Part shown: positions 1-64,000 of the stretch, piece after piece
How the letters are laid out: the number at the start of each line of letters is the position of its first letter
Numbering within the stretch: the stretch's first letter is position 1
Program-made: the position numbers and the translations under genes
From: Terriglobia bacterium
GTDB taxonomy: Bacteria; Acidobacteriota; Terriglobia; Bryobacterales; Bryobacteraceae
DNA length: 64,000 bases
Reading direction: 5' to 3'
Assembly: GCA_963847515.1 (NCBI GenBank)
Contig: CAWKAA010000007.1
Coordinates: 968,952-1,032,951, forward strand
Notes under the pieces: model-generated
Told to the model about the DNA's origin: nothing
What the model saw: the letters and a program-made list of their open reading frames with translations, nothing else
The model's database searches: none

Positions 1-1111
1 GGGAAACGAAGTTTACGTCAGAAGCCTCCTGAACGGCTTCGCTGCACTGGACCGCGAATCGGAATTCATCACGTACCTGTCCATGGATGATGCCGAGGCT
101 TGGGTACCAGCACGATTCCCGGTCCGCCGCATCGCGGGCAATCCGTTCGTGCGGCTGGGATGCGACCTGGCGCTCAAGCTGCGCCGGGACCGGGCGGAGC
201 TTCTGCACGTCCAGTACACGGCACCGCTGGGATGCCCGGTGCCGGTGGTGGTCAGCGTGCACGACGTCAGTTTTCTGGAGCACCCGGATTATTTCCCGTT
301 GTACCGGGCGCTTCAGCTGCGCCTGACGGTGCGGCACACCATTCGCAAGGCCGCCCGTATTCTAACGGGGAGCGAGTTTTCACGCAACTGCATCGCGCGC
401 GCCTATGACCTGGACCCAGATCGTATTTCCGTGGTGGCGAACGCAGCCGCCGGGTGCTTTCACCCAGTGCGGCGGGAGGCAGCGCTCGGCTACATGCTGA
501 AACGATTTGGAATCGCGGCGCCGTTCGTTCTTTCAGTGGGAGACCTGCAGCCGCGCAAGAATCACATCGGTCTGATCGAGGCGTTCGAGCGTATGGTGCA
601 CGCCCGGCCGCAACTCCAGCACCACCTGCTCCTGGCCGGGAAAGAGACGTGGTTTGCCCGGCGCGTCCGCGACGCGGCCAGGCATTCCGGGGTCTCAGAT
701 CGTATCCGGTTTCTTGGGTTCGTTTCCGATGACGATCTGTTGCAACTCTATAACGCGTGCGATTTATTTTGCTTTCCTTCCTTTTATGAGGGCTTCGGGC
801 TTCCCGTGCTGGAAGCTATGGCATGCGGCGCGCCGGTTGCGTGTTCGAATACATCGGCCATCCCAGAGGTCGCAGACGGAGCGGCTTTGTTCTTCAATCC
901 GTACAACCCTGACGAGATTACACGCGCTATGCTGGATTTGATTCAGCACAGGGAGTTACGGACGCGCACTCGCCGGCTGGGATTGCGGCGAGCGGCGGAC
1001 TTCAACTGGCGGAAAACAGCCCAGCAAACGCTGGAGGTTTATTACGAAGTCTTGGAACAATGCCAGTTAGTGACAGCCGGAGCGGCGCCCGCACCGATTG
1101 CGCAGCGATGA
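1..1111 (+). CDS. Glycosyltransferase family 4 (GT-B, GT1/RfaG-like), 5' end outside window
   Basis: Reading frame is open from base 2 with no stop, so the gene begins upstream. C-terminal GT4 signature FPSFYEGFGLPVLEAMACGAPV...SNTSAIPEV and typical EX7E region. 4-bp ATGA overlap with next gene. Confidence 0.85.
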   Translation, partial: GNEVYVRSLLNGFAALDRESEFITYLSMDDAEAWVPARFPVRRIAGNPFVRLGCDLALKLRRDRAELLHVQYTAPLGCPVPVVVSVHDVSFLEHPDYFPLYRALQLRLTVRHTIRKAARILTGSEFSRNCIARAYDLDPDRISVVANAAAGCFHPVRREAALGYMLKRFGIAAPFVLSVGDLQPRKNHIGLIEAFERMVHARPQLQHHLLLAGKETWFARRVRDAARHSGVSDRIRFLGFVSDDDLLQLYNACDLFCFPSFYEGFGLPVLEAMACGAPVACSNTSAIPEVADGAALFFNPYNPDEITRAMLDLIQHRELRTRTRRLGLRRAADFNWRKTAQQTLEVYYEVLEQCQLVTAGAAPAPIAQR

Positions 1112-1848
1112 TTCGCACCTCGCCCGAGCGGTGGCGGATTGTATTCTTTCTCTTCTTTCTGACGCTGCTTCCCAAGGCGCCGGCAGGACCTCCGGCGGAC
1201 CCCACGGGTTTCCCCTTTAGCAATGAGACCCTGAACTACACAGTAAACTGGCCTAGCGGTTTGGGACTGGGCGAGGCGCACATGAGCGCCTCGCGGATTC
1301 ACTCCTCCCAAAACGGCCCCGAACAGTGGGCGTTCCAGTTGACCCTGGATGCCACCATGGCGGGATTTGCCGTAGCCGACCGTTACAACGCAACCGCTTC
1401 CCTGGACCTGTGTTCGGCCACGTTCTACCGGGACTTCACGCACGGCACGCGAAAATCCCATGATCGCGACGATTTCGACCAGCAGGCAGGCCTGGCTCAT
1501 CGGGAAACCGTCGGCGGCGGAAAATCGGACATCTCCATTCCCCCGTGCGCACACGATGCGCTGACCTTCCTATATTTCACGAGGCGAGAATTGGGCCAGG
1601 GCCGAGTACCGCAACATGAGAAAATCCTGTACGGCGGGCCTTACCAGGTCAGGCTTGAATACACGGGTGAGCAGACGGTGAAAGTGAATGACAAGCCAGC
1701 CACCGCGGATCGTTTGATGGTCACCGTCCAGGGTCCGGCTTCCGAGATCACCTTCGAGATGTTCTTTGCTCGCGATGCGGCCCGAACGCCGCTGGTGATC
1801 CGGGTTCCACTGAGCCTAGGCATGTTTTCCCTGGAGCTGGCTCGCTGA
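1108..1848 (+). CDS. Hypothetical exported protein (N-terminal signal/TM MIRTSPERWRIVFFLFFLTLL)
   Basis: 247-aa ORF coupled to upstream GT4 (ATGA overlap) with hydrophobic N-terminus. No recognisable catalytic motif. Lies in a glycan-biosynthesis operon. Confidence 0.5.
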   Translation: MIRTSPERWRIVFFLFFLTLLPKAPAGPPADPTGFPFSNETLNYTVNWPSGLGLGEAHMSASRIHSSQNGPEQWAFQLTLDATMAGFAVADRYNATASLDLCSATFYRDFTHGTRKSHDRDDFDQQAGLAHRETVGGGKSDISIPPCAHDALTFLYFTRRELGQGRVPQHEKILYGGPYQVRLEYTGEQTVKVNDKPATADRLMVTVQGPASEITFEMFFARDAARTPLVIRVPLSLGMFSLELAR

Positions 1849-1856
1849 CGGGCAAC

Positions 1857-3140
1857 ATGCGCGTCGCGTTTTTCTCCCCACTTCCTCCATCCCGAAGCGG
1901 CATCGCAGATTACTCGCAGGCGCTTCTGGAGCCACTGAAACGGCACCTGGAGATCGAGGTCTTCTCCGATGGCGGGCGCGAGTTCCGGCCGGAAGGCTTC
2001 GACCTGGCGCTGTATCAGATCGGCAACAATCCTTATCACGATTTCGTTTACGAGACGGCGCTGCGGCATCCCGGCGTTGTCGTGATGCATGAATCGAACT
2101 TGCACCACCTGATTGCGGACATCACCATCAAGCGCGGCGATTGGGACGCGTATCTGGGGGAAGCCGAATACAACGGCGGCGCCGGCGCTCGGAGTACGCG
2201 CGGAGGGTGCAGCGCTCAAGGCCGGGCCCGACTACGAAGGCGTGCCCATGACGCGGCGCCTGCTGGAATCGGCCCAGGCCTGATGGTGCATGCCGATTTC
2301 ATGCGATGCGAAATGCGGGCGCCGGGTTTTGCCGGCCCGATCGCGCGCATCCCGCACGGCGCCTGGATTCCGGAAGTCGACCGCTGGCATATCGCCACCG
2401 GCTGGGATTGGACGAACGACGCCGCTGATCGGCATCTTCGGGTTCCTGAAGCCCTACAAGCGAATTGCCGAATCGCTGCGCGCCTTCCGCCGCCTGGTGC
2501 GCGCTGAGCCCGGAGCCCGAATGATCCTGGTGGGCGAGCAGCATCCGGAGTTCCCGCTCGAATCGCTGATCCGCACGCTGGATCTCTCGGCCAAGTCCGC
2601 GTGCTGGGCTTCACACCCATCGAGGATTTCGTGGGTTACATGGCAGCCATGCGACATCGTGCTCAATCTGCGCTATCCCACAGTTGGCGAGAGCTCCGGC
2701 AGCTGCTGCGCTCGCTGGGTCTGGGCGAGGCGGTGCTGGTCTCCGAGATCGGATCTTTCGCGAGTTGCCGGACGACGTGTGCCTGAAAGTGCCGGTGGGG
2801 CCGGGACGAAGAGGATCTGATCTTCGAGTACCTGAACCTGCTGGTCTCGCGTCCCGAGGCTCGCCAAAGCTTGGGCGCGCGGGCGAGGGATTACGTGGAG
2901 CGCGAGTGCAACTGGGCGGCCGTGGCGCGCCGATATGCCGCGTTCCTTTGCGCCGTCAAGGAAGGCCGCGAGTGGCGCGAGGTGGCGGCTACGGCGCCGG
3001 AGCCGCGCCCGAATCCGGAGCCTGTCCCTGAGCATATATGGCCGGCTGGGCGGCCAGCGCAGGCGCGCCAGGAATATATCGAAACCCATCAGACGCGGCT
3101 CGCTCAAACGCTGGAAATCACGCCACCGCGGCGGGCCTGA
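1857..3140 (+). pseudogene. GT4 glycosyltransferase disrupted by several frameshifts
   Basis: N-terminus MRVAFFSPLPPSRSGIADYS (frame 0). Later GT4 segments PLIGIFGFLKPYKRI...ILVGEQHPEF (frame +1), RVLGFTPIEDFVGYMAA (third frame) and C-terminus ARDYVERECNWAAVARRYAAFL (frame 0 again). At least 4 frame changes. Confidence 0.7.
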
Positions 3141-3800
3141 CGACCGCATCCTGGAAATGGGCGCGTATCTGCAAATCACCCCCGCGCTTCACACCAAGTT
3201 GGGATATGGCGAAGTGCGCGGCTGTTATTACGGCCGGCGGGCAGCGTGGACCATCGCACGTCACGGTTTCGGACGAAGGCGAGCGTTCGATGCGACATCG
3301 ACCACTTCGACGCCGAGAAGGACCCTTTCCCTTACCCCGACTGAGTATTTCTCCACGGTGCTCTGCTGCGAGCTGATCGAGCACCTGCTTCACGACCCCA
3401 TGCACCTGATGTCGGAGGTGAACCGCATCCTGAAGCCCGGCGGCCACCTGGTGCTGACCACTCCCAATATCGCGGGCTTGCGCGCCATCTGCGGCCATCC
3501 TGCAGGGCTATCATCCCGGATTTTTTCACGCTTACATCCGGCCCGCAGAGGACGGCGAGACGGCGGCCCGCCATAATCGCGAATACACGCCGCGCGAAGT
3601 CGCACAAGTCTGCTCGAAAATTCGGGGTTCGAGGTGACGCGCCTCGAGACCGGCGCGTTCCGCGAGGAGCCCAGCCGGAGTACGCCTGGGTGCTGCACCT
3701 GCTGGAGCGCTACAATCTGGATACCGGACTGCGCGGCGACGGCATCTACGCCGTGGGCCGCAAGACCGGCCCGGTGCGCGAGCGCTATCCCGTCCTGGCT
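3141..3800 (+). pseudogene. Class I SAM-dependent methyltransferase disrupted by several frameshifts
   Basis: Segments ILEMGAYLQITPALHTKLGYGEVRGCYYG, DHFDAEKDPFPYPD, FSTVLCCELIEHLLHDPMHLMSEVNRILKPGGHLVLTTPN and YNLDTGLRGDGIYAVGRKTG lie in different frames. Boundaries approximate. Confidence 0.6.
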
Positions 3801-3809
3801 CTATACATG

Positions 3810-4200
3810 ATGCGCGCCTATGATGTTCAGCACGCAGAAGTCCAGGCGAATGGCGATCAGTTCGATCACCGTGAGCTTCGAGATGCGCAATCTCACTTCC
3901 GAAGCCGTGGCGGCCGGCGGAAGGCTTCGCCGTCGGCTATCACGTCTTCGATCCCGAAACAGGCACGTTGGTGAGTGGATGGCCCGCGCACCGCGCCCGC
4001 AGGCGGACATCGCGCCAGGCGAAAACGCAGCGTTCGAACTGCATTTCGAGCTTCCGCCAGGAGCCTGGCCGGTACCGGGTGTTCGTTTCGGCCGTGCGAG
4101 AGAAGGCGTATTGGCTGTACGAGCGCGGCTCCGAGTTCCTGCTGGTCGAAGCGGCGGTGGACGCGGGCGCGCAAGGGTAGAGAGATTCCGCGTCGACGAC
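3810..4200 (+). pseudogene. Unassigned coding remnant split between two frames (APGENAAFELHFELPPGAWPVPGVRF / YRVFVSAVREKAYWLYERGSEFLLVEAAV)
   Basis: Protein-like translations in two overlapping frames with no single intact ORF. Continues the frameshift-ridden stretch. Confidence 0.3.
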
Positions 4201-4269
4201 GGAAACGCGTCGGTGCGCCGCGAAAGATTGTCTGCGCTCGGTCGGGCGCGCCTTCACCTGCCGTTCGAA

Positions 4270-4975
4270 CGATCTGGCGCAACCGCAGCCTCATCCGGAC
4301 CATGGTGCGCCGCGATGTGCTGGGGCGGTACCGCGGATCGTTCGGCGGCGCGTTCTGGACCGTGCTCAATCCGCTGATGCTGATGCTGACGTACTTCTTC
4401 GTCTTCGGCGTGGTGCTGCGCGCGCGGTTTCCCAACGACCCCAGCCGCGCCGGCTTTGCGCTCTATTTCCTGGCCGGCATGCTGCCGTGGCTGGCGTTCA
4501 GCGAGGCCGCCGGGCGCGCGCCAACCGTCATGCTGGAGCATCGCAATTTCGTCAAGAAGCTGGTATTCCCGGTGGAAACGCTGCCGGTGAACCTGGTGAC
4601 GGCGGGCCTGGTGAGCGAAGTCTTCGGCGTGGCGCTGTTTCTTCTGGCTCGTACTCTGGCACGTGGATACGTTCCCGCCTCGATCGTGTGGCTGCCGGTG
4701 CTGGTGGTCCCGCAGATTCTGTTGACGGCGGGCCTCTGCTGGTTCCTGGCGGCGCTCGGAGTGTTCGTGCGCGATCTGGCCCAGCATCAACGGGTTCCTG
4801 CTGACGCTGTGGTTTTTCCTGACGCCGATCTGCTATCCCGGAAGCTTCGCTGCCTGGCCCGGCCCTGCGGATCCTTTCGAAGAATCCGATGTTCGTGCTG
4901 GTGCGCGGCTATCGCGCTGCGCTGCTCGAGGGCCGTGCGCCCGCCTTTCAGTTCGTTACTGGAAGCTGTGCGTGA
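4270..4975 (+). pseudogene. ABC-2 type polysaccharide/O-antigen export permease (Wzm-like), frameshifted
   Basis: IWRNRSLIRTMVRRDVLGRYRGSFGGAFWTVLNPLMLMLTYFFVFGVVL... is a typical Wzm N-terminus and TM core. The frame switches near 4785 (LAQ|INGFLLTLWFFLTPICYP) and again before NPMFVLVRGYRAALLEG. No in-frame start found. No Wzt ATPase gene nearby. Confidence 0.6.
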
Positions 4976-5008
4976 TTTCAGCGGCGGTATTTTCATTCTG
5001 GGTCACGC

Positions 5009-5614
5009 ATGGTTTTACAAGCTGCGGAAATCGTTCGCGGATATGATGTGACTGTATTCGAAGGCGTGGCACTCGCCGAACTTGCCGGTTGCTGGATTCT
5101 GTGGTCGTTGGCGTTTATCAAGCCGCGAAAGCAAGCCGCCGGACAGCAAGCCGTGGTCGCCGCGCCCGTCGCGAAATGGGGCATTCTGCTGCAAATGTTT
5201 GGCTTTGCGCTGGTGTGGGCTTATATACGGCCCGTGGGATTTCAGAAGGCGCCGGCGTCGCTGGTCGTGTCCATGATTCTGGGCCCGGCCTCGGTGGTGC
5301 TGGTGTGGATGGCCGCACGGTATCTCGGAAAGCAGTGGCGTTTCGAAGCGGCGCTCATTCAGGATCACGATCTGGTGCGGACGGGCCCCTACCGCTTCAT
5401 CCGGCATCCCATCTATGCGTCGATGCTGGGCATGCTACTGGCCACGGGATTCGCCTGGACGTGGTGGCCGATGTTTGCGGGAGCAGTCGTCGCATATCTG
5501 GCCGGGACAGAAATCCGCGTGCGCGCCGAAGACCGTTTGCTGGAGGAACGATTCCAGGAAGATTTCATAACCTACCGTTCCCGTGTGCGCGCTTACATTC
5601 CCGGCCTGCGGTAG
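5009..5614 (+). CDS. Isoprenylcysteine carboxyl methyltransferase (ICMT)/phospholipid methyltransferase family membrane protein
   Basis: Multiple TM helices and the family motif TGPYRFIRHPIYASMLG...E-R.LE..FG..Y..Y (EDRLLEERFQEDFITYRSRV). Confidence 0.8.
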   Translation: MVLQAAEIVRGYDVTVFEGVALAELAGCWILWSLAFIKPRKQAAGQQAVVAAPVAKWGILLQMFGFALVWAYIRPVGFQKAPASLVVSMILGPASVVLVWMAARYLGKQWRFEAALIQDHDLVRTGPYRFIRHPIYASMLGMLLATGFAWTWWPMFAGAVVAYLAGTEIRVRAEDRLLEERFQEDFITYRSRVRAYIPGLR

Positions 5615-6477
5615 TGGTTCGGAGAAGGCTCGACATGCACGAGCACATCGGCCACCCAGTCCACGTCGCGGCGGATGCGATTGCGCACTTGCTCGGCAAT
5701 GTCGTGTGAGAACCGCACGGTGATTTCGGGGTCCACCTCGAGGTGGAGATCGACGTGATACTGCAGTCCCGTCTTGCGCGCGAAGCATTTTTCAACGCCT
5801 TCCACCCCTGAAACCTGCTGGGCCACATCGCGAATCGTCCGCATCATCCGGTCGCTGGGCATAGTGTCCATCAACTGCAGGCCGGTGTCGCGCGTCACCC
5901 GCACCCCGGTGAAAATCACGATCAGCCCTACGACGAAGCCGCCATAGTGGTCGGCAGCGAGGAAACGTTGAGGATCGTGGAGCGTAAGGCTGACGGCGGC
6001 AAGGGCGGCGAGACCAGAGACGATATCTACGGCGTCGTTCCAGCCGTCGGCGGCCAAAGCAGTGCTGCCAATCTTTTTCCCAAACCGGAATTTCACGCCG
6101 CATAGAACGCTCTTGACGCCAATGGAAACGATCAGTGGCCAGATGGCATAGGCAGCCGGCGGCTGGTGCGTTTCACCAGCGAAGAGCAGCGCGTGGAATG
6201 AGATGGCCACGCCGGTCCCGAACAGCATCAAACCGACCAGCAGCCCAGTGAGCGTCTCGGCGCGGCCGTGGCCGTAAGGGTGATTCCAGTCCGCCGGTTT
6301 AGCGGCGAGCGTCAGTCCCAAAAAGACCAGGCCCGAAGACAGGACATCGCCGGCCGACTCCAGTCCGTCGGCCACGACCGAAATCGAGCCGGCCATTATG
6401 CCAGTGATGATCTTCGCCACGGCGAGGCCGCTGCTCACGATCATGCCGCCGAGCGCAACCTTCTGGCCGATCCGCAT
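5593..6477 (-). CDS. Cation diffusion facilitator (CDF) family metal efflux transporter (FieF/CzcD-like)
   Basis: Six TM helices with HxxxD-type motifs (NHPYGHGRAE, ADGWNDAVD) and a C-terminal cytoplasmic domain. Convergent 22-bp overlap with the ICMT gene. Confidence 0.85.
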   Translation of the reverse strand: MRIGQKVALGGMIVSSGLAVAKIITGIMAGSISVVADGLESAGDVLSSGLVFLGLTLAAKPADWNHPYGHGRAETLTGLLVGLMLFGTGVAISFHALLFAGETHQPPAAYAIWPLIVSIGVKSVLCGVKFRFGKKIGSTALAADGWNDAVDIVSGLAALAAVSLTLHDPQRFLAADHYGGFVVGLIVIFTGVRVTRDTGLQLMDTMPSDRMMRTIRDVAQQVSGVEGVEKCFARKTGLQYHVDLHLEVDPEITVRFSHDIAEQVRNRIRRDVDWVADVLVHVEPSPNHYRRPGM

Positions 6478-6531
6478 CCCTTCAGTTTAGCCAGTCGTGA
6501 TAATCGCCGAAGGGAGCGTCCTGGGTGTGGC

Positions 6532-7305
6532 TCAATTCGCCGAAGGAGCCAGATGCCCGCGGCGATTCTTTTGCCAGCAGTCCTCGTTATGATCGGTGCA
6601 CTGCGGACGCTCTTTGCCGTAGCTGATAGTAGTCAATTGAGCGGCTGGAACGCCGAACTCGATCAGGTAGTCTCTGGCCTCTCTCGCGCGGCGATCGCCC
6701 AGCGCCAGATTGTACTCGGCGGACCCACGTTCGTCACAGTGGCCCTCCACACTGACTTTTGCACTCTGGAAACTTTTGAAGATGTCCTTCAAAGCGCTGG
6801 CGTCCTGCTGCAGTGCTGTGCGCGCATCCAGCCGAAGGCTGGACTTGTCATAGTCAAAGTAGGCATCCCTGGTCTGATCGCTAAGCAGGTCGCCGAATGA
6901 CTTTCGGGGTGCGACTGCGGCGGTTGGCGCGGGAATGGTTACTCGCACCGCAGTGGTATCCTCCGCTGTCCCGCCAGGTCCCTTTGCGACGAGCGTATAT
7001 GTCGTGTTGCTATTCGGGAACACCTGCCGGCTGCCGCCGGGTTGCACGGCGCCGGCACTGGGCTCAATCGTGACACTTGTGGCATTGCTGACGGACCAGC
7101 TCAAGGTGGACGACTCGCCACGTGTGATGTCTGCTGGTGAAGCCGCAAACGTCGAGATCACCGGTTTTAGCGGCGGAGGCGCAGATTCTTTGGCGGCCGG
7201 CATTGGAGCCGGGGGCGGAAGGGCGGCAACTTTCTTCTTACAAGCGGACGCGATTAGCAAGATGCACAACAGCAGCGCAAATAACTCGAATTTTCGCTTA
7301 GTCAT
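6532..7305 (-). CDS. OmpA-family / peptidoglycan-associated lipoprotein (Pal-like)
   Basis: Start at MTKRKFELFALLLCILLIASAC (lipobox LIASAC) with AGGAGA SD upstream. Pro/Ala-rich linker. C-terminal OmpA_C motif VEGHCDERGSAEYNLALGDRRAREARDYL. Confidence 0.85.
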   Translation of the reverse strand: MTKRKFELFALLLCILLIASACKKKVAALPPPAPMPAAKESAPPPLKPVISTFAASPADITRGESSTLSWSVSNATSVTIEPSAGAVQPGGSRQVFPNSNTTYTLVAKGPGGTAEDTTAVRVTIPAPTAAVAPRKSFGDLLSDQTRDAYFDYDKSSLRLDARTALQQDASALKDIFKSFQSAKVSVEGHCDERGSAEYNLALGDRRAREARDYLIEFGVPAAQLTTISYGKERPQCTDHNEDCWQKNRRGHLAPSAN

Positions 7306-7597
7306 ATAGTTTTTCTTCTCCTGTCGTTTTCTGTGAAAACACCGCGGCTGCATGGTGGCGCCTGGCAGCCGCGGCCCCTGGGATTCGGTGCCCTTTTCCG
7401 TCACTGCGCCTCTTACACCTAGTTAGCGGGAAATCGACCTCGGATAGATATACTGTCCAGCCAGTATTTTGGAGGGCGCCGGGGCGTGAGCCCGGCAGGG
7501 CCGGGTCGTATCCGATTTGAGGCGAAAATACCGGGCCGGAGGGATGTTACTCGCAGCCTTGTGTTCTTATCCTGAAAACAGCAAAGGAGTCAAACAC

Positions 7598-7888
7598 ATG
7601 ACGCAATTGTCGGTAAGAGTCATGACGCTGGTGACAGCGATTCTATGGGGCGGATGCCTGCTGTTCGTCGGACTCGTCAACCTGGCAGCCCCATCGTACG
7701 GCGTTGATTTTCTGCACATGATGAGTTCGGTATATCCGGGTTTCCATATGACGCGCACCCTGGGCGAGGTGGTTCTCGGTACGGTGTATGGGTTCGTGGA
7801 CGGCGCAATTGCCGGCTGCCTGTTCGCCTGGCTCTACAACTGGATTAGGGGCATCAGAACTCACAGTACGCAAGAATCGCACTCGTAA
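7598..7888 (+). CDS. Small hypothetical membrane protein (2-3 TM)
   Basis: AAAGGAG SD 8 nt upstream of the ATG at 7598. Hydrophobic segments TLVTAILWGGCLLFVGLV and GFVDGAIAGCLFAWLY. Confidence 0.5.
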   Translation: MTQLSVRVMTLVTAILWGGCLLFVGLVNLAAPSYGVDFLHMMSSVYPGFHMTRTLGEVVLGTVYGFVDGAIAGCLFAWLYNWIRGIRTHSTQESHS

Positions 7889-7972
7889 TGTGCGGACGAG
7901 ACAGAGCAGCGGTTCGACGACGGCGCCGTGCTCTTATAAACTGATGTCATAGCTGACGATTTCACAGAGGGG

Positions 7973-9375
7973 ATGAGACCTGGAGAACCAACCTTCCGGG
8001 CAAGAACGCGGCTTGTTCTGCTGGCGGGGTTTGGGGGATTGCTCGCGTTGATGGCCGTGGGAGGATTCGACGCCATCCAAGTGCTGCAGCAGATACAGGG
8101 CGGAATATCGAAATCCGCCGCGCTTTTCTTTCCCGCAACCGGGCGCTCGAACAGATCCGGTCTTCGCTTTACCTCTCGGGTACGTTCGTGCGCGACTATC
8201 TGCTCGATCCGGAGCCACGGGGTGCTGAGCTGCAGCGGGGTAACCTGCAAGCGCTCCACCGCGGGATGGAAGCCGCGTTAGACAGGTACTCCGGTTCGCT
8301 GAGCCCGGAAGAACAAAATCCCATGCGGGCGCTGCGAACTGAGCTGGCCGCTTACTGGAAGGTGCTGGATCCGATTCTGCAGTGGTCGCCCGACGAGAGG
8401 CGCGTACGCGGTTATGCGTTCCTGCGCGATGAGCTGGTGCCGCGGCGCGCCACGGTGCTAGAGATCGCCGATAAGATCGCCGCCATTAATGAACAGGAGC
8501 TGAACGGCGGCGACGAACGTCTGGAGGAGACCTTCGGGCGTTTCCGGCGCAGGCTATTGCTGATGTTAGCGGCCACGCTCAGCATTGGCCTGGTGCTGGC
8601 CGGCGCGGTAGCATCGCACATTCTGAGGCTCGAGAAACAAGCGAGATTGCGTTACGAGCAGGTGGTACACGCGCAGACAGAACTCAAAGAATTATCCGCG
8701 CGCCTGGTCAAAGCGCAAGAGGAAGAACGCCGAGCTATTTCGAGAGAACTGCACGACGAGGTGGGACAGTCGTTGAGCGCGCTGCTGATGGAGCTGGGGA
8801 ACCTGGCTGCGGTGGCGCCTCAGAATTTGGAACCTTTGCAGCGGCACCTGGAATCGATCCGGCGGCTGGCTGAGTCCAGCGTGAATGTGGCGCGCAATAT
8901 GGCGTTGCTGCTGAGACCCTCGATGCTCGACGACTTCGGCCTGGTTCCCGCGCTCGAATGGCACGCGCGCGAGGTTTCGAAGCGCACGGGCATGGCGATT
9001 AGCGTGGAGGCGGATACGGTGTCTGACTCCCTGCCCGATTCTCACAATACTTGTGTCTATCGCGTGGTTCAAGAGGCCCTGCACAACTGCACCCGGCATG
9101 CCGATGCGCGTACCGTACGCATACATGTGCGCCAGGAACCCGAGCGCATCGTACTTTCCGTGCAGGACGACGGAAAGGGATTCGATGCCCGGCACGTGCG
9201 CGGCCTGGGGCTGGTAGGGATGGAGGAGCGTGTGCATCATCTGGGAGGAAACTTCCAGGTGAAATCCGAGCCAGAGCACGGAACGACGCTGGTGGTGGAA
9301 TTGCCGCTGGCCGCAGCAGAACCGCCTGCCGAACCGAAAGCCGGACGGCCGGAAAGCGTGGCGCGTAGCGCCTAA
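7973..9375 (+). pseudogene. Two-component sensor histidine kinase (HisKA_3/NarX-LiaS type), apparent frameshift near 8098
   Basis: TM1 LVLLAGFGGLLALMAVGG in frame 2. The sensor domain continues NIEIRRAFLSRNRALEQIRSSLYLSGTFVRDYL in frame 1 after a GGG run at ~8098. Then TM2, HisKA_3 (ISRELHDEVGQSLSAL) and HATPase_c (VQDDGKGF...GLGLVGMEERV) are intact from 8188 to 9375. Confidence 0.65.
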
Positions 9376-9378
9376 CCT

Positions 9379-10029
9379 ATGAACCCTATTCGAATTCTGC
9401 TGGCCGACGATCACACGGTTATGCGTAACGGGCTGCGGCTCCTGCTCGAGCGCCAGCGAAACCTGACCGTCGTCGGCGAGGCCTCCGATGGCCGCGAAAC
9501 CGTGCGGCTGGCTGAACAACTCTCGCCCGACGTCGTGGTGATGGACATCGCCATGCCCAATCTGAACGGCATCGAGGCGGCGCGCCAGATCATGGCGTCG
9601 AATCCGGACCTGGCCATCGTGATTCTGAGCATGCATTCCGATGAGAGCTACGTGATTCGCGCGCTCAAGGCGGGGGCGCGGGCTTACTTGCTCAAAGACT
9701 CGGCGGAAGGCGACCTCATCGCCGCCATCCACGCGATCACCGAGGGCAAATCTTTCTTCAGCCCGGCAATTAGCCGGATTTTGGTGGAAGACTACATGCG
9801 ACAGCTCGAGCAGAAACACGTGGAAGACACTTACGAGCTGCTTACCGCGCGGGAGCGGGAGATTTTGCAGTTGCTTGCTGAGGGTAAGACCAACAAGGAA
9901 GTGGCCGCGATGCTCAATCTGAGCATCTACACGGTAGAAACGCACCGGACACACATTCTGCAAAAGTTGAATTTGCACAACGTGCCGGAACTGATTCTGT
10001 ACGCGGTGAGAAAAGGGATTATCGCGTAG
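9379..10029 (+). CDS. Response regulator, NarL/FixJ family (REC + LuxR-type HTH)
   Basis: ILLADDH...D...VVVMDIAMP receiver motifs. C-terminal LTAREREILQLLAEGKTNKEVAAMLNLSIYTVETHRTHILQKL. Follows the kinase by 3 bp. Confidence 0.9.
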   Translation: MNPIRILLADDHTVMRNGLRLLLERQRNLTVVGEASDGRETVRLAEQLSPDVVVMDIAMPNLNGIEAARQIMASNPDLAIVILSMHSDESYVIRALKAGARAYLLKDSAEGDLIAAIHAITEGKSFFSPAISRILVEDYMRQLEQKHVEDTYELLTAREREILQLLAEGKTNKEVAAMLNLSIYTVETHRTHILQKLNLHNVPELILYAVRKGIIA

Positions 10030-10041
10030 GCTGATGGCCGC

Positions 10042-11133
10042 TTATTTGTTCAGCGATGCCAGCCAGTAGCCTGGACGGGTGCGTATCTTGAGGTTCGCGC
10101 GGTTGACGTCGACCACGATCTCGTGGAAACCGCCCTCTGTAGTGTTGTTCGGGCTGTAAGTGATCAGGTATTGGCTGTGGATGTCGTTGCCGACTTTCTC
10201 GATGGCCTCCTCGATCCCTTTCTGCTTGCCGAAGCTGAACTGGGTTCCGCCGGTACCCTGCGTGAAAACCTCGACGGGATTATCCACGAAGATGGCTTTT
10301 GTATCCTTGAAGATTTCCACCAACAGCGGGACGAACTGGGCGGAGGCGCCATCGCTGCCCGTTGTCTGCATAACGGTGGTGGGTGTCGCTGGAACTTGGG
10401 AAGGTATCGAGTGCATGGCGGGCGGCAGGGTGTCCGGGCGCGGGTCCGCCGGACGGGAGGTGAGTCCCGCCATCATTCTTGAAATATCCACCGCGTATAC
10501 GCTCACGTTATTCATCTGAATATCCATGAGTGCATCGCGAACCTTGCCTTCGCTCCCCTTGTCTCGAGTTTCGGAAATCATCAGAAGAATACGCCGGCGA
10601 TTGGCGGGCCGGGAGCGCAGCTTGCGCACAGATTCAATCACGGCATCGATCATGCGGCTGCTGCCGCTACCTGGGGTAATTTTCTTGAGCCCGGCTTCGA
10701 TCTTGTTGGGGTCCGAAGTGAAATCGTCTTGCACCCATCGGAAACGGTGATCGAAGGCCATCACCGCGGCTTCGCCCTGGTCTCCGGTGATTAACGGCTG
10801 AATCATCGCGCCAATTTTGGCGATCTTGGGGAGCATGCCTTCGACGTGATCGTTAGCTTGAATGGCGATAACCAGAGAGATGGGTATAAAGGTAACATCC
10901 ACGTGGATGTTCTGCTCTTTACTGTTATCCAACAGACGGAAATCCTGCGGCTGGAGGCCGCTGACATACTCGCCCTGGCGATTCAGAACGGTAACCGGCG
11001 CCATTACCACATTCACGCCGACGCGGATGGGCTGATCCGAGGCGGCTTCCTGAGCTGGTGCTTGCTGAGCGGATATTGAGGCGCCACCTGCGGCACACAG
11101 CAGCAGGGCAAGTGCAAGTCGGGTGGGTACCAT
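10042..11133 (-). CDS. VWFA-related Acidobacterial domain protein (TIGR03436-like), secreted
   Basis: Signal peptide. Pattern VNVVMAPVTVLNRQGEYVSGLQPQDFRLLDNSKEQNI followed by a VWA-like core (ILLMISETRDKGS). Confidence 0.7.
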   Translation of the reverse strand: MVPTRLALALLLCAAGGASISAQQAPAQEAASDQPIRVGVNVVMAPVTVLNRQGEYVSGLQPQDFRLLDNSKEQNIHVDVTFIPISLVIAIQANDHVEGMLPKIAKIGAMIQPLITGDQGEAAVMAFDHRFRWVQDDFTSDPNKIEAGLKKITPGSGSSRMIDAVIESVRKLRSRPANRRRILLMISETRDKGSEGKVRDALMDIQMNNVSVYAVDISRMMAGLTSRPADPRPDTLPPAMHSIPSQVPATPTTVMQTTGSDGASAQFVPLLVEIFKDTKAIFVDNPVEVFTQGTGGTQFSFGKQKGIEEAIEKVGNDIHSQYLITYSPNNTTEGGFHEIVVDVNRANLKIRTRPGYWLASLNK

Positions 11134-11168
11134 AAATTTCAGACGTTTCGGCTCCAGGCCTCGTTACT

Positions 11169-11654
11169 TTACAACTGATGCTCGGTATGGCCGCTGAGAA
11201 GCTTTAGCACGTGCGGCACCACTTCCACGATAGCATCCAGAGACTCGACTGCGCCCCGGGGCGAACCAGGCAGATTCACAATGAGCACCGGGCCGCGGAT
11301 GCCGGCGATGGCGCGGGAGAGGCTTGCGAAGGGTGTGGAATTGCGTCCGGTGGCGCGCATCAGCTCACCGATACCGGGAATCTCGCGGTCGATGACGGCC
11401 CGCGTGGCCTCCGGAGTGACATCACGCGCGGCCACGCCGGTGCCGCCGGTGGTGAAAATCGCGCACACCTGGCCCGCGTCAGCAACCGCGCTCAGCCGCT
11501 GGCTGATGGCGGGCAACTCGTCGGGAACTACCTCCACCGCGCTCACCGGCCAACCTAATTGTTCAAGACGCGCTTTCACTGCGGGACCGGAGGCGTCCGT
11601 ACGTTTGCCAGCAAAAACAGAATCACTCACGGTAACTACTGACACCGGTTTCAC
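11169..11654 (-). CDS. Molybdenum cofactor biosynthesis protein MogA/MoaB
   Basis: MoaB/MogA fold motifs VTVSDS...GKRTDASG...IFTTGGTG...RDVTPEA. 4-bp overlap with the upstream moaC. Confidence 0.85.
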   Translation of the reverse strand: MKPVSVVTVSDSVFAGKRTDASGPAVKARLEQLGWPVSAVEVVPDELPAISQRLSAVADAGQVCAIFTTGGTGVAARDVTPEATRAVIDREIPGIGELMRATGRNSTPFASLSRAIAGIRGPVLIVNLPGSPRGAVESLDAIVEVVPHVLKLLSGHTEHQL

Positions 11655-12133
11655 CGCGGCTTCCTCGCGGGCGCCCGCCGGAAATCGTCGCTCTTGCCGC
11701 CAGTCTTTTCGAGCAGGTAAAGATCCTGGATTGAAATAGACTTATCAAGCGCCTTGGTCATGTCGTACACGGTCAGCGCCGCGACCGCGGCCGCGGTCAG
11801 GGCTTCCATCTCAACTCCCGTCTGTGCGGTAGTGGCGGCCGTGGCCGTGATACGAACGCCATCCGTCTCCACCTGCACTTCGACATCGGCATGAGAAAGC
11901 ATCAGCGGATGACATAGCGGAATCAGATCCGACGTCTTCTTGGCAGCGGCGATTCCGGCGATGCGGGCGATTTCGAGCGGGTTACCCTTGGGGTTGTCAG
12001 GCAGCCTGGCAAGCACCTCGGGCGCGATGCGAACGAAGGCTTGCGCGCGGGCCGTGCGGCGGGTTTCGGCTTTCTCCGAAATGTCCACCATGCGCGGGCT
12101 GCCCGCGGAATCGTAGTGCGAGAGTTTTTTCAT
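11651..12133 (-). CDS. moaC: Cyclic pyranopterin monophosphate synthase MoaC
   Basis: MoaC signature KGNPLEIARIAGIAAAKKTSDLIPLCHPL...TGVEMEALTAAAVAALTVYDM. Confidence 0.9.
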   Translation of the reverse strand: MKKLSHYDSAGSPRMVDISEKAETRRTARAQAFVRIAPEVLARLPDNPKGNPLEIARIAGIAAAKKTSDLIPLCHPLMLSHADVEVQVETDGVRITATAATTAQTGVEMEALTAAAVAALTVYDMTKALDKSISIQDLYLLEKTGGKSDDFRRAPARKPR

Positions 12134-13323
12134 TTGAGCAGCACCCGCATCCACTCACCAGCCTTCCATTCCGCGCGATCCTCGTCGGCGACCAGAAATG
12201 CATTGGCGCGCGTCAGCGCCGGCACATCCCCCGAGCCGCGCCATCCAATAGGCGTCAATTGCGGGCCGGCAGCAGTCCAGCAAATAGTGGCCGGCAGAAA
12301 ACGCGTGAGCCCGGTCTTGTGGTGGAAATCCCGCGTGAGAGGCGCCCACATCAGGGGAAGGTCGGCCTGCATTTCACCGCCCAGCAACCCGACGGCCGCC
12401 CGAGCGAACAACTCAAAAGTCACCATGGTAGAAGCTGGATTACCCGGCAGACCGAAGAAAAATTTGTTTTGCGCGCGGCCGAAAACAAGGGGCTGTCCGG
12501 GCTGGATCAACACACGGTCAAAGAAGAACTCCGCACCAAGATCGGCCAGCACGCGTTCTACAATGTCATATTTTCCCGCGGACACGCCGCCGGAGATAAG
12601 CAGAAGGTCCGACGTGAGCCCGCGTTCCACCAGACCACGTGTGTCTTCGTACTCGTCCTTCGCGACCCCCAGAATCTCCGGGACGCCGCCAGCGCGGGTC
12701 ACCTGCACCGCCAGCGAGTACACATTCGAGTTGCGAATCTGGAAATCGCGCGGCGTCTCCATCACGGCAACGATCTCGTCGCCAGTTGCGAGCACCGCCA
12801 CTCGCGGCCTCGCGTACACCGCAACTTGCGCTCTGCCCACTGTCGCCAGCAGAGCGATGTCGGCGAAGCCCAGCCGCTTGCCTGGTGTGAGCAAAGCTTC
12901 TCCGGCGCGCGCTTCGCACCCTTGAGGATTGATGAACTGTCCGGGTTCGGCCGCGCGGTCTGTGGCGACATAGCCATCCGGCCCACGCGTTACATGTTCC
13001 ACCATGATCACTGCGTTCGCTCCACGGGGCACCGGAGCGCCGGTCATGATCTCGACGGCTTCTCCGGGGCCAACGGTACCTTCGAAACGCTCGCCGGCAC
13101 GGACCTCGCCTACGACCCGCAGCGTTCCCGGCACATCTTTCGCTTGCACGGCAAATCCGTCGCGAACGGAGCGCGCCAGCGCCGGCAAATCGCGGTCGGC
13201 AACAATGTTCTCCGCCACTACTCGACCGGCCGCGCTCTCCAAAGCAACTTCTTCGGGCGATGCAATGACGCGGCGTCCCGTTACGTGTTCGGTCACGCAC
13301 GCTCGCGCCTCGTCAAACTTCAT
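12130..13323 (-). CDS. moeA: Molybdopterin molybdotransferase MoeA
   Basis: MoeA N-terminal and MoCF_biosynth domains (ILLISGGVSAGKYD, GNPAS). Operon moeA-moaC-mog with ATGA overlaps. Confidence 0.85.
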   Translation of the reverse strand: MKFDEARACVTEHVTGRRVIASPEEVALESAAGRVVAENIVADRDLPALARSVRDGFAVQAKDVPGTLRVVGEVRAGERFEGTVGPGEAVEIMTGAPVPRGANAVIMVEHVTRGPDGYVATDRAAEPGQFINPQGCEARAGEALLTPGKRLGFADIALLATVGRAQVAVYARPRVAVLATGDEIVAVMETPRDFQIRNSNVYSLAVQVTRAGGVPEILGVAKDEYEDTRGLVERGLTSDLLLISGGVSAGKYDIVERVLADLGAEFFFDRVLIQPGQPLVFGRAQNKFFFGLPGNPASTMVTFELFARAAVGLLGGEMQADLPLMWAPLTRDFHHKTGLTRFLPATICWTAAGPQLTPIGWRGSGDVPALTRANAFLVADEDRAEWKAGEWMRVLLK

Positions 13324-13430
13324 GGTGGGCACAAGGTCATTCTATCGGAGCGGGGAGCCTTGCATGCGGCATGCAGCCGCTTCACAATTAGGTCAGAGGA
13401 GAACGGCGGTTTAGGCCGCTGGATCCAGCC

Positions 13431-14090
13431 GTGGAAGACCTCCCATTCCGGGACCGTACTCAAGCCGGTCAAGTACTCGCCAAAAAGCTGGCAGCTTACA
13501 GCGATCGAACGAATGTGATCGTTCTTGCGCTTCCCCGCGGAGGCGTGCTGGTCGGTTATGAAGTAGCCAAGGCCTTACGCGCCCCGCTCGATGTTTTTCT
13601 CGTCCGCAAGCTTGGAGCGCCCGGCCAGGAGGAGCTGGCGATGGGCGCCATCGCCATGGGCGGGATCCGTGTGCTCAATGACGAAGTCGTGAAGCTCCTG
13701 CATATCGATCCGCGTGACATCGAGTCCGTTGCCGCCAAAGAGGGGCGTGAGCTCGCACGCCGCGACCGCTTGTACCGTGGCGCGCGTCCCCGCCCGAACG
13801 TGAAAGGCAATACCGTGATCCTGGTGGACGACGGCTTGGCAACCGGCGCGACCATGCGGGCAGCCGTCGCGGCACTGCGCCAGCAGGGGCCCACAGGCAT
13901 TGTGGTGGCGGTTCCAGTCGCGGCTGTGCAGACCTGCCGCGAGCTTGCCGGCGAGGTGGACGAACTCGTCTGCTGTTGCACCCCCGAGCCTTTTTACTCC
14001 GTGGGATATTGGTACGAGGATTTTTCGCAGGCTCCCGAACAGGAGATTCGCGAATTACTCGATCGCGCGGTGCCGTCACCGGCAAGCTAG
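13431..14090 (+). CDS. Predicted phosphoribosyltransferase (COG1926-type PRTase)
   Basis: FRDRTQAGQVLA...VLALPRGGV...TVILVDDGLATGATMRAAV PRPP-binding loop. GTG start. Confidence 0.8.
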   Translation: MEDLPFRDRTQAGQVLAKKLAAYSDRTNVIVLALPRGGVLVGYEVAKALRAPLDVFLVRKLGAPGQEELAMGAIAMGGIRVLNDEVVKLLHIDPRDIESVAAKEGRELARRDRLYRGARPRPNVKGNTVILVDDGLATGATMRAAVAALRQQGPTGIVVAVPVAAVQTCRELAGEVDELVCCCTPEPFYSVGYWYEDFSQAPEQEIRELLDRAVPSPAS

Positions 14091-14110
14091 TTTAAGTCTA
14101 GTGAGCTGTC

Positions 14111-14776
14111 ATGAACACTGTCGCCGGAGAACGGCCAGTACGGATAGCCGCCGGCACTGCCGACCTGGAAGGAAGCCTGTGTGTACCGAAAGATGCAACA
14201 AGCATCGTCCTGTTCGCGCACGGCAGCGGCAGTAGCCGCCACAGTCCTCGAAATCGGTACGTGGCTCAGGTGCTCCGGCAAGGCGGACTGGCTACGCTGT
14301 TGATGGACCTGCTGACTTCGGCGGAAGAACGCGAGGACGCACGAACGGCGAGGCTGAGGTTCGATATCGACCTCCTGGCACAGCGCCTGGCCGGTGCGAT
14401 CGACTGGCTGGTTGAGAATCCGGCGACATCGAATTTGCGGATTGGCCTGTTCGGCGCCAGCACGGGGGCAGCGGCAGCTCTGGTGGCAGCGGCCGAACGT
14501 CCGGAAGTGGTGGGCGCGGTGGTCTCGCGCGGGGGCCGGCCTGATCTGGCTCTTCCAGTGCTGGGCCGCGTAAAAGCGCCTATTTTGCTCATCGTGGGTA
14601 GCCTGGACCAACCCGTGATCGGCATGAACCGCGAGGCGCTCACTCACTTGCAAACCGAAAAACGCATGGAAATCGTCGCTGGCGCGACCCACCTGTTTGA
14701 AGAGGAAGGGACGCTGGATGAAGTGGCCCGCCTGGCGCGGAAGTGGTTTCGAAGCCACCTGACCGTATATACTTAA
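14111..14776 (+). CDS. Dienelactone hydrolase family alpha/beta hydrolase
   Basis: VLFAHGSGSSRHSPRN...GLFGASTGAAAAL nucleophile elbow...ATHLFEE. Follows the PRTase by 20 bp. Confidence 0.8.
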   Translation: MNTVAGERPVRIAAGTADLEGSLCVPKDATSIVLFAHGSGSSRHSPRNRYVAQVLRQGGLATLLMDLLTSAEEREDARTARLRFDIDLLAQRLAGAIDWLVENPATSNLRIGLFGASTGAAAALVAAAERPEVVGAVVSRGGRPDLALPVLGRVKAPILLIVGSLDQPVIGMNREALTHLQTEKRMEIVAGATHLFEEEGTLDEVARLARKWFRSHLTVYT

Positions 14777-14796
14777 CCAGAGTCGGAGGTGTGTTG

Positions 14797-16125
<1,329 letters not shown>

Positions 16126-16196
16126 CGGCCGCTGAAAAACTGACTTCAAGTACCACGACCGCGTCACCGAGCCGCGACCACAGGGAGCGGTGTTTC

Positions 16197-17369
16197 TTAC
16201 AGCAGGCCGGCGATTCGCCCGACGCCTTCTCGAAGAGTCTCGGCCCCGGTCAGCAGGCTGAGCACCAAGTACGCTTCGGATTCGAAGTCATAAAAAAAGC
16301 CCGGTTGCACGAGCACGTCCTGGTGCTCCAGCACGTCCAGGCACCATTCCTCTTCGGTCTTCGTGCGCGGAACACGCAGCGTGGCATACCATCCGCCCTC
16401 CACTCGTAAGATCTCCGCCGGCGAATGATCTCCGATGGCTGCGCGCAGGTGCTGCACATTTTCGCGCACGCGAGCGGCAATCTGGCTCCGCATATTCTCG
16501 CCTGTCGCGAGCAGCTTCGGTAGCGCGTGCTGCACCGGAGTTCCTACAGAAAGATATGTATCGGCGATGAGTTCGAGCCGTTCGCTGGATTCGGTCCGCA
16601 GAACCGGCGGCCCGCCGATCACGATCCACCCGAGTTTCATCTGCGGCAGCCCGGCGATCTTCGACAAGCCGCTCAAGCAGAAGGTCAGGGCTTCATCGAC
16701 ATGCGCGAGGGATGGAACGCGTTCGGCATCGGGCTCGATCGCATAGTCGGCGAATACCTCATCTGAAATGAGCGCGATGCTGCGCTCGGCGCACAGGGCA
16801 ACCAGGATATCGAGTTCACAACGCTTCACGAAGGAGCCAGTCGGGTTATTCGGATTCACCAGCACGATAGCGCGCGTGCGGCCGCTGATAGCATCGGCCA
16901 GCGCCTCGGTGTCGATAGACCAGCGATCGTGATAAATGAGCGGATAATGTTTCACGTGGACCGATTCCATCTGTGCCAGAAACTCGAACAGTGGATACGA
17001 AGGGCGCGGCACCAACACTTCATCACCAGGATCGGCCAGCAGCTTGAATAGCCATGCGTAAGACTCACTCGTGCTGCTGGTCAGAAGAATGCGGGAAGTC
17101 TCGACAGGCTGGCCGCGCGCGGCATAGTATCCGGCCACGGCTTCCCGCGCGGCTTGCAAACCTGGCGGCTTAGGTTCGTAGACCAGCGAGCGCCCATCCG
17201 CAAACGCTCCAAGGATTTCGTCTGATGGATACGCCAACCCGGCGCGCGTGGGATTGGATTCCGTCAGGTCGAGAATCTTCGCTCCGGCGCGGTGTTTAGC
17301 GTCGAGCGACTGTGCGAGGCGATTCGGACGAAGGTCCCAGTGAAGACGCGATGAGAAGGCCGGGCGCAC
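16197..17369 (-). CDS. Pyridoxal-phosphate-dependent aminotransferase class I/II (AlaT-like)
   Basis: N-terminal FSSRLHWDL..NRL. VLVNPNNPTGS and the PLP-Lys region SLSKIAGLPQMKLGW. Confidence 0.85.
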   Translation of the reverse strand: MRPAFSSRLHWDLRPNRLAQSLDAKHRAGAKILDLTESNPTRAGLAYPSDEILGAFADGRSLVYEPKPPGLQAAREAVAGYYAARGQPVETSRILLTSSTSESYAWLFKLLADPGDEVLVPRPSYPLFEFLAQMESVHVKHYPLIYHDRWSIDTEALADAISGRTRAIVLVNPNNPTGSFVKRCELDILVALCAERSIALISDEVFADYAIEPDAERVPSLAHVDEALTFCLSGLSKIAGLPQMKLGWIVIGGPPVLRTESSERLELIADTYLSVGTPVQHALPKLLATGENMRSQIAARVRENVQHLRAAIGDHSPAEILRVEGGWYATLRVPRTKTEEEWCLDVLEHQDVLVQPGFFYDFESEAYLVLSLLTGAETLREGVGRIAGLL

Positions 17370-17418
17370 CCCTCCATGTTAGTTTGAGTGAATGCCCAAT
17401 CGCTCGTCGCTCAGCGTG

Positions 17419-18798
17419 ATGGCCGCCATGGTTCGCGAGCAGCGGATCTCGCCCACTGAACTCGTGGACGCGCATTTCCGCCAGATCGCGAAACACAATC
17501 CGCAGATCAATGCGTTCGTGTTGCTCCTCGAAGACGAAGCGCGCAACGCTGCCGGGCAGGCCGAGGCCGCCATCATGCGCGGCGACGCGATGGGGCCGCT
17601 GCACGGCGTGCCGGTCACGGTGAAAGACAGTTTCGACATGGCGGGCCTCGCCACGCTGTGCGGCAGCAAGTTTCGCCTGGGCCATCGCGCGGCTGCGGAC
17701 GCGGCGGCGGTGGCACGCATGCGCGCGGCGGGCGCTATCGTTCTGGGTAAGACCAACTGTCCGGAATTTCTTTCCAACTACGAAAGCGACAACTACATTA
17801 CCGGCCGAACGAACAATCCCTGGAATCTCGAGCGCACTCCGGGCGGATCGAGCGGGGGCGAAGCAGCAGCGATTGCCGCGTTCTTCTCGGCCGGCGGCAT
17901 CGGCAGCGACGGCGGCGGCTCGGTTCGCATCCCGGCGCACTTCTGCGGCATCGCGGGCCTCAAGCCGACACCGGGCCGCGTGTCCGCCGCGGGCCACTTT
18001 CCCCTCATCGGCCATCCTGGCGGATTGATGGGCGTGGCCGGCCCAATGGCCCGAACCGCGAACGATGTTCGACTGTTGTTCAGCGTTCTCGCCGGATACG
18101 ATTCGCAAGATCCTTTCTCCGCCCCGGTGCCCCTGCGCGAGCCGAGTATCGAAAATATGCGGATCGGGCTCATGGAGCAGTTCTATGAAGTGCCCGTGGA
18201 ACCAGAAACAAGCGAGGTCGTGCGCAAAGCCGCGCTGATGCTCGAGAGGATCGGGTTCAAGGTCGAGGCTTTCAAACCGCGGGGCCTGGAGCGGGCACCG
18301 AACCTGTGGTGGTTTTTCTTTGGCCAACTGCCGGCGCGATTAACCAAGCAGCTTTTCGAAGGACGCGAGCAGGATGCCCATTGGACGGGAACCGAGTTCC
18401 TTGCAGCGTCGCTCGAACAACCGGAACCATCGGCCAACGATGTGCTCCTGAACCTGGCCGTGCGCGATCGCATGCGCGCCGCGCTGTTACGCGAGATGGA
18501 AAGCGTTCCACTCATTCTTTCGCCAGTTTGCGGAGTTCCTGCATTCCGCCATCGCGAGCGGAAATGGAAAACGGACAGCCGGCCGATCGGTCTATTTGAG
18601 GCCATGATGCCGGTGACACCGTGGAACCTGCTCGGCATGCCGGCGGTAACGATTCCGTTTGGCATGTCGGCGGACGGGTTGCCGATCGGAGTGCAATTGA
18701 TCGGGCGGCCTTATGAAGAGGAGGTGATCCTGCAAGTCGCGGTGCGGCTTGAGGAAGCGCGCGGGGTGTTTCCGGGGCCCCCGGGATTTGGAGGGTAG
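17419..18798 (+). CDS. Amidase (amidase signature family)
   Basis: AS signature GGSSGGEAAAIAAFFSAGGIGSDGGGSVRIPA. Start chosen at the internal Met (MAAMVREQRISPTELV), because the ORF-track start 17392 would lie only 22 bp from the divergent aminotransferase. Confidence 0.8.
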   Translation: MAAMVREQRISPTELVDAHFRQIAKHNPQINAFVLLLEDEARNAAGQAEAAIMRGDAMGPLHGVPVTVKDSFDMAGLATLCGSKFRLGHRAAADAAAVARMRAAGAIVLGKTNCPEFLSNYESDNYITGRTNNPWNLERTPGGSSGGEAAAIAAFFSAGGIGSDGGGSVRIPAHFCGIAGLKPTPGRVSAAGHFPLIGHPGGLMGVAGPMARTANDVRLLFSVLAGYDSQDPFSAPVPLREPSIENMRIGLMEQFYEVPVEPETSEVVRKAALMLERIGFKVEAFKPRGLERAPNLWWFFFGQLPARLTKQLFEGREQDAHWTGTEFLAASLEQPEPSANDVLLNLAVRDRMRAALLREMESVPLILSPVCGVPAFRHRERKWKTDSRPIGLFEAMMPVTPWNLLGMPAVTIPFGMSADGLPIGVQLIGRPYEEEVILQVAVRLEEARGVFPGPPGFGG

Positions 18799-18986
18799 TA
18801 ACCCAGGTCATGAGGTATTCGTGGCTCGATTGCGGGGAGCAGCGCGCGAGCGTTGCTGGATCCCCTTTTGGGGACTCTGGGGGCAGCATGTCCAGCAAAG
18901 TTGTCGCCTCGGAAGCGCTATAATTCCATTATGGAGCTGCGATAGGCGACGTGGAATACCGTGGCTCGTCGACGGCTTCAGAAGGC

Positions 18987-19592
18987 ATGGGTGTTTCCGT
19001 TTTACCGACAATTGCACTCCGGCGTTTCAAGCCTTCTGATCGCGCTGACGTCACATCGTTGCTAACGGATCTCCCTGCTCTTTACCCGGAAGGGGCCAAA
19101 TGGCTACAGCGTCGGCTAGACGACGTCATCGAGAACCGAGCGCGGTGTACGTTGGCAGTTTGTCACACCGCAATCTTAGGTGCGACAATCGAGACCCCCA
19201 AGGGTATAAGGCATATGAAGCTCTCCACTATCTTCGTGCGGCCAGCCGTGCGAAAACGTGGTGTTGGCTCCCTGCTGATTGACGACTGCCGTCGTCGCTG
19301 GGAGCTGTCCGACTTGGACGATGTTACTGTAACGGTGGCCTGGATGCGGCTTCCGGAGGTGACTCCGCTGTTCCGGCGCGCAGGTTTTGAAATGGTCGCC
19401 ATTGAACAGGCCCGCTATGGAAATGAACGCGATGAGGCAGTCCTTCGATGGTGCGGTTCACCGCACCTCACGTCGAGTAGCGATGTCGATCAGGCCGGAG
19501 CTCGCCGATGCAATCTACAATGGCACAAAATGCTTCGAATTCAGACGGTGTTACGTTCGGATTCCTGTGGGTTCGATAGTCCTCCTCTATGA
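18987..19592 (+). CDS. GNAT family N-acetyltransferase
   Basis: Motif A-like KLSTIFVRPAVRKRGVGSLLI. GC about 55%, below the local average. C-terminal ~35 aa overlap the next gene in another frame. Confidence 0.65.
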   Translation: MGVSVLPTIALRRFKPSDRADVTSLLTDLPALYPEGAKWLQRRLDDVIENRARCTLAVCHTAILGATIETPKGIRHMKLSTIFVRPAVRKRGVGSLLIDDCRRRWELSDLDDVTVTVAWMRLPEVTPLFRRAGFEMVAIEQARYGNERDEAVLRWCGSPHLTSSSDVDQAGARRCNLQWHKMLRIQTVLRSDSCGFDSPPL

Positions 19593-19821
19593 GATACGGC
19601 CCGTGGCGCGAATTACCGGCCAATTCACGGTAGCTGAGGTGATTTTTGGGCTACCCCACCACCTGATCGAACTTGAGTCAAACTGCGTCGCCCGGGAATG
19701 CGCAGTTGCTTACCTGGCGGGGGCCCTGCGGGCTTCTGCCCTTCGAATCGAATCACCGGGAAGGTGGGCGACTCCGATTCGGATGACCAACCCCCCTCAA
19801 TCATATCGTTTCGTAGACTGA
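19483..19821 (+). CDS. ASCH (ASC-1 homology, PUA-like) domain protein
   Basis: ELADAIYNGTKCFEFRR matches the ASCH G-x-K-x-x-E-x-R motif. About 110 aa beta-barrel-sized domain. Start uncertain (alternatives 19387 and 19417). Confidence 0.55.
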   Translation: MSIRPELADAIYNGTKCFEFRRCYVRIPVGSIVLLYEIRPVARITGQFTVAEVIFGLPHHLIELESNCVARECAVAYLAGALRASALRIESPGRWATPIRMTNPPQSYRFVD

Positions 19822-19826
19822 CATCC

Positions 19827-20891
19827 ATGTCCTACTTCGCCGTTGTCAAGACCATCGACGGCAAGTCGCTCGAAGTTCGCCACTGCCACATCAATCTCTG
19901 GTCGCTCCCTGGTCTAATGCGCCGCAAGATGTACTTTGATATTGGCATTCACTTGGTCGCCCTCGAGGATGGACTGAACAAAATTGATATCGTCGTACCG
20001 TTCGTAGCCGAGTCTCTCTCGGATCTATCGAGCACTCTGTATGATCCGGTGACTTCACAGCTAATCTTTCGTCGTGAATCGATCAACGGCAAACTGTTTT
20101 TTGGAGATGTTGGAGGTCTCGATATAGGCGCCCTCAATGAAGAAGAGTGCAAGCCTGGCCGCAGCAGGCATTCAGACCGCAGTCTGTGGCACCTATCCTT
20201 TCCGGGCTTGCACAAGGACGACCAGCGCTACATCAGGTTACGCCTTGCGATTCGGGATTGTGCTCGCATGTGGAACGTAAAGCAGCACGTGTTTCTGAAA
20301 TATGGTGCGCTGCTGGATTTTAGAGTGGCGGATACTCGGGAGGCACCCGGCGATCCATACTGGGACGGTGTCAGGAGCCGAATTGTACCGTTGTCTGATC
20401 TGCAGTTTTTTGTAATCGCACCGCTGGCGTTTCAAATGCAAGGTGCCAGTCCCCAGCTCAGTACTTCGCGTATTCTGGAAGGCGATTCCTGGGAATCGTA
20501 CTTGCGGCGCAAAACCCGCGGCGAGCGATTCGTAATCTATCAATGGAACTACAGCCAGACAACGCCAAAAGAGCCGATCGACACAAAAAGACCCTACCGC
20601 GTGTTCTTGGACTTGAGCAGAGAGGACCTAAGCGTATCCGTGCCGGTTAGCCTACAAAGCACGGTTGTCTCTCTGTGCCTCCTCGGAATTCTCGTGCCGG
20701 CAATTTGGTGGACGTTCGTCCGCCTTACGCCACAGGGCATAGAAGCTATCGTTCTGAAGGTCGGCATACCATTAACCGCCACTGGAATAATCTCGTGGAT
20801 TGTTGGCAAGATGGGCGCAGCGAAGAAAATCGTTGCCGCTATCGGCCGCATGATCCTACGCCTCGATGGTTGGCGGTACCGGCACGACTAG
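19827..20891 (+). CDS. Hypothetical protein, no recognisable domain: ~290-aa N-terminal soluble region + C-terminal two-TM module
   Basis: ATG 5 bp after the ASCH stop. GC about 50-52% against a ~62% background. Hydrophobic helices VVSLCLLGILVPAIWWTFV and VGIPLTATGIISWIVGKMGAAKKIVAAIG at the C-terminus. Confidence 0.6.
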   Translation: MSYFAVVKTIDGKSLEVRHCHINLWSLPGLMRRKMYFDIGIHLVALEDGLNKIDIVVPFVAESLSDLSSTLYDPVTSQLIFRRESINGKLFFGDVGGLDIGALNEEECKPGRSRHSDRSLWHLSFPGLHKDDQRYIRLRLAIRDCARMWNVKQHVFLKYGALLDFRVADTREAPGDPYWDGVRSRIVPLSDLQFFVIAPLAFQMQGASPQLSTSRILEGDSWESYLRRKTRGERFVIYQWNYSQTTPKEPIDTKRPYRVFLDLSREDLSVSVPVSLQSTVVSLCLLGILVPAIWWTFVRLTPQGIEAIVLKVGIPLTATGIISWIVGKMGAAKKIVAAIGRMILRLDGWRYRHD

Positions 20892-20992
20892 GTACATACG
20901 GTCCCCCGTTTGTCTTCCCGCGGTGGGCCGAGTCCACATGATGCGTCGAGCCGGTCCTCGAAGCGCCAGCGCCTATCGGGCCAAGTTGCAAC

Positions 20993-21844
20993 TTAGGCCG
21001 CTTCGCCTGATCGCGCCAACCGAACCATCTCCGTCAGCACGCTTCGCGCCTCATCACTATTTCTTACTTCTCGCAAAAAAGCCACTCGCCGGCCATGAAT
21101 TCTGTCGCCGGACTTCAGGCGGAGATGGAAGCCCAGGCGATCGACGGCGGTCATGGCAGCCTCGTCGGCGGCCTCGCCTGCAAAGCGGCGGGCGATCAGA
21201 AGGAGCGCAGCGGCGTGATCTGTATTCATGTGCTGGATGATTCCCGGCGCGACTTCGGCGAGAGGATCGGGAAGAGCGCCTCCGTAGTCCTCGGCTGAGA
21301 TCCATCCCATCACACCAAAGCCTCCGATGAAGTAAACGCCCGAGATCTCCAGCCGATAATACGCAAAGTCGGTATAGTCCTGCCAGTATTTTGCGTTTTC
21401 ATACCGCGAGAGATACAGATCACGAACCTCCGCAGCGGGCGCTTCCGTAACGGAACCCAAAAGGGTCACGCGGGCGGCGCCGAGGGGATCGCCGGAAACA
21501 TCCGGCTGGGTAATGAGCAGGCTGGCGCGCGCATCCTGCTGGAGATTCTGTGTGTGCATCGCCATGGTGCTGATGAAAAAGATTGGACGGCCAAGTTCAT
21601 CGGCGGCATAAGGCATCATGGAGCCGAAGGGGAATCCGGGAAACTTACGTGAATGCGTCGACAGGCTGGCGATGCGGCCGAGAGAGGCAAGCGTGCGGGC
21701 GCGTTCGGCGAGTGAGGGCTCAGGAACGTCTGAAGAAGCGGGACCGGGGCCGGCGTGTTGTCGGGTAGGCACGATTCCATGGTAGCTAAGGCGTTCTCGT
21801 AGAATGGAAGCGCCGGAGGATTTCCGTGGGCCATAACACGCCAA
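20993..21844 (-). CDS. Pyridoxamine 5'-phosphate oxidase-like FMN-binding fold protein with C-terminal DUF2470 (HugZ/GluTRBP-like, putative heme-binding)
   Basis: N-terminal split-barrel segment ARTLASLGRIASLST...GRPIFFISTMAMHTQNL. C-terminal HMNTDHAAALLLIARRF...GFHLRLKSGDRIHGRRVAF. Start codon uncertain. Confidence 0.6.
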   Translation of the reverse strand: MACYGPRKSSGASILRERLSYHGIVPTRQHAGPGPASSDVPEPSLAERARTLASLGRIASLSTHSRKFPGFPFGSMMPYAADELGRPIFFISTMAMHTQNLQQDARASLLITQPDVSGDPLGAARVTLLGSVTEAPAAEVRDLYLSRYENAKYWQDYTDFAYYRLEISGVYFIGGFGVMGWISAEDYGGALPDPLAEVAPGIIQHMNTDHAAALLLIARRFAGEAADEAAMTAVDRLGFHLRLKSGDRIHGRRVAFLREVRNSDEARSVLTEMVRLARSGEAA

Positions 21845-22102
21845 AAGGTCTTCTGAAAGGCTCGAAACTGACGCGCAGCCATACCACCGTCATCGAGGCT
21901 GCCATCCCCGCCGTGAGCGCTGCAAAAGAGTCTCCGCACGTTTCCAAGATTGTCATCGGCGTCATCAAGCCCACGAAAACCGGACAACCGCACATTAAGT
22001 TCACGCCGATCCAAGCCGGGTTGCGGATGCAGGTCCGGGGCAATAGCGCTGTCCAAATTTTCTTTGTCTACACAAGCCGGCCTGATGATGTGATGCGGGA
22101 AA

Positions 22103-23089
22103 TTACGGAGAAGTGGGAGGAGCGTTAAGACGTACTGCGCCCGGGGACGGAAGCCGTTGCGCTAAGAGATTGTAGTCCACCATATGCACGATTAAACCGT
22201 CGGCCGCGGTGTTCTTAGAGTACCCAGCTATCAACTGTTTTTTGTATTCACGTAAGAAGAAACAGAAGAAACCCTTGGTCTGATTGCCTACGATCTCCAG
22301 GTCAGCATCCTCCATGATCAGTTTCCCGAACTTTAGGGCGCCGCCCCTATGGTAAATGTAGGCCTCTGTTTTGAAAGGAGGGAGAAGGAGCGGAGGGTGC
22401 CGGCCGGAATCGAAGATCTGAATGATTTTTCCGCCCCTAACGTTTACCTGAGCTACATGTCCTTCCAAATGCGGAGGCGGAGTGATGCCGCGCGGCGAGA
22501 GGATGATATCATCCCCTTCGATTTTCGCCCCTCGCCCTGCGTTCTCATTCACCAGCTTGGAGAGGTCCGCTCCAAAGAGGTGCAGAAGTCCCTTGAAGGG
22601 TACGTGGGCGGACTTGATCTTTTCGGCGTGCAGGCGGATGTCGCCCTCAGGCGTCGCGGAAACCGGCCCCTCGATTTCGAACGGTACATCTACTCCTTTG
22701 TGGAGGGTACCTTTTTGGCTTAGTCTGGCCCCCTTGATGCTCACTTGGATATTCTTAATAGGCGCTCCGGGGTAAGCGAATACGTAAGAATTTAGCAGCG
22801 CGGAAAGACTTGCGGCAGTGATGGCAACTTCGCCGGTGTCGACCTCGACGACGAAAGAATCGATGTCATCGAAGGCGACCAGTCGATCCGGTTTGGTTCT
22901 CTTGAGGCGACCCCTCAGAGTTCGCACCTCGAGGTCGATATCCGACGCGAGCCTGAAATCAACATTACGCATCTGGATTTCGACCGCGCCTTCCTCGGGT
23001 TTGGCTGCCTTCTGCGCTTTTGCGCCAGTAACTAACACCAGGACAATAAAACCGATAGCTGATGAGGCATTGGCAAGATTCGGTTTCAT
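22103..23089 (-). CDS. Hypothetical exported protein
   Basis: N-terminal signal/anchor MKPNLANASSAIGFIVLVLVTGAKA. ATGA overlap with the upstream FAD oxidoreductase gene. Confidence 0.5.
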   Translation of the reverse strand: MKPNLANASSAIGFIVLVLVTGAKAQKAAKPEEGAVEIQMRNVDFRLASDIDLEVRTLRGRLKRTKPDRLVAFDDIDSFVVEVDTGEVAITAASLSALLNSYVFAYPGAPIKNIQVSIKGARLSQKGTLHKGVDVPFEIEGPVSATPEGDIRLHAEKIKSAHVPFKGLLHLFGADLSKLVNENAGRGAKIEGDDIILSPRGITPPPHLEGHVAQVNVRGGKIIQIFDSGRHPPLLLPPFKTEAYIYHRGGALKFGKLIMEDADLEIVGNQTKGFFCFFLREYKKQLIAGYSKNTAADGLIVHMVDYNLLAQRLPSPGAVRLNAPPTSP

Positions 23090-24123
23090 TGGCGGCTCCA
23101 AGCGGGTGCGTGAGCTCGCGAGGTTCCAATAAAGCTCGCGCGCGTCAAGCGAAATAGTGCCTGAGCAGGAAGGTACGGCACCAACCAGTGGACTTCGGTG
23201 TGGCCGGCGAGTCGACGTAAGACCGAGGAAATGGAGAAGGTACGCCCCAGCAGAGATCTACACGCTTGGATGTACCCCGACTTTGGTATCCGCCGCGCCG
23301 CCGCCAGGCCGGCAAGTCGCCCGGTCAACAGCGCGTTCAAAATCCCGGATCCAGTGAACGGATCGACAAATCCTAACGAGTCGCCGGCCGGGTAGACATC
23401 GGTTCTGAGATCGCAATTCGAGGGAGGTGTAAACGAGAGAGGACCGGTCACCATCCAACGCATGCTCCGTTGGAGAGGACCGAGACGTTCAGCCAAGGGT
23501 TTCGACAGAAGAACGATCTGGTCGAAGTCGAATGCATATCTCTTTAACAGCGACTCGCGTGCGATCCCGCACACGTTAGTCCGGCCGTTTTCGATACAGT
23601 TTACTCCCACATATCCCTGTCCACTAAAGAACAGTTCAACAGCATCATCTGAAGGACCTTCAAAATGAGCCTTAAAGCCGAACAGCCGGTCGACCCGGTC
23701 TGATGCCGGTTTACGTCCGCAAGCCAAGATCACGCGGCCTTCAAAGTGATTAGTTGTCCGGGGATCGAAACTCTGGCCATGCGAGATGATCGCGCCGAGA
23801 GCCCCGGCTTTCTCGAGCAGTAGGCGGTCCAGCTGTAACCGGCTCAATCCCCAGGCACACTCCGGAAGCTTCCACTGCTTAGAGCGATCCCCAAGGTGCA
23901 GAACGCATCTCCGGATCCGGCTCGGCCCGAGCACGCCGAAGTCGTGCCAGACCTGCAGCGCTTCTAACAATTCCGCCGCATCGGGAGAAATAAATTCCCC
24001 GCACACCTTGTGCCGGAGCGTTGTGGACCGCTCGATCAGCCGTACAGGAGCTCCCTCCAGCCGTGCGGCGATTGCCGCCGCTGCTCCGGCTGGGCCGCCA
24101 CCCGCGATGAGAATCTTCTCCAT
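23086..24123 (-). CDS. FAD-dependent oxidoreductase (geranylgeranyl reductase-like / NAD(P)/FAD-binding)
   Basis: Dinucleotide-binding N-terminus MEKILIAGGGPAGAAAAIAARLEGAPVRLIERS and GD motif region VYPAGDSLGFVDPFTGSGI. Confidence 0.75.
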   Translation of the reverse strand: MEKILIAGGGPAGAAAAIAARLEGAPVRLIERSTTLRHKVCGEFISPDAAELLEALQVWHDFGVLGPSRIRRCVLHLGDRSKQWKLPECAWGLSRLQLDRLLLEKAGALGAIISHGQSFDPRTTNHFEGRVILACGRKPASDRVDRLFGFKAHFEGPSDDAVELFFSGQGYVGVNCIENGRTNVCGIARESLLKRYAFDFDQIVLLSKPLAERLGPLQRSMRWMVTGPLSFTPPSNCDLRTDVYPAGDSLGFVDPFTGSGILNALLTGRLAGLAAARRIPKSGYIQACRSLLGRTFSISSVLRRLAGHTEVHWLVPYLPAQALFRLTRASFIGTSRAHAPAWSRQ

Positions 24124-24266
24124 TGCCGGCCCCTAACTCTATTGTCGGCATCTTTCGTCTCGTGGATGAATACGGACGTGGACCGGATCATACATATCCG
24201 GCTCATGGGGTGTGTTTACGACTGTTAATTGGCCCGGATACCCTCGTTTGCCTATAATTCAGGCGG

Positions 24267-24917
24267 GTGAAGAGAGAAAACGAAACAGAGATCCTGGATT
24301 CGGACGGCGTTCCGGACGAATTGGTGAAGCGCGCCTTCCGGGATCTCGCCAGGATCCATCGGTGGCTGGGCGATACCCAGTTCGTGATTCGTGCAATCCG
24401 CGAGGATCCTATGCCCGTTCGCCGAATCGTGGATGTGGGCTGTGGTACGGGCCTGGTGCTGGAAAACGTCCGGCGCAAGCTTGGCGTCGAGGCCGTGGGC
24501 GTCGATGTGAATCCGCGGCGGTCCATTAGCACAGCCATCCCCAGATACCAGGCCGATGCAGTCCGGGACTCGCTGCCGTCCGCGGATGTGGCGTTCAGTA
24601 TGCACCTGGGCCATCACCTTTCGGAGGAAAATCTAGTGGATCTGATCCGGAACGTAGGCAAGTTCTACCGCCGGTTTATCCTGCTGGATCTGGTTCGGCA
24701 CCCGTTGCCGCTTGCACTCTTCCGTCTCTTCGTAGCACCTTTTGTGTGCCGGATTGTTGTTGTGGATGGGCAAACATCAATCCGGCGTTCATACACACCG
24801 GCTGAGCTTCATAGGATCGCGGGTTCTGCATTAGCCGGCTCGCGCGGCACTTTCCGGCAGTCCGTCGCACCCCTTTACGCCCGGCAGGTTGTCGACATTC
24901 TCTACAACCACAGTTGA
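24267..24917 (+). CDS. Class I SAM-dependent methyltransferase
   Basis: VDVGCGTGLV (motif I) and the downstream acidic motif. Divergent from the FAD oxidoreductase operon. Confidence 0.7.
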   Translation: MKRENETEILDSDGVPDELVKRAFRDLARIHRWLGDTQFVIRAIREDPMPVRRIVDVGCGTGLVLENVRRKLGVEAVGVDVNPRRSISTAIPRYQADAVRDSLPSADVAFSMHLGHHLSEENLVDLIRNVGKFYRRFILLDLVRHPLPLALFRLFVAPFVCRIVVVDGQTSIRRSYTPAELHRIAGSALAGSRGTFRQSVAPLYARQVVDILYNHS

Positions 24918-24992
24918 GCTTTTCGAAGGTGTCTGCCGTTCTGTCGCTGCTGGTTCGATAGAAAGCGCAGGTCCCCGGCCTGACCCGCCGTG

Positions 24993-25784
24993 CTACAACT
25001 TGTCTACGACCACGACGCTCCAGCCGTTCTTGGCGCGCGACTCGCGCAGGGTCGCGCCGCTCGCGGAGAGAGCCGCTGCCACGCTGCCAACTTCCGGCTG
25101 CTCGAAGCCGCTCACAATCGCGATGCCACCTGCTCGCAGCGTACGCATGAGTTCGGGCGCCAGCGCGATGACGGCTTCGGGGCTGATATTGGCGACCACA
25201 ACGTCGATACTCTCACTGCGCACCGCGTCGGCCGTCCCGACAAAGCATAGCGGCTGCCGGGCGAGTTCCACGGCTACGGGGTCGATATCGCAGGCGATCA
25301 CACGCTTCGCACCCAGCAGCGCCGCGGCTCGGGAAAGAATCCCTGAGCCTGTTCCCACGTCGAGCACCATCATTCCCGGCTTCAGCTCGCGTTCGAGAGC
25401 CTCCAGGCACAACTGGGTGGATTCGTGGGCGCCCGTGCCAAAGGCCATTCCTGGATTGACTTCGATGCGGAGCCGGCCGGGCGGCGTAGGATCGTCGCGC
25501 CATGCGGGCACCAGGAAGAACCGCGCGCCCACGCATTGCGGGTCGAGCCGGCTTCTGGCTACGGCCACCCAGTCGCGCGGCTCTTCATGCTGACATCGCG
25601 CCGACCAACCGGAAAATTCGCCCGCCAACCCCTGCGCCTGGTTGTCCCGGTCAAAGAACGCACGCAGGCCGCAGCCTCCGCCGGGAAGATCGGATTCCGT
25701 GATGCCGCTCGACCCGCGATCCCACAATTCGGCGATGAGCAGGTATTTTTCCTGTTGCCGGCATTCCAGATACAGAGAGAACAT
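24993..25784 (-). CDS. prmA: Ribosomal protein L11 methyltransferase PrmA
   Basis: PrmA core FFLVPAWRDDPTPPGRLRIEVNPGMAFGTGAHESTQLCLEALE...VLDVGTGSGILS. Confidence 0.8.
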   Translation of the reverse strand: MFSLYLECRQQEKYLLIAELWDRGSSGITESDLPGGGCGLRAFFDRDNQAQGLAGEFSGWSARCQHEEPRDWVAVARSRLDPQCVGARFFLVPAWRDDPTPPGRLRIEVNPGMAFGTGAHESTQLCLEALERELKPGMMVLDVGTGSGILSRAAALLGAKRVIACDIDPVAVELARQPLCFVGTADAVRSESIDVVVANISPEAVIALAPELMRTLRAGGIAIVSGFEQPEVGSVAAALSASGATLRESRAKNGWSVVVVDKL

Positions 25785-25793
25785 GGTTGGCGG

Positions 25794-26609
25794 ATGAAAC
25801 TTCAGGGAATCTTCGCCGACATCACAACTCCATTCGACCACAAAGGAGACATTTACAAAGCTAAAGTTCAGCACAACGTCGAGAAATGGAACCGGACCAC
25901 GCTGGCTGGGTACGTCGTATGCGGCGCGGCGGGCGAAGGGGCTTTGCTAAGCGCCGAAGAAAAAGTGGCGGTCTGGGAGATGGTGGTGAAGCACGCTTCC
26001 GAGGACAAGCTGTTGATCGCTGCCTCCGCCGCGCCCGGCGTTCGCGAAACCGTTTGGCTCAGCAACCGCGCGGCCGACTTGGGCTACAAGGCCGCGTTCA
26101 TCGATTCACCACACCACCGTCCGGAAACGGCTTCCCTGTATTTCCGTTCGGTGGCGGATGACTCTAGGATTCCGCTGATCCTGGCGGGTGGGGCGCCGGA
26201 TTTGGAGGCATCCGCCGCGCAACATCTGAACGTGATCGCCGTTTGTGATAGGCAGGGCCGCACGGCGCATCCGGGCGTGCAGGTACTGGTCAGTTCCGCA
26301 GGTCATTTGTGGCCTGCTTTGCAATCCGGCGCTTCCGGAGCCATTCTCGACTTCGCCGCCGCCGCACCCTATGCGGCCATTTCCATTTGGGAAGCGCATC
26401 GGACGCGTGAAGAGGAGGCGGGCATCGAATTGCAAAACCGCATCCGGCGCGCGGCTGAATTGATCGGCGAATCTTTCGGCGTTTCTGGCCTGAAACACGC
26501 CATGGACCTGAATGCTTACTACGGCGGGCCGCCGCGCCTGCCGTTTGTAGTACCCGCGTCCGACGTGCGGCGCGAAATTGAAGAAGCATTCCGGGAGTTG
26601 AAGGGCTGA
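25794..26609 (+). CDS. Dihydrodipicolinate synthase/N-acetylneuraminate lyase family (DapA-like) class I aldolase
   Basis: ATG only 9 bp from the divergent prmA start. GIFADITTPFDHKGDIYKAKVQHNVEKW...GYVVCGAAGEG pattern of DapA family. Confidence 0.65.
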   Translation: MKLQGIFADITTPFDHKGDIYKAKVQHNVEKWNRTTLAGYVVCGAAGEGALLSAEEKVAVWEMVVKHASEDKLLIAASAAPGVRETVWLSNRAADLGYKAAFIDSPHHRPETASLYFRSVADDSRIPLILAGGAPDLEASAAQHLNVIAVCDRQGRTAHPGVQVLVSSAGHLWPALQSGASGAILDFAAAAPYAAISIWEAHRTREEEAGIELQNRIRRAAELIGESFGVSGLKHAMDLNAYYGGPPRLPFVVPASDVRREIEEAFRELKG

Positions 26610-26610
26610 C

Positions 26611-27120
26611 TCACCGTCCGGCGAGGCGCAGCACCATGTGTTCCTCGTCGACGTAAAACTCCCCCACGCGCAAGGCGTGGCGTTCGCAGCCGAAAGATTC
26701 AAAGCCGAGCGACAAATAGAGCTTTACGGCGGCCGTCTGTCCCGTGGCCACCGTCAACTTGATCTGCTCGAGACCCGGTTGTTCCGCGGCTTTTCGCAGC
26801 AGTTCGACTAGAAGTTTTCTGCCAACGCGGTTTCCTCGCCACTTTTCGGACACATAGACGCCCCAGATGAAACCCTTGTGCCTGGATTTTTCTTGTTGCT
26901 CGCGAACGAAGCCTGCCGTTCCGATCAGTTGCCCATCCGCCAACGCGCCCACCACGAAGCTGTTATCCGTGGGCCGCAGACGCCGCCGCACCTCATCCAT
27001 GGTGGTCGACCGGAATTCTGCGGCTGAGGAGCCGAAGGCATACAGCTCTTTCTCGAGCGCTTCGAGGCGCAGCGGCCAAAAAGCTTCTGCGTCATGCTCG
27101 GTCAGAACGCGGATATCCAT
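26611..27120 (-). CDS. GNAT family N-acetyltransferase
   Basis: Acetyl-CoA binding motif GVYVSEKWRGNRVGRKLLVEL. Confidence 0.8.
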   Translation of the reverse strand: MDIRVLTEHDAEAFWPLRLEALEKELYAFGSSAAEFRSTTMDEVRRRLRPTDNSFVVGALADGQLIGTAGFVREQQEKSRHKGFIWGVYVSEKWRGNRVGRKLLVELLRKAAEQPGLEQIKLTVATGQTAAVKLYLSLGFESFGCERHALRVGEFYVDEEHMVLRLAGR

Positions 27121-27128
27121 GCACCGTT

Positions 27129-28064
27129 TCAAGCGCCGGTTTTCAAAAACGTCCGGATTCGCTCGATCACGAGCGCAGGCTTCTCGTGCACCACCCAGTG
27201 CGAGCCGTCGGGAATGCGCTCGATCGTCAGCGGTTTGACAAACTGATCGAGCCCCTCGAGATTGCCGGTGAGCAGCGCCGTATCTTTCTCGCCCCAGATG
27301 ACCAGCGTAGGCGTAGTGATCAGTGCCAGCGGCTGGATCGCGGGAGCCTTGGCCGCCTCTCCCGTCGGCGCGCCTACGGGCGAGCTCAACCGGGACGCGC
27401 GATAAAAGTTCAAGCCTCCGGTCAGCCCTCCCGGCTGGTTCCAGGCTGCCAGGTACTGCTTTTGGTCTTCTTCATTGAGCACCGAACCAAACGCCTGCAG
27501 CATGCCCGCATAGTTGTTCGCGCTAAGAATCTGCTCTGCCTGCGGCGATGTAAATAGGTTGAAATACTCGCTCGCCTTTTGCTGGGCCGGATTGTTCGCG
27601 AGTTCACGAGCAAACACCGTGGGATGCGGTGCGTTAATGATGACGAGTTTGTCGAGCATCTCCGGATGCTGCGCGGCGAAGGCCCACGCAATCACACCGC
27701 CCCAATCGTGTCCCACCAGGATGAATTTCTTGGCCTTCAGACTCTCCGCCAGAGCGCGCACATCTTCAACAATAATTGGAACGCGGTAAGCGTCGACTGG
27801 TTCCGGTTTCGCAGACAGGTTGTACCCGCGCATGTCCAGCGCCACGGCGTGGTGGTCGCGGCCAAAATCGGTGAGCAGATCCCGCCACGCGTACCAGAAC
27901 TCGGGGAAGCCGTGCAGAAAAAGAATCACCTGGCCTTTGCCTTCTTCCACGTAATGCAGACGGACGCCATTTACTTCGGCATAACGATCTTTCCACGCAG
28001 GTTTGTCCGCTGCCATCAGAACTGTGCAGGCCAGCATGGCGCTACAGCTTATCCAGAATCGCAT
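27129..28064 (-). CDS. Secreted alpha/beta hydrolase (epoxide hydrolase-like)
   Basis: Signal peptide. HGFPEFWYAWR...GHDWGG nucleophile motif. Confidence 0.8.
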   Translation of the reverse strand: MRFWISCSAMLACTVLMAADKPAWKDRYAEVNGVRLHYVEEGKGQVILFLHGFPEFWYAWRDLLTDFGRDHHAVALDMRGYNLSAKPEPVDAYRVPIIVEDVRALAESLKAKKFILVGHDWGGVIAWAFAAQHPEMLDKLVIINAPHPTVFARELANNPAQQKASEYFNLFTSPQAEQILSANNYAGMLQAFGSVLNEEDQKQYLAAWNQPGGLTGGLNFYRASRLSSPVGAPTGEAAKAPAIQPLALITTPTLVIWGEKDTALLTGNLEGLDQFVKPLTIERIPDGSHWVVHEKPALVIERIRTFLKTGA

Positions 28065-29103
28065 CGGTCACCTCCACCGTTGAACTCTTGCCTCCCAGAT
28101 CGGGCGTCCTCGCCCGGCCTTCCGCAAGTACATCGGCTACCGCACGCTCCACCTGCCGCGCGGCGCCGCTGGCGCCCAGATGATCGAGCATCATGGCCGC
28201 GCTCAGGATCGTGGCTAGCGGATTCACGACGCCCTTGCCCGCGATGTCCGGCGCCGAACCATGCACCGGCTCGAACATCGACGGATACCGTCGCAGCGGG
28301 TCGAGATTTGCGCTCGCCGCCAGACCCATGCTGCCGATGATGATGGCCGAAATATCGCTGAGGATGTCGCCGAACAGATTCGAGGCCACCACAACATCGA
28401 AGCTCTCCGGCCGGCGGATGAAATTCATCGCCGCCGCGTCCACCAGCAGCGATTCCGTCGATATATCCGGGAACTCCGCGGCGACGCTCGCGAACGCGCG
28501 GTCCCAAAGGACCATGCCGAAGCCTTGCGCGTTAGACTTTGTAACGGATGTCACGCGTTTCTTGCCGGCGCGCCGTCGTGCCAACTCGAAGGCAAAGCGC
28601 ACAATCCGGTCGACGCCGCGCCGCGTAAAAACGCTGGTCTGCACCGCGACTTCTTCCGGCTGCTCGTGATAGACGAAACCGCCAACTTGCGCGTATTCGC
28701 CTTCGGTGTTCTCGCGTACCACGACGAGATCGATCTGTTCCCCTTTGCGGAGCGCCAGCGGCGATTCGACGCCCCGATAGAGCACTGCGGGCCGGACGTT
28801 CGCGTACTGATCGAACGCGCGGCGGATGGGCAGCAGCAAGCCATTGAGCGTGACGTGATCGGGAACCTTGGGATGGCCCACGGCGCCCAGCAGGATGGCG
28901 TCGGCCGGGCGCAGCAGATCGATAGCTTCCGCCGGCATCATGCGCCCGTGACGAAAATAATGCTCGGATCCCCAGTCGAAGTCGTAGTAGTCGAGCTTGA
29001 ACTGATGCAGCAGGCCGGCCCGGTCGAGCACGCGCTTGGCCTGCGGGATTACCTCCATCCCCACGCCATCGCCCGCGATCACCGCAATGTGAAACGTCTG
29101 CAT
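28042..29103 (-). CDS. Tartrate dehydrogenase/decarboxylase or D-malate/3-isopropylmalate dehydrogenase family enzyme
   Basis: Isocitrate/isopropylmalate dehydrogenase fold motifs IAVIAGDGVGMEV, VRENTEGEY, NLFGDILSD. Confidence 0.8.
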   Translation of the reverse strand: MQTFHIAVIAGDGVGMEVIPQAKRVLDRAGLLHQFKLDYYDFDWGSEHYFRHGRMMPAEAIDLLRPADAILLGAVGHPKVPDHVTLNGLLLPIRRAFDQYANVRPAVLYRGVESPLALRKGEQIDLVVVRENTEGEYAQVGGFVYHEQPEEVAVQTSVFTRRGVDRIVRFAFELARRRAGKKRVTSVTKSNAQGFGMVLWDRAFASVAAEFPDISTESLLVDAAAMNFIRRPESFDVVVASNLFGDILSDISAIIIGSMGLAASANLDPLRRYPSMFEPVHGSAPDIAGKGVVNPLATILSAAMMLDHLGASGAARQVERAVADVLAEGRARTPDLGGKSSTVEVTDAILDKL

Positions 29104-29199
29104 GGAATTTTCAATGGTAACGCAGGAATCCTGAGATGAGGGTTTTGTTTGAGTAACGACACTTTTACTTGGCGGAGGAGCCAGAGCGATTCTGTCAAT

Positions 29200-30333
29200 C
29201 TATCGCGCGATCCGCAGTAACACGACGCCGTGTATCGGCACCTGTGCCGAGTAGGCATCGCGGAACGACCCCAGATCCTGGTGTGCCCAAAGGTCCCGTA
29301 TCTTGTGTTTGCCCTTGAGGCCCAAAAGCTCCCAGAGCGCTGAAACCGAAACCATCGCCTCGCTGCGATTGAAAAGCGCCACCGCCAGGTCGCCATTTTC
29401 CAGCGGCCTCATCCACATCTCCGCTCCGGCTTCTTTGGAAACACGCCGCCCCTGCCGGCCCAGCTTGTCCTGATCGATCGCAATCACTTCCTTATTCAGC
29501 AGGATCTCTTTCGTCGCCGGGCTCATGTCCCGCAGGTCATTGCCCGCAAGCAGGGGCGCAGCCAGCATGGCCCACAAGCTCATGTGCGTGCGGTATTCGG
29601 GCCCGCTCATGCCGCCGTTTCCGATCTCGAGCATGTCCGGGTCGTTCCAGTGTCCCGGCCCGGCATACCTATCGTGGCCCACCTGCTTGTCGAAGCCGAT
29701 GGTCGACATGCTCTTCCAGTTGTCTTCGATATCGCCAGTGGTGCGCCACAGATTGCCGCCCACCGACGCGCCCCACTCCCAGACATTCTGCAGGCCGTAC
29801 TGACACAAGCTGTATACCATCGGACGGCCGGTCGCCTTCAGCGCATCGCCCATCTTCTGGTAAACGGCCTGCATGTCAGCAGGCTTGTAAACTTTCTCGG
29901 CGCTGCACCAGTCGTACTTCAAATAGTCGACGCCCCAGGCCGCCCACGTCTTCGCGTCCTGCTCTTCGTGTTGATAACTTCCTTCATAGCCCGCGCAAGT
30001 CTTCGGTCCCGGTGAAGAGTAGATGCCAATTTTGAGGCCCTTGCTATGGACGTAGTCGGCCAGCGCTTTCATGTCGGGAAACTTGCTGTTGGTTTGAATA
30101 TTTCCCTGAGCGTCGCGACCCGCTTCCCAAGTGTCATCGATGTTGACATACACATAGCCCGCGTCCTTCATGCCGTTTGACGCCATGGCGTCGGCCATTT
30201 CCCGGACCGCCTTGTCATCGACCTTCTCGGCGAATTTGTTCCAACTGTTCCAGCCCATCGGGGGAGTTAACGCCAGATCGGCCGCGGAGCAGACCGGGGC
30301 AAGAAGGAGCGCAAGCAGGAAGAATCGTTTCAT
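29200..30333 (-). CDS. Alpha-galactosidase, glycoside hydrolase family 27 (secreted)
   Basis: Signal peptide MKRFFLLALLLAPVCSA. GH27 motifs PPMGWNSWN, YVNIDDTW, LKYDWC. Confidence 0.85.
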   Translation of the reverse strand: MKRFFLLALLLAPVCSAADLALTPPMGWNSWNKFAEKVDDKAVREMADAMASNGMKDAGYVYVNIDDTWEAGRDAQGNIQTNSKFPDMKALADYVHSKGLKIGIYSSPGPKTCAGYEGSYQHEEQDAKTWAAWGVDYLKYDWCSAEKVYKPADMQAVYQKMGDALKATGRPMVYSLCQYGLQNVWEWGASVGGNLWRTTGDIEDNWKSMSTIGFDKQVGHDRYAGPGHWNDPDMLEIGNGGMSGPEYRTHMSLWAMLAAPLLAGNDLRDMSPATKEILLNKEVIAIDQDKLGRQGRRVSKEAGAEMWMRPLENGDLAVALFNRSEAMVSVSALWELLGLKGKHKIRDLWAHQDLGSFRDAYSAQVPIHGVVLLRIAR

Positions 30334-30382
30334 GTCAATCATCGAGTGTATTGCATTTTGTATTGGATCAGTACAGCGGCCG

Positions 30383-30907
30383 TCAGGAGGCGATTTGCTT
30401 TAGCAGGTCAACCGGAACGCTCGGGCGAAGGTGCGGATGCTTTTCAATTAAGCGCGCGATATCCAGGATATCTTTCTGCCGTTTTGTGGCGCGGCGCGTG
30501 GGATCGCTTGCGGCCCAAATCTTTCCCTGTAGCAGATCGCCGAGGGCCGCCACGGACAACTCCAATCCGAGTACCTCGCGCCGCTCGGCCCGGTCAGGGA
30601 AATCCAGGTATTTGGGGTCCGTCCGGATCTGCACACGCAGCTGGGAGCCGGCGGTCGAAACATTCAGGCTATGCGGAAATTCCTCGACTACAAACTGAGC
30701 CGACAGGATAGGCGTCAGTTGTTCGAGGTCTCTCGCTGCAATCACCAGATCGAGATCCAAACTAACCAGAGGTTCCGCATACGCGTTCACCGCCTGCCCC
30801 CCGATTACGCAGTATTTCGCTTTGTGCTCGTCGAGTAACCGAATCAGCGATTCGAGCAAATTGGCGTGATCCACGGTAACGGCTTTCCAGAACTCGAGCG
30901 CTTGCAT
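30383..30907 (-). CDS. Minimal nucleotidyltransferase-fold protein (MNT/AbiEii-like)
   Basis: GG..A..Y......S.D.D pattern in YCVIGGQAVNAYAEPLVSLDLDLVI. No partner HEPN/antitoxin gene seen. Confidence 0.45.
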   Translation of the reverse strand: MQALEFWKAVTVDHANLLESLIRLLDEHKAKYCVIGGQAVNAYAEPLVSLDLDLVIAARDLEQLTPILSAQFVVEEFPHSLNVSTAGSQLRVQIRTDPKYLDFPDRAERREVLGLELSVAALGDLLQGKIWAASDPTRRATKRQKDILDIARLIEKHPHLRPSVPVDLLKQIAS

Positions 30908-31098
30908 GGCGTGCTCTGTTGCAATTGTATCGAGTTCCTTAAAGTTACGTTAAAAATCTTGCTTCATCGAACTGCTCCGGCGATACTGTTGCGGGAGGTA
31001 AATCGTCAATGATCGCCAATAGCCGAGGATTCCAACACCTCGCTGGTGCGGCTTCGCTGAACTACCGTATGCCGGCGATCGGAGACGCCTTCCCGCTT

Positions 31099-31171
31099 CT
31101 GGATATAGCTCAGACGGTAGAGCAACAGCCTGATACGCTGTCGGTCGCGGGTTCGAATCCCGCTCTCCAAC
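31099..31171 (+). other. tRNA-like element: perfect D-arm, anticodon arm (anticodon GAT, Ile-like) and T-arm but mismatched acceptor stem, no CCA
   Basis: TAGCTCAGACGGTAGAGC D-arm. Stem ACAGC/GCTGT with loop CTGATAC. T-arm GCGGGTTCGAATCCCGC. Proposed acceptor CTGGATA/TCTCCAA has 2 mismatches. Confidence 0.35.
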
Positions 31172-31439
31172 CTTGGTGCTTTAAAAAGCATCGTCCAATC
31201 ACGCAGTGAACCGGGCTCCACTCCTGCCGGCCTGATCCGGTTCTCTTCGGAGAGCTGGAAATGGAAGGGGCAGCGATCTCGAGGCCTTGCGTCTTCCCTG
31301 AAACTGCTCGACGTGCGCCGGGTGTGATGTCTGTGCCTGTGCCAGGCGAGCTCTAGGGCGGAACCGCCAAGAGGGCGCGGGGTGGAGTCCGGGGATCTGT
31401 ATTCAACCGAAGAAATAAAAAGCAAAGGAGGAAAAACCA

Positions 31440-32561
31440 ATGTCAATCGTTCGGCACATTCTGGTCGGAGACCAGGAGCGCGTATTGCTCATTCGTAAGG
31501 GACGCTTCGAGCGGATTCTCGATCCAGGCGAATACTGGGTCTGGGCGCCTGGCCTCGTGACCGAGATGCACAGCGTGCGCGAAGTCCAGTTCGCCAGCCC
31601 CTGGGGCGATTACCTGGCTAAGGAGCGGCGTGAGATCGCCCAGCGTTACTTTACCATCGTCGAAACCAGCGATTCTCAGGTAGCCGTCGTGTACGTCGAT
31701 GGAAAGCTCGCGCTGACTGTTGCTCCCGGCAAGCGCCTGATGTTCTGGCGCGGGCCGATGGACGTGACGGCGGAGGTGATAGCCGTGAAGGACCGTCCGG
31801 AGGTCGCGCAGCCGCTTCTGCAGGCGCTGATGCGTCTGGGGACGGGTGTGCCGGTGACGTACGCGGCCATCGATGAGGGACATACCGGTTTGCTGTTCAT
31901 TGAGAGCCGGTTCGTTCGTGCGCTCTCGCCGGGGCTGTACGGCTTCTGGAACGCTGCCGGCAGCCCGCGGGTTGAGGTGGTCGACCTGCGTCTGCAAACG
32001 CTCGAAATTCCGGGTCAGGAAATCCTGACGCAGGATAAGGTGTCCATCCGTGTCAACGTCTGGGCCGAGTTCCAGGTGGTGGATGCGGTGAAGGCCAAGG
32101 AGAGCGTGAAGGACTACGCCAAGCATCTGTACCGCACGGTGCAGCGCGCGGTTCGGCAGGCCCTGGGCCGCCGGACGCTGGAGGAAATCCTTGCTGAAAA
32201 GGCCGGCATCGGTGAGCCGGTCGAATCCGAAGCACGCAAGGAGATGGAGGCCTTCGGCGTTCGCGTGGGCTCGATCGCCCTCAAGGACATCATCCTGCCG
32301 GGTGTGATGTCCGAAATCCTCAATCAGGTGGTGACGGCGGAGAAGCAGGCGCAAGCCAACCTGATCCGCCGGCGCGAAGAGACGGCCGCCACGCGGTCGC
32401 TCGCCAACACGGCCAAGCTGATGGAGGATAATCCTCTGCTGGTGCGGCTCAAGGAGCTGGAAACGCTGGAAAAGGTCGCCGAGAAGGTGGAGAAGATCCA
32501 CGTGCACGGCGGCTTCGACACGCTGCTCCAGCGTATGGTTACACTGAGCGATGAGCAGTAA
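31440..32561 (+). CDS. SPFH/Band 7 domain protein (stomatin/flotillin-like) with N-terminal extension
   Basis: AGGAGG SD. SPFH core VSIRVNVWAEFQVVDAV...SIALKDIILPGVMSE and a C-terminal coiled-coil. Confidence 0.8.
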   Translation: MSIVRHILVGDQERVLLIRKGRFERILDPGEYWVWAPGLVTEMHSVREVQFASPWGDYLAKERREIAQRYFTIVETSDSQVAVVYVDGKLALTVAPGKRLMFWRGPMDVTAEVIAVKDRPEVAQPLLQALMRLGTGVPVTYAAIDEGHTGLLFIESRFVRALSPGLYGFWNAAGSPRVEVVDLRLQTLEIPGQEILTQDKVSIRVNVWAEFQVVDAVKAKESVKDYAKHLYRTVQRAVRQALGRRTLEEILAEKAGIGEPVESEARKEMEAFGVRVGSIALKDIILPGVMSEILNQVVTAEKQAQANLIRRREETAATRSLANTAKLMEDNPLLVRLKELETLEKVAEKVEKIHVHGGFDTLLQRMVTLSDEQ

Positions 32562-32678
32562 GAAACAGCGTCGCGGGCTTGTAAATTTCGGCCCGCGGCG
32601 CTGGAATATTTCGGCCCATCAGAGGAATCTAGTAGTGTACGCTGCTTGCTGAGCCGCGACTAAAAGGAGCGGTTGACT

Positions 32679-33440
32679 GTGTCCATGCTAACCCGGCCCA
32701 TTACATTTTTCCTTCTCATGTTCCCCGCCCTTCCAGCTGCCGATTCCACTCCACCCCCGCGCACACCCGTGCTTGTCGAGCTATTTACTTCCGAGGGCTG
32801 TTCAAGTTGTCCGCCTGCTGATACGCTGCTTGCCAAACTCGATGAACTCCAGCCGGTAAGCGGCGTCACGGTGATCGCCCTCGAAGAGCACGTGGATTAC
32901 TGGGACCATCAGGGATGGCGCGATCCGTTTTCGTCGGCCGAGTTTACAGCGAGGCAGCAGCGCTACGCCGGCCTGCTACATATCGAATCGCCGTATACGC
33001 CGGAGATGGTGATTGACGGGCACAGTGAGTTTGTCGGCAACGATTCCGAGCGCGCGCTGCATGAACTAGCCAATGCCGCGCGGAGCCCGAAGACGCCTGT
33101 TCACTTGTCGTTGAAGGAAAAGTCGGCCGACCGGATCTCGCTTGCCGTGAAGGTGGATGCCACCAACGCCTCCGGTGACGTGCTGCTGGCCGTCGCGGAG
33201 ACCGGCCTGGCATCCGACGTCGCGCGCGGCGAGAATGCCGGCCGCAATCTGAAACACTCCGCGGTAGTTCGCAAGCTCGGCACGATCGGAAGGCTGAAAT
33301 CGGGTGAAGCATTTTCCGCCGCACCGCTGGTGAAGCTGGCGAAGCCGTGGAAACCGGAAAATCTGCGGGCAGTGGTGTTCGTCGAGGGCGGCGCCAGCAG
33401 GAAGGTGCTGGGCGTGGCGGAGGTTGCGATTGGACGGTAG
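32679..33440 (+). CDS. DUF1223 family thioredoxin-like secreted protein
   Basis: Signal peptide. VELFTSEGCSSCPPAD is the DUF1223 hallmark. GTG start 9 nt after AAGGAG. Confidence 0.75.
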   Translation: MSMLTRPITFFLLMFPALPAADSTPPPRTPVLVELFTSEGCSSCPPADTLLAKLDELQPVSGVTVIALEEHVDYWDHQGWRDPFSSAEFTARQQRYAGLLHIESPYTPEMVIDGHSEFVGNDSERALHELANAARSPKTPVHLSLKEKSADRISLAVKVDATNASGDVLLAVAETGLASDVARGENAGRNLKHSAVVRKLGTIGRLKSGEAFSAAPLVKLAKPWKPENLRAVVFVEGGASRKVLGVAEVAIGR

Positions 33441-33694
33441 CCTGGAATCAATTGTGATGGCCGAGGCTTGACCTGGCAGGGCCAGTGACAGACCCGCGAC
33501 TGTCAGGTGCGCATAGTTGGACACCTCCGTAGAGGCACGTCCCACGAGGGAGCGCAGAAACTGCGGCGTCAGCCAGGGCCGATGCTTTGTTGCATTCCAT
33601 GTCAGCAACGGGCGTTTCTGGTCAAAGTGCGATAGCTATCCACGCACAATACCGTAAGGTGCCGGGGTGGCACGTTGATTCGTCGGCGCGAACC

Positions 33695-35242
33695 CTATCG
33701 CAGCGGGGGCGTTGAAGCCGGAGGACGCCGGTGCATCGTTGCCTGCTCATAGGCATACGCCAGCTTGATCAACTGCGCTTCCGACCATGCCCGACCGTAG
33801 AATGTTATACCCACTGGGAGCGTGCCCCCGCGCGAATAACCCATCGGCACGTTAATTGCCGGAAAACCCGTTGTAGGCGCGAATACCTGGCTGTTGTCGC
33901 CGGCAGGCGTATTCAAATCCCCAATCAGCCGCGGTGGATTGCTCCACGTGGGATACACAAAGGCATCCAGCTTCAGCCGGTCCATCGTCTTCACCACCGT
34001 TTTCCGGAATTGTTCGCGATAGGCGTCCTCGGCTTGGCACGCTTCCGAATCCGGGCCATTTTCCGGCCCCTTTTCCGAATCCTCAAGTCGCTTCTGCGTC
34101 GAGGGATGGAATTTTCCCGACTTCAGAATCGCCGCGAGATCTGCCACAGGAACCTGCCCACCCCGGTCAGCCAGAAAGTGATTCAGGTCGTACTTGAAGC
34201 CCATGCACGGGCTGGGGCCGGGCTGCCGTTTGACTTCCAATCCCTCCACCTTCACCGGATCGACGACCGTTGCACCCGCTCGCCGCAGGTCCTCCAGCGC
34301 CCGCATGAAGATCTGGACAATCTCGGGGTCGGTTGAGTCCTGCTCGTACGCCTCACGCAGTACGCCGATGACCGCTCCTTTAAGGCCGTTCCGGTCCAGC
34401 GACTTGCTGTATTCCGGGATGGAGTGTCCCTTCGCTGCGGCTGTCGCCGGGTCTCTTGGATCCTCACCTACGATCACCTGAAACACCTTGACTGCATCTT
34501 CCATGGTGCGTGCCATGGGTCCCGCTACGTCGGCGCGTGTGTTTAGGGGAAACATGCCAGCGCGACTGGTGAGCCCCATCGTCGAGCGGATACCGGCGAG
34601 TGACTGATGGGATGACGGTCCACGAATCGAATCGCCGGTATCGCTACCGAACCCGACAAGCCCGAAGCTGGCAGCGATCGCTGCCGCCGTGCCGCCACTC
34701 GACCCTGCCGTCACCCGATCCAGCGCGTAGGGATTCTTCGTGTAACCGGGCAGAATCGAACTGACCGTCTCGACGGGACTGAACGCCCACTCGGCCATGT
34801 TGGATTTCGCCAGCACAATCGCGCCCGCCGCTTTTACCCGCGTCACCTGAGACGCGTCTTCTTTCGGCTGATAGCCGGCAAATGCGAGAGCACCGTTAGA
34901 GGTCTGCAGTCCCTTGGTTTCGAAGTTGTCTTTGACGATCATCGGCACGCAGTGTAGCGACCCCGTCAGGCCCACCTGGGCGAAGCGACGGTCCATCTCG
35001 TCGGCCTCTTTGATCGCGTCCGGATTGATGGTCACGCTGGCGTTAATCGCCGGCCCGTTCTTGTCGTAAGCGTGGATGCGCCCGATGTAAGCCTCGACCA
35101 GTTCGCGACACGTCAGGCGCCGCTCGCGCATGGCGTCGTGGACCTGGGAGATGGTGGCTTCTTCTACCTCGAAAGGAGCGGCCGTTTGAGCCTGTAAAAA
35201 GACACCAAATAGCAAGGCAAACGCCAATAGGCGAAAACTCAT
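33695..35242 (-). CDS. Secreted amidase (amidase signature family)
   Basis: Signal peptide MSFRLLAFALLFGVFLQA. AS signature GGSSGGTAAAIAASFGLVGFGSDTGDSIRGPS. Confidence 0.85.
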   Translation of the reverse strand: MSFRLLAFALLFGVFLQAQTAAPFEVEEATISQVHDAMRERRLTCRELVEAYIGRIHAYDKNGPAINASVTINPDAIKEADEMDRRFAQVGLTGSLHCVPMIVKDNFETKGLQTSNGALAFAGYQPKEDASQVTRVKAAGAIVLAKSNMAEWAFSPVETVSSILPGYTKNPYALDRVTAGSSGGTAAAIAASFGLVGFGSDTGDSIRGPSSHQSLAGIRSTMGLTSRAGMFPLNTRADVAGPMARTMEDAVKVFQVIVGEDPRDPATAAAKGHSIPEYSKSLDRNGLKGAVIGVLREAYEQDSTDPEIVQIFMRALEDLRRAGATVVDPVKVEGLEVKRQPGPSPCMGFKYDLNHFLADRGGQVPVADLAAILKSGKFHPSTQKRLEDSEKGPENGPDSEACQAEDAYREQFRKTVVKTMDRLKLDAFVYPTWSNPPRLIGDLNTPAGDNSQVFAPTTGFPAINVPMGYSRGGTLPVGITFYGRAWSEAQLIKLAYAYEQATMHRRPPASTPPLR

Positions 35243-35557
35243 CCCCACATAATGACAGACAGCGACTCTCCGCAGTTCAGCTCAGTCCGTGGTCGCACGG
35301 CGCCGGCTTCTCAATGCCTTAGATTCTCTATGGCACGAACCCAGACGAGCCTTAGATAGGGATGAGTTGCGCTACTTTGCTTCCGCGCATGGCGTAGCCT
35401 GGCGTTAACATCGCTCGTCCCGCGCTCAGGCCGCGCGTCCGGATAACTCCCGATGGTCGGGAACCCTTCCACTACTTAGTACTGTCCGGATACCTCGTTA
35501 TACGACCGTAATCCGGGAAAACACGAGTTGCGCTGCGAGGGTGTTACTGTTTCTTGT

Positions 35558-36298
35558 ATGAAAACAGCGTTGTACGGGCGGATCGTCTTTGGCGCGTCGG
35601 CTGTGCTGTTCGGCGTCATCGCGCTGACGTGGTACGACTCTGACACCTGGCAAACCCTGCGTCAGATCTGGAGCCTGCCTTTTGGAACCGTCATCGGCGG
35701 GTGTCTCATGATCGTTCAAATTGCCGGTGGGATTGGGGTGCAGTACCCAAGGACCGCGCGTTCGGCGTCGATCGTTCTCGGCATCATCTATTTGTTTTTC
35801 TCCCTGGCCTGCATCCCTGGCATCATTGCCGCACCGACCATCTATGTGCATTACGGGAGCTTCTTCGAACAGTTTTCCTCACTCTGTGGTGCGATTGCCC
35901 TGTACGCTGCAACCGAGGCAAATGCAGCACGGGCCGTAGCGTTCGGCCGAGTAGCGCGCCTTGGACTCGGAGTCTGCGCGATTTCATTTACGCTGAGTCA
36001 GATACTCTATCTTCCTTTGACAGCTGACTTGGTTCCAAAGTGGATTCCGCCAAATCAGGCTTTTTGGGCGATACTCACGACGATCGCATTTGCACTCGCG
36101 GCGATTGCCATTCTCATCAATCGCCAGGCACAGCTTGCGATACGCCTGATGACCCTCATGCTGGCACTCTTTGGTGTGTTGGTTTGGGTTCCGCGCCTGA
36201 TCGCTCACCCAGAAGCCCATCTAAACTGGTCCGAATTCGGCTTGACTTTCCTCATTACAGGGGCGGTCTGGATGGTGGCTGATTTGAGGTCTTTCTGA
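35558..36298 (+). CDS. Hypothetical integral membrane protein (about 7 TM)
   Basis: Continuous hydrophobic helices, no soluble domain. Confidence 0.6.
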   Translation: MKTALYGRIVFGASAVLFGVIALTWYDSDTWQTLRQIWSLPFGTVIGGCLMIVQIAGGIGVQYPRTARSASIVLGIIYLFFSLACIPGIIAAPTIYVHYGSFFEQFSSLCGAIALYAATEANAARAVAFGRVARLGLGVCAISFTLSQILYLPLTADLVPKWIPPNQAFWAILTTIAFALAAIAILINRQAQLAIRLMTLMLALFGVLVWVPRLIAHPEAHLNWSEFGLTFLITGAVWMVADLRSF

Positions 36299-36444
36299 TT
36301 TAAGGCGGTGTTTGCACGCCGCTTAATCGTGCAACCGCCAGCGTTGTTTCCGGTTCACTTTGTATGTGGTCGGGGATACTTCCCCTACTTTTCTGCGTGC
36401 CCTCGACGCTACGCCGAGCCCCGAATTTGAAAAGTAGTTTCCGG

Positions 36445-36913
36445 TTACGCCGTGATCCTGGCGCAACTCGCTTTCTGATCGGTGATCCCGTCCGTAACGG
36501 CCACCAGCGTGTCTCCCGGCTCCAATCGCATCGCCCGCTGCTCGAACACTGTTCTAGTGCTCAAGCCAAGCACAGTCCCAGTGCTATTGAGTGTTATAGT
36601 CCTTTTCTTGTTAGCTCTAAGCAGGACTGCTCGATCGTGGCCCGCATTCACATAGTGCATTTCTCCTGTGTCAACATCGACGCGAGCGCAAAACATCGTC
36701 GCGAAGAAATTATCTGGCGCAAGCTGCCAAACCATACGGTTCAGATTGTCCATTAGCTTGCCAAGCTCGAAATCCATATGCGATTCCAACGCACGTAACG
36801 AACCCTGAACTGCGGCCATGATCGAGGCGCTCCGCAATATCGGAGGTAAACTGTGCAACCATCGACGATCGGATTTCCAGTGAAACCAGAGTAAGTGTGT
36901 TCCTGTTGTTCAT
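36445..36913 (-). pseudogene. Remnant of a PP2C/SpoIIE-type serine phosphatase (C-terminal fragment, frame-split)
   Basis: FATMFCARVDVDTGEMHYVNAGHDRAVLL...LEPGDTLVAVTDGITD matches the SpoIIE/RsbU C-terminal region. No N-terminal half. Upstream piece in another frame. Region GC is low. Confidence 0.5.
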
Positions 36914-37071
36914 ATCTGGAAGACGTTCCTCGGTGGGGTCGCGATGATGACGAATTGCGAAGATTTGTTAAGCTCGTGTATGTGAGGTGAGCCACAGAGA
37001 AATGCGCACAATAAATCCGTGTGCCCCTTTTCCCTTAATCCGTATCAGTTGCGAGATTCGAACCTCGAGGT

Positions 37072-37854
37072 CTATCTGTCAGTCGCCATAAAGCTTGAAA
37101 ATCCAAAGTCGCCTATAACGCCAGCGGCACCTTCCAGGTAATACCCGACCCCTGGATTGCCACTCGCAAATCTGTCATCGCTGAGTTGAATCTTCTGCAC
37201 GCCATTGATGTAGACCGAAAGGATCTTTCCAATCATAGTGGCCTTCACTATATCTCCATCCTTGACCCCGTATTCTGAACCTCGCGTCTCTTTCAGCATG
37301 GTGAACTTTCCCAGCGGCCCCTCCCACCTGGCGATATTGCAATAGGCCTTCGGAATTTTGGAGCACCGAAACATGACTTCGTACCCCGTGCAATTGTGTG
37401 GAGAAATGGAACTCCGCAGGCGCAACTCCACTTCCTCCCAGACCTTGCCGTCCTGGTTCGGGTTCACCGAGCGGACCGTGGCTTGGACCGTTTGATTCGG
37501 TCCCCAAGTACCCTTCAACAGGGCCGTGGAGTCGTCGTATTTCTGTGGATCTGGTCGATTCCCGCCTATTTCGGTCCCAAATGCGAAGCCGGGAGTCGTC
37601 CGGACGTCGGTCCAATCTAGGCCGTCGGCCTGGCCATTCAGCCATTTGCCGCCTTCCGAAATCGGATTCTCGGCGCGGAAAAAAGTAGTGGCGTAAGGCC
37701 CGTGCGTTCCTGTCGGAGCAGGGGCCGGCAACAAGCTCAACGAGCGCGTTGACCGAGGCCAGATCCCTGCGATGAGAAACAGTGCGATCGTGGGCAAGCC
37801 AACGATCAGTTTGTGCTTCGGTCCTTCAACATTCATAAGTAACCACTGAAGCAT
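37072..37854 (-). CDS. Hypothetical secreted protein (signal anchor, beta-rich)
   Basis: N-terminal TM LIVGLPTIALFLIAGIW. No recognisable catalytic motif. GC about 52%. Confidence 0.5.
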   Translation of the reverse strand: MLQWLLMNVEGPKHKLIVGLPTIALFLIAGIWPRSTRSLSLLPAPAPTGTHGPYATTFFRAENPISEGGKWLNGQADGLDWTDVRTTPGFAFGTEIGGNRPDPQKYDDSTALLKGTWGPNQTVQATVRSVNPNQDGKVWEEVELRLRSSISPHNCTGYEVMFRCSKIPKAYCNIARWEGPLGKFTMLKETRGSEYGVKDGDIVKATMIGKILSVYINGVQKIQLSDDRFASGNPGVGYYLEGAAGVIGDFGFSSFMATDR

Positions 37855-37951
37855 ACACCCTCCCTGGTTTGTCGTTATCGTAGAAGTTCCCCCGCAAACA
37901 GTTTGCTGTAGCTGTCGTGAACCACCTTCCCTACAAACCCGGAGCACTTCC

Positions 37952-39448
37952 TCATTTCTTCAAGTCCCAAAAGATAGTGCAGTCGTCCATGTCCACATGC
38001 TGCTGGTAGAGCTTCTTCAAACCGTAGCCCTGGATTTCGTCATCGTCGCAGCTATAGGCGGTCGCGAACATTCCGGATTGCACTTCGCGCTTGACTTCGG
38101 CTTCGGTGATGATGTGCATGAGCGCCTCCTCGGCAGGCGGCAGGTTGACCTTGTGGGTATAGGACAATTCGAATCCCGGCGGCGGCATACGCTTCGTCAA
38201 GAAATAGATTGGTTCTTCGGCGAATAATAGAGCGTTGCGCGGCGTCACCTGGTCGACTTTGTTCGCCAGCCGCTGGTATACGCTCCAGGTATCGTGTGGC
38301 CGCTCATAGAGCGACTTGCCCAAGCCAAGCGCCATCAGCAGGGAAACCAGCAGCACCGGCCACAGCGGGCGCTCCGGCGCGAGCACGCGCGAGGCGATGG
38401 CGTAGAGCCCCGCCACGGAGAGAATCGACAAAAATGGCACGGTCAGAAGAAAATATCGCGCGAAGGTGGGATGGGCGCGGCCAATCGCGGCGGTAAGGGC
38501 GGCCGCTAGCCACGCGCACAAATAAAACTCAGCTTTCAACGATTGCGGCCACGCGCTTCTGCGTGCGACATAGAGCAGACCGAACACGGCAAGCAGCCCG
38601 AGCACCAGGGCCTGGCCGGAGTCGATCCAGGAGGTCAGGACTTCGAGGTCGTGCGCTGTCGTCTCGGGCCAATACAGCTTGCGAAAGAAGAGGTGATATT
38701 GAACCAAGTTGAACCAGCTCTGGCGCGGCCCTAGCCAAAACAGCCAGTACACCGGCGCGAAGGGAACCGCAGTGCCAATAATGAAAGCGATCAGCTTTGG
38801 CCATCGGCTTCCCGCGCGATTGTAGAACAGCATCCAGACGAGGAACACGGGTGCGGCGGCAGCCGACAGCAGCGACGAACCGGCAGCGACGCCGGCGGAG
38901 AAGCCGGCTAAGCCTGCCAGGAGCGGTCCGCTTCGGTCGACCGTACGTACGGAAATCCGGAACGCCACGGCCAGCGTAAACAAACAGATACCGTAAGGCT
39001 GCGCCACAGGCCCGAACTCGAAGACCGTGGCGTTTAAGCCCGTCAACAGACCGGCCGTGATCGCGGCGGCGGGGCGCCAGCTTCGCACAGGAAAATAGTG
39101 GAAAACATAATCGGCGGTCAGCAGCACTGCGCCGATAGTAAACACCGCCGAGAAGACGTGCGGCACGCGCCAACTCTGCCCCAACATGCGCATCCAAAAC
39201 GCATTCCAGTAGGCGTTCAGAGGCGTTTGTGGGAAACAGAAATCGATGTATGGCCTTTTGCCGGCGTCGATCAATTGCGCGGCCAGCAGATGATAGCTCT
39301 CATCCCAGGTGAACGCCCACGTTTCGGAATAAATCAGGAACACCGCGGCATATAGCGACAGCACGCCACAAATCCACAAGTACGGACAGGGGCTATCGGT
39401 CTTGGAGTTCTCAAAAGAAGAAGGAACCACAGTGACGCATTGTGGCAC
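37952..39448 (-). CDS. GT-C fold glycosyltransferase, PMT/ArnT (GT39/GT83-like) family membrane protein
   Basis: About 12 TM. First periplasmic loop TWDESYH (DE motif of ArnT/PMT family). Confidence 0.7.
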   Translation of the reverse strand: MPQCVTVVPSSFENSKTDSPCPYLWICGVLSLYAAVFLIYSETWAFTWDESYHLLAAQLIDAGKRPYIDFCFPQTPLNAYWNAFWMRMLGQSWRVPHVFSAVFTIGAVLLTADYVFHYFPVRSWRPAAAITAGLLTGLNATVFEFGPVAQPYGICLFTLAVAFRISVRTVDRSGPLLAGLAGFSAGVAAGSSLLSAAAAPVFLVWMLFYNRAGSRWPKLIAFIIGTAVPFAPVYWLFWLGPRQSWFNLVQYHLFFRKLYWPETTAHDLEVLTSWIDSGQALVLGLLAVFGLLYVARRSAWPQSLKAEFYLCAWLAAALTAAIGRAHPTFARYFLLTVPFLSILSVAGLYAIASRVLAPERPLWPVLLVSLLMALGLGKSLYERPHDTWSVYQRLANKVDQVTPRNALLFAEEPIYFLTKRMPPPGFELSYTHKVNLPPAEEALMHIITEAEVKREVQSGMFATAYSCDDDEIQGYGLKKLYQQHVDMDDCTIFWDLKK

Positions 39449-39843
39449 AGCGGTTAGTCGCCTTGCGCGCTAAGGAGCTATTCGCTCTCGTCGCTGCTGA
39501 CGCGCAGCCCCGCAAGGAACGCCTCTTGCGGAATCTCCACGCGGCCCACGCCCTTCATGCGCCGCTTGCCTTCAGGATGTTGCGTACTCGCGGATTCGCG
39601 ATTTTGGGACCTCCGGTGGATTCCCGTTAATGGCAGACACCCTTCAAGTCTATAGTTCGCTGTACTTGGAAGTACTAGATTGCCGTGTCGGCGTCCGGCT
39701 TGTGGCTAGGGCTGGTGGTGCCGTTTGCAGAGGGGTCGTTTGGCGTTACCGGTCAACTCTGCCCGGGCTGCCAACTTTCCAGATGGTGCGTAGTCCAGCC
39801 GGAAATAAAGAAGTAAGGACGCTAAACTTTACACAAGGAGGTG

Positions 39844-40407
39844 ATGCTGGCGATGAAGGACAAAAGGATGTTGACGATTGCGATGATTACCGGGGTGCTC
39901 GCCGTCGTGGGCAGCTGGGCCTTTGCCGCGCAGGACAAGTACACCGTGAAAGTGCCGAATGGGCTCGCGTTCTCTGAGTTCAGAGGATACGAGGCCTGGC
40001 AGGTTGTCTCCATCAGTCAAGACGGAAACCTTATTGCTGCGATCCTCGCCAATCCTGTGATGATCAAGGCCTACTTGGCCGGCGTTCCCGGCAACGGCAA
40101 GCCTTTCCCCGACGGCTCCAAGCTGGCGAAGATCTATTGGAACCCGAAAAAGATGGAGACGTTCCCCGTAGCGACGGTGCCAGGTACCCAGCATGACATG
40201 GACTTCATGGTGAAGGACAGCAAGAGGTTCGCGGACAGCGGCGGCTGGGGATACGCCGTGTTCGACTATGACGCTGCATCCGATACGTTCACGCCCGGCA
40301 CCTTGGCTGGGAAGCCGCCGCAGGGGAACGACGCCAAGTGCGGGTTCGCGTGCCACACGACGGTGAAGACAAGAGACTACGTTTTCACGGATTACGGGCA
40401 CAGGTGA
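39844..40407 (+). CDS. Cytochrome P460 / cytochrome c'-beta family periplasmic heme protein
   Basis: AAGGAG SD. Signal peptide. Single CGFACH (CXXCH) close to the C-terminus on a ~180-aa beta-rich protein, as in P460-family proteins. Start could be 39853. Confidence 0.55.
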   Translation: MLAMKDKRMLTIAMITGVLAVVGSWAFAAQDKYTVKVPNGLAFSEFRGYEAWQVVSISQDGNLIAAILANPVMIKAYLAGVPGNGKPFPDGSKLAKIYWNPKKMETFPVATVPGTQHDMDFMVKDSKRFADSGGWGYAVFDYDAASDTFTPGTLAGKPPQGNDAKCGFACHTTVKTRDYVFTDYGHR

Positions 40408-40707
40408 AGCGGTGTGAGCAGCATACACATGAGCAATGAACACGCAACTCGAATCCCGAGCGCTGGGATGGTCGATATCAAACTCGCGTGGGCGAGCAAG
40501 GCGACTGCGTAGCTGCATTAACAATGCAGAGGTAGAGTCTGTATCTCGCGAGTGGTCGCCCACTCGGAAACAATCCGCTTGGACATATTGTCGCTAACCT
40601 CCGAATGGCAGTGCACCTCTCGTTGACTGCGTGTCGGGTTGGCCCACACTGCGATTGGCATAGAGCTGTATCGGTAGGCTTCCTTTTCCGTTGGTGTGGA
40701 CTACGGG

Positions 40708-42106
40708 TCAGTCGTGGCGCAGGACCTCCATGGGATCGATTCCCAGCACTTTCATCGCTGGGACGAAACACGCTGCCATCCCCACTACGGCTAACATCGC
40801 GGCGACCGCAGTAAACGTCATCGGGTCGGTCGGACTCAACTGATATAGAATGCCGACAAGTACGCGGGTCAACCCGGCCGCTGCCACGCCTCCAACGACC
40901 AACCCCGCCATGGTAAGTCGAGCTCCTTGGCAGAGCAGCAGTAGCATCGTGTCCACCGCCTTGGCGCCGAGCGCAACCCGGATCGCAATCTCTCGTGCTC
41001 GACTGCTGGCTGCGTATGACATCACGCCATAGATGCCAGTCAGGGCCAGCAAGAGCGCCAGGACAGCGAACAAGCCAACCATTTGGAGTGCGAAACGTTG
41101 CGTCGCGACGGCTGCTGCCACCAGGTCCTCCATGGGGCGAATGTCCTGGATGCTGAGATCGTTACCCATCTGCCGGGCCACTTGGCGCGCTGCCGCGATC
41201 AGCGTGGCAGCATCCGCAGTCGCGCGCAACACAACATAGTTGCCGAAGCTGGGGTTCTGCAAAAAGGGCTGATAGAACGTCGCCTCCGTTCGTGCGTCCG
41301 TCGGACTATCCTTCACGTCCCCAACCACGCCCACGATCGTCATCGTGGTGTCGACAATGTTTAGGTCGCTAAACAAGTTGATGCGATGTCCCAGGCTGTC
41401 TTTCGCCGTGGGCCAATTCTGTAGTGCGAGAGTCTTATGGATTAATAGAACCATGGGCGCGTCAAAATGGTCCGATATCGTGAGCCAGCGGCCTGCGAGC
41501 AGCGGAACACCGATTGCTTTCAGATAGTCAGGCGAAACAAACACATAATGCGCGTGCATGCTAAGGTTTGCTGGCCTAGGCCGGCCTTCAATGCCGAACA
41601 ACGCGTTGTCATTGGCGCCAGTCCATGGAAGATTCGACCCCGCTCCGGTCGCGGTCACCCCAGGTATTTGAGCCAGGTTCTCCACGAAGTGTTCGTAAAA
41701 CGCCGTATCTCCTGGCGCCTGTCAGCTTGGGATACGAGAGGGCCGTGCTCATAGTCAGGGCGCCCTGCGGACGGAAGCCGGGATCTACCCGGCCGATTGC
41801 TGCAAAACTGCGCAATAACAATCCCGCGCCAATGAGCAACGCGAACGAGAGGGCGACTTCCGCGATCACGAATATTCCACGCGGCCGGACCGTCACTTGC
41901 CGCACTTGCGTCGACGCCGCCAAAGCCCCCGCTAGTCCGAACAGAAGGCCGGCTAGTAACGATGTGCCCGCCGTCAGCAGGACTACATGCGCATCGAGGC
42001 TGATCGATTGGAGACGCGGCACCTGTTCAGGGCCGAGAGCTACCAGCGTACGCACACCCCAATTAGCGAAGAGTAGTCCCAGCGTGCCTCCGATGGTCGC
42101 AAGCAT
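40708..42106 (-). pseudogene. ADOP-type FtsX/MacB-like permease, 5'-truncated and frameshifted
   Basis: C-terminal MacB_PCD + FtsX region (GIYGVMSYAASSRAREIAIRVALGA...SPTDP) at 40708-41685. Middle FtsX TM segment in another frame at 41609-42106. The N-terminal ~350 aa expected for ADOP proteins is absent. Confidence 0.65.
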
Positions 42107-42540
42107 TGGCGCGCGAGGCGTTTATGTCGCAGATTGCCCTGACACCCGGTTCGGAGTACCTATTCCCGAGCCCGAAACCGGCGGGGAAGAAGCCACACAT
42201 TACCAACCTGCGGAAGGTGTGGGCGGACACTCTACGCCGGGCGGGTATTCCGTATTTTTCCCTGTACGACCCACGGCACACGTTTGCCTCGAGGCTTAGC
42301 GCTGGAGGTGTGGCGGATCATTTCGTGACGCAGATGCTTCGCCAAGGGGATTCGGGGGTATTCAAGCGATACAGCCAAGCCAAACTCAACATGATGCGGG
42401 AGGCGCTCGCCAGACTGGACCGGCGAGCGAACGAGCCACGAAGGGAGTTTTGGCACAGGAAAGGCGAACTAGCCGATTTTCAGCACGGTTTTGACACAGA
42501 AGTAGCAGTAGAGGCGGCTATGGAAAAGGCGAAATGTTGA
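42106..42540 (+). pseudogene. Tyrosine recombinase/phage integrase, C-terminal catalytic fragment only
   Basis: LYDPRHTFASRLSAGGV (H-x-x-R box) and VFKRYSQ (catalytic Tyr) are present. The N-terminal core-binding domain and Arg box I are absent. Abuts the tRNA-Val 3' end. Confidence 0.7.
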
Positions 42541-42556
42541 ACCTAAACAACTTGGT

Positions 42557-42633
42557 TGGTGGGCGGTCGCGGGCTCGAACCGCGGACCTTCTGCTTGTAA
42601 GGCAGACGCTCTAACCAACTGAGCTAACCGCCC
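42557..42633 (-). tRNA. tRNA-Val (anticodon TAC)
   Basis: Reverse complement GGGCGGTTAGCTCAGTTGGTTAGAGCGTCTGCCTTACAAGCAGAAGGTCCGCGGTTCGAGCCCGCGACCGCCCACCA. Perfect cloverleaf, encoded CCA. Confidence 0.9.
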
Positions 42634-42793
42634 AAACGTGTCGATTGATTATAAAACACTTCCCAAAGAGCCTTCGCCTCTAAACTCTGTTCTTTTGAGC
42701 CAACTGTTGCAAAACTGTGTCAAAACCTCTCGGTTAGCGTCGGTGTGAGGCCGCGCAAGATGAACCGAAGCGTGATAAACAAGAGAATTCAGC

Positions 42794-45499
42794 ATGAGTG
42801 GCAGGAATCTTCTCTGCAATGCGGTGATCGCGCTTTCGTTCCCGGGCCGCATCCTGCTCTTCGCCCAACAGCCTGAACAGGAGCGTGCAATCGAAGAGGC
42901 AACTCGGGCGTTCCAGGAGGGCAAGACCGCAGAAGCAAACCAAAAGCTCCGCCCCGTTCTCGAAGCGAATCCCTCGGATTTGCGCGCCCTCATTCTCATT
43001 GGTGCGGTCCTCGATGCGGAGCAGCGCTACAACGATGCTGAGGTCTATTACCAGCGCGCGCTGAAGATTGCGCCGATTTCGTCTCAAGTGTTGAATAACG
43101 CCGCCAATCACTATCTTTCCAGCGGGGAGCAGAGCCGGGCGCGGGAATTATATTTGAAGGCGGTAGCCCTGGACCCGCAGCACCCGAACGCCAATCTGCA
43201 ACTGGCGCGGATGAGCATAGAGGACAAACGAGGCCGGGCGGCGCTCGGCTACTTGAGCCATCTTGGAAATAGCGATACCAGCAATCCTGTCGTGCTCGAA
43301 TTGCGCGCTCGGGCCCTCAGCCTCACCGGCCAATGTGCGGAAGCCAGTGAAGTTGTCAAACGCCTCGTGGGCCAGGCGGCCGGCGATTGGCGCATTCACT
43401 TTTCTGCCGGAGCAGTTTTCGCCGGCTGCAAACTTTACGATCAGGCGGAGGCCTCGTTCTCTAGCGCTTTGGATGCCGATCCGCGAAACTTTGACATCCT
43501 TTACAACTTGGGGTTGGCGGCATTGCAAGCGGGGCACAATGACCGCGCCACAAGCGTGTTCGAGACCGCGCTCAACGAGCGGCCAGAAGACGTCGATTGC
43601 CTCTATCAACTTTCACACGCATATATGCGGCAGGAGCGAAAAGTCGACGCTGCGGTTCTCCTAGCAAAAGCGGAAAAGCTTGCACCCGAGCGTGCAGACA
43701 TTCTGTTGCTCCTGGCGCAGGTTTCCGCACAGCTCGAGTTCTACCAAGACGCCGCGGCAACTTACGGCCGCTACCTGAAATTGAAGCCCGGAGACGACGT
43801 GGCACGCCGCGAACACGACTTCGCGCTGGCCAGCGATGGCCAGTGCAAGAGTGCATTACCGGGTTTGGCTGCATACGTTCAAAAGCATCCCCGTGAACCA
43901 GTTGGATTCTACGAACTGGCGGTGGCGGAGGCGTATGCGGACCGCGGCAAGGCGCTTCAATCTCTGGACCGTGCGCTCGCGCTCGATCCAGGGTTGGCCC
44001 AAGCTCGGTATACTCGCGCCCTGCTCAACATCGAAGATGGAAAGCCGGCTGCGTCCGTGGATGACCTGCGATTCTTGCTGGAGCGGGAGCCCGGCAATTA
44101 TCACTTTCTTATCCGCTTGGGCCAGGCATACCTGGCACTCGATCGCGCTAACGACGCTGCCCTAGTCTTGAAGCGGGCTTTGGATGTGGCTCCGGAGGCT
44201 ACATCGGCGCTTGCGGTTTATCTCAAAGCGCTCCAGGAGCTCGGGCGTCACCAGGAAGCCGCCGCCATTCAATCTCGTCTGACACAATCGAGGACGCCTG
44301 CTGAAGCACCGAGACATCGGGCGGGGCTCATTGATTACCTCAGCCTGCCTCCGGCCGAGCAGCACTCCCGGTACCTCGCCAACTTACGAAAGAGCGTTGC
44401 TGCTGACCCCGGCGATTTTCGGTGGCGGATCCGGCTAGGACGTGAATTGTTGGCTGATGGAAAGAGCGCTGAGGCGCTGGAGATTTTTCGCGAAATCAAG
44501 GCAGCCACTTCCGATCCCGATGTGCTCAGGCGCTGCGGCGAGGCTCTATTGCAATTCGACTACTATGAGCCCGCGCGCCAATATCTGGAATCGGCTATCG
44601 CGGCGGCTCCCTCTCTGAGTGAGATCCGGCTCGACTTGGCAACGGCCGTCTTTCATCTTGAGGGCGCAGGAACAGCACTCGAGGAACTGGAAAAGATCCC
44701 GGAGATAGACCGCCGTGGCGACTATTACCTGCTTCGGGCGCAAGTGCTGGATTCCCTGGGCAAGGTTCAAGAGGCTGCGGATGCCCTGAACCGTGGCATG
44801 CAGGCAGCGCCTACAAGAGCCAGCCTCTATTTTCAAGCCGCCTCCTTTCTACTAAAACATCAATTGCGCCAGGAGGCGATGGCGTTGCTCGAACAGGCCA
44901 ACCGCATCATTCCCGATTCACGGGAGTTGTTGCTGGCCCATTGGGTCACGCTAACTTTGGCCCATCGCGATATCGATGCCAGGAAGTTGCTGGAGAGAAT
45001 TCAGGCGCGCTGGCCGGAGTGGGATCGCCCCTATTTGTTAAACGGAATTCTTTTGGAACTTCAGCTAAAACCCGTGGAGGCGAAGCAGGTTCTCGAGACA
45101 GCGATAGCGTTGGGCGCCAACACACCCGAAGCCTACTACTATCAGGCCCTGGCCATAACCCAATCGGCTCCGGACGATCGGGAGGGCGCGGAGCGCGCAA
45201 TCGCACGCGCGCTGGCGCTGACGGCAAAAGATCCATACATCTACCTGCTGGCGGGTAAAATCTCGCTATCGCAAAAGGATTACCCCGCCGCAATCCGGCA
45301 TCTGCTTGATGCTACGCATATTCAGCCTTCGTTAATTCCGGCCCGCTATGCACTCCGAACCGCATATCACGCCGTGGGCGACGAACAGAAGGCCGAAGCC
45401 GAGTTGGAGGAAATCAAACGAATAGGGGAGAAGACCGCCGGAGAACAGAATCCGGCATCCATGGAGGACTTTCTCTTCACCGTGCGACCGCCCATGTGA
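42794..45499 (+). CDS. Tetratricopeptide repeat (TPR) protein, 901 aa, secreted/periplasmic
   Basis: N-terminal hydrophobic segment. More than 15 TPR-like repeats (A..Y..AL..DP pattern) throughout. Confidence 0.8.
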   Translation: MSGRNLLCNAVIALSFPGRILLFAQQPEQERAIEEATRAFQEGKTAEANQKLRPVLEANPSDLRALILIGAVLDAEQRYNDAEVYYQRALKIAPISSQVLNNAANHYLSSGEQSRARELYLKAVALDPQHPNANLQLARMSIEDKRGRAALGYLSHLGNSDTSNPVVLELRARALSLTGQCAEASEVVKRLVGQAAGDWRIHFSAGAVFAGCKLYDQAEASFSSALDADPRNFDILYNLGLAALQAGHNDRATSVFETALNERPEDVDCLYQLSHAYMRQERKVDAAVLLAKAEKLAPERADILLLLAQVSAQLEFYQDAAATYGRYLKLKPGDDVARREHDFALASDGQCKSALPGLAAYVQKHPREPVGFYELAVAEAYADRGKALQSLDRALALDPGLAQARYTRALLNIEDGKPAASVDDLRFLLEREPGNYHFLIRLGQAYLALDRANDAALVLKRALDVAPEATSALAVYLKALQELGRHQEAAAIQSRLTQSRTPAEAPRHRAGLIDYLSLPPAEQHSRYLANLRKSVAADPGDFRWRIRLGRELLADGKSAEALEIFREIKAATSDPDVLRRCGEALLQFDYYEPARQYLESAIAAAPSLSEIRLDLATAVFHLEGAGTALEELEKIPEIDRRGDYYLLRAQVLDSLGKVQEAADALNRGMQAAPTRASLYFQAASFLLKHQLRQEAMALLEQANRIIPDSRELLLAHWVTLTLAHRDIDARKLLERIQARWPEWDRPYLLNGILLELQLKPVEAKQVLETAIALGANTPEAYYYQALAITQSAPDDREGAERAIARALALTAKDPYIYLLAGKISLSQKDYPAAIRHLLDATHIQPSLIPARYALRTAYHAVGDEQKAEAELEEIKRIGEKTAGEQNPASMEDFLFTVRPPM

Positions 45500-45521
45500 G
45501 ACTCACCGGACGGCACGCGCG

Positions 45522-45947
45522 TCAAGGCAAACTAGCGATATCCACCAGTACTCGTAACGACGATATCCGCCAGCCTGCTCCTTCCTTTTTCATTACAAAC
45601 AGCACTGGAATCCGCCGTGCCAGGATCGTGGAACCGAAGTGCGTGTTCGCGGCATCCACCAATGCCACGTCTGGAGTGACGAATCGCACGGATTGGATCA
45701 CAAGGCGAGGAGCGGTGACCTCGGACCAAGGCTCTTTAGAACGCTCGAGCAGCCAGCGATCCAAACTCGCCAGACGATTCAGTTCGTTTTCCGCATCAGC
45801 CGTGAACAGAACGGGGAGGGGTTTCTCACCCGCGTTTTGGCCGGCGTCCAGCGATCCAATCACGTGCTCAATGGCCGCACGATCGGCGGCTCCCTCAGCC
45901 CAAGCGTAGGCGGTGGATAGCAGCAAGGTACAAATGACCGCTTTCAT
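45522..45947 (-). CDS. Small secreted NTF2-like (SnoaL/DUF4440-like) protein
   Basis: Signal peptide MKAVICTLLLSTAYAWA. About 120-aa mature protein with NTF2-fold-like pattern. Confidence 0.45.
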   Translation of the reverse strand: MKAVICTLLLSTAYAWAEGAADRAAIEHVIGSLDAGQNAGEKPLPVLFTADAENELNRLASLDRWLLERSKEPWSEVTAPRLVIQSVRFVTPDVALVDAANTHFGSTILARRIPVLFVMKKEGAGWRISSLRVLVDIASLP

Positions 45948-46141
45948 ACCTTTCACAATAGAACAGTGTAGGGCAAAAATCTTTTCCATTCCGGTATAAA
46001 ATCCGGTGGTCAATCGTCTTTAGTAGAAAGACATAAGGGGGGCGTCATCCGCCGCACTCTGAACGGCGAGGACCGGTGTGGGATGGAAGTTCCTTATTTC
46101 CAGCGCGTGCGACGTCGGCTAGCTGAGCTTTCAGGATAGCA

Positions 46142-46711
46142 ATGGAAGAGAGCTACGCGGCTTCCGAGGGACTACCGCTGGACGCTGAACTCTCGTTCAG
46201 CATCCGGAATAGCTCCGCCCTCAAGCAAAGAGTGACCAAGGTCTTCGAGCTATTGCGCGACCCGGTATACCGCTACCTCTTCAGGGTTCTCGAAAACCCG
46301 CATGAAGCCGAAGATCTGACCCAAGAGGTGTTCTTGCGTCTTTACATCTACCTGCACAAAGGCCACACGCTGACCAACATTCGGGCGTGGGTGTTTCGTG
46401 TAGCGCACAACCTGGCAATCGACCAGCATCGAAAGAAGATCCAGTTTGAGCCAATGGACCCGGCCGGGTGGGATGAATCTTGCGATCCAGCTCCAGGCGC
46501 CGAGCAGCGGGTGCTCGATGAGGAGCAGCACCGGAAATTGCGCCACGCGCTAAATTCGCTCTCGATTCACGAGAAGCTTTGTCTCGAACTGAGGGCGGAG
46601 GGCCTGTCCTACAGGGAAATTGCGGGCGTCTTGGACATGCGGATGCCCACGCTAGTCAAATACCTGGGCCGCATTGTGAAGAAGTTGGTCAAAGAGACGA
46701 CCTATGATTAG
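46142..46711 (+). CDS. RNA polymerase sigma-70 factor, ECF subfamily
   Basis: Region 2 EDLTQEVFLRLY...AWVFRVAHNLAIDQHRK. Region 4 LSYREIAGVLDMRMPTLVKYLGRIVKKL. Confidence 0.9.
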   Translation: MEESYAASEGLPLDAELSFSIRNSSALKQRVTKVFELLRDPVYRYLFRVLENPHEAEDLTQEVFLRLYIYLHKGHTLTNIRAWVFRVAHNLAIDQHRKKIQFEPMDPAGWDESCDPAPGAEQRVLDEEQHRKLRHALNSLSIHEKLCLELRAEGLSYREIAGVLDMRMPTLVKYLGRIVKKLVKETTYD

Positions 46712-48692
46712 TTTCTGGCGCGACCAGTTGTTCCATCAGACCTGGCACCCGTCGTTTGAAGAGCTGATGCTTCACCTAGACGGTGAACTAGGCGCCAAGA
46801 AAGACCGGGTTGGGTCCCACGCGAAGAATTGCTGGTCCTGCAGACTGCGGCTGGAAAAGATCGAGCGCGCGATCACGGAATTCATGGAAGCCCGCCATGC
46901 TTCGTTTGGGGGCCGGCCGGAGTTCCCTGCCCGCGCCTTGCCGGGATTTGCAGAAAAACTGGACCGGTTGGAGGCGGACTGCGGCGTTCCCAGCCTTTTC
47001 TCCGATGTGATCCGCGAATACGCGCAGGGCCTGTTTGCTCGACGAGTTCCCGCACGGGTGACGCTCTTGCTGGCATCGCTGGGCCTCATCGCCGCGATCT
47101 TCTGGCTGAACATGACGCAGCCCGTGTCGGCCAAAGAGGTTTTGTTCCGGGTACGGGAAGCCGAGGCCCGGCAGATGGGGCAAGTGCTCGAACCGGTGAT
47201 TTACGAGAAGCTTGAGCTGCGCCGAAGTTCCCAGCGCCATCGCGAAACGGTTAGCTGGGAAATCTGGAATGACACCAAAAACAAGCGCCTGCGGCGGCTC
47301 GTGAGTGCGGCGCCAACGTCTGTCGCTCCGGTTCTCGAGGATTACGGAGAGGTGTTCCGGAGTCACCAGGCCGATCTCGGCCGGCCCCTGTCTCCCGCCA
47401 ATTATGAACTGTGGCGGAGTTCAATAACGCACGAGTCGGAGGAGGTGTTCGAAGGCAGTCTTCCCAATGGCGACCGGGCCACGATCCTCAAGGTATCCGG
47501 ACAAGGACCTTTTCCACCAGACGCAATCGTCGGCGCCGAATTTACGGTGCGGGCAGCAGACTGGCACCCCGTGGGACAACGGCTTCTGGTTCAGAAGCAG
47601 CACGAAGTTGTGGACTATTGGCTGGGAGAAATCGCATTCGACGTGATGGCTCTCCATGCGGTGCCTTCCTCGATCTTTGCCAATCCCGCTCCAGTTCCCA
47701 TGCGGATTTCGCGCGCACCCTTCCGGCGGCTCATGCCAGTTCCGGTCCACGTCGAGATGTGGCCCTCCGAAGCCGATCTGTTGCCGACCGAAGCCGACTT
47801 GACCTCCGCGGAAGTCGAAGCGCAATACGCGCTCCATAGCCTGCGCGCGTGCATGGGAAGGCCGATAGCAGTACGCGTAGGTCTCGGCCGGATTGAAGTC
47901 GAGGGCGTAGTGGATGGTGAAGATCGCAAAGCTGAGGTATTGCTTGCGTTGCGTGGAATCCCGCTTGTAGCCGCCGGCATTCGCAGTGTAGCCGAAGCGC
48001 CAGAGAACCCGGTTGGCGAAGGAGTCCCGGCGGCTCTCGGCCAGCAGGCGGACGCCGACACCCCAAAGCCGAAGCTGGCGATTGAAGACTGGCTGAAAAA
48101 GTACTTCAGCGCCGGCAAGTGTGCCAGGAGTCAGAGTGAGGGTCAGAGCGCGTGTGTGCAAGAAGAAATTGCCGGACTGTCTCGAGAAGCTCTCGCTCGT
48201 TCTGAAGCGGCCCAGGCTCAGGCTTGGGCATTGCGTCGTCTGGTCGAATGGGAACCTTTCCTCAAGAGGGATGAATTGCGAACTTCAACGCGGCGGCTGC
48301 TGGAATTGATGGTGCGGGAGCACATGGTCGCCTTGCGGAATGAGCTGAAGCAATCGCAGGCGCTGCTCAAGCCGATCCTCTCTTCGCTAATAGGCGGGGA
48401 TTCTTCTGGAAAGGAAAAACAACGGGTCCCGGTGCCGGATCAGCACGGCGAGTCGCTATCTGGTTCCCTTCTACGTTTCTGTGCCGCCGTGGAAGAAGCC
48501 ATGAATCTGACCCTCGGTACGTTTGCTGAAACCAATCGGCCAGTCGATCAGCCCGAGCAGGCCATGAAGGAATTGTCGTCTAAACTCGATGGGCTGAACG
48601 CAGAGTTTCCGGATTTGGAAGCGTATGTCGATGCTGATTTACCGGGTTTCGAGAAGACTGGGGTATCGAGTGAGAGGCGGCAACGGAAGTAA
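46704..48692 (+). CDS. Anti-sigma factor, zinc-finger (zf-HC2-like) N-terminus, single TM, ~500-aa extracytoplasmic domain
   Basis: ATGA overlap with the ECF sigma gene. H..C..C motif HAKNCWSCRLRLEKIERAI. TM VTLLLASLGLIAAIFWL. Not FecR-like. Confidence 0.7.
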   Translation: MISFWRDQLFHQTWHPSFEELMLHLDGELGAKKDRVGSHAKNCWSCRLRLEKIERAITEFMEARHASFGGRPEFPARALPGFAEKLDRLEADCGVPSLFSDVIREYAQGLFARRVPARVTLLLASLGLIAAIFWLNMTQPVSAKEVLFRVREAEARQMGQVLEPVIYEKLELRRSSQRHRETVSWEIWNDTKNKRLRRLVSAAPTSVAPVLEDYGEVFRSHQADLGRPLSPANYELWRSSITHESEEVFEGSLPNGDRATILKVSGQGPFPPDAIVGAEFTVRAADWHPVGQRLLVQKQHEVVDYWLGEIAFDVMALHAVPSSIFANPAPVPMRISRAPFRRLMPVPVHVEMWPSEADLLPTEADLTSAEVEAQYALHSLRACMGRPIAVRVGLGRIEVEGVVDGEDRKAEVLLALRGIPLVAAGIRSVAEAPENPVGEGVPAALGQQADADTPKPKLAIEDWLKKYFSAGKCARSQSEGQSACVQEEIAGLSREALARSEAAQAQAWALRRLVEWEPFLKRDELRTSTRRLLELMVREHMVALRNELKQSQALLKPILSSLIGGDSSGKEKQRVPVPDQHGESLSGSLLRFCAAVEEAMNLTLGTFAETNRPVDQPEQAMKELSSKLDGLNAEFPDLEAYVDADLPGFEKTGVSSERRQRK

Positions 48693-48840
48693 CCTTCATG
48701 CCCGAATTTGCTTAAAGTGAGCAGTTTTGAGCAGACATTGCTCCAAGAAAGTTTTAGCGTTGCTGGATCGGGGTCGAGGATTGGCATTCCTGGGATATGA
48801 AAGCCGGGCTCTTGTCGTGAAAATGTTAGAGGAGATGAGT

Positions 48841-51800
48841 ATGTCTAGAAAGCACCTCACGGTATGTCTGATTGCCTTTGGGCTCGCTGCCCTGATTCCT
48901 GCCTCAGTCTGGGCGCAGGCCTATAGCAGCTCTTTAACGGGTTTGGTCACAGATGCCTCAGGCGCGGCCGTGGCGGCAGTCCAGGTCAAATTGACGGACG
49001 TCAATAAAGGCTATGACTATACTGCACAGAGTGACGAGTCAGGAAGGTACCTGCTGCGTTCACTCCCACCCGGGACCTACCGTCTTACGGCCACGGCGTC
49101 TGGCTTTAAGGCCTCGGTGCGGGAAGGGATCGTTTTGAACGTGGATGTCAACACGAGTCTCGATGTTCATCTGGAAGTAGGAGAAGCGCAGCAGACGGTG
49201 CAAGTGGTAGGCGAGGCCCCATTGCTGGCCACTCAGGACGCCGTCACAGGCCAGACGTTGAGCCGCAACTTCGTCAACGATCTGCCTTTGTTAGGCCGCA
49301 GCGTACTCGATCTGGCCCGTCTTGCCCCAGGTGTCACCCGCGTTGCCGGCGAAGGTTACGGAACGGGAGACATGAACAATATCGTTGTGAACGGCAGCCG
49401 CAACTCCAATGCGGATGTTCTTGTGGATGGTGTGTCGGCCAATATTATTATTTCGCACGGCGGTGTTCAAGCGACCGTCGAGGCGCCCGTCGTAGATGCG
49501 GTGCAGGAGTTCAAGATTCAGACCAATTTCAGCGCCGATGTTGCCGGCTATAGCGGCAATTCGGTGATTAATCTGATCGTCCGCTCTGGCACCAACCAAT
49601 TCCATGGAGACCTCTGGGAATTCTTTCGCAACGATAAGCTGGCCGCGAACGACTGGTTCAACAATTTGTATGGCTCCCCTCGCTCCATTCTCCGGTACAA
49701 CCAGTTCGGCGGCACCGCTGGCGGACCCATCAAGAAAAACAAGACTTTCTTCTTTTTTGATTACGAGGGTTATCGGATTAAGTCACCGCACACGGCCACC
49801 GTGGGGGTTCCGAGCGCTGCTGAGCGGAAGGGTGACTTTGGTGAAATTTGCGGTCCTGGCTTTGACGCCAACGGAATGTGCAAAGATCCCGCGGGGCAAT
49901 TGTGGGACCCGTACACCGGTGTCTATGATGCCAATAAAGGGGGCGCGGTGCGCTCCGGCTATATCCCCAACAACAATCTAGCCACCTATCAAAGCCCGGG
50001 CAGCCCCAGATTAAACGGGACTGGCTACCAGCTCCCTGCCAGGCCCGGGAACCTCATAGATCCCGTGGCAGCCAACGTCATGCAGAACTACCCGATGCCC
50101 AACATTACTGGCAACCGTTTTGCCAACTTCTTCACCGCTTACTCCGTGCCGGATTCGAGAAACACGTTTGGAATTAAGGTGGACCACTCCTTCAGTGAGA
50201 AAGACAGGTTCAGCGCGAGGTTCACTCGACGGGCCGAGACCCAGACGATTCCCGATGTCTACGGAAACGCCCTCGATCCTTTTAGTCAGGGATTGCAATC
50301 TTACAACGCCTACCAAGGCGTGGTGAACTACACGCACGTTCTGAATCCCAAAACCTTGCTTAACATTTCTCTGGGATACATTGTCAACCCTGTAAAGAGC
50401 GGCGCGGGGGTGCTCAATACGCAGTTTCCGAACTACGACATTTCCAAAGATCTCGGGTTCCCTGAATACATGAAGGTATCGGGGCTTCGGGCCACGCCGG
50501 GAATTACTCTTTCGAACTACGCCAGTGGCGGTCCGAGTATCGGCAATGTGCCCTGGGGGTTTTTCTGGCAAACGCCGGAAACCCATCACTTGCTGGTGAC
50601 TCTAAGCAAGCTGGAAGGCCGGCATGACTTGAAATTCGGTTTCGAAGGCCACCTGCGCCGCGTCAGCTTCCTGCAGCCCAACTCAGCAGCCGGGGTTTTT
50701 GATTTCAGCTACACAGGCACTTCGCAGCTCCCCGCGTCGGGCGGTGGGGACAGCATGGCCAGTCTTCTAATGGGCGTCGGCGACAGCGGGAGTTACGAGG
50801 TCCCGGACAGGCCCGCCACGCAGAGTTTCCAATATGCCGGATTCATCCAGGACAACTTTCGCGCGACCGACAAGCTGACGCTCAATTTGGGTCTCCGCTA
50901 CGATGTCAGCCTGCCGCGCACCGAGCGTTTCAACCACATGAACTATCTCGATCCGAGCGCGGCGTCTCCCCTTCAAGTACCGGGACTTCCCAACCTGAAG
51001 GGTGGCTTGGTGTACGCCGATTCGAGTCATCGAAACGTTACTGGCATCGATTACAAGAATTTCGGTCCGCGCTTCGGTTTTGCCTACACTCTGCGGCCGA
51101 ACTTCGTGGTCCGCGGCGGTTACGGACTCTTTTATGATCCTCCGCGAAACGGCGTTGCTGGAACCGTGGCTTCGGGATTCCAGGGATTTTCGCAGACCAC
51201 AAATCAAATAACCACCTATCAGAACGACCGCGCCACGCCTTGGGGACGGCTTAGTGATCCTTTTCCGGGCACGGGTCCAAATTTGCCCATCTATAACTCC
51301 GAAGGGCTTTTGTCCTTCGTGGGTGATAGCATACAAGGTCCTATCCGCAGTATCCACGCAACCCCCTACGAGCAGACCTGGAACTTTGGACTGCAGCGGC
51401 AGATGCCCGGCAACATTGTTTTGGAAGCCGCTTATGTGGGCATGAAGGGGACTCATCTCTATTACGGCGGTGCTGAACAATTCAATCACCTGCCCGAGAT
51501 AGCGGGCTCTTCGCCCGCGCAAATCACCGCCCTCAACCAGCAGGTAACGAACCCTTTCTTCGGGATTATCAAAACTGGCGCGCTATCGGGTCCGACGGTT
51601 CAGGCCTATCAGCTGCAGCTGCCTTTTCCGCAATTCACCGGTTTTTCTGTCGACTCACTGCCTGTAGCCAACTCGATCTATCATTCCCTGCAGTTGCGTG
51701 CTGAAAAGCGGCTCTCTAAAGGACTCCAATTCCTGGTGACCTATACGTTTTCAAAGTCTATCGATGATTCCTCCGGTCAGGGCTTGACCAGTTGGCTGGC

Positions 51801-52452
51801 CCCCGGTGGATTTAGCAGCCTTCAGGATCCCAATAATCGCAGCCTGGAGCGCAGCCTCTCTCAGTTCGACGCCACGCATGTATTGAACGTCAGCTACGTG
51901 TGGGACATCCCGATTGGCCGAGGCCAGCTCTTGGGACGCAACTGGAACTCTGGGGTGAACGCAATACTGGGAGGTTGGAAGACTAATGCCATCTGGCAAT
52001 TCGCCAGCGGCCAGCCGCTCGGATTATTTCTGGCGAACGGACAAAGCCTTCCAACTTATGGAGCTCAGCGACCCGATCTATTGGGCACGCTGAAGAAGGC
52101 CAGCGGCGGAGACGCTCAATTTGTGACTCAGTACTTCGCCAATCCGCAAGTTGCTGTGGCGCCGCCGGCCTTTGCTCTGGGAACCGCGCCGAGAATGCTG
52201 CCGAACCTCCGGACTCCAGGAATCGAAGTTGCGAATCTTTCCCTCTTCAAGGAGTTTTCCCTGGCTCGGATAAGAGAGTCCATGAGGGCCGAATTTCGTG
52301 CGGAGGCTTTCAACGCATTGAACCATCCTGGTTTCTGCGCACCGAACACTACCGTGAATGGCGGAAGCTTCGGCCAGATTACCGGCGCTAACCCAGGGTG
52401 CGGGGGAGTAGCCCCTCGTGAAGTGCAACTGGCGTTGAAGTTTTATTTTTAA
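48841..52452 (+). CDS. TonB-dependent receptor with N-terminal CarboxypepD_reg-like domain (Acidobacteria-type TBDR), 1204 aa
   Basis: GAGGAG SD. Signal peptide. CarboxypepD_reg (LTGLVTDASGAAVAAVQVKLTD...SGRYLLRSLPPGTYRLTA). Plug (DLPLLGRSVLDL TonB-box-like). 22-strand barrel with terminal ...LALKFYF. Confidence 0.85.
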   Translation: MSRKHLTVCLIAFGLAALIPASVWAQAYSSSLTGLVTDASGAAVAAVQVKLTDVNKGYDYTAQSDESGRYLLRSLPPGTYRLTATASGFKASVREGIVLNVDVNTSLDVHLEVGEAQQTVQVVGEAPLLATQDAVTGQTLSRNFVNDLPLLGRSVLDLARLAPGVTRVAGEGYGTGDMNNIVVNGSRNSNADVLVDGVSANIIISHGGVQATVEAPVVDAVQEFKIQTNFSADVAGYSGNSVINLIVRSGTNQFHGDLWEFFRNDKLAANDWFNNLYGSPRSILRYNQFGGTAGGPIKKNKTFFFFDYEGYRIKSPHTATVGVPSAAERKGDFGEICGPGFDANGMCKDPAGQLWDPYTGVYDANKGGAVRSGYIPNNNLATYQSPGSPRLNGTGYQLPARPGNLIDPVAANVMQNYPMPNITGNRFANFFTAYSVPDSRNTFGIKVDHSFSEKDRFSARFTRRAETQTIPDVYGNALDPFSQGLQSYNAYQGVVNYTHVLNPKTLLNISLGYIVNPVKSGAGVLNTQFPNYDISKDLGFPEYMKVSGLRATPGITLSNYASGGPSIGNVPWGFFWQTPETHHLLVTLSKLEGRHDLKFGFEGHLRRVSFLQPNSAAGVFDFSYTGTSQLPASGGGDSMASLLMGVGDSGSYEVPDRPATQSFQYAGFIQDNFRATDKLTLNLGLRYDVSLPRTERFNHMNYLDPSAASPLQVPGLPNLKGGLVYADSSHRNVTGIDYKNFGPRFGFAYTLRPNFVVRGGYGLFYDPPRNGVAGTVASGFQGFSQTTNQITTYQNDRATPWGRLSDPFPGTGPNLPIYNSEGLLSFVGDSIQGPIRSIHATPYEQTWNFGLQRQMPGNIVLEAAYVGMKGTHLYYGGAEQFNHLPEIAGSSPAQITALNQQVTNPFFGIIKTGALSGPTVQAYQLQLPFPQFTGFSVDSLPVANSIYHSLQLRAEKRLSKGLQFLVTYTFSKSIDDSSGQGLTSWLAPGGFSSLQDPNNRSLERSLSQFDATHVLNVSYVWDIPIGRGQLLGRNWNSGVNAILGGWKTNAIWQFASGQPLGLFLANGQSLPTYGAQRPDLLGTLKKASGGDAQFVTQYFANPQVAVAPPAFALGTAPRMLPNLRTPGIEVANLSLFKEFSLARIRESMRAEFRAEAFNALNHPGFCAPNTTVNGGSFGQITGANPGCGGVAPREVQLALKFYF

Positions 52453-52761
52453 TGAACCAAAATTTTCGAAGGATGCCGATCGCGGGAAACTGATCTGTAG
52501 ATAATTGCGTCCATCTTGCATCGCACCAGAAGAGAGAAGCAGGCCATCGCTAACTGTTTCAGGCCAACCTCTTCCTCCCGGCATTTTTCGCCTTCGCACA
52601 TCGGCGCTCCTGGTGCGGTGGTCTGCGCTGAGGCAGGCTTAACCAAAGTTATGACTAGTGATTTAACTTTCTTCAACGGCCAACATTAGACACTCGTAAT
52701 CCTCTTGACTATACCGAAATCTTGCGCAACAATTGTCGCGCAAGCCAAAGGAGGCGTGCCG

Positions 52762-53202
52762 ATGAGTTTTGACGCGCAATCCCACCCGAAGACTATTCTG
52801 GTGGTCGATGATGACATCTCCGTTCTTACCGTTATCAAATGCATGCTGGAGGGCAGTGAGTATAACGTGTTGCTGGCGAATAGTGCGGAAGTTGCTTTGC
52901 GCATGGCGGAACGTAAAGATCTCACGATTGACTTGATGTTAGTCGATGTGGTGATGCCCGATCTGAGCGGCCCTGACTTAGGCGAGCGCATTTTGGCCAT
53001 CCGCCCGCATCAGAAGCTGCTGTTCATGTCCGGCTTCACGGATCACGAAGTAGTGCGCGTCAAGGTGCTGGATCTTGGGCTGAAATTCCTACCCAAGCCG
53101 TTCACTCCCGATGGTCTGCTGGAAGCGGTAAAGATGGTACTAAGCGCGCCCGCGCAGATCTCCGACTTCAAGAACTTCGTGACGCTGGCGCAGGGAGGGT
53201 AG
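52762..53202 (+). CDS. Single-domain response regulator (CheY-like receiver, no output domain)
   Basis: AAGGAGG SD. ILVVDDD...D(LMLVD)...S (FMSGF)...K (LPKPF) receiver residues. Confidence 0.85.
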   Translation: MSFDAQSHPKTILVVDDDISVLTVIKCMLEGSEYNVLLANSAEVALRMAERKDLTIDLMLVDVVMPDLSGPDLGERILAIRPHQKLLFMSGFTDHEVVRVKVLDLGLKFLPKPFTPDGLLEAVKMVLSAPAQISDFKNFVTLAQGG

Positions 53203-53234
53203 CTGCTCACTGCACGGTGGCTGTCTTTATCCCT

Positions 53235-53261
53235 CCATGCCTCGCTGCTGTTGAGGCATGG
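53235..53261 (+). terminator. Candidate intrinsic terminator hairpin downstream of the receiver gene
   Basis: Perfect 9-bp inverted repeat CCATGCCTC-(9 nt)-GAGGCATGG followed by CCTTGCTTTCCC. Confidence 0.3.
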
Positions 53262-53855
53262 CCTTGCTTTCCCTGACTCGCACTGCAATAGTCAACGTCA
53301 CTTCGGCACAAGCGGTATGCGATGCCTAAACCTTGCGGCGAAAGAGATCGGCTGAGAGAAGCCCACTATCAGGCCACGCTGGAAGCGTCCGCCCTGAGTG
53401 GCACTCTACCGTCCGCGCCGTTCGGCTGGGAATTCAGCGCGGCACTCGACAAAGCAGAAGCCGCTCACCTTGCGTGCAGTGTTGCACGGCGTGCATACCA
53501 GGAACATTGCGAAGAGCACGGCTGCGAAGATGAGTTCTATGAGCGTTGCAGTCAGCGGCGAGTTGAAGCCTGGTCTCCCAGTGAAAAGCCACATCCCTGA
53601 CTGCGCCGAAATTGAGCAGTTCGCGGCAACGTTGATGCTCGTGAAAAGCTATCAGTTCTGCTTCCAGGATTTCAATAAGTCGATCACCATCACCAGAGAG
53701 CAATTCGATGACGGCACGTGGCAGGAAATCATGAGATATCTCCCAAGCCGGCGGACGAAAACCAGGCCGATAGCGCCCGCCAACCGTGATCGGAATCGTT
53801 CAATTCCGAAATAGCAATTCCCGCCCGGAACCGTGCCGAGTTGTAAACTCAAAAT

Positions 53856-56627
53856 ATGCATGGCTTTGCGCGCGGCTTTGGTGTGCTGATCTGTCTTGGC
53901 GCCTGTGGCTGGACCCAACAGGGACCGTCGGCGCCGCCAAACGAGGTTCAGCGCGCCATAGACGAATTCAAAATACAAACCGCTAATTTGGGGCTGCGCG
54001 CCGACAGCGTCGTCCAGGTCGAACAGACGCGGAGCGTGTTGCGCGACTGGCACGGCCGCCTTTATGAAAACTTCCGCAATGATTTCATGGACGCCGTGCC
54101 GCATGAGATCCGCCAGAATGGCGGCGATAAGGGCCTGCTGCGCCGCAATCAGTTCGGTTTCAACGTATCGGGGCCGCTGTTGATTCCCCGCGTTACCCAT
54201 GGCAAGAGCAACACGTACCTCTCGCTGTCGTTTGAAGGTGTGCGTGAGCGCATCGCCCGCACACATCTCCTCACCCTCCCGAACCAGGCTCAGCGCACCG
54301 GCGATTACTCTCGCGTCGTGGATCCGGCGGGCAATCTGCTTCCCATCTATGACCCCGAGACCACGCGGCCCAACCCGGCGTACGATCTCACGCAGCCGGT
54401 CTCGCAGACCAATCTGCAGTATCTACGCGATCCGTTTCCCGGAAACGTCATTCCACCAAACCGTCTGAATCCAGTGGCCGTCAGCGCTTTGCAGCTTTAT
54501 CCCCAGCCCAACACGGATATCGGGCCGTTCTTCCAGAACAACTATTTCATCGACTCACCCGAGATCAACACGGCCAACGGCATGATTGGCAAAGTGGATC
54601 ATCCCATCGGCGAGCGGCAACACCTCTACGCCGAGTTCGCCTTCTCCAATGGAACGCTCGACACGGCCAAGTGGTTCCCCACAGCCGCCAACCCCGGCCC
54701 CTCTAACCAGGTCTTTAACAGCCGCCGTGGCTCGCTCCAGCACGTCTTCACCGCTTCCGCCCACACGGTGAACACCGCGAGTTTCGAAGCCAGCTCGACG
54801 ACCTCGCGTACCGGCCAGGGGCAAGCGCCGTTTCCGGTTTACCAATTCGATCCCTACGTGAGCGTGAGCCACACGTATCCTTTGGCATCCAACGCCAACA
54901 ATACCTATACATGGTCTGACGGGCTCTCCGCACACCTTAAGAAGCATTCGCTGCGCGTCGCTGCCACATACACCGTTTATCAAGTCAACACGTTTTGGCC
55001 GGCATATCCGGACGGCTGGTTTCAATTCTCCGGTGGCCTGACCAGCCTGCCCGGGATCATCGACACCGGTGACGCCTTTGCGAGTTTTCTCCTGGGGTTG
55101 CCCCAGTTTGCGGAGAAGAGCTTGGTGACATCACCGTCATATTTCCGGCGCACCACGGCTTCGCTGGCGCTTCGGGACCATTATGAACCACGCAAAGGTC
55201 TGGCCATTGATATCGGCGTGAACATCGTGCGCTACACACCACGCGTCGAAAAGTTCGATCGCCAATCGACGATCGATTTGACGCGCATCAATCCTGCGAA
55301 CGGGCTTCCCGGCGCCCTGGTTGCCGCCAATCGCGACGGCGAAAGCCGCGGCTTCCGTCCTGCGTTGATGCGCGCCGCTCCGAGTCTGGGCATCGCCTGG
55401 AATCTCACGCGCGACTCCAAAACGGTCCTGCGAGCGAACTACTCACGCAGCTATTCGCCAATTCCGATCTACCGGGGCCAGTTCGGTACGCAAGGCTTCA
55501 ACACTTACGAGACTTTTCTTTCTTCCAACACAGAGTTGCAGGCGGCCGTGCCGCTAGCGTCCCAACTGCCTCCCCCGGCGCATCAGCCGCCCGATCTCCG
55601 GCCGGACGCGGCCAACAACACCATCGCTGACCTGATCGACGCCACGCATCGTTTGCCCACTTACCAATCCGCCTCCTTAACGATCGAGCGCGAACTGCCG
55701 GGTTCCCTTGTGCTTTCAATGGGCTCCTCGTACTCTGGTGGGCACAACCTTCTGGTTGGCGACAGCGCCGCCGATGTCAATGCCATTCCTCCCGCCGCGC
55801 TGGTCTACGGCAACGAGTTGTATAACCTGGCGTTCAACCAATCCCTGCGGCCGTATCCGGAATTCCAGGGCTTCGAATTATATGGCTCGTATCCGCTGGG
55901 CCGCTACCAGCGCGACGCAGGCTTTCTGCGCGTCGAGAAACGCACGTCCATGGGGCTCGCTTTGAGCGCGTACTACGAGTTTTCCAAGCAGCTCGATGAT
56001 TACTCGGGCCCGTACGGTATCCAAGATTTCTTCAACCGGCAAAACGATTGGTCGCTCACTTCCTACAACTCGCCACAGCGTTTGCAAGTCAGCTACACTT
56101 ATGAGCTGCCGATCGGCCCGAATAAACCGTTCCTGACGTTCGCCGACTGGCGGCGTCACCTCATCGACGGCTGGTCATTGAGCGGCTCTGCTACGGTTTA
56201 TTCCGGCACACCCGTTGCCTTGAGGCCCGAGTTCAACAACACTGGAGGCGTCATTCCCAATCTCACCGTGGATACGGTCCCCGGTGTCAATCCTGAAGTT
56301 GCCAGTCCCGGACCTTCGCTGTGGTTCAATCCCGCCGCATTCACGCAGCCGGCAGATTTCACCATGGGCGACGCGTCCCGCACCAACCCCACGCTACGCA
56401 ATCCCCTGACGCAGAATTACGACTTGAGTGTGGGCAAACGCTTTGCACTTAATGCCGAGCGTGCCATCGAATTCAACGCCACCGGATTCGATTTTCTGAA
56501 TCACGCGAACTGGAACGATCCTGATTCGCTTATCGGCACTCTGAGCGCGCCCAACGTGGATGCTGGGAAAATCATCGGCTCGCGCGGGGGACGTGTGATC
56601 CAGTTGAGTCTGAGGTTCAGCTTTTAG
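53856..56627 (+). CDS. TonB-dependent receptor paralog lacking the CarboxypepD_reg and most of the plug domain; lipoprotein-type signal peptide
   Basis: N-terminus MHGFARGFGVLICLGAC (lipobox L-G-A-C). Homology to the TBDR at 48841 begins at EFKIQT...ENFRND (end of plug) and runs through the barrel (NQFGFNVSGPL, VDHPIGERQHLYAEFAF) to the terminal LRFSF. Confidence 0.7.
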   Translation: MHGFARGFGVLICLGACGWTQQGPSAPPNEVQRAIDEFKIQTANLGLRADSVVQVEQTRSVLRDWHGRLYENFRNDFMDAVPHEIRQNGGDKGLLRRNQFGFNVSGPLLIPRVTHGKSNTYLSLSFEGVRERIARTHLLTLPNQAQRTGDYSRVVDPAGNLLPIYDPETTRPNPAYDLTQPVSQTNLQYLRDPFPGNVIPPNRLNPVAVSALQLYPQPNTDIGPFFQNNYFIDSPEINTANGMIGKVDHPIGERQHLYAEFAFSNGTLDTAKWFPTAANPGPSNQVFNSRRGSLQHVFTASAHTVNTASFEASSTTSRTGQGQAPFPVYQFDPYVSVSHTYPLASNANNTYTWSDGLSAHLKKHSLRVAATYTVYQVNTFWPAYPDGWFQFSGGLTSLPGIIDTGDAFASFLLGLPQFAEKSLVTSPSYFRRTTASLALRDHYEPRKGLAIDIGVNIVRYTPRVEKFDRQSTIDLTRINPANGLPGALVAANRDGESRGFRPALMRAAPSLGIAWNLTRDSKTVLRANYSRSYSPIPIYRGQFGTQGFNTYETFLSSNTELQAAVPLASQLPPPAHQPPDLRPDAANNTIADLIDATHRLPTYQSASLTIERELPGSLVLSMGSSYSGGHNLLVGDSAADVNAIPPAALVYGNELYNLAFNQSLRPYPEFQGFELYGSYPLGRYQRDAGFLRVEKRTSMGLALSAYYEFSKQLDDYSGPYGIQDFFNRQNDWSLTSYNSPQRLQVSYTYELPIGPNKPFLTFADWRRHLIDGWSLSGSATVYSGTPVALRPEFNNTGGVIPNLTVDTVPGVNPEVASPGPSLWFNPAAFTQPADFTMGDASRTNPTLRNPLTQNYDLSVGKRFALNAERAIEFNATGFDFLNHANWNDPDSLIGTLSAPNVDAGKIIGSRGGRVIQLSLRFSF

Positions 56628-57559
56628 TGCGCTGGCAATGGTTGCCGGTCGTCCTGGCGTTATCGGCTGCGCCGCCGCCGCGCGCGGGACTTACCGAGCT
56701 CCGGGTTCCCGTCTGGCTGGAAGGAGATCCCAGCCGCGAGCTGTCCAGAGCAGATTTTCACGCGACTATCGACGGCGCAGAATCACGCGTATTGGGCCTT
56801 CAATGTCCTGACAGCGAGCTCATCCTCTTGCTGGTCCTCGATCTTTCCTCCGGTGACCTGACGATCATCGATCCGGCCAGGCAAACCCTGGTGGAAGAGA
56901 TCCACAAGCTCCCCCCAAAAACTTATGTGGGTTTGTTGCGCGCGCAGGACGGCCTCCTAGTCTTAAGCGATCCCACCACGGACCGCGAAGCCATCGCCGG
57001 CCAGATCCAGCTGCAGACTCCGACCGGCAAAACCGGACTGCTCGCCACTGTCGACAGAATTGGCCGTATCGCCGACTCCATGCTGAAGAAATCCGCCGTC
57101 CGCACGGCCGTTCTTTACGTGACCGACGGCGACGTGCGCAACTATCGCGAGGACTTCACCAATCCCGTGATCAATTCCAGCGATTCACACGATCTCAGCC
57201 GCCGTTTTCCGGAAACGCTTGTGCAAGAGAAAATCGCCGAGCTGGACGGCATTCTGGCCGCGCAACAGGCGCCTCTCTTGATCGTCGATCTAAACCAGCG
57301 TACCGACAGGCTGAACCAGGCCTACAACAATGGTCTCAAACAGCTCGCTGAGGCCACCGGCGGCCCGGCATTCTTTAGCCGCTCTACTACCGATATTCCC
57401 GACGCCATTCGCCAGGGCCTTCAAACCGTCCAGTCCCATTACAGCCTCACGCTCTCGGTGCCCGAGCACGTCGGCCGGCGCCTGCAGATCCGCATCAGTA
57501 CGCCGGACAATAACCACATGCTTAACTACCGCACCCACCTGGCGCTTCCCCGGAGGTGA
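56627..57559 (+). CDS. VWFA-related Acidobacterial domain-like protein, translationally coupled (TAGTG 1-nt overlap) to the upstream barrel gene
   Basis: Signal peptide. Same N-terminal pattern as the 10042-11133 paralog (SRADFHATIDGAESRV) followed by a VWA-like core. Confidence 0.6.
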   Translation: MRWQWLPVVLALSAAPPPRAGLTELRVPVWLEGDPSRELSRADFHATIDGAESRVLGLQCPDSELILLLVLDLSSGDLTIIDPARQTLVEEIHKLPPKTYVGLLRAQDGLLVLSDPTTDREAIAGQIQLQTPTGKTGLLATVDRIGRIADSMLKKSAVRTAVLYVTDGDVRNYREDFTNPVINSSDSHDLSRRFPETLVQEKIAELDGILAAQQAPLLIVDLNQRTDRLNQAYNNGLKQLAEATGGPAFFSRSTTDIPDAIRQGLQTVQSHYSLTLSVPEHVGRRLQIRISTPDNNHMLNYRTHLALPRR

Positions 57560-57572
57560 TACGATTCTGCCT

Positions 57573-58421
57573 GTGCCGCCCTCGGCTCAATCCCCAAAAA
57601 GCGTCCCACTTTGGGTGTTCGTGCTGGTTTTGGCGATCGCCATCGCGAGCGGCTTCAGTGCCTGGTGGCAAGCTCGTGTCCTGCGCGACCAGACAGTTCG
57701 GACCGCAGAACTGGGTCGCGAAAACAGTGTATTGCGTAAGCGCCTCCAGGAGCTGAATACGGCGCAAACCAGTCAGACGGCCCCGCTCCCGCCTGCTCCC
57801 GTGCCTCGGCTGCCGCCAGCCGCGCCGCCAGCCGCTGCGGAAGCGCTTGCAGCCGCCGAGCAGCGTGCCCGGCGATTGCATGAATCTCTCGATCAGTCCA
57901 AGGCCGACATAGTCCGGCTCGAAGCGCTAAACTCCGATTTGCAGTCGCGGGCGGAAACTGACACTCAGGAGAATCGCCGCCTCTCTGCAGCACTGGAGCA
58001 AGCGAAAAAGGCTCTCGCTGATGCCGAGCAGACCATCGAAAACAGCCAGGCCGAACGGAAATCGAATCTGGACCGGATTGCGCAGCTCGAAAGCGCTAAC
58101 GCCAGGCCGAAGGAAGGCGCGGCCCCAGGAAAACCGTCCGCGGCGCAACTCAGCCAGAACCTCTCCGATATCGAGGAGGTTTTTCGCCGCCGCGAGATGT
58201 ATTTGAGTAATATTCTCCGGCGGTATCGTGAAATCACCGAGCAATATCGTGCCCTGTCCGGGGTCATGGACAGCCGCCGCGACCGCGAATCCACCCCCGT
58301 CAACGGAGCCGAAATCTCGAGGATACAGAACGCCATTGCGCTGTCGGAAGAGGATATGAAACAGGTGGGCGCTCTAAGCGCCCAAGCCCAGCGCCTGGAG
58401 AAGAAACTGTCTGCGAAGTGA
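57573..58421 (+). CDS. Membrane-anchored coiled-coil protein (Pro/Ala-rich linker, ~200-aa coiled coil)
   Basis: TM LWVFVLVLAIAIASGFSAWW then heptad-rich sequence. Start codon (GTG 57573) uncertain; the frame is open from 57330. Confidence 0.45.
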   Translation: MPPSAQSPKSVPLWVFVLVLAIAIASGFSAWWQARVLRDQTVRTAELGRENSVLRKRLQELNTAQTSQTAPLPPAPVPRLPPAAPPAAAEALAAAEQRARRLHESLDQSKADIVRLEALNSDLQSRAETDTQENRRLSAALEQAKKALADAEQTIENSQAERKSNLDRIAQLESANARPKEGAAPGKPSAAQLSQNLSDIEEVFRRREMYLSNILRRYREITEQYRALSGVMDSRRDRESTPVNGAEISRIQNAIALSEEDMKQVGALSAQAQRLEKKLSAK

Positions 58422-58443
58422 TACGCTGCAATCGCTTATGCGG

Positions 58444-59976
58444 TCACTGCTTGATCCCGAACGCGTAGACGTTGGAATCGAATGTGGTGACGTACACGCG
58501 GCCGCTGGCGATGGAAATGCCGCTGAAGTGCGTGAATGAAGGCATGGTATCGCCGCTCGAATAGAGTTGCTTGCCGGTGGTAGCATCAAACGCGTACAAC
58601 ACCGTATTTCCTGTATGCTTCGCGATCCGCTCGGCGGAACTGAATAGCGCTCCATCGCCCTTGGACTGGCGGGCGAACTCGCCGTTTGAGATGGCGAAAA
58701 CCAGGCCCCCGGCAACGATTGGCGGTTCCGGCAGATTCATGTCGCGCGAAATCCACGCGGGCGCGACCGTGGGCTTGCCGTCCTTTTCCTCGATCCGGAA
58801 AGCCATGATGCTTCCATTCGGCGCATCGCCGTTGGTCAGGGGAAATTTCACTCCGCTTGCCGGAGCTCCGGAGGCAGGCACGAAAAGCCATCGGTTGTCC
58901 TTATCGTCCTCCGCCGTTGCGAAGGCGCCCCAAAACCCCTTGCCGGCGAAATCAGCTCCTTCGTTCGCAAATAGGGAGCTGTGGCAAAGTGGCGTCTTGT
59001 GGTCGCCGCCGCCAATCTGCTTGGCGTCCAGAAGATAGACGACGCCTTCTTTGCCGCCAGTAGCAACAATTTCCCGGCCCTTCCACTGAAAGACCGTAGA
59101 TGACAGGCTGCCCATGTCCAGATCTTTCCGGGTCAGATAATTGTGATTGACGGGAGTAAAATAATCGACCAGCTTCAGGTCTTTGGCAGAGAGCTGCAGA
59201 ATGGTATCGGGATAGTTGGCTTTACCCGCATCGTACATCCCATCGCCAGTGCCCGCGAACACCATTCCACTTTCGCTCACCGCTACACCGGCACGGCCCC
59301 AGATTCCGGCGCCGCCTTTGCTCGCCTGGAAGAAAGTGACCTTGTGCGTGTTTAGATCCATGGCATAAACGCCGGATCTCGCGCCGTTGCAGTCCTGTGA
59401 CGTGCTCGTATACAGAACGTCGTCAGCGATATTTAGGCTCCAATTCTTTGAGAATGGAGGCACGAACTGGATGGGCACAATCCGCTCTTCGCCGTCGGTG
59501 ATGTTCAGTGCGTGCAGTTTGCCATCACTGGCGATCGCGTACACCGTTACCTTCAAAATATCCTTCCGAATCACGGGCGTCGCATTCAGGGCATTGGGAC
59601 AGAGCCACAGCAGTGGCTTCGGGGGTTTTGCCTCGACGGAGAAGGTCTTCTTCCATAGGACTTTGCCCGTACCCGCGTCCAGAGCGAACAGGTTGTCCGA
59701 GGCCCCGCCCACAACCACGATTTCTTTCATGCCCTGGTCGGTGACCACCCATTCGACAGCCACAGGTGCCGTTAGCCCGTTCAATTCTCGCGGCTGGTTG
59801 TCCACGTGGGCCTTCCAGAGCAGAGTCATTGCTCCGGCATTACCGGGGTTGATATCGGTTTCCTGAGGGCTCCAGCTGGTTCGCTGAGGATCCCGGCCAA
59901 ACGACGGCCAATCGGCGCCCATCGACGAGCACCCGGAAATGACTAGCAGGCACGGCAGTGCGGTTCTTAGCTGCAT
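58444..59976 (-). CDS. PQQ-like beta-propeller repeat lipoprotein (BamB/PQQ-enzyme-repeat family)
   Basis: Signal peptide with lipobox ISGC. Repeated A..G.V.A.D..TG..LW motifs (8 blades). Confidence 0.75.
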   Translation of the reverse strand: MQLRTALPCLLVISGCSSMGADWPSFGRDPQRTSWSPQETDINPGNAGAMTLLWKAHVDNQPRELNGLTAPVAVEWVVTDQGMKEIVVVGGASDNLFALDAGTGKVLWKKTFSVEAKPPKPLLWLCPNALNATPVIRKDILKVTVYAIASDGKLHALNITDGEERIVPIQFVPPFSKNWSLNIADDVLYTSTSQDCNGARSGVYAMDLNTHKVTFFQASKGGAGIWGRAGVAVSESGMVFAGTGDGMYDAGKANYPDTILQLSAKDLKLVDYFTPVNHNYLTRKDLDMGSLSSTVFQWKGREIVATGGKEGVVYLLDAKQIGGGDHKTPLCHSSLFANEGADFAGKGFWGAFATAEDDKDNRWLFVPASGAPASGVKFPLTNGDAPNGSIMAFRIEEKDGKPTVAPAWISRDMNLPEPPIVAGGLVFAISNGEFARQSKGDGALFSSAERIAKHTGNTVLYAFDATTGKQLYSSGDTMPSFTHFSGISIASGRVYVTTFDSNVYAFGIKQ

Positions 59977-60026
59977 ATAGATCCGTTGAATTAATATTGT
60001 AGAAGATGGATTGGACATTTGGGCCT

Positions 60027-62510
60027 ATGCGCACGATTCCAGTTCTTTTCGTGGTTGCCGTGGCGATGGCCGGTCAAACGCCGCCAGCCGCCCGAAACGT
60101 CGATTTTCATCGCGACGTAGAACCGCTGTTTCGGGACCACTGCCTGGGGTGCCACGGCCCAGCGATGCAGCAAAGCGGATTTCGGCTGGACGACCGCGCA
60201 GTGTTGCTTAAGGGCGGCAATTCAGGGAAGGCCGCGATTGTTCCGGGCAGCAGCTCAGCCAGTCCTTTGATCCAGCGCGTGACCGGCGCGGCCGGGCTGA
60301 CCGCGATGCCTCCTGTCGGCCCGCGTCTTTCGGCCGAAGAGATCGCTGTGCTACGGGCGTGGATCGACCAAGGTGCAGCATGGAGCGGCGAATCAACACT
60401 TGGTGGTGTCGCGGTTGTTCCCATTCGCTCGCAACACTGGGCATTCCAGCCGATTCGCAGGCCAGCCGTCGCTACCGGCGAGACCAGCCCCATCGACGGA
60501 TTCGTGCATGCGCGCTTGCGCCGCGAGGGGATTGCGCCATCACCTGAAGCACCAAAGAACATTCTGCTGCGGCGCGTCTCTCTCGACCTGACCGGGCTGC
60601 CGCCAACCCCCGAGGAGCTGGCCGAATTCGAGGCTGACACGCGGCCGGACGCCTACGAACGGCAGGTGGACCGGCTGCTAGCGTCTCCGCACTACGGCGA
60701 GAAATGGGCGAGGCACTGGCTGGACCAGGCGCGCTATGCCGATTCCGATGGATACGAGAAGGACTGGTCGCGGCCTTACGCCTGGCGTTATCGCGAATGG
60801 GTAATCGATGCATTGAACCGCGACATGCCCTTCGACCGCTTCACCATCGAGCAAATCGCTGGCGACGAATTGCCGAAAGCCACCGTCGAAGAGAAGGTCG
60901 CTACCGGATTTCAGCGGAACACGCTGACGAATCGCGAGGGCGGAATTGATACCGAGCAGTTCCGCTTTGAAAACCTGGTGGACCGCACCGCGACCGTCGG
61001 AACTGTTTGGCTGGGCCTTACCATCGGCTGCGCCCAATGCCACGATCACAAGTACGATCCGCTCAAGCAGAAAGATTTTTACCGGCTCTCAGCGTTCTTC
61101 GACAATGTCGAGGAAGTAGACATTGACGCGGCCATGCCGGGCGAACTGGGTCCCTGGCTCGCGAAACGTGATGAGTATCGCGCCAAACGCGACCAACTCC
61201 TCAAGGACTATCATATTGCGGAACTGCAAACTGCGTGGGAAAAGGATATGCTGCGCGCCGCGGCTCATCCAGGTGAGCGAACGGACTGGGACCTCGCCTG
61301 GGACTGCCTGCTGAAGCTGACCGAAGGCGGCGATGGCGAAAAAATCATCCGCGAGGATCCACCATCCCGAACGCAACCCGAGCAGGATGTCCTGACCGAC
61401 CATTTCGTCCGCAACTACCACTTCGCGGTCGGCGACAAGAAGTACAAAGAACTGAAACTCGATGAATTGGACAAAAAGCTTCGGGAACTTTACGCCGCGT
61501 ATCCGCAACTGACGCGAGCCATGACCCTGGCCGACAGCACGCACACACATCCAACCAGACTGCGGGTTCGCGGAGACTACAAGAACCCGGGGATTGTCGT
61601 AGAGCCGGGTGTGCCGGAAGTTCTACAGCAGATTGCCGCCCCTCATGCAACACGGCTCGATCTGGCGCGTTGGATCGTCTCGCGCGATAATCCCCTCACC
61701 GCGCGTGTTGCTGTGAATCGCGTTTGGCAGGAATATTTCGGCCAAGGGCTGGTGAAGACTTCGGAAGATTTCGGAACGCAGGGAGACCGGCCGACGCATC
61801 CCGAATTACTGGACTGGCTGGCGTCGGAATTCATCGATAGCGGCTGGAGCCTGAAACACATGCACCGGCTCATCGTAACCTCGGCAACTTACAAGCAATC
61901 GTCGAACGCGCGGTCGGAACTCGAAACTCGGGACCCAGGCAATGCACTGCTCGCCCGCCAGTCCCGCTTGCGCTTGCCGGCAGAGTTGATTCGTGACGAG
62001 GCGCTCTCCACCTCGGGCTTGCTTGATCCTTCCATTGGGGGACCGAGTGTTCGCCCGCCGCAACCAAAAGGAGTATCCGAAATCGGCTACAGCGGCAACC
62101 ATTGGGAGGAGAGCACGGGCAAAGATCGCTACCGCCGCGGTTTGTATATCCATTTTCAGCGCACCACGCCCTATCCCTTGCTGGCTAATTTCGATGCGCC
62201 AAAAAGCACAGCGACGGCCTGCCGCCGGATGCGGACCGATACGCCGCTACAGGCGCTGAATCTGCTGAACGACCCGGTATTCCTCGAAGCGGCGCGGGCC
62301 TTGGCGGAGCAGGTTCAGCAAGACCAGGACTTTTCGCTTTCACTGACCCGCCTTTTCGAGCGCACGCTCGATCGGGAACCGGGTGATGCCGAAGCTCAGC
62401 GCCTTCGAGTCTATTTCAACCAGGAACGTAATCAGTTCGGCGATCGCGCCGCGTGGACCAGTGTCGCCAGCGTGCTGCTGAACCTGGACGAATTTATCGT
62501 AAGGGAGTAG
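60027..62510 (+). CDS. PSD1 family protein: Planctomycete cytochrome c (PSCyt) + DUF1549 + DUF1553
   Basis: CLGCH heme motif, MPP motif, DUF1549/DUF1553 conserved blocks ([18 protein letters not shown]). Confidence 0.85.
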
Positions 62511-62512
62511 TG

Positions 62513-63922
62513 ATGGACGATCGAGGGACTCGCCGCGATTTCTTTCGCCGTGCATCCATTGGCTTGGGCACGGTGGCGCTGGCACAATTGTTGCAGTCCG
62601 ATGGTTACGCTGCCTCCGACCCGCTCGCGCCGCGTGCGCCGCATTTCAAACCACGGGCAAAGAACGTCATCTTCCTGTTCATGGAGGGGGCGCCCAGCCA
62701 GATGGATCTCTTCGATCCCAAGCCGGAGCTACAGAAGTGGAATGGCCATCCGTTGCCTCCGTCAGTCACAAAGGATCTCAAGCTCGCGTTTATCAAGCCG
62801 ACCGCGGCGGTTCTCGGCAGCCCCAGAGTGTTCCGCCCGGCCGGACAGTGCGGCATGCAGCTGTCGGACGTCCTGCCGGGACTCTCCACCTGCGCCGACG
62901 ATATTTGCCTGGTGCGCTCAATGCACACCGAGGCGTTCAATCACCATCCCGGTCAACTGCTGCTGTTTACCGGCCACACGGTGGTGGGGCGACCGGCGAT
63001 GGGCTCATGGGTGGTATACGGTCTGGGCAGCGAATCTCAAGATCTGCCAGGTTTCGTAGTCCTCGCCTCCGGCAACGGAACCAGCGGCGGCACGGATAAT
63101 TTCGCGAGCGGTTTTTTGCCATCGACGTACGCTGGAACGGTGCTGCGCAGCACGGGCGATCCAATCCTGTACCTTTCGAATCCGCCGGATTATTCGCGCG
63201 CTCGGCAGCGGTCACGCCTGGACGCTATCGGCGACCTTAACCGCATGCATTACGCGGGCACGGGTGACACGGAAATTGAGTCGCGCATTCACGCTTATGA
63301 GCTCGCTTTTCGAATGCAGGCTTCAGCGCCCGACCTGCTGGATTTCTCGAAGGAGTCGCCTGCCACAATGGCGGCCTATGGAACCCAGGACGAGACCACC
63401 CGCGCATTCGGAACGAACTGTCTGCTGGCAAGGCGGATGGTGGAACGCGGCGTGCGCTTTGTCATGCTGACTCATGCCAGTTGGGACCACCATAGCGAAA
63501 TCAACAAGAACATCGTCAAGATCTGCAAGGTGACCGACGGTCCCACCGCGGCGTTGCTGCATGATCTGAAAGAGCGGGGACTCTTGGATTCGACCTTGGT
63601 CGTTTGGGGCGGCGAGTTCGGACGCACGCCGATGTCCGAAATTCGTCGCCCGGACGAAGCGGATAACGCCGGCCGCGACCATCATCCCAACGGGTTCAGC
63701 CTGTGGCTGGCCGGTGGCGGCATCAAAGGCGGGCAGGTGATCGGAAAGACCGACGATCTGGGACTCAACATTGTCGAAGATCCCATCCACATTCACGATC
63801 TGCAGGCCACCATCCTGCACTGCCTCGGCCTCGATCACACCAGGCTCACGTACCATTATCTGGGCCGCAATTTCCGGTTGACGGATGTGGCTGGCAACGT
63901 CGTGCCAAAACTCCTGGCGTAG
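62513..63922 (+). CDS. DUF1501 family sulfatase-like protein with Tat signal
   Basis: AGGGAG SD. Twin-arginine RRDFFRRASIGLGTVALA. Canonical partner of DUF1549/DUF1553 genes. Confidence 0.85.
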   Translation: MDDRGTRRDFFRRASIGLGTVALAQLLQSDGYAASDPLAPRAPHFKPRAKNVIFLFMEGAPSQMDLFDPKPELQKWNGHPLPPSVTKDLKLAFIKPTAAVLGSPRVFRPAGQCGMQLSDVLPGLSTCADDICLVRSMHTEAFNHHPGQLLLFTGHTVVGRPAMGSWVVYGLGSESQDLPGFVVLASGNGTSGGTDNFASGFLPSTYAGTVLRSTGDPILYLSNPPDYSRARQRSRLDAIGDLNRMHYAGTGDTEIESRIHAYELAFRMQASAPDLLDFSKESPATMAAYGTQDETTRAFGTNCLLARRMVERGVRFVMLTHASWDHHSEINKNIVKICKVTDGPTAALLHDLKERGLLDSTLVVWGGEFGRTPMSEIRRPDEADNAGRDHHPNGFSLWLAGGGIKGGQVIGKTDDLGLNIVEDPIHIHDLQATILHCLGLDHTRLTYHYLGRNFRLTDVAGNVVPKLLA

Positions 63923-64000
63923 GCTAACCTAAATCCCATGCGGGCTGCCCTGGCGATCGTATTTGCAGTTGGTTGCGGGCGGGGCGCAAATCCGAATCCG

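Follow-up and report, generated by a model that had tools for sequence, protein, structure and literature searches.

A stretch of some 3 kb in which a bacterial glycan locus cannot be read in any one frame raises a simple question: is the organism losing these genes, or is the sequence wrong? The locus lies near the left end of the window, by which we mean the whole 64,000-nucleotide stretch analysed here (contig CAWKAA010000007.1 of assembly GCA_963847515.1, a Terriglobia bacterium of the Bryobacteraceae). A preliminary description, made from the letters alone, left two readings standing, a genuinely decaying O-antigen/EPS export locus or a local patch of poor sequence and indel errors. Our evidence supports the second, through independent assemblies of the same strain that lack the indels, in essence the refuting test named in that description, and through the signature of a mis-merged consensus. 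With a probability of roughly 0.8, we take the frameshift cluster to be a consensus artefact of the deposited assembly, in which two diverged forms of one pair of genes were collapsed, and not biology. Both genes involved, one for a glycosyltransferase–methyltransferase fusion and one for a Wzm-like permease, are intact in the organism.

The neighbours of the broken stretch are unremarkable. A GT4 glycosyltransferase gene (1–1111, + strand; Pfam Glycos_transf_1 and Glyco_transf_4), whose 5' end lies outside the window, is followed at 1108–1848 (+) by a gene for a DUF3108 exported protein (PF11306, positions 2–208 of 209) whose ATGA start overlaps the stop of the GT4 gene. Both are unbroken, as had been described. 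The GT4 gene shares 96.6% DNA identity with the relative L004, with zero indels and a dN/dS of 0.12, and the DUF3108 gene has a syntenic counterpart of 246–247 aa in L001–L004. On the other side, an intact gene at 5048–5614 (+) encodes a PEMT/ICMT-like membrane methyltransferase (PF04140, PF04191; the NCBIfam isopcys_mtase match is below that model's cutoff). Its GTG start overlaps the stop of the permease gene, and 188-aa orthologues are found in L001–L003 and in L086, a contig introduced below. Between these neighbours four broken genes had been counted, where alignment to homologues gives two. The first, at 1857–3810 (+), joins a GT4 domain to a class-I SAM methyltransferase and carries about 22 frame-breaking indels; in relatives it is one fusion protein of about 650 aa, with 3147 homologues, of which nearly all of the best 120 are 648–661 aa long. 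The second, at 3807–5051 (+), with about 16 such indels, is a Wzm-like ABC-2 permease that begins with a β-sandwich domain. Its 3813 homologues are mostly 406–408 aa (385–408 aa in relatives), and what had been listed as a separate ORF of unknown function is the N-terminal domain of this permease.

Once the frames are corrected, both proteins look ordinary. The stitched GT4 half aligns to the homologue P0001 at 100% query coverage and 85% identity, and the methyltransferase half lines up collinearly with both L004 and L086. The corrected fusion matches Glycos_transf_1 over 5–170 of 172 positions and Methyltransf_23 over 18–163 of 164, the same as P0001, and the corrected permease matches ABC2_membrane (PF01061) over 2–210 of 211. 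L086 itself encodes an unbroken C terminus of the fusion and an intact 385-aa permease gene.

How badly is the sequence broken? Reading in three frames shows that no single frame can span 1857–5051 on the + strand. Together with a Viterbi decode of all 64 kb under a codon model, this reading resolves at least 14 frame switches in that interval and finds no comparable cluster in the remaining 61 kb or so. Alignment to intact orthologous loci raises the number to 34–38 frame-breaking indels of 1–2 bp, nearly all of 1 bp (about 22 insertions and about 14 deletions), the first at 2188 and the last at 4983–4988, a density of about one per 80 nt. The cluster first described is thus real, but its count of at least about 10 frame changes in some 3 kb was too low, and each gene is in about 17–23 pieces, not two to five. 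The one long indel-free stretch in the patch, 4269–4783 (+), covers the transmembrane core of the permease and still contains blended substitutions. As had also been noted, most long genes elsewhere in the window are intact, and they give full-length Pfam matches. The sole exception outside the patch is the remnant of an ADOP permease at 40708–42106, truncated at its 5' end and carrying one frameshift. Other candidate frameshifts, in the gene pairs at 24267–26609 and 56627–58421 and in the gene at 53856, look like normal gene boundaries or intact genes.

The most direct evidence comes from two Logan contigs, L086 (from ERR10755940) and L087 (from ERR12036779), which belong to two independent run assemblies and were located by way of a neighbouring protein that is exactly identical. 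From 5285 to 11981 they differ from the window by two mismatches and zero indels in 6.7 kb; from 3175 to 5284 they differ by about 190 substitutions and 26 indels. The two differ from each other by one mismatch in 4.7 kb, and every indel of the window within their coverage is absent from both. They cover the window from 3175 onward; for 1857–3175 the reference is L004, the relative with 96.6% identity in the flank. A literature search for the two accessions returned nothing. Taken together, these comparisons delimit a patch of about 3.07 kb (roughly 2024–5089), within which substitution divergence from the strain's allele is 9–13%. On the left, mismatch density to L004 climbs at about 2024–2040; on the right, mismatches to L086 and L087 end at about 5089, apart from two late ones at 5266 and 5284. 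All frame-breaking indels (2188–4988) fall inside it. It might be that L086 and L087 come from a sister strain with another allele, but this would leave unexplained the way in which the indels follow SNPs, to which we now turn.

If two alleles had been merged, the indels should sit where alleles differ, and they do. An automatic 'merged SNP' test was passed by 13 of 17 single-base insertions, where the null expectation is 5.6 ± 1.9 and 13 or more were reached in 0 of 2000 simulations. By inspection, both alternative bases stand in tandem at 15 of the 17, and in 8 of those 15 one base of the pair is the strain's and its partner is the alternative allele of the family (3490, 3602, 3974, 4059, 4785 and 4837 are examples). 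Thus CAC/CAG has become CAGC at 4782–4785, and TAC/TAT has become TATC at 4834–4837. Deletions behave in the same manner: in 11 of 14, the column that was lost is one at which strain and family majority have different bases, a situation found at 24.7% of background columns (P = 3.5e-5). Such placement on allelic SNPs, with both bases kept or the column dropped, is the mark of a consensus collapsed from two divergent haplotypes. Homopolymers, an association that the preliminary description had proposed to check, play no part; an identical base adjoins only 2 of 20 single-base insertions. Neither do the indels gather at places where family members vary in length (3 of 38 coincide, with 2.6 expected).

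The substitutions point the same way. At the 376 sites where window and strain allele differ, the family plurality base is in the window at 240 and in the strain at 71; in a control pair of real alleles the same test gives 219 vs 246. Differences between window and strain are scattered singly, with a mean spacing of 8 nt. Compared with L004, the window is about 0.04 closer to distant relatives and slightly farther from near ones, quartet distances are not additive, and site patterns divide 89 vs 17. Patch GC is 0.652 vs 0.61–0.62, and the shift toward the family majority could in part reflect compositional convergence of an allele that is genuinely richer in GC. A count of private alleles, tried as a measure of consensus-likeness, did not discriminate, since third positions are saturated. 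Random substitution errors as the source of the extra divergence were rejected: the distance from window to outgroup equals that from L004 to outgroup, and no invariant site has changed.

We infer what happened at the level of the reads, that the assembly was built from long reads, and what kind of source the second haplotype had. In this scheme, an assembler or polisher would have merged reads from two versions of the locus over about 3 kb (about 2024–5089). One version would be the strain's own allele; the other, richer in GC and typical of the family, would stem from a co-occurring strain, from a related population or from a paralogue. Where the two differ, choosing one base would yield a site-by-site blend of substitutions, retaining both side by side would yield a 1-bp insertion, and retaining neither would yield a 1-bp deletion. 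No intact copy of the allele in the window came up in searches, the best matches being 85% for the fusion and 91% for the permease. A 95% match to a 172-aa stretch belongs to another lineage with 88.7% DNA identity throughout. A contig scan of 185,579 species-representative genomes gave one match, the relative L005, at 75% identity, and tblastn within the window found no paralogue that could serve as the second haplotype.

Which other explanations could account for such a patch? Genuine pseudogenisation, a glycan-export locus in decay with some 35 frameshifts accumulated in two genes, is the one that the deposited sequence itself invites: the frameshifts are there, no Wzt ATPase lies nearby, and strains often differ in their surface-glycan loci or lose them. 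We nevertheless consider it very unlikely. Some 35 neutral indels imply far more neutral substitutions, and even a 1:1 ratio would put about nine changes at invariant columns; at the 722 columns where 41 other family members all agree, the window has none. With the frames restored, about 1000 codons read through without an internal stop, and dN/dS is low (0.19–0.21). Insertions outnumber deletions and nearly all are of 1 bp, whereas the indel spectrum of bacterial pseudogenes is biased toward deletions. The indels are also missing from two assemblies otherwise nearly identical to the window, and the lack of Wzt is shared by relatives whose genes are intact. Thus, of the usual marks of a pseudogene, frame-disrupting mutations are present, but relaxed constraint, reproducible lesions and a natural indel spectrum are not, and the idea of a decaying export locus falls with them. 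Even further from credible is functional recoding or phase variation, with programmed frameshift sites or slippage-prone switches controlling glycan expression. Slippage is known to switch surface-glycan genes on and off by phase variation in other bacteria, but here it would need about 35 sites within 2.8 kb, not one of them in a homopolymer or repeat tract, and no homologue among thousands shows such frame changes.

The remaining alternative is an artefact of a plainer kind, a generic low-quality long-read consensus. A single real divergent allele, that of a recombinant minor strain for example, would have been represented by few error-prone reads and would carry random indel errors. Several features fit: an error spectrum of indels only, at about 1.2%, and invariant sites free of substitutions resemble residual long-read errors, the substitutions are mostly at third codon positions and look evolutionary, and the source contig is 2.24 Mb long. 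Random errors, however, should favour homopolymers and should show no tendency to fall on allelic SNP columns. Distances and site patterns would be tree-like for a single real allele, and they are not; the dN/dS of the corrected genes, moreover, exceeds the 0.08–0.14 of most real pairs of the same genes. We therefore regard this reading as improbable, and hold to the collapse of two versions into one consensus.

What, then, is the locus when it is not broken? It is one ordinary example of a glycan cluster that is widespread in the Bryobacteraceae, and relatives carry dTDP-rhamnose genes and further GT4 genes upstream. That no Wzt ATPase is present had been correctly observed. No LSGGQ or GxxGxGK[ST]T motif occurs in any frame of the 64-kb window, nor in the loci of five relatives (L001, L005, L007, L008 and L011), examined over about 6–10 kb on either side, and the relatives' gene tables list no ABC_tran gene. 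As a sign of decay the observation does not hold, because relatives with intact genes also have no ATPase; it is a conserved trait of the Bryobacteraceae locus. The domain arrangement of the permease is mildly interesting. A model of the orthologue P0121, whose transmembrane part has no more than moderate confidence, matches the Aquifex aeolicus Wzm chain 6m96_B (Foldseek E 4e-11, TM-score 0.75 on target), as well as Wzm chains 7k2t_D and 6oih_C (E 4e-11 to 1.5e-10 and TM-score 0.74–0.75 on target for the three chains). Residues 1–127 are modelled as a β-sandwich with pLDDT of about 90. This domain matches Wzt chains and carbohydrate-binding domains (8dl0, 8dky, 6o14 and 2r5o) weakly, at E of about 1e-4 to 1e-3, and these matches are interspersed with generic β-sandwiches such as GH3 accessory domains and AlkC. 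From these models comes a tentative and rather doubtful idea, that the permease with its Wzt-CBD-like N-terminal β-sandwich and the adjoining GT4–methyltransferase form a conserved Bryobacteraceae export module, with no ATPase nearby, for the putative addition and recognition of a methyl cap.

The practical consequences lie in the databases. Through the artefact, a public assembly shows about 40 fragments where there are two genes, intact and highly conserved, and at least one nonsense product has already reached NCBI/ENA-derived protein collections. This is P0241, a deposited product of 249 aa that starts at 4305 in the indel-free stretch and runs through a frameshifted tail to 5051; it is the window's own broken ORF, from the NCBI/ENA record of a single 2,236,982-bp contig. 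Pseudogene counts, an inferred loss of surface-glycan export and models trained on the genome would all be misled. The way out is a reusable, read-free recipe for telling artefact from decay, which looks at changes in invariant columns, indels on SNP columns and allele bases in tandem. The implied second haplotype may, separately, mirror real strain-level allelic variation at the locus.

Several known systems help to place these results. In the ABC-transporter-dependent O-antigen pathway, terminal methylation is coupled with cap recognition, as in E. coli O9a, where WbdD acts with the carbohydrate-binding domain of Wzt, and in A. aeolicus WzmWzt (PMC3482155, PMC9445017). The present locus resembles these in its predicted Wzm-like permease and in a predicted methyltransferase domain fused to a glycosyltransferase. 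It differs from WzmWzt in that the β-sandwich is on the N terminus of the permease and not on the C terminus of an ATPase, and from the kinase–methyltransferase WbdD in that the fusion partner is a GT4. Should the β-sandwich truly read the methylated end of a chain, the module for cap recognition would have shifted from ATPase to permease.

With the pseudogene clusters of reductive genome decay the patch shares several frame disruptions in adjacent genes, but genuine decay is accompanied by random substitutions and nonsense codons, by deletions of greater size and by lesions that persist from one isolate to the next; the window shows none of these. Indel errors that split genes are familiar in genomes and MAGs built from Nanopore or PacBio CLR long reads, where they are usually genome-wide and associated with homopolymers. 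Like genes truncated in that way, those of the window yield short ORFs and a broken product in protein databases; unlike them, the indels are confined to one patch, avoid homopolymers and track allelic SNPs. A close parallel is Trypanosoma brucei Lister 427, in which a collapsed long-read assembly misaligned reads at nearby allelic variants and added indels and frameshifts to the consensus, and truncated-looking ORFs proved full-length once the haplotypes were separated in a phased assembly (PMC8445201). The trypanosome is a diploid eukaryote and both of its haplotypes are known, whereas ours is a 3-kb patch of a bacterial contig whose putative second haplotype would be far more divergent. In the window, the indels lie on SNP columns, often with the bases of both alleles.

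Read in three frames, the DNA between 1857 and 5051 encodes recognisable protein sequence that switches frame every 50–150 nt. Over the whole 64 kb, Viterbi decoding on codon usage placed at least 14 switches between 1840 and 5042 and found no second cluster of comparable switching in the rest of the window, where the long genes give full-length domain matches (OMP_b-brl_4, 2–838 of 838; Amidase, 1–445 of 445; DUF1501, 1–390 of 390). The concentration of frameshifts is thus real, and the preliminary description was right that most long genes elsewhere are intact. Alignment to four syntenic loci on Bryobacteraceae-type metagenome contigs (L001–L004), and later to an independent assembly of the strain (L086), gave 34–38 frame-breaking events, the first at 2188 and the last at 4983–4988. 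Nearly all are of 1 bp, with deletions slightly fewer than insertions, and a single stretch of 515 nt (4269–4783) has none. Coding indels number zero in both flanks, at 1–1856 against L004 and at 5285–11981 against L086.

What had been described as four broken genes are two. The opening part, translated by stitching frames together by hand, returned 3147 homologues, the best at 85% identity along the whole query; of the 120 listed, nearly all are of ~650 aa and carry both a Glycos_transf_1 and a SAM-methyltransferase domain. The order in L001–L004, which the window shares, is GT4 (384 aa), DUF3108 (247 aa), a GT4/methyltransferase fusion (650–652 aa), an ABC-2 permease (408 aa), a PEMT/ICMT-like methyltransferase (188 aa), a cation efflux protein and OmpA (both on the minus strand), a histidine kinase and a response regulator. 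From these two-domain homologues and the shared order, the lesions fall in the fusion (1857–3810, ~22 events) and the permease (3807–5051, ~16 events), and the supposed separate unknown ORF is the N-terminal ~125 residues of the permease. Frame correction restored full-length Pfam matches to both, identical to those of intact orthologues.

Only one further gene of the window was found disrupted, an apparent remnant of a duplicated permease of the ADOP family (40708–42106, minus strand). Stitched over one frameshift near 41.69–41.72 kb, it matches positions 327–803 of 803 in TIGR03434 (E 8e-129); the first ~326 are absent and the space upstream is too short for them. Some 450 nt upstream of it is a tRNA-Val (42557–42633, minus strand). 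Two large outer-membrane barrel proteins of OMP_b-brl_4 type, of which one has a CarboxypepD_reg N-terminal domain and the other lacks it, and a PSCyt1/PSCyt2/PSD1 plus DUF1501 gene pair (together at 48727–52452, 53856–56627 and 60006–63922) look intact and unremarkable for genomes of Acidobacteria type.

Is the locus decaying, or is the sequence at fault? Decay, one of the two readings first offered, would account for broken frames. Against it, dN/dS between the window and L004 is low at 0.19–0.21 (real allele pairs of the same genes give 0.08–0.14, one pair reaching 0.21). After frame correction, about 1000 codons contain no internal stop and the differences fall mostly at third codon positions. 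In bacteria, substitutions are usually several-fold commoner than indels; with ~35 indels, even a 1:1 ratio predicts ~9 neutral changes at columns invariant in 41 other family members, and the window has none at 722 such columns. This is the most decisive point against decay: the process behind the indels introduced no random substitutions. Together with the missing stops and low dN/dS, it rules out natural decay on sequence alone; of the four features that define a pseudogene locus, the cluster lacks three. Two independent Logan assemblies, L086 (ERR10755940, 8.8 kb) and L087 (ERR12036779, 4.7 kb), were found through a cation-efflux protein exactly identical to that of the window. They differ from each other by 1 mismatch in 4.7 kb and from the window by 2 in 6.7 kb at 5285–11981; at 3175–5284 they differ from it by ~190 substitutions and 26 indels. 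Inside the patch (about 2024–5089), L086 and L004 share 97% identity, and L086 encodes an intact 385-aa permease and, without a break, the last 210 aa of the fusion. The same strain, independently assembled in two runs, thus has intact genes and the expected allele, with the window's patch as the outlier. This is a close equivalent of the read-level evidence that the preliminary description named as able to overturn decay. The contig ends of L086 and L087 (window 3175 and 4735) both fall inside the patch; a graph that branches there, with several alleles of this locus co-occurring in the samples, would produce such breaks.

The other reading, a local patch of poor sequence, was correct and can be sharpened. 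We put the probability that the indels are artefactual at about 0.95. The cluster belongs with assembly artefacts; the likely mechanism is a merge of two haplotypes into one consensus. Identity to L004 is 96.6% over 1–1856, and mismatch density rises ~fourfold from about 2024 onward. Nor do the substitutions look like those of one simple second allele. At 376 sites that differ between window and strain allele, the plurality base among 42 relatives is found in the window at 240 and in the strain at 71; two real alleles compared as a control were symmetric (219 vs 246). The window sides with distant relatives, and the strain with near ones, at 89 sites, against 17 for the reverse. Relative to L004, the window is ~0.04 nearer to distant relatives and ~0.01 farther from near ones, so the two fit no tree as sisters. 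The lean could be partly compositional, since GC in the patch (0.652 at 2100–4950) exceeds that of the flanks and of the strain allele as it stands in L086 and L004 (0.606–0.619); the second haplotype would be GC-richer, resembling the distant clade of relatives (0.65–0.66). Recombination would leave blocks, and the differences are single and scattered (mean spacing 8 nt, longest identical run 59 nt).

It is the placing of the indels that points to a merge. Of 17 single-base insertions, 15 fall at a column that is polymorphic in the family and leave its two alternative bases side by side; in 8 of these, the pair combines the strain's base with the other family allele. At 4782–4785 the strain has CAC, most relatives CAG and the window CAGC; TAC and TAT give TATC at 4834–4837 and 3786–3789, and ATT and ATC give ATCT at 3488–3491. 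An automatic form of this comparison scored 13 of 17 (null 5.6 ± 1.9; 13 reached in 0 of 2000 simulations). Among 14 deleted columns, the strain base differs from the family majority in 11 (background 24.7%, P = 3.5e-5). Homopolymers, which the preliminary description proposed to check, are avoided (2 of 20), and no tracking of length-variable regions was seen. Reads of two divergent haplotypes were probably piled together under a gap-friendly consensus; a true SNP would enter the alignment as one insertion and one deletion, and the consensus would retain both bases, neither or one. Homologue searches and the window itself yielded no sequence matching the second haplotype. The artefact has spread into protein databases, since the frameshifted product P0241 (4305–5051, 249 aa) is present in NCBI/ENA-derived collections. 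Its 79-residue tail is out of frame and partly restored. NCBI/ENA records place it on a single 2,236,982-bp contig, which would fit a long-read assembly.

Beneath the artefact, the genes themselves look like those of the ABC-transporter-dependent O-antigen pathway. The permease orthologue P0121, when modelled, matches Wzm from A. aeolicus (E 4e-11, TM-score 0.75 on target), and upstream in relatives lie dTDP-rhamnose genes and several genes for GT4 enzymes. Two features set the locus apart from the canonical pathway. An ABC ATPase motif (Walker A GxxGxGK[ST]T or LSGGQ) is missing from every frame of the 64-kb window and of five related loci (L001, L005, L007, L008 and L011; about 6–10 kb either side). 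The absence of a Wzt ATPase first reported therefore stands, its reading as a sign of decay does not, and the permease's partner, if any, would have to be encoded elsewhere. The permease also bears an N-terminal β-sandwich (window 3807–4190; P0121 residues 1–127), predicted with pLDDT about 90, whose structural neighbours include, at weak E values of 1e-4 to 1e-3 and among generic β-sandwiches, the Wzt carbohydrate-binding domains 8dl0, 8dky, 6o14 and 2r5o. Most of those listed among 3813 permease homologues are of 406–408 aa, so they have the extension too. Both departures from the canonical O-antigen system are conserved features, not signs of decay.

Follow-up and report, generated by a model that had tools for sequence, protein, structure and literature searches.

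The window analysed here, a 64,000-nucleotide stretch of a Terriglobia bacterium contig, carries at 18987–20891 three co-directional genes on the plus strand, encoding a GNAT acetyltransferase, an ASCH-domain protein and a 354-residue protein that we call X. The genes are tightly packed and partly overlapping, as a first-pass annotation of the sequence had described; the GNAT frame and the ASCH gene share 110 nt. A blastn comparison with an unrelated contig, L040, returned a single match, in which L040 positions 956–2869 correspond to window positions 19001–20917 (plus strand) at 86.6% identity over 1920 nt. This is the sole part of the window homologous to L040; the flanks outside 19001–20917 gave no alignment, and those of L040 are not homologous to the window’s. 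The cassette is thus a unit of about 1.9 kb that moves horizontally between genomes.

The islet had been picked out by its low GC content, which was taken as a compositional anomaly. The dip exists but is modest: the islet has 54.9% GC (53.4–55.9% for the single genes) against a window mean of 59.2%, with 63.6% in the flanking amidase gene and 60.1% in the PNPOx-like gene, and third-position GC is 0.58–0.62 in the three cassette genes compared with 0.678 ± 0.048 in 38 long ORFs. Stretches of the same length across the window have a mean of 59.2% and a standard deviation of 2.4%, 4.5% of them are equal to the islet or lower, and GC is lower still at 35–37 kb and 48–52 kb. A dip at the 4.5th percentile that is not unique is unconvincing by itself; the cassette-only homology with L040 is stronger and independent support for islet status. 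No direct or inverted repeats of note were found flanking the cassette, nor an adjacent tRNA, and promoter and terminator scans gave background level only. The flanks are metabolic (an amidase, an aminotransferase and a CREG/PNPOx-DUF2470 protein), so that the defence-island setting for which the first-pass annotation had suggested looking is not seen within the window.

The first gene (18987–19592, plus strand; frame open from 18951) encodes a small stand-alone GNAT acetyltransferase of about 160 residues with neither a PIN nor an EVE domain. A Shine–Dalgarno-like AGAAGG read from the sequence at 18980–18985 (plus strand), 1 nt upstream of the ATG at 18987, favours that start over the GTG at 18951. 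The family had been named correctly at first reading: the domain (19008–19457, about 150 aa) matched Pfam Acetyltransf_10 above its cut-off (E = 5.8e-7, 30 bits against 23.6), and the protein matched a family HMM built here with E = 6e-73. Its motifs are LPxLYPxGxxWLxRRL and RKRGVG, the latter being acetyl-CoA motif A (R/Q-x-x-G-x-G/A), which follows a conserved KLSTIFV strand and contains a Gly common to all sequences of the family alignment. Beyond the domain the frame runs on for ~130 nt that are not conserved and that include the overlap with the ASCH gene, at 19483–19592. As relatives with the same gene order have their GNAT stop 12 nt past the domain, we read this tail as the result of a lost stop codon, not a conserved feature, and on the same grounds we rejected a programmed frameshift or a GNAT–ASCH fusion for the overlapping ORFs.

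The second gene (19483–19821, plus strand; frame open from 19387) encodes an ASCH-domain protein, as had been proposed, and belongs to the GevA/PDC-M11B type, here termed ASCH1. Its likely start is either the ATG at 19417, which gene callers chose in close homologues, or the ATG at 19483, where homology begins. It matched three PADLOC PDC-M11B models (best E = 2.9e-17), phrog_3136 (E = 7e-17), Pfam DUF3850 at its cut-off and Pfam ASCH with E = 0.01, and tblastn aligned 99% of its length with GevA-type phage proteins at 31% identity. Similarity to solved ASCH structures is weak (ZmASCH, E = 0.008), and close homologues carry the JGI name ‘predicted transcriptional regulator’. Some related loci instead use a second, TTHA0113-like subtype, ASCH2, whose closest solved relative is TthASCH (PDB 2DP9; E = 1e-14).

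The octapeptide of the window ASCH is GTKCFEFR, with the catalytic Lys and Glu in place, and 22 of 24 ASCH ORFs from X-family loci show the pattern GxKxxExR. ASCH proteins were recently proposed to be RNA ac4C erasers, in a preprint which reports that those of the GKER type use this Lys and Glu to deacetylate ac4C in tRNA; its enzymes are TthASCH, which is of the GKER type, and 18 others (bioRxiv 10.64898/2026.02.27.708502). YqfB-type enzymes and TthASCH also hydrolyse free N4-acetylcytidine (PMC6972931; bioRxiv 10.64898/2026.02.27.708502). The first-pass annotation had raised the idea of a GNAT writer and an ASCH eraser, naming the YqfB type among ASCH domains. The type does not hold: in E. 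coli YqfB the octapeptide GRKTITIR supplies K21 and the nucleophile T24 of a Thr-Lys-Glu triad (PMC6972931), the window ASCH has Glu where YqfB has Thr24, and we therefore rejected a YqfB-type (GKTR) amidohydrolase. A writer and eraser pair as such is consistent with the 2026 ac4C preprint and with the retained Lys and Glu. The window ASCH1 resembles the ac4C amidohydrolases and erasers in its fold and in the GxKxxExR octapeptide of the GKER subgroup; it differs in lying within a mobile cassette and not standing alone, and its activity is a prediction from sequence.

The third gene (19827–20891, plus strand) encodes X, which has 354 residues and not 355 as first counted; the lack of assignable motifs and the two C-terminal hydrophobic helices were described correctly. 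X had no family match in Pfam, NCBIfam, PHROGs or PADLOC; a Pfam scan at E ≤ 1 gave noise only (DUF6131, 0.068; TrbL_4, 0.095; DUF3624, 0.19), and three further members of its family likewise gave no match. Residues 1–271 (19827–20639, plus strand) form a beta-sandwich domain with a strictly conserved N-terminus, MSYFA, and no signal peptide was found in X, whose soluble part is presumably cytoplasmic. A first long hydrophobic helix (TM1) occupies residues 272–299 by DSSP (20640–20723, plus strand; hydropathy peak 268–286), and residues 313–350 by DSSP (20763–20876, plus strand; hydropathy peak 304–322) hold TM2 and an amphipathic, basic C-terminal stretch with W349, a residue invariant among close homologues. 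Of 59 family members, 38 have two hydrophobic segments and 13 have three.

The fold of the soluble domain is that of the M1-aminopeptidase N-domain and ribophorin I, at 5–13% identity to the N-domain of M1 aminopeptidases and LTA4H, the luminal domain of Ost1/ribophorin I and lpg2210 (PDB 4g2a). Those beta-sandwiches belong to unrelated processes, where they serve as non-catalytic accessory modules, and they are luminal or extracellular where that of X is probably cytoplasmic. X has no zinc-peptidase domain (HExxH...E), as Peptidase_M1 was not matched in Pfam and only the two helices lie past residue 271. Homology of X to EVE or PUA domains, for which it might have been a substitute, was rejected on the fold. 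The SLATT-like affinity suggested at first reading was also rejected, as the Pfam scan at E ≤ 1 listed no SLATT family and nothing above noise. The fold, as a non-catalytic beta-sandwich, is uninformative on toxicity, which is a point against reading the cassette as a conflict system.

A profile search placed 797 representatives at 50% identity in the X family, which is present in at least Mycobacteriales and Myxococcales, whereas a word-index search, which detects close relatives only, found 10 close homologues among 5.8 billion proteins. The metabolic flanks in the window also weigh against a conflict reading, as does, weakly, the absence of X from IMG/VR (two pattern sets) and from the plasmid and phage collections (tblastn, a single divergent X query, P0001). 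Conservation is unusually high at the N-terminus of X: among 59 diverse members M1 and F4 are kept in 90% or more (consensus MS/G-Y/F-F-A), and about 133 of the best 150 profile matches begin at residues 1–3. When position 2 holds a small residue, the initiator Met is expected to be removed, which exposes a Ser or Gly, as is typical of substrates of N-alpha-acetylation. The Ser or Gly at position 2 of X would therefore suit a scheme in which the GNAT, as a RimI-like N-alpha- or a lysine acetyltransferase, modifies X and keeps it inactive or active, so that a nucleic-acid reading of the cassette would be wrong. RimI is the best NCBIfam match of the GNAT (E = 5.8e-4), and GNAT and X form the most conserved adjacency at related loci. 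We nevertheless give this scheme only the faintest prospects: a RimI score of 20 bits, far under the cut-off of 86, is generic GNAT similarity, the conserved N-terminus is the first beta-strand and may be merely structural, and the ASCH and MazG-like partners and the GNAT–EVE kinship described below would be left unexplained.

The three genes recur together. A GNAT related to that of the window adjoins X in 31 of 35 distinct X loci, being the small GNAT in 28 and a full PIN-GNAT-EVE protein instead in 3; the four loci with neither kind lie at the edge of a contig or contain no more than a fragment of X. An ASCH gene is present at 23 of the 35. The genes are arranged in at least seven orders (GNAT-ASCH1-X, ASCH1-GNAT-X, ASCH1-X-GNAT(-), GNAT-X-ASCH2, ASCH1(-)/GNAT-X, GNAT-X and X-GNAT(-)), and linkage persisting through such reshuffling speaks for a functional unit. 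The trio is a recurrent module and no chance neighbourhood; the co-occurrence elsewhere that the first-pass annotation had proposed checking is found in dozens of unrelated contigs. One X locus lies in the complete genome of Mycolicibacterium austroafricanum (CP082189.1), and a scan of genome contigs for X gave a single locus (L009). In four loci that are adequately flanked, GNAT and X stand without any ASCH gene, which is awkward for a conflict reading if ASCH is an essential antidote.

Neighbouring genes share a nucleotide theme. A MazG-like pyrophosphohydrolase adjoins in four X loci, and AAA_17, an HD-domain phosphohydrolase with an HD-associated region, and nucleoside deoxyribosyltransferase-like and thymidylate-synthase-like genes also occur. 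Mobile and defence-related genes are also found: an rve integrase near the copy in L040, integrases or transposases in four other loci, a reverse transcriptase in one of these, and elsewhere a NotI-like endonuclease with an N6_N4 methylase, and a HEPN gene. These surroundings bear on a housekeeping role, in which an RNA or nucleotide acetylation and deacetylation pair with a membrane partner would have no part in conflict and the low GC would be incidental. The metabolic flanks and mild GC dip of the window would suit such a role, as would the widespread, housekeeping-like occurrence of ASCH ac4C erasers (bioRxiv 10.64898/2026.02.27.708502). We regard it as very improbable, as cassette copies 86.6% identical to each other lie in surroundings that are not homologous, degraded copies lie beside integrases in two loci (L001 and L040), and the X family recurs near restriction-modification genes, HEPN, reverse transcriptase, integrases and PDC-M11 genes; the 10 close homologues of X also count against it, weakly, given the word-index search and the 797 representatives found by profile.

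Part of this module is already known, so that only in part is it the undescribed system that the first-pass annotation had expected. Operons of (PIN)-GNAT-EVE and ASCH genes were predicted to be toxin–antitoxin or defence systems, with the EVE and ASCH domains as nucleic-acid modules (Bell et al. 2020, BMC Biol, PMC7641849). These operons correspond to the PADLOC candidate PDC-M11 and to GevT/GevA of Escherichia phage PhiR47_2 (PV340567.1), whose proteins matched PDC-M11A and PDC-M11B with E = 2e-133 and 7e-52 (6.8e-52 for GevA), respectively. The GenBank record of the phage (PV340567.1) labels GevT a toxin and GevA an antitoxin, and places their genes between cI and kil. We found no paper on GevT or GevA, and a single incidental mention of PDC-M11 in the literature, as a ‘phage defense candidate’, and the toxin and antitoxin labels thus rest on GenBank annotation. 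Lambda carries rexAB at this position. The antitoxin-like role proposed at first reading for the ASCH protein accords with these labels and with the membership of its type in a PADLOC phage-defence candidate.

The window cassette is kin to these systems in several respects. Its ASCH protein falls in their ASCH subfamily (E = 2.9e-17 to PDC-M11B, 31% identity with GevA-type phage proteins), GNAT and ASCH genes are adjacent on the same strand, with the GNAT domain ending at 19457 and ASCH homology starting at 19483, and some loci of both have an accessory AAA_17 gene. In four loci ASCH1 and X have a full PDC-M11A protein (E = 1e-179 to 1e-208) as immediate neighbour. The profile of the small GNAT aligned by hhalign to the GNAT domain of GevT and PIN-GNAT-EVE proteins (probability 96%, E = 1e-9), with a common motif, YPGxxxW(L/F); as an unrelated control GNAT from the same window also aligned to the small-GNAT profile (probability 89%, E = 2e-6), a specific kinship between the small and Gev GNATs is only moderately supported. 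The differences lie in the other modules. PDC-M11A and GevT join the GNAT to a C-terminal EVE and in some cases an N-terminal PIN domain, both absent from the window GNAT, which matched no PADLOC model at E ≤ 1 and hence not PDC-M11A; the cassette adds X as an obligatory-looking third gene; and ASCH2 substitutes in some X loci. PADLOC has no X model, and X goes unmentioned by Bell et al., in whose text the words ‘transmembrane’ and ‘MazG’ do not occur (PMC7641849). The pairing of GNAT and ASCH has therefore been described before, and X and the domain-stripped GNAT are new.

A small GNAT beside a small partner on mobile DNA also recalls the type II toxin–antitoxin systems AtaT-AtaR, TacT-TacA, ItaT and KacT, and a toxin–antidote logic would be plausible here too. 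Such systems have two genes, and their antitoxins are RHH/DUF1778 DNA-binding proteins. The cassette differs from them in having as partner an ASCH protein with its catalytic dyad kept, together with a membrane protein, and Pfam detected no RHH/DUF1778 antitoxin beside the GNAT among the three cassette ORFs. The GNAT toxins of toxin–antitoxin systems act by acetylating charged tRNA (reviewed in ref. 49 of PMC7641849), and the window GNAT could act on aminoacyl-tRNA as AtaT and TacT do, with ASCH neutralizing it by binding or repressing the operon as a DNA-binding protein, in either case non-enzymatically, and with X as a passenger or accessory. Bell et al. suggested that ASCH binds DNA and regulates expression, and noted HTH-ASCH fusions (PMC7641849); the JGI regulator name and the annotation of GevA as an antitoxin point the same way. 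We consider such a pair possible, if rather unlikely. X is tied to GNAT (31 of 35 loci) more tightly than ASCH is (23 of 35) and so is no passenger; a pure binder would not need the conserved Lys and Glu; and the third slot holds either of two ASCH subtypes or a MazG-like enzyme, a pattern that suits interchangeable enzymes more than one specific protein–protein antidote.

X can be compared with the membrane effectors of defence systems, such as the two-TM SLATT proteins, the TM effectors of CBASS and Pycsar, and lambda RexB. It shares with them a soluble domain joined to a short TM hairpin (residues 272–299 and 313–350), as in SLATT effectors, and a conflict-type operon in which it holds the slot of a nuclease (PIN) module; it differs in having another soluble fold and no similarity to SLATT or any Pfam family, and its pore or toxicity is putative. 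The sensor-TM effectors of signalling defence systems resemble this architecture of a soluble domain with a TM hairpin. By analogy, the GNAT could make an acetylated nucleoside or nucleotide signal, X could be a ligand-gated membrane effector that binds it through the beta-sandwich, and the ASCH or MazG-like protein could degrade it against autoimmunity. The replacement of the PIN module of PIN-GNAT-EVE by X would be an effector swap, the third component (ASCH1, ASCH2 or MazG-like) belongs to families acting on nucleosides or nucleotides, and free N4-acetylcytidine is hydrolysed by YqfB-type enzymes and TthASCH. This reading is improbable to us, and we give the same slim chance to its effector step, in which the hairpin of X would open or disrupt the membrane on sensing a messenger from a stripped-down Gev-type GNAT. 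A ligand pocket and an oligomeric pore in X are putative, an acetylated nucleotide acting as second messenger has no known case, no nucleotide-binding relative is known among the fold matches of X, and loci with GNAT and X lack any eraser in some instances. If true, the reading would make the messenger the first of a new class, and X a new family of ligand-gated effectors with about 800 subfamilies.

We favour a horizontally acquired conflict cassette of Gev type, acting in toxin–antitoxin or abortive-infection fashion, with GNAT as writer, ASCH as eraser and X as membrane effector or anchor, and put its probability at roughly 0.5. In this cassette variant the acetyltransferase would have lost the fused PIN and EVE domains and become paired with a dedicated membrane protein. 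The GNAT would acetylate an amine of a nucleic acid or nucleotide, most plausibly cytidine N4 in tRNA or other RNA, or a cytosine nucleotide. ASCH, with its Lys and Glu, would remove the acetyl mark as antidote or off-switch. X, in place of the PIN and EVE modules, may be a membrane-acting effector, or an anchor or sensor of the GNAT. The analysis establishes the gene families, the fold of X, the recurrent linkage of all three genes, the kinship with PDC-M11/GevTA and the mobility of the cassette; the substrate is inferred, either GNAT or X might be the toxic component, and an anti-phage role is conjectural.

GNAT–ASCH systems of the Gev/PDC-M11 kind are widespread in bacteria, archaea and prophages, and we found no published mechanism for them. 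The family defined by X is large, with 797 representatives (50% identity), and lies outside the models of Pfam, NCBIfam, PHROG and PADLOC; the M. austroafricanum copy (CP082189.1) offers a cultured starting point. As the acetyltransferase is split from PIN and EVE and coupled to X, the writer, eraser and membrane component are genetically separable and directly testable. Were an ac4C-type eraser and its own acetyltransferase carried together on a mobile cassette, they would form a natural writer and eraser pair in a conflict setting.

Three plus-strand genes are packed into positions 18987–20891. The first encodes a small GNAT acetyltransferase (18951/18987–19592; ATG at 18987 with AGAAGG just upstream) that matched Pfam Acetyltransf_10 (E 5.8e-7). 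The second, an ASCH frame open from 19387 to 19821, shows homology from the ATG at 19483, with the ATG at 19417 corresponding to the gene callers' start in close homologues; its product matched Pfam DUF3850 and ASCH weakly, PADLOC PDC-M11B strongly (E 2.9e-17) and phrog_3136 (E 7e-17). The third gene (19827–20891) encodes the 354-aa protein X, which had no match in Pfam, NCBIfam, PHROGs or PADLOC. The GNAT frame stays open for ~130 nt beyond its domain (19466–19592), overlapping the ASCH gene by 110 nt; in three loci that share this arrangement (L012, L027 and L030) the GNAT stop lies 12 nt past the domain, and the overlap is therefore due to a lost stop codon rather than to design. The GNAT of a further X locus, L004, likewise runs on past its domain, with a 183-nt tail.

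A word-index search returned only 10 homologues of X, 30–100% identical and mostly ~354 aa long. With a profile searched exhaustively, the family grew to 797 representatives at E ≤ 1e-3, of which 233 reached E ≤ 1e-30; almost all are full-length and begin at residue 1, and the members tested had no matches in PADLOC or Pfam; by these searches we take X to represent a real and large family. The AlphaFold2 model of X (59-sequence alignment; pLDDT 90.4, pTM 0.86) comprises a beta-sandwich (residues 1–271) followed by long helices at 272–299 and 313–350. By hydropathy, 38 of the 59 aligned members have two hydrophobic segments at the C-terminus, and no signal peptide was found in this set, so the beta-domain is probably cytoplasmic. 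The extreme N-terminus is unusual in its conservation: residues 1–5 (19827–19841) read M-S/G-Y/F-F-A family-wide, and N-terminal extensions are nearly absent (~133 of the best 150 matches begin at residues 1–3). That the GNAT acetylates this strikingly conserved N-terminus is an improbable rival explanation.

X loci came from look-ups of the encoding contigs and from a single scan each of genomes and metagenomes; six-frame ORFs were then scanned with custom HMMs, and dereplication left 35 distinct loci. A small GNAT of the window's family adjoins X in 28 of these, a full PIN-GNAT-EVE protein replaces it in 3, and the remaining 4, with neither type, are cut by the contig edge or hold only an X fragment. 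An ASCH gene is present in 23 of 35, either of the window's type (ASCH1) or TTHA0113-like without a PADLOC match (ASCH2). Gene order varies (at least seven arrangements), GNAT–X being the most constant adjacency; the complete genome of Mycolicibacterium austroafricanum (CP082189.1) carries GNAT-ASCH1-X, and a further instance lies in a Myxococcales MAG. The first-pass annotation had proposed the three genes as a module, and this survey found them co-localized elsewhere, with X belonging to no known housekeeping family; a housekeeping role is improbable. GNAT and X occur without ASCH in a few well-flanked loci (L005, L018, L023 and L025), which speaks against a strict toxin–antidote reading.

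Searching phages with the window ASCH protein (tblastn) matched lambdoid and streptococcal prophage genes, among them one in Escherichia phage PhiR47_2 annotated ‘GevA antitoxin’, with a ‘GevT toxin’ upstream and the pair lying between cI and kil. GevT, by sequence a GNAT with a C-terminal domain, matched PDC-M11A (E 2e-133), and GevA matched PDC-M11B (E 7e-52). Longer PDC-M11A proteins adjoining X collectively gave PIN, GNAT and EVE Pfam matches, with no single protein having all three. GevT/GevA and PDC-M11 correspond to the (PIN)-GNAT-EVE + ASCH operon predicted as a toxin–antitoxin or defence system by Bell et al. 2020 (PMC7641849), and a complete PDC-M11 pair adjoins X in L011, L015, L020 and L029. 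The small GNAT family and the Gev GNAT domain have a YPGxxxW(L/F)xx(R/K) motif in common and aligned in hhalign at probability 96% (E 1e-9), but a second, unrelated GNAT acetyltransferase ORF of the window (26614–27471, minus strand), used as control, also scored 89% (E 2e-6) against the small-GNAT profile, so their specific kinship is only moderately supported. The most fitting description of the window cassette is a Gev-type system that lacks PIN and EVE and has X instead. In L028, L031 and L035, a 690-aa protein (L028 ~1590–3659) lies upstream of ASCH1-X-GNAT(−), combining a GNAT at its N-terminus, a PIN-like segment (LAILDSN) and an EVE-like region at the C-terminal end; PDC-M11A matched only its C-terminus (E 3e-13), and it adds another variant to the Gev toxin architectures.

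The GxKxxExR octapeptide is kept in 22 of 24 ASCH ORFs and lost only in a degraded locus (L001). Nineteen ASCH proteins, TthASCH/2DP9 among them, are reported in a 2026 preprint to remove tRNA N4-acetylcytidine, the octapeptide Lys and Glu being essential (bioRxiv 10.64898/2026.02.27.708502); TthASCH/2DP9 is also the closest solved relative of ASCH2. The cassette-family proteins are of this GKER type and not of the YqfB type, because YqfB has Thr in place of the Glu (PMC6972931). The reading we favour, at a probability of about one half, is a mobile Gev-type conflict cassette in which the GNAT would acetylate an RNA or nucleotide amine, ASCH would reverse that acetylation and X would act at the membrane, as effector or anchor, in place of the PIN/EVE modules. 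An antitoxin acting by binding or repression, with X as an accessory, is an appreciably weaker candidate.

The recurrent extra neighbours act on nucleotides, which is a clue to function: besides MazG-like pyrophosphohydrolases in four X loci, they include AAA_17, a phosphohydrolase that has an HD domain and an HD-associated region, and nucleoside deoxyribosyltransferase-like and thymidylate-synthase-like genes. A reading of the system as small-molecule signalling, in which X would be the ligand-gated effector, is doubtful. The MazG-like genes (PF12643, E 5e-6 to 6e-13) adjoin X or GNAT in L011, L018, L023/L024 and L025/L026, and since ASCH is absent from three of these four distinct loci, MazG-like proteins may be an alternative third component. 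Other neighbours belong to conflict or mobility functions (integrases/transposases, a NotI-like endonuclease with methylase, HEPN and reverse transcriptase). An expanded cluster on a 3.57-Mb contig (L041 1322–7374; ENA ERZ25039548) holds an integrase, X, ASCH1, a 563-aa HD/HD_assoc_2 phosphohydrolase, a protein of 216 aa bearing an HExxH-like motif, a member of the small GNAT family, a protein resembling nucleoside 2-deoxyribosyltransferase, and an HTH protein. Directly downstream of PIN-GNAT-EVE–ASCH1–X in L020 (6487–8386) lie a thymidylate-synthase-like gene (PF00303, E 3e-25) and one for an unassigned 293-aa protein, with an HTH/Peptidase_M78 gene beyond. In L017 an AAA_17 P-loop protein (954–1580), an accessory noted with these operons by Bell et al. 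(PMC7641849), lies upstream of ASCH1-GNAT-X, and HEPN (4170–4694; PF05168, E 2e-12) just downstream. L033 (4992–8020) has a truncated X (profile positions 1–172) beside two methylase genes, one Dam-like and the other of the N6_Mtase/Eco57I type; its upstream ORF (4418–4909) carries a ‘DLGKGSIG’ motif reminiscent of the RuvC-I/Cas9 N-terminus.

The GC dip noted in the first-pass annotation is real but modest: GC over 18987–20891 is 54.9% against a window mean of 59.2% (SD 2.4%, same-length windows), and GC3 is 0.58–0.62 in the three genes against 0.678 ± 0.048 in 38 long ORFs, but 4.5% of same-length windows are at or below the islet's GC, with two further regions falling beneath it. GC equals or falls under the islet's, down to 51%, at 35100–37500, 48450–52000 and 39832–40593, the last a minus-strand ORF with the window's lowest GC3 (0.51). 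Directly downstream of the cassette, GC3 is reduced (0.60–0.63) over 20993–24123, including a minus-strand 332-aa ORF (22103–23101) with a hydrophobic N-terminus, 54% GC and no Pfam match. Better islet evidence, in our view, comes from another contig, L040, which matches the window at 86.6% identity across exactly 19001–20917 and nowhere else; an rve-type integrase follows the matching stretch ~0.6 kb downstream. The three genes therefore move as one unit. No att-like repeats or adjacent tRNA were found at the cassette. The L040 copy (956–2869; ENA ERZ25039454 contig_16131) sits in a wholly different context with X split across three frames, which either decay or long-read indel errors would explain. 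A degraded copy (L001 674–2604), adjoining a phage-type integrase and a Y2 transposase, has its GNAT in three frames, an altered X hydrophobic tail and GQTISSSIGR at the lost octapeptide.

The GNAT + ASCH pairing is already known, as a prediction, a PADLOC candidate and an annotated phage toxin–antitoxin pair. New, in that they appear in no library or paper searched, are the stand-alone GNAT + X architecture, the X family and the ASCH2 and MazG-like substitutions. The parent Gev-type kind is poorly characterised; the cassette is directly testable and therefore of moderate to high interest.

Follow-up and report, generated by a model that had tools for sequence, protein, structure and literature searches.

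Genomic islands integrated at tRNA genes and cryptic-prophage remnants are known with int-AlpA modules of the P4/CP4-57 kind, and pseudogenization of the integrase fixes such a remnant. In SSV1-type integrases, attP is located inside int and the gene is split by integration. The Islander resource (PMC4383910) catalogues tRNA-integrated genomic islands and uses a tDNA, a displaced tDNA fragment and an integrase gene as criteria.

The DNA analysed here, a 64-kb stretch of a Terriglobia genome referred to as the window, carries a tyrosine integrase fragment which, as in tRNA-integrated islands, directly adjoins the 3' terminus of a tRNA gene that is itself intact. In the explanation that fits best overall, and which we consider very probable, the locus is a relic, no longer functional, of a small integrative element of non-phage type that had inserted into tRNA-Val(TAC). 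It differs from tRNA-integrated islands in that about 450 nt of the element are left, and from the islands catalogued by Islander in that the 64 kb searched contain no displaced tRNA fragment, which places the locus outside the Islander definition. The features of the locus, with the evidence for each in brackets, are the following:

40588-40707, minus strand: 3' flank of the ADOP permease remnant, homologous to contig L087 (blastn of L087 against the window)
40708-42106, minus strand: pseudogene of an ADOP-family duplicated FtsX/MacB-type permease, codons 336-801 of 801 (TIGR03434; L087)
42103-42108, no strand: illegitimate junction at which the 5'-truncated integrase gene (plus strand) meets the 5'-truncated ADOP gene (minus strand) head to head (limits of homology)
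42106-42540, plus strand: ORF of the integrase pseudogene remnant, with the YDPRH variant and the RHTFAS...KRYSQ end (Pfam, phrog_1, tblastn)
42448-42457, 42477-42487 and 42489-42498, arm: three putative arm-type sites of the pattern TTT(n2-4)CAC(A/G) (pattern match)
42473-42556, plus strand: element-derived attL arm (natural integrase stop to tRNA)
42557-42602, no strand: presumed att core, comprising 46 nt at the tRNA 3' end (analogy with L012 and L020)
42557-42633, minus strand: intact tRNA-Val(TAC), 77 nt (ARAGORN; Rfam RF00005, 73.8 bits)

The integrase remnant

The ORF 42106-42540 was aligned with the Pfam Phage_integrase profile (PF00589) over profile positions 90-167 of 172 and scored 24.2 bits, below the cutoff of 27.1, because only these positions remain; full-length relatives pass the same profile at 51-65 bits. 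The fragment is identified as a tyrosine recombinase by its match to the phrog_1 integrase profile (E=3.5e-14) and by its 71-78% identity to full-length relatives. When eight of these relatives (386-390 aa) were searched against the window with tblastn, the sole match was located at about 42106-42465, covering their residues 266-271 to 379-385 with E values of about 1e-47 to 1e-54, and the remnant is therefore a true C-terminal fragment. Its integrase-homologous part, 42106-42472, corresponds to about residues 270-390 of a 390-aa tyrosine integrase, or the last ~31%. In the source genome, the ORF carries the annotation of a 138-aa protein whose start is the ATG at 42124. The tblastn search with the full-length relatives detected no other integrase pieces in the 64-kb window, residues 1-269 included, and an excisionase is likewise absent from the window.

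The earlier note had described a fragment that retains only the catalytic end from RHTFAS to KRYSQ, and Pfam, phrog_1, tblastn and the alignment with relatives all bear this out. In the alignment, GLR (Arg I) and DSKT (Lys) map upstream of the window's first residue and RHTFAS and KRYSQ alone are left, such that the catalytic set of a tyrosine recombinase (Arg I, Lys, His/Tyr-x-x-Arg II, His/Trp, Tyr) is incomplete. The near-invariant family motif YELRH reads YDPRH in the remnant, with a proline inside the motif. The N-terminal arm-binding and core-binding (SAM-like) domains are missing; relatives have Phage_int_SAM_3 at residues 77-131. The relatives resemble three-domain integrases of the lambda-Int type in matching phrog_1 and PF00589 and in the repeated arm-type motifs that flank the core, whereas the window keeps the last ~120 residues only, and the family as a whole differs from this type in having Tyr where the usual HxxR box begins (YELRH). 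As the first catalytic Arg, the Lys, both DNA-binding domains and the partner att site are missing, the stub is incapable of excision or recombination.

Owing to one additional C at 42436/7, the frame of the integrase tail runs past the natural stop of the family (TAG, 42470-42472) and the ORF reads through to 42540. The spacing of 16 bp between fragment and tRNA reported earlier is correct as a gap (42541-42556) but results from this extra C, the natural stop being 84 nt short of the tRNA. An integrase fragment beside a tRNA gene also recalls SSV1-type integrases. A partitioned integrase of the SSV type was rejected, since 451 nt separate the tRNA from the break at 42106 and the tRNA sequence lies outside the integrase frame; that full-length family members sit unbroken beside their tRNAs also counts against such splitting.

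The integrase family in Acidobacteriota

The family was surveyed in 80 genomic loci comprising 1.4 Mb. It is distributed across Acidobacteriota, in different orders and at 63-78% protein identity, and most of its integrases are full length (386-393 aa), matching phrog_1 over residues 19-381 (E=4.7e-49) as well as PF00589 and Phage_int_SAM_3. A family of short integrases (223-250 aa), as suggested by the mostly short database matches, was rejected because the genomic loci give ORFs of 386-393 aa; the short matches are contig ends and pseudogenes, with stops, frameshifts or truncation in the upstream frames of L002, L004 and L005. The closest solved structure is a weak XerC-like match (E ~1e-3), and no specific NCBIfam model for the family was found. 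Among 2.9 million viral contigs (IMG/VR) there are no close relatives, the best match having 40% identity over 78 aa, and a prophage origin was rejected on this ground.

A complete tRNA gene adjoins the integrase in 58 of the 80 loci. In 48 loci the tRNA converges on the integrase about 120 nt past the ANE motif (119-121 nt, compared with 122 nt in the window), in 10 further loci it is on the integrase's own strand, and at least 12 tRNA isoacceptors are targeted. Intact members encode a three-domain tyrosine integrase of ~390 aa, whose gene is convergent with the tRNA and ends ~85 nt from its 3' end. The 3'-terminal 46 nt of the target tRNA travel with the element; integration thereby restores a complete tRNA gene, and a 46-nt repeat, attR, is left at the element's other boundary. 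Two intact elements, of 5.4 kb (L012) and 5.7 kb (L020), are bounded by exact 46-nt direct repeats of the 3' end of tRNA-Val(CAC), and that of L020 contains a methyltransferase, an RHH protein, AlpA/excisionase and int. Paludibaculum fermentans (L059) is a further example of a strain in which the element is intact. This element-supplied tRNA 3' part and the AlpA-type (AlpA/HTH_17) excisionase immediately upstream of int are points in which the intact relatives resemble tRNA-integrated islands. At least 11 integrase gene copies are present in one 4-Mb genome, many of them with just one half of a tRNA. In one subclade, represented in the complete genomes OZ244973.1 and CBDCKA010000002.1, the part of the target tRNA that is carried appears to be the 5' half, together with promoter-like sequence, and not the usual 3' half; direct repeats of the 5' half were not found within 10 kb in this subclade.

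The tRNA gene and the attachment site

The 3' end of tRNA-Val (42557) points toward the integrase remnant, and all 77 nt of the gene are invariant across L090, L091, L237 and L238; it is intact and remains a usable integration target. By analogy with L012 and L020, its 3'-terminal 46 nt (42557-42602) would represent the att core of the window element, a segment that elements of this integrase family bring with them when they integrate. A second copy of this 46-nt core is absent from the 64-kb window. A direct repeat of the tRNA-Val 3' end, proposed earlier as a possible attR remnant, was searched for by means of 14-45-nt patterns, exact or with mismatches, and with a repeat search; in the 64 kb no repeat reached 14 nt when up to 2 mismatches were allowed, and blastn-short matches in the window were no better than chance.

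The three arm motifs, of which that at 42448-42457 still falls in the integrase coding tail, keep the same offsets throughout the closest subclade, regardless of the tRNA target. Their pattern has a mean of 2.2 matches per locus (overlaps counted, all 42 sequences), compared with 0.02 in shuffles. Judged by this recurrence of pattern and position, they are putative binding sites of the integrase in the window element. The family geometry, the arm motifs, and the 46-nt repeats and excisionase of the relatives support the earlier reading of the locus as the footprint of a tRNA-targeted integrative element, and we regard the scar of such an element as well supported.

The permease pseudogene and the junction

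The ADOP gene of the window is a pseudogene of a true TIGR03434 member. The profile is matched in two pieces, positions 327-474 (41609-42106; 107 bits) and 483-803 (40708-41685; 309 bits), and these scores compare with a full-length cutoff of 622.3 bits for members with two MacB_PCD+FtsX repeats; coverage is limited to positions 327-803. The stub resembles ADOP permeases in this range and differs from them in its missing 5' domains and its frameshift. The intact relative on L087 (P0121, 801 aa), by comparison, matches positions 1-803 at 857 bits and shares 94.9% nucleotide and 93% protein identity with the stub. Alignment with L087 places codon 336 exactly at 42106 and continues down to 40588, 120 nt beyond the ADOP stop, where L087 homology ends in a second synteny break. 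The loss amounts to 335 of 801 codons (42%), more than the N-terminal third given in the earlier note, and comprises the first MacB_PCD domain and the greater part of the first FtsX domain. The internal frameshift described there proved to be a 2-nt deletion between 41704 and 41703, outside any homopolymer.

The shared boundary of permease and integrase fragment at 42106 was confirmed by the limits of homology: ADOP homology to L087 stops at 42106, and integrase homology to L238 and to the full-length relatives begins at 42103-42106, with a microhomology of 1-4 nt at the junction. As the source is a large assembled contig, an artefact was considered, either a chimeric assembly at the junction or frameshifts due to sequencing errors. 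Both Logan contigs break within the tRNA (L006 stops at 42584, L001 starts at 42604), and the linkage between the left and right parts of the window across the tRNA rests solely on the deposited 2.24-Mb contig. L006, however, which was assembled independently from run ERR10755940, matches the window at 100% identity over 40435-42584, i.e. over 2150 nt that span the ADOP frameshift, the junction, the additional C and part of the tRNA (28 nt); hence neither the junction nor either indel is an error of a single assembly. Moreover, the 2-nt ADOP deletion is not in a homopolymer, and the lost gene parts are missing as DNA, not just out of frame. Neither gene is recoverable by single-base correction. 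We consider an artefact extremely improbable.

Strain variation at tRNA-Val(TAC)

The contigs used for comparison are from metagenomes of different strains. Where the identity to the right of the tRNA is about 97%, homology to the window ends at the tRNA 3' end or no more than about 70 nt beyond it. L090 (96.9% nucleotide identity) aligns to the window solely from 42557 rightward and has another integrase, likewise degenerate, at its tRNA-Val. L237 and L091 (97%) keep ~70-100 nt of an arm of the same family, followed by a kinase gene; L237 and L090, which share 99.2% identity, split exactly at the tRNA 3' end. The more distant L238 carries a 91%-identical integrase remnant with the tRNA; this remnant is cut at residue ~246 and not 270 and has a +1 frameshift of its own, and the flanks differ. 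Three strains that are 96-99% identical on one side of the tRNA are thus found in three states on the other, and L238 in a fourth. DNA that varies between strains from the tRNA 3' end onward, as looked for in islands of the Islander type, is seen both in L090 and between L237 and L090. Integrase remnants are present at tRNA-Val in L090, L091/L237 and L238; the absence of any island there in relatives would have refuted the earlier reading. Since close strains show other remnants at the same tRNA, tRNA-Val(TAC) is a hot spot at which integration and deletion recur. It constitutes a breakpoint of strain variation in this soil Terriglobia lineage.

Truncation points differ among the family remnants (~246, 270 and ~370). 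Between the window and L238, the dN/dS of the integrase sequences is 0.16 (17 synonymous, 10 non-synonymous changes), within the range of 0.03-0.17 of intact pairs; the divergence therefore predates the breakage of the genes, and each truncation is a recent, independent event. A single ancient pseudogene that erodes progressively in all lineages was rejected on the basis of this value. The low dN/dS, together with an open frame that is called as a gene (P0001), could also be taken to indicate that the 138/144-aa ORF is retained as a functional small protein, namely a domesticated integrase C-terminus. As the value equals that of intact family pairs, though, it reflects the history before truncation. 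The protein is the only member of its cluster, relatives are cut at other residues and have different frameshifts, and the tail is an out-of-frame read-through; with the proline in the conserved YELRH motif and the loss of the first catalytic Arg and Lys, we judge retention of a function to have hardly any likelihood.

Origin of the scar

In the mechanism that we favour for the relic, an element would have inserted at tRNA-Val(TAC) and supplied the 3' part of the tRNA. An illegitimate, near-blunt break-and-join would then have eliminated codons 1-269 of the integrase along with excisionase, cargo and attR, and fused the remainder of int to codon 336 of the ADOP gene on the opposite strand. Later decay of the two stubs would account for the loss of 2 nt in ADOP, the gain of 1 nt in the integrase tail and the change of YELRH to YDPRH. 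One deletion would be the simplest route; inversion, translocation or several steps account for the findings no less well. The earlier proposal of a later, large deletion that took part of the neighbouring permease holds in that the body of the element (integrase residues 1-269, excisionase, attR) is absent from the window. That one and the same deletion also cut into the permease is the most economical interpretation, though it is unproven, as in no relative does ADOP adjoin this tRNA-Val. The alignment with related genomes suggested by the earlier note yielded an intact ADOP gene (L087) and tRNA-Val sites with integrase remnants, but never ADOP beside this tRNA, and the ancestral order ADOP - (attR, island) - int - tRNA-Val was found in no relative.

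The same relic might have resulted from a rearrangement, by inversion or translocation with breakpoints in int and in an ADOP gene that was not its neighbour, or by several successive events. The left flanks of the strains that are 96-97% identical on the right side are wholly different from that of the window (kinase, ECF sigma and PSD-domain genes; in L237 a GAF-kinase), and no trace of these genes was found in the window's left 42 kb, which resembles ordinary chromosome. The second loss of L087 homology at 40588 points in the same direction, and the multiple integrase genes found in a single genome would provide substrates. On the other hand, two divergent genes that are each 5'-truncated and abut one another are the exact product of one deletion, the short microhomology argues against homologous recombination between integrase copies, and, the metagenome contigs being of different strains, the flank differences may be those strains' own events. 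We regard such a rearrangement as a serious possibility, if not the probable one.

Relatives of the neighbouring genes were used in the search for the ancestral left flank and gave no usable candidate: L087 is too short and diverges at 40588, and L088 and L089 (74-77% nucleotide identity) are non-syntenic. The neighbouring cytochrome P460 gene is widely shared and highly conserved; its best relative is only 92% identical, and none of its relatives adjoins ADOP.

A further alternative to the favoured mechanism is that the ADOP fragment was itself cargo of the island, which would then have undergone an internal deletion and would extend leftward past the stub. No attR is present within 42.5 kb and so no boundary can be placed, GC falls to 0.49-0.53 at 36.0-37.5 kb, and the cytochrome P460 gene adjoins a transposase in relatives. 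Against this, the GC around the stub matches that of its flanks, and no integration, conjugation, replication or phage genes were found in the window's left 42 kb. ADOP paralogues occur just five times in the 80 family loci, four times beyond the tRNA on the chromosomal side and once (L028) ~7 kb away on the element side of int, so that ADOP as typical island cargo is unsupported by these loci. We consider a cargo origin of the fragment quite unlikely.

Implications

By itself, the Terriglobia relic is ordinary and non-functional, a decayed integrase beside a tRNA being the textbook sign of a past island integration. The integrase family, which has some curious features, is abundant in Acidobacteriota and could help to delimit islands in these poorly studied genomes. 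We tentatively suggest that the stub might be the fossil of an undescribed, Acidobacteriota-wide group of small non-phage integrative elements with unusual properties (many targets, multiple copies, a 5'-half subclade), for which tRNA-Val(TAC) would be a strain-level hot spot that was repeatedly invaded and eroded. For annotation, pseudogene status should be assigned to the 138-aa 'protein' and to both permease ORFs.

Structure of the scar

The tRNA-Val(TAC) gene was identified with ARAGORN, with which Rfam agreed, no other RNA being detected in an Rfam scan of 38-46 kb. The locus, in which ADOP stands for acidobacterial duplicated orphan permease, comprises:

40708-41685, minus strand: ADOP ORF (TIGR03434 positions 483-803), overlapping the following one
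41609-42106, minus strand: ADOP ORF (TIGR03434 positions 327-474)
42106-42540, plus strand: integrase-remnant ORF (Pfam, phrog_1), converging on the 3' end of tRNA-Val
42557-42633, minus strand: tRNA-Val(TAC), intact, 77 nt

The integrase-remnant ORF matches the phrog_1 integrase profile (E=3.5e-14), but Pfam Phage_integrase over profile positions 90-167 of 172 only, at 24.2 bits, below the cutoff of 27.1. When eight full-length integrases were searched against the whole window with tblastn, the sole match lay at about 42106-42465, corresponding to residue 266-271 through residue 379-385 of the relatives at 71-78% identity; integrase residues 1-269 are therefore absent as DNA. This missing part comprises both DNA-binding domains (arm- and core-binding) as well as the catalytic residues Arg I (GLR) and Lys (DSKT), and the remnant itself carries YDPRH in place of the near-invariant YELRH of the family. 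A naturally short integrase, suggested by a protein-match list of 110-251 aa throughout, was rejected, as the upstream frames of three comparison contigs (L002, L004, L005) reveal such matches to be contig ends or pseudogenes. Relative to the closest remnant (locus L238), the tail contains an additional C at 42436/7, which puts the natural stop (TAG, 42470-42472) out of frame, so that the ORF extends as far as 42540. The 16-bp gap to the tRNA, as measured in the earlier note, is thus correct for the ORF end, but is a product of this read-through and not the natural spacing, which is about 85 nt in the family.

For the permease, alignment was performed with contig L087, which encodes an intact ADOP (P0121, 801 aa, 857 bits on TIGR03434). 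The window is 94.9% identical to it at the DNA level between 42106, which corresponds to codon 336 of the intact gene, and 40588. Codons 1-335 are missing, which at 42% exceeds the N-terminal third assumed previously; the frameshift assumed with it is real, and consists of a 2-nt deletion between 41704 and 41703 (intact AGATACGCCGCGTTT vs AGATACGGCGTTT in the window). Homology to ADOP stops at 42106 and that to the integrase starts at 42103-42106, so that the truncated 5' ends of the two genes meet head-to-head with a microhomology of at most 1-4 nt, a signature of illegitimate recombination. A Logan contig from an independent assembly (L006, run ERR10755940) is 100% identical to the window over 40435-42584; the junction and all indels are therefore real. 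Both Logan contigs (L006, and L001, which starts at 42604) end within tRNA-Val, and linkage across the tRNA therefore rests solely on the deposited contig, which leaves the scar unaffected, as it lies wholly inside L006. ARAGORN, tblastn, the L087 alignment and L006 together confirm an integrase C-terminal fragment next to tRNA-Val(TAC) that abuts a truncated ADOP at 42106.

No further copy of the tRNA-Val 3' end, which as attR would mark the far end of an integrated element and for which the earlier note had proposed to search, was found in the 64-kb window. Lacking catalytic Arg I, Lys, DNA-binding domains, excisionase and attR, the locus is, to judge from its sequence, functionally dead.

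The integrase family and its targets

A search of species-representative genomes returned 240 integrase relatives, of which 80 loci were retained, 79 of them from genomes or MAGs labelled Acidobacteriota (Terriglobia, Bryobacterales, Paludibaculum fermentans) and one (L020) from an uncultured MAG labelled gammaproteobacterial. In most loci the integrase gene is an ORF of 386-393 aa starting with MEESMxKxGRPR, with the architecture of a phage-type three-domain integrase (phrog_1 over residues 19-381, PF00589, Phage_int_SAM_3). A tRNA gene converges on it in 48 of the 80 loci, its 3' end 119-121 nt past a conserved ANE motif (122 nt in the window, 42435 to 42557), and a same-strand tRNA lies beside it in 10 more. 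With 12 target isoacceptors (Pro-GGG/-CGG, Val-TAC/-CAC, Asp-GTC, Arg-ACG/-CCT/-TCT/-CCG, Lys-CTT/-TTT, Ala-GGC), the family is tRNA-targeted.

Integrase and tRNA are separated by a spacer of element DNA. Members of the subclade closest to the window have TTT(n2-4)CAC(A/G) in this spacer three times, at fixed offsets irrespective of the tRNA, and the window has these motifs at matching offsets (42448, 42477, 42489). Matches average 2.2 per locus across all 42 sequences, vs 0.02 in shuffles; the motifs are putative arm-type integrase sites. Two small elements were recovered whole (L012, 5.4 kb; L020, 5.7 kb), their ends being exact 46-nt direct repeats of the tRNA-Val(CAC) 3' end. In the second, an AlpA/HTH_17 excisionase-family gene overlaps the integrase start; this element also encodes an RHH protein and a split N6-methyltransferase that has a TaqI_C domain. 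Among 2.9 million viral contigs no close relative was found (best 40% identity over 78 aa), and the family therefore represents islands or integrative elements rather than recognised prophages.

Outside the window, this abundant, multi-copy and tRNA-promiscuous family is a more interesting lead than the scar. One 4.04-Mb Terriglobia MAG chromosome (OZ244973.1) has at least 11 integrase copies (L040, L058, L060, L063, L064, L070, L071, L073, L077, L081, L086), and a contig of another MAG (CBDCKA010000002.1) has five (L036, L037, L039, L041, L065). Many of these have a tRNA 3' fragment of about 45 nt alone at the canonical position, without a full tRNA; they could represent tandem or attP-like copies, or else insertions at sites other than tRNAs. 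In one subclade (L031, L032, L034-L038, L040-L042, L050 and L056, at about 10330-10560 in each; also L017 and L018), a same-strand tRNA 5' end (Val-TAC, Arg-TCT, Arg-CCT, Lys-TTT) directly follows the integrase stop and a conserved arm, i.e. the element DNA between stop and tRNA, with a conserved promoter-like TTGAGG-17 nt-TAGGAT upstream of the tRNA 5' end. In L032, L035, L036 and L041 just the 5' half is present, up to the anticodon loop and followed by common sequence; such elements apparently bring the 5' half of their target tRNA with them, not the usual 3' half. L031, L037, L042, L050 and L056 have a second integrase, which converges on this tRNA at its 3' side.

The tRNA-Val site in related strains

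Sister strains were located by a metagenome scan with the 901-aa TPR protein that is the right-hand neighbour of the window's tRNA-Val. In L090 (96.9% nt identity), alignment with the window begins precisely at the tRNA 3' end (42557) and extends 6 kb to the right, with none to the left. On that left side lie DUF6429 and PD40 genes and another tyrosine integrase, distantly related (32% identity over 88 aa) and apparently degenerate. This integrase (L090:6900-8493), which ends 55 nt from the tRNA and adjoins the DUF6429 gene, would mark an independent second occupation of the site. L091 and L237 (96-97% to the window, 99.5% to each other) retain just about 70-100 nt of same-family arm beside the tRNA, followed by a series of genes all absent from the window, among them those for a 1031-aa GAF-Ser/Thr kinase and an ECF sigma factor; the point at which L237 and L090 (99.2% identical to each other) diverge is precisely the tRNA 3' end. 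In the more distant L238, integrase remnant, arm and tRNA are 91.4% identical to window 42103-42633 (tRNA 77/77). There the integrase is truncated at residue ~246 and has a +1 frameshift of its own, and the neighbouring genes differ on either side. Four lineages in four different states make the tRNA-Val 3' end a hot spot.

For the window and L238 remnants, 17 synonymous and 10 non-synonymous changes give a dN/dS of 0.16, within the 0.03-0.17 of intact pairs in the family. The two integrases were therefore still working genes while they diverged, and each was truncated separately and in the recent past; erosion from one ancient pseudogene is ruled out. The ADOP stub (dS 0.086, omega 0.32 vs L087) is compatible with recent inactivation.

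As to its origin, the locus had been read as a tRNA-targeted element later deleted together with part of the permease. The integration scar, a decayed example of a well-known kind of feature, is well supported, and relatives do have integrase remnants at tRNA-Val (L090, L091/L237, L238); the one-step deletion is plausible but unproven. A single deletion is the simplest account because two divergent genes, each without its 5' part, abut. The intact ADOP anticipated beside the tRNA was not encountered; no relative examined has any ADOP next to this tRNA-Val, nor was ADOP borne out as typical cargo in the family loci. L087 homology stops 120 nt beyond the ADOP stop, at 40588, relatives of the adjoining cytochrome P460 gene neighbour a DUF772 transposase and NmrA but never ADOP, and the left 42 kb of the window, ordinary metabolic and envelope genes with none from mobile elements, has nothing in common with what lies left of the tRNA in the 97%-identical strains. 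As the ancestral order was not recovered from relatives, an inversion or translocation, or successive events, could also have made the junction, which we consider possible, if somewhat doubtful.

Other observations

Adjacency of tRNA-Val and the TPR gene is limited to the closest strains (window, L090, L091/L237) and absent in more distant TPR orthologues (L144 at 92%, L092 at 83%, others). In the comparison of window 42634-42763 with L144:4437-4604 and L092 ~9970, homology began at 42747 for L144 and at 42763 for L092, both without the tRNA. A short C-terminal piece of ADOP is found in L144 instead, about 1.3 kb upstream of the TPR gene, which itself appears frameshifted. About 1.2 kb at 52519-53750 are missing from the 97%-identical L237; ORFs there are a response-regulator receiver (52705-53202) and one of 138 aa (53398-53814) that lacks a Pfam match.

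The cytochrome P460 gene (39841-40407) adjoining the ADOP stub is unusually conserved, with more than 7,900 database proteins at E<=1e-40, the top 120 being 80-94% identical and one labelled Rhodopila. In five related contigs it is close to a DUF772 (IS5-type) transposase, and it is probably horizontally mobile. GC content dips to 0.49-0.53 at 36000-37500, vs 0.57-0.62 around; an ORF there (36445-36858, minus strand, 137 aa) matches SpoIIE/PP2C profile positions 17-138 of 192 only and may be another truncated gene. The tRNA-Ile(GAT) at 31099-31172 stands alone, outside any rRNA operon in the window.
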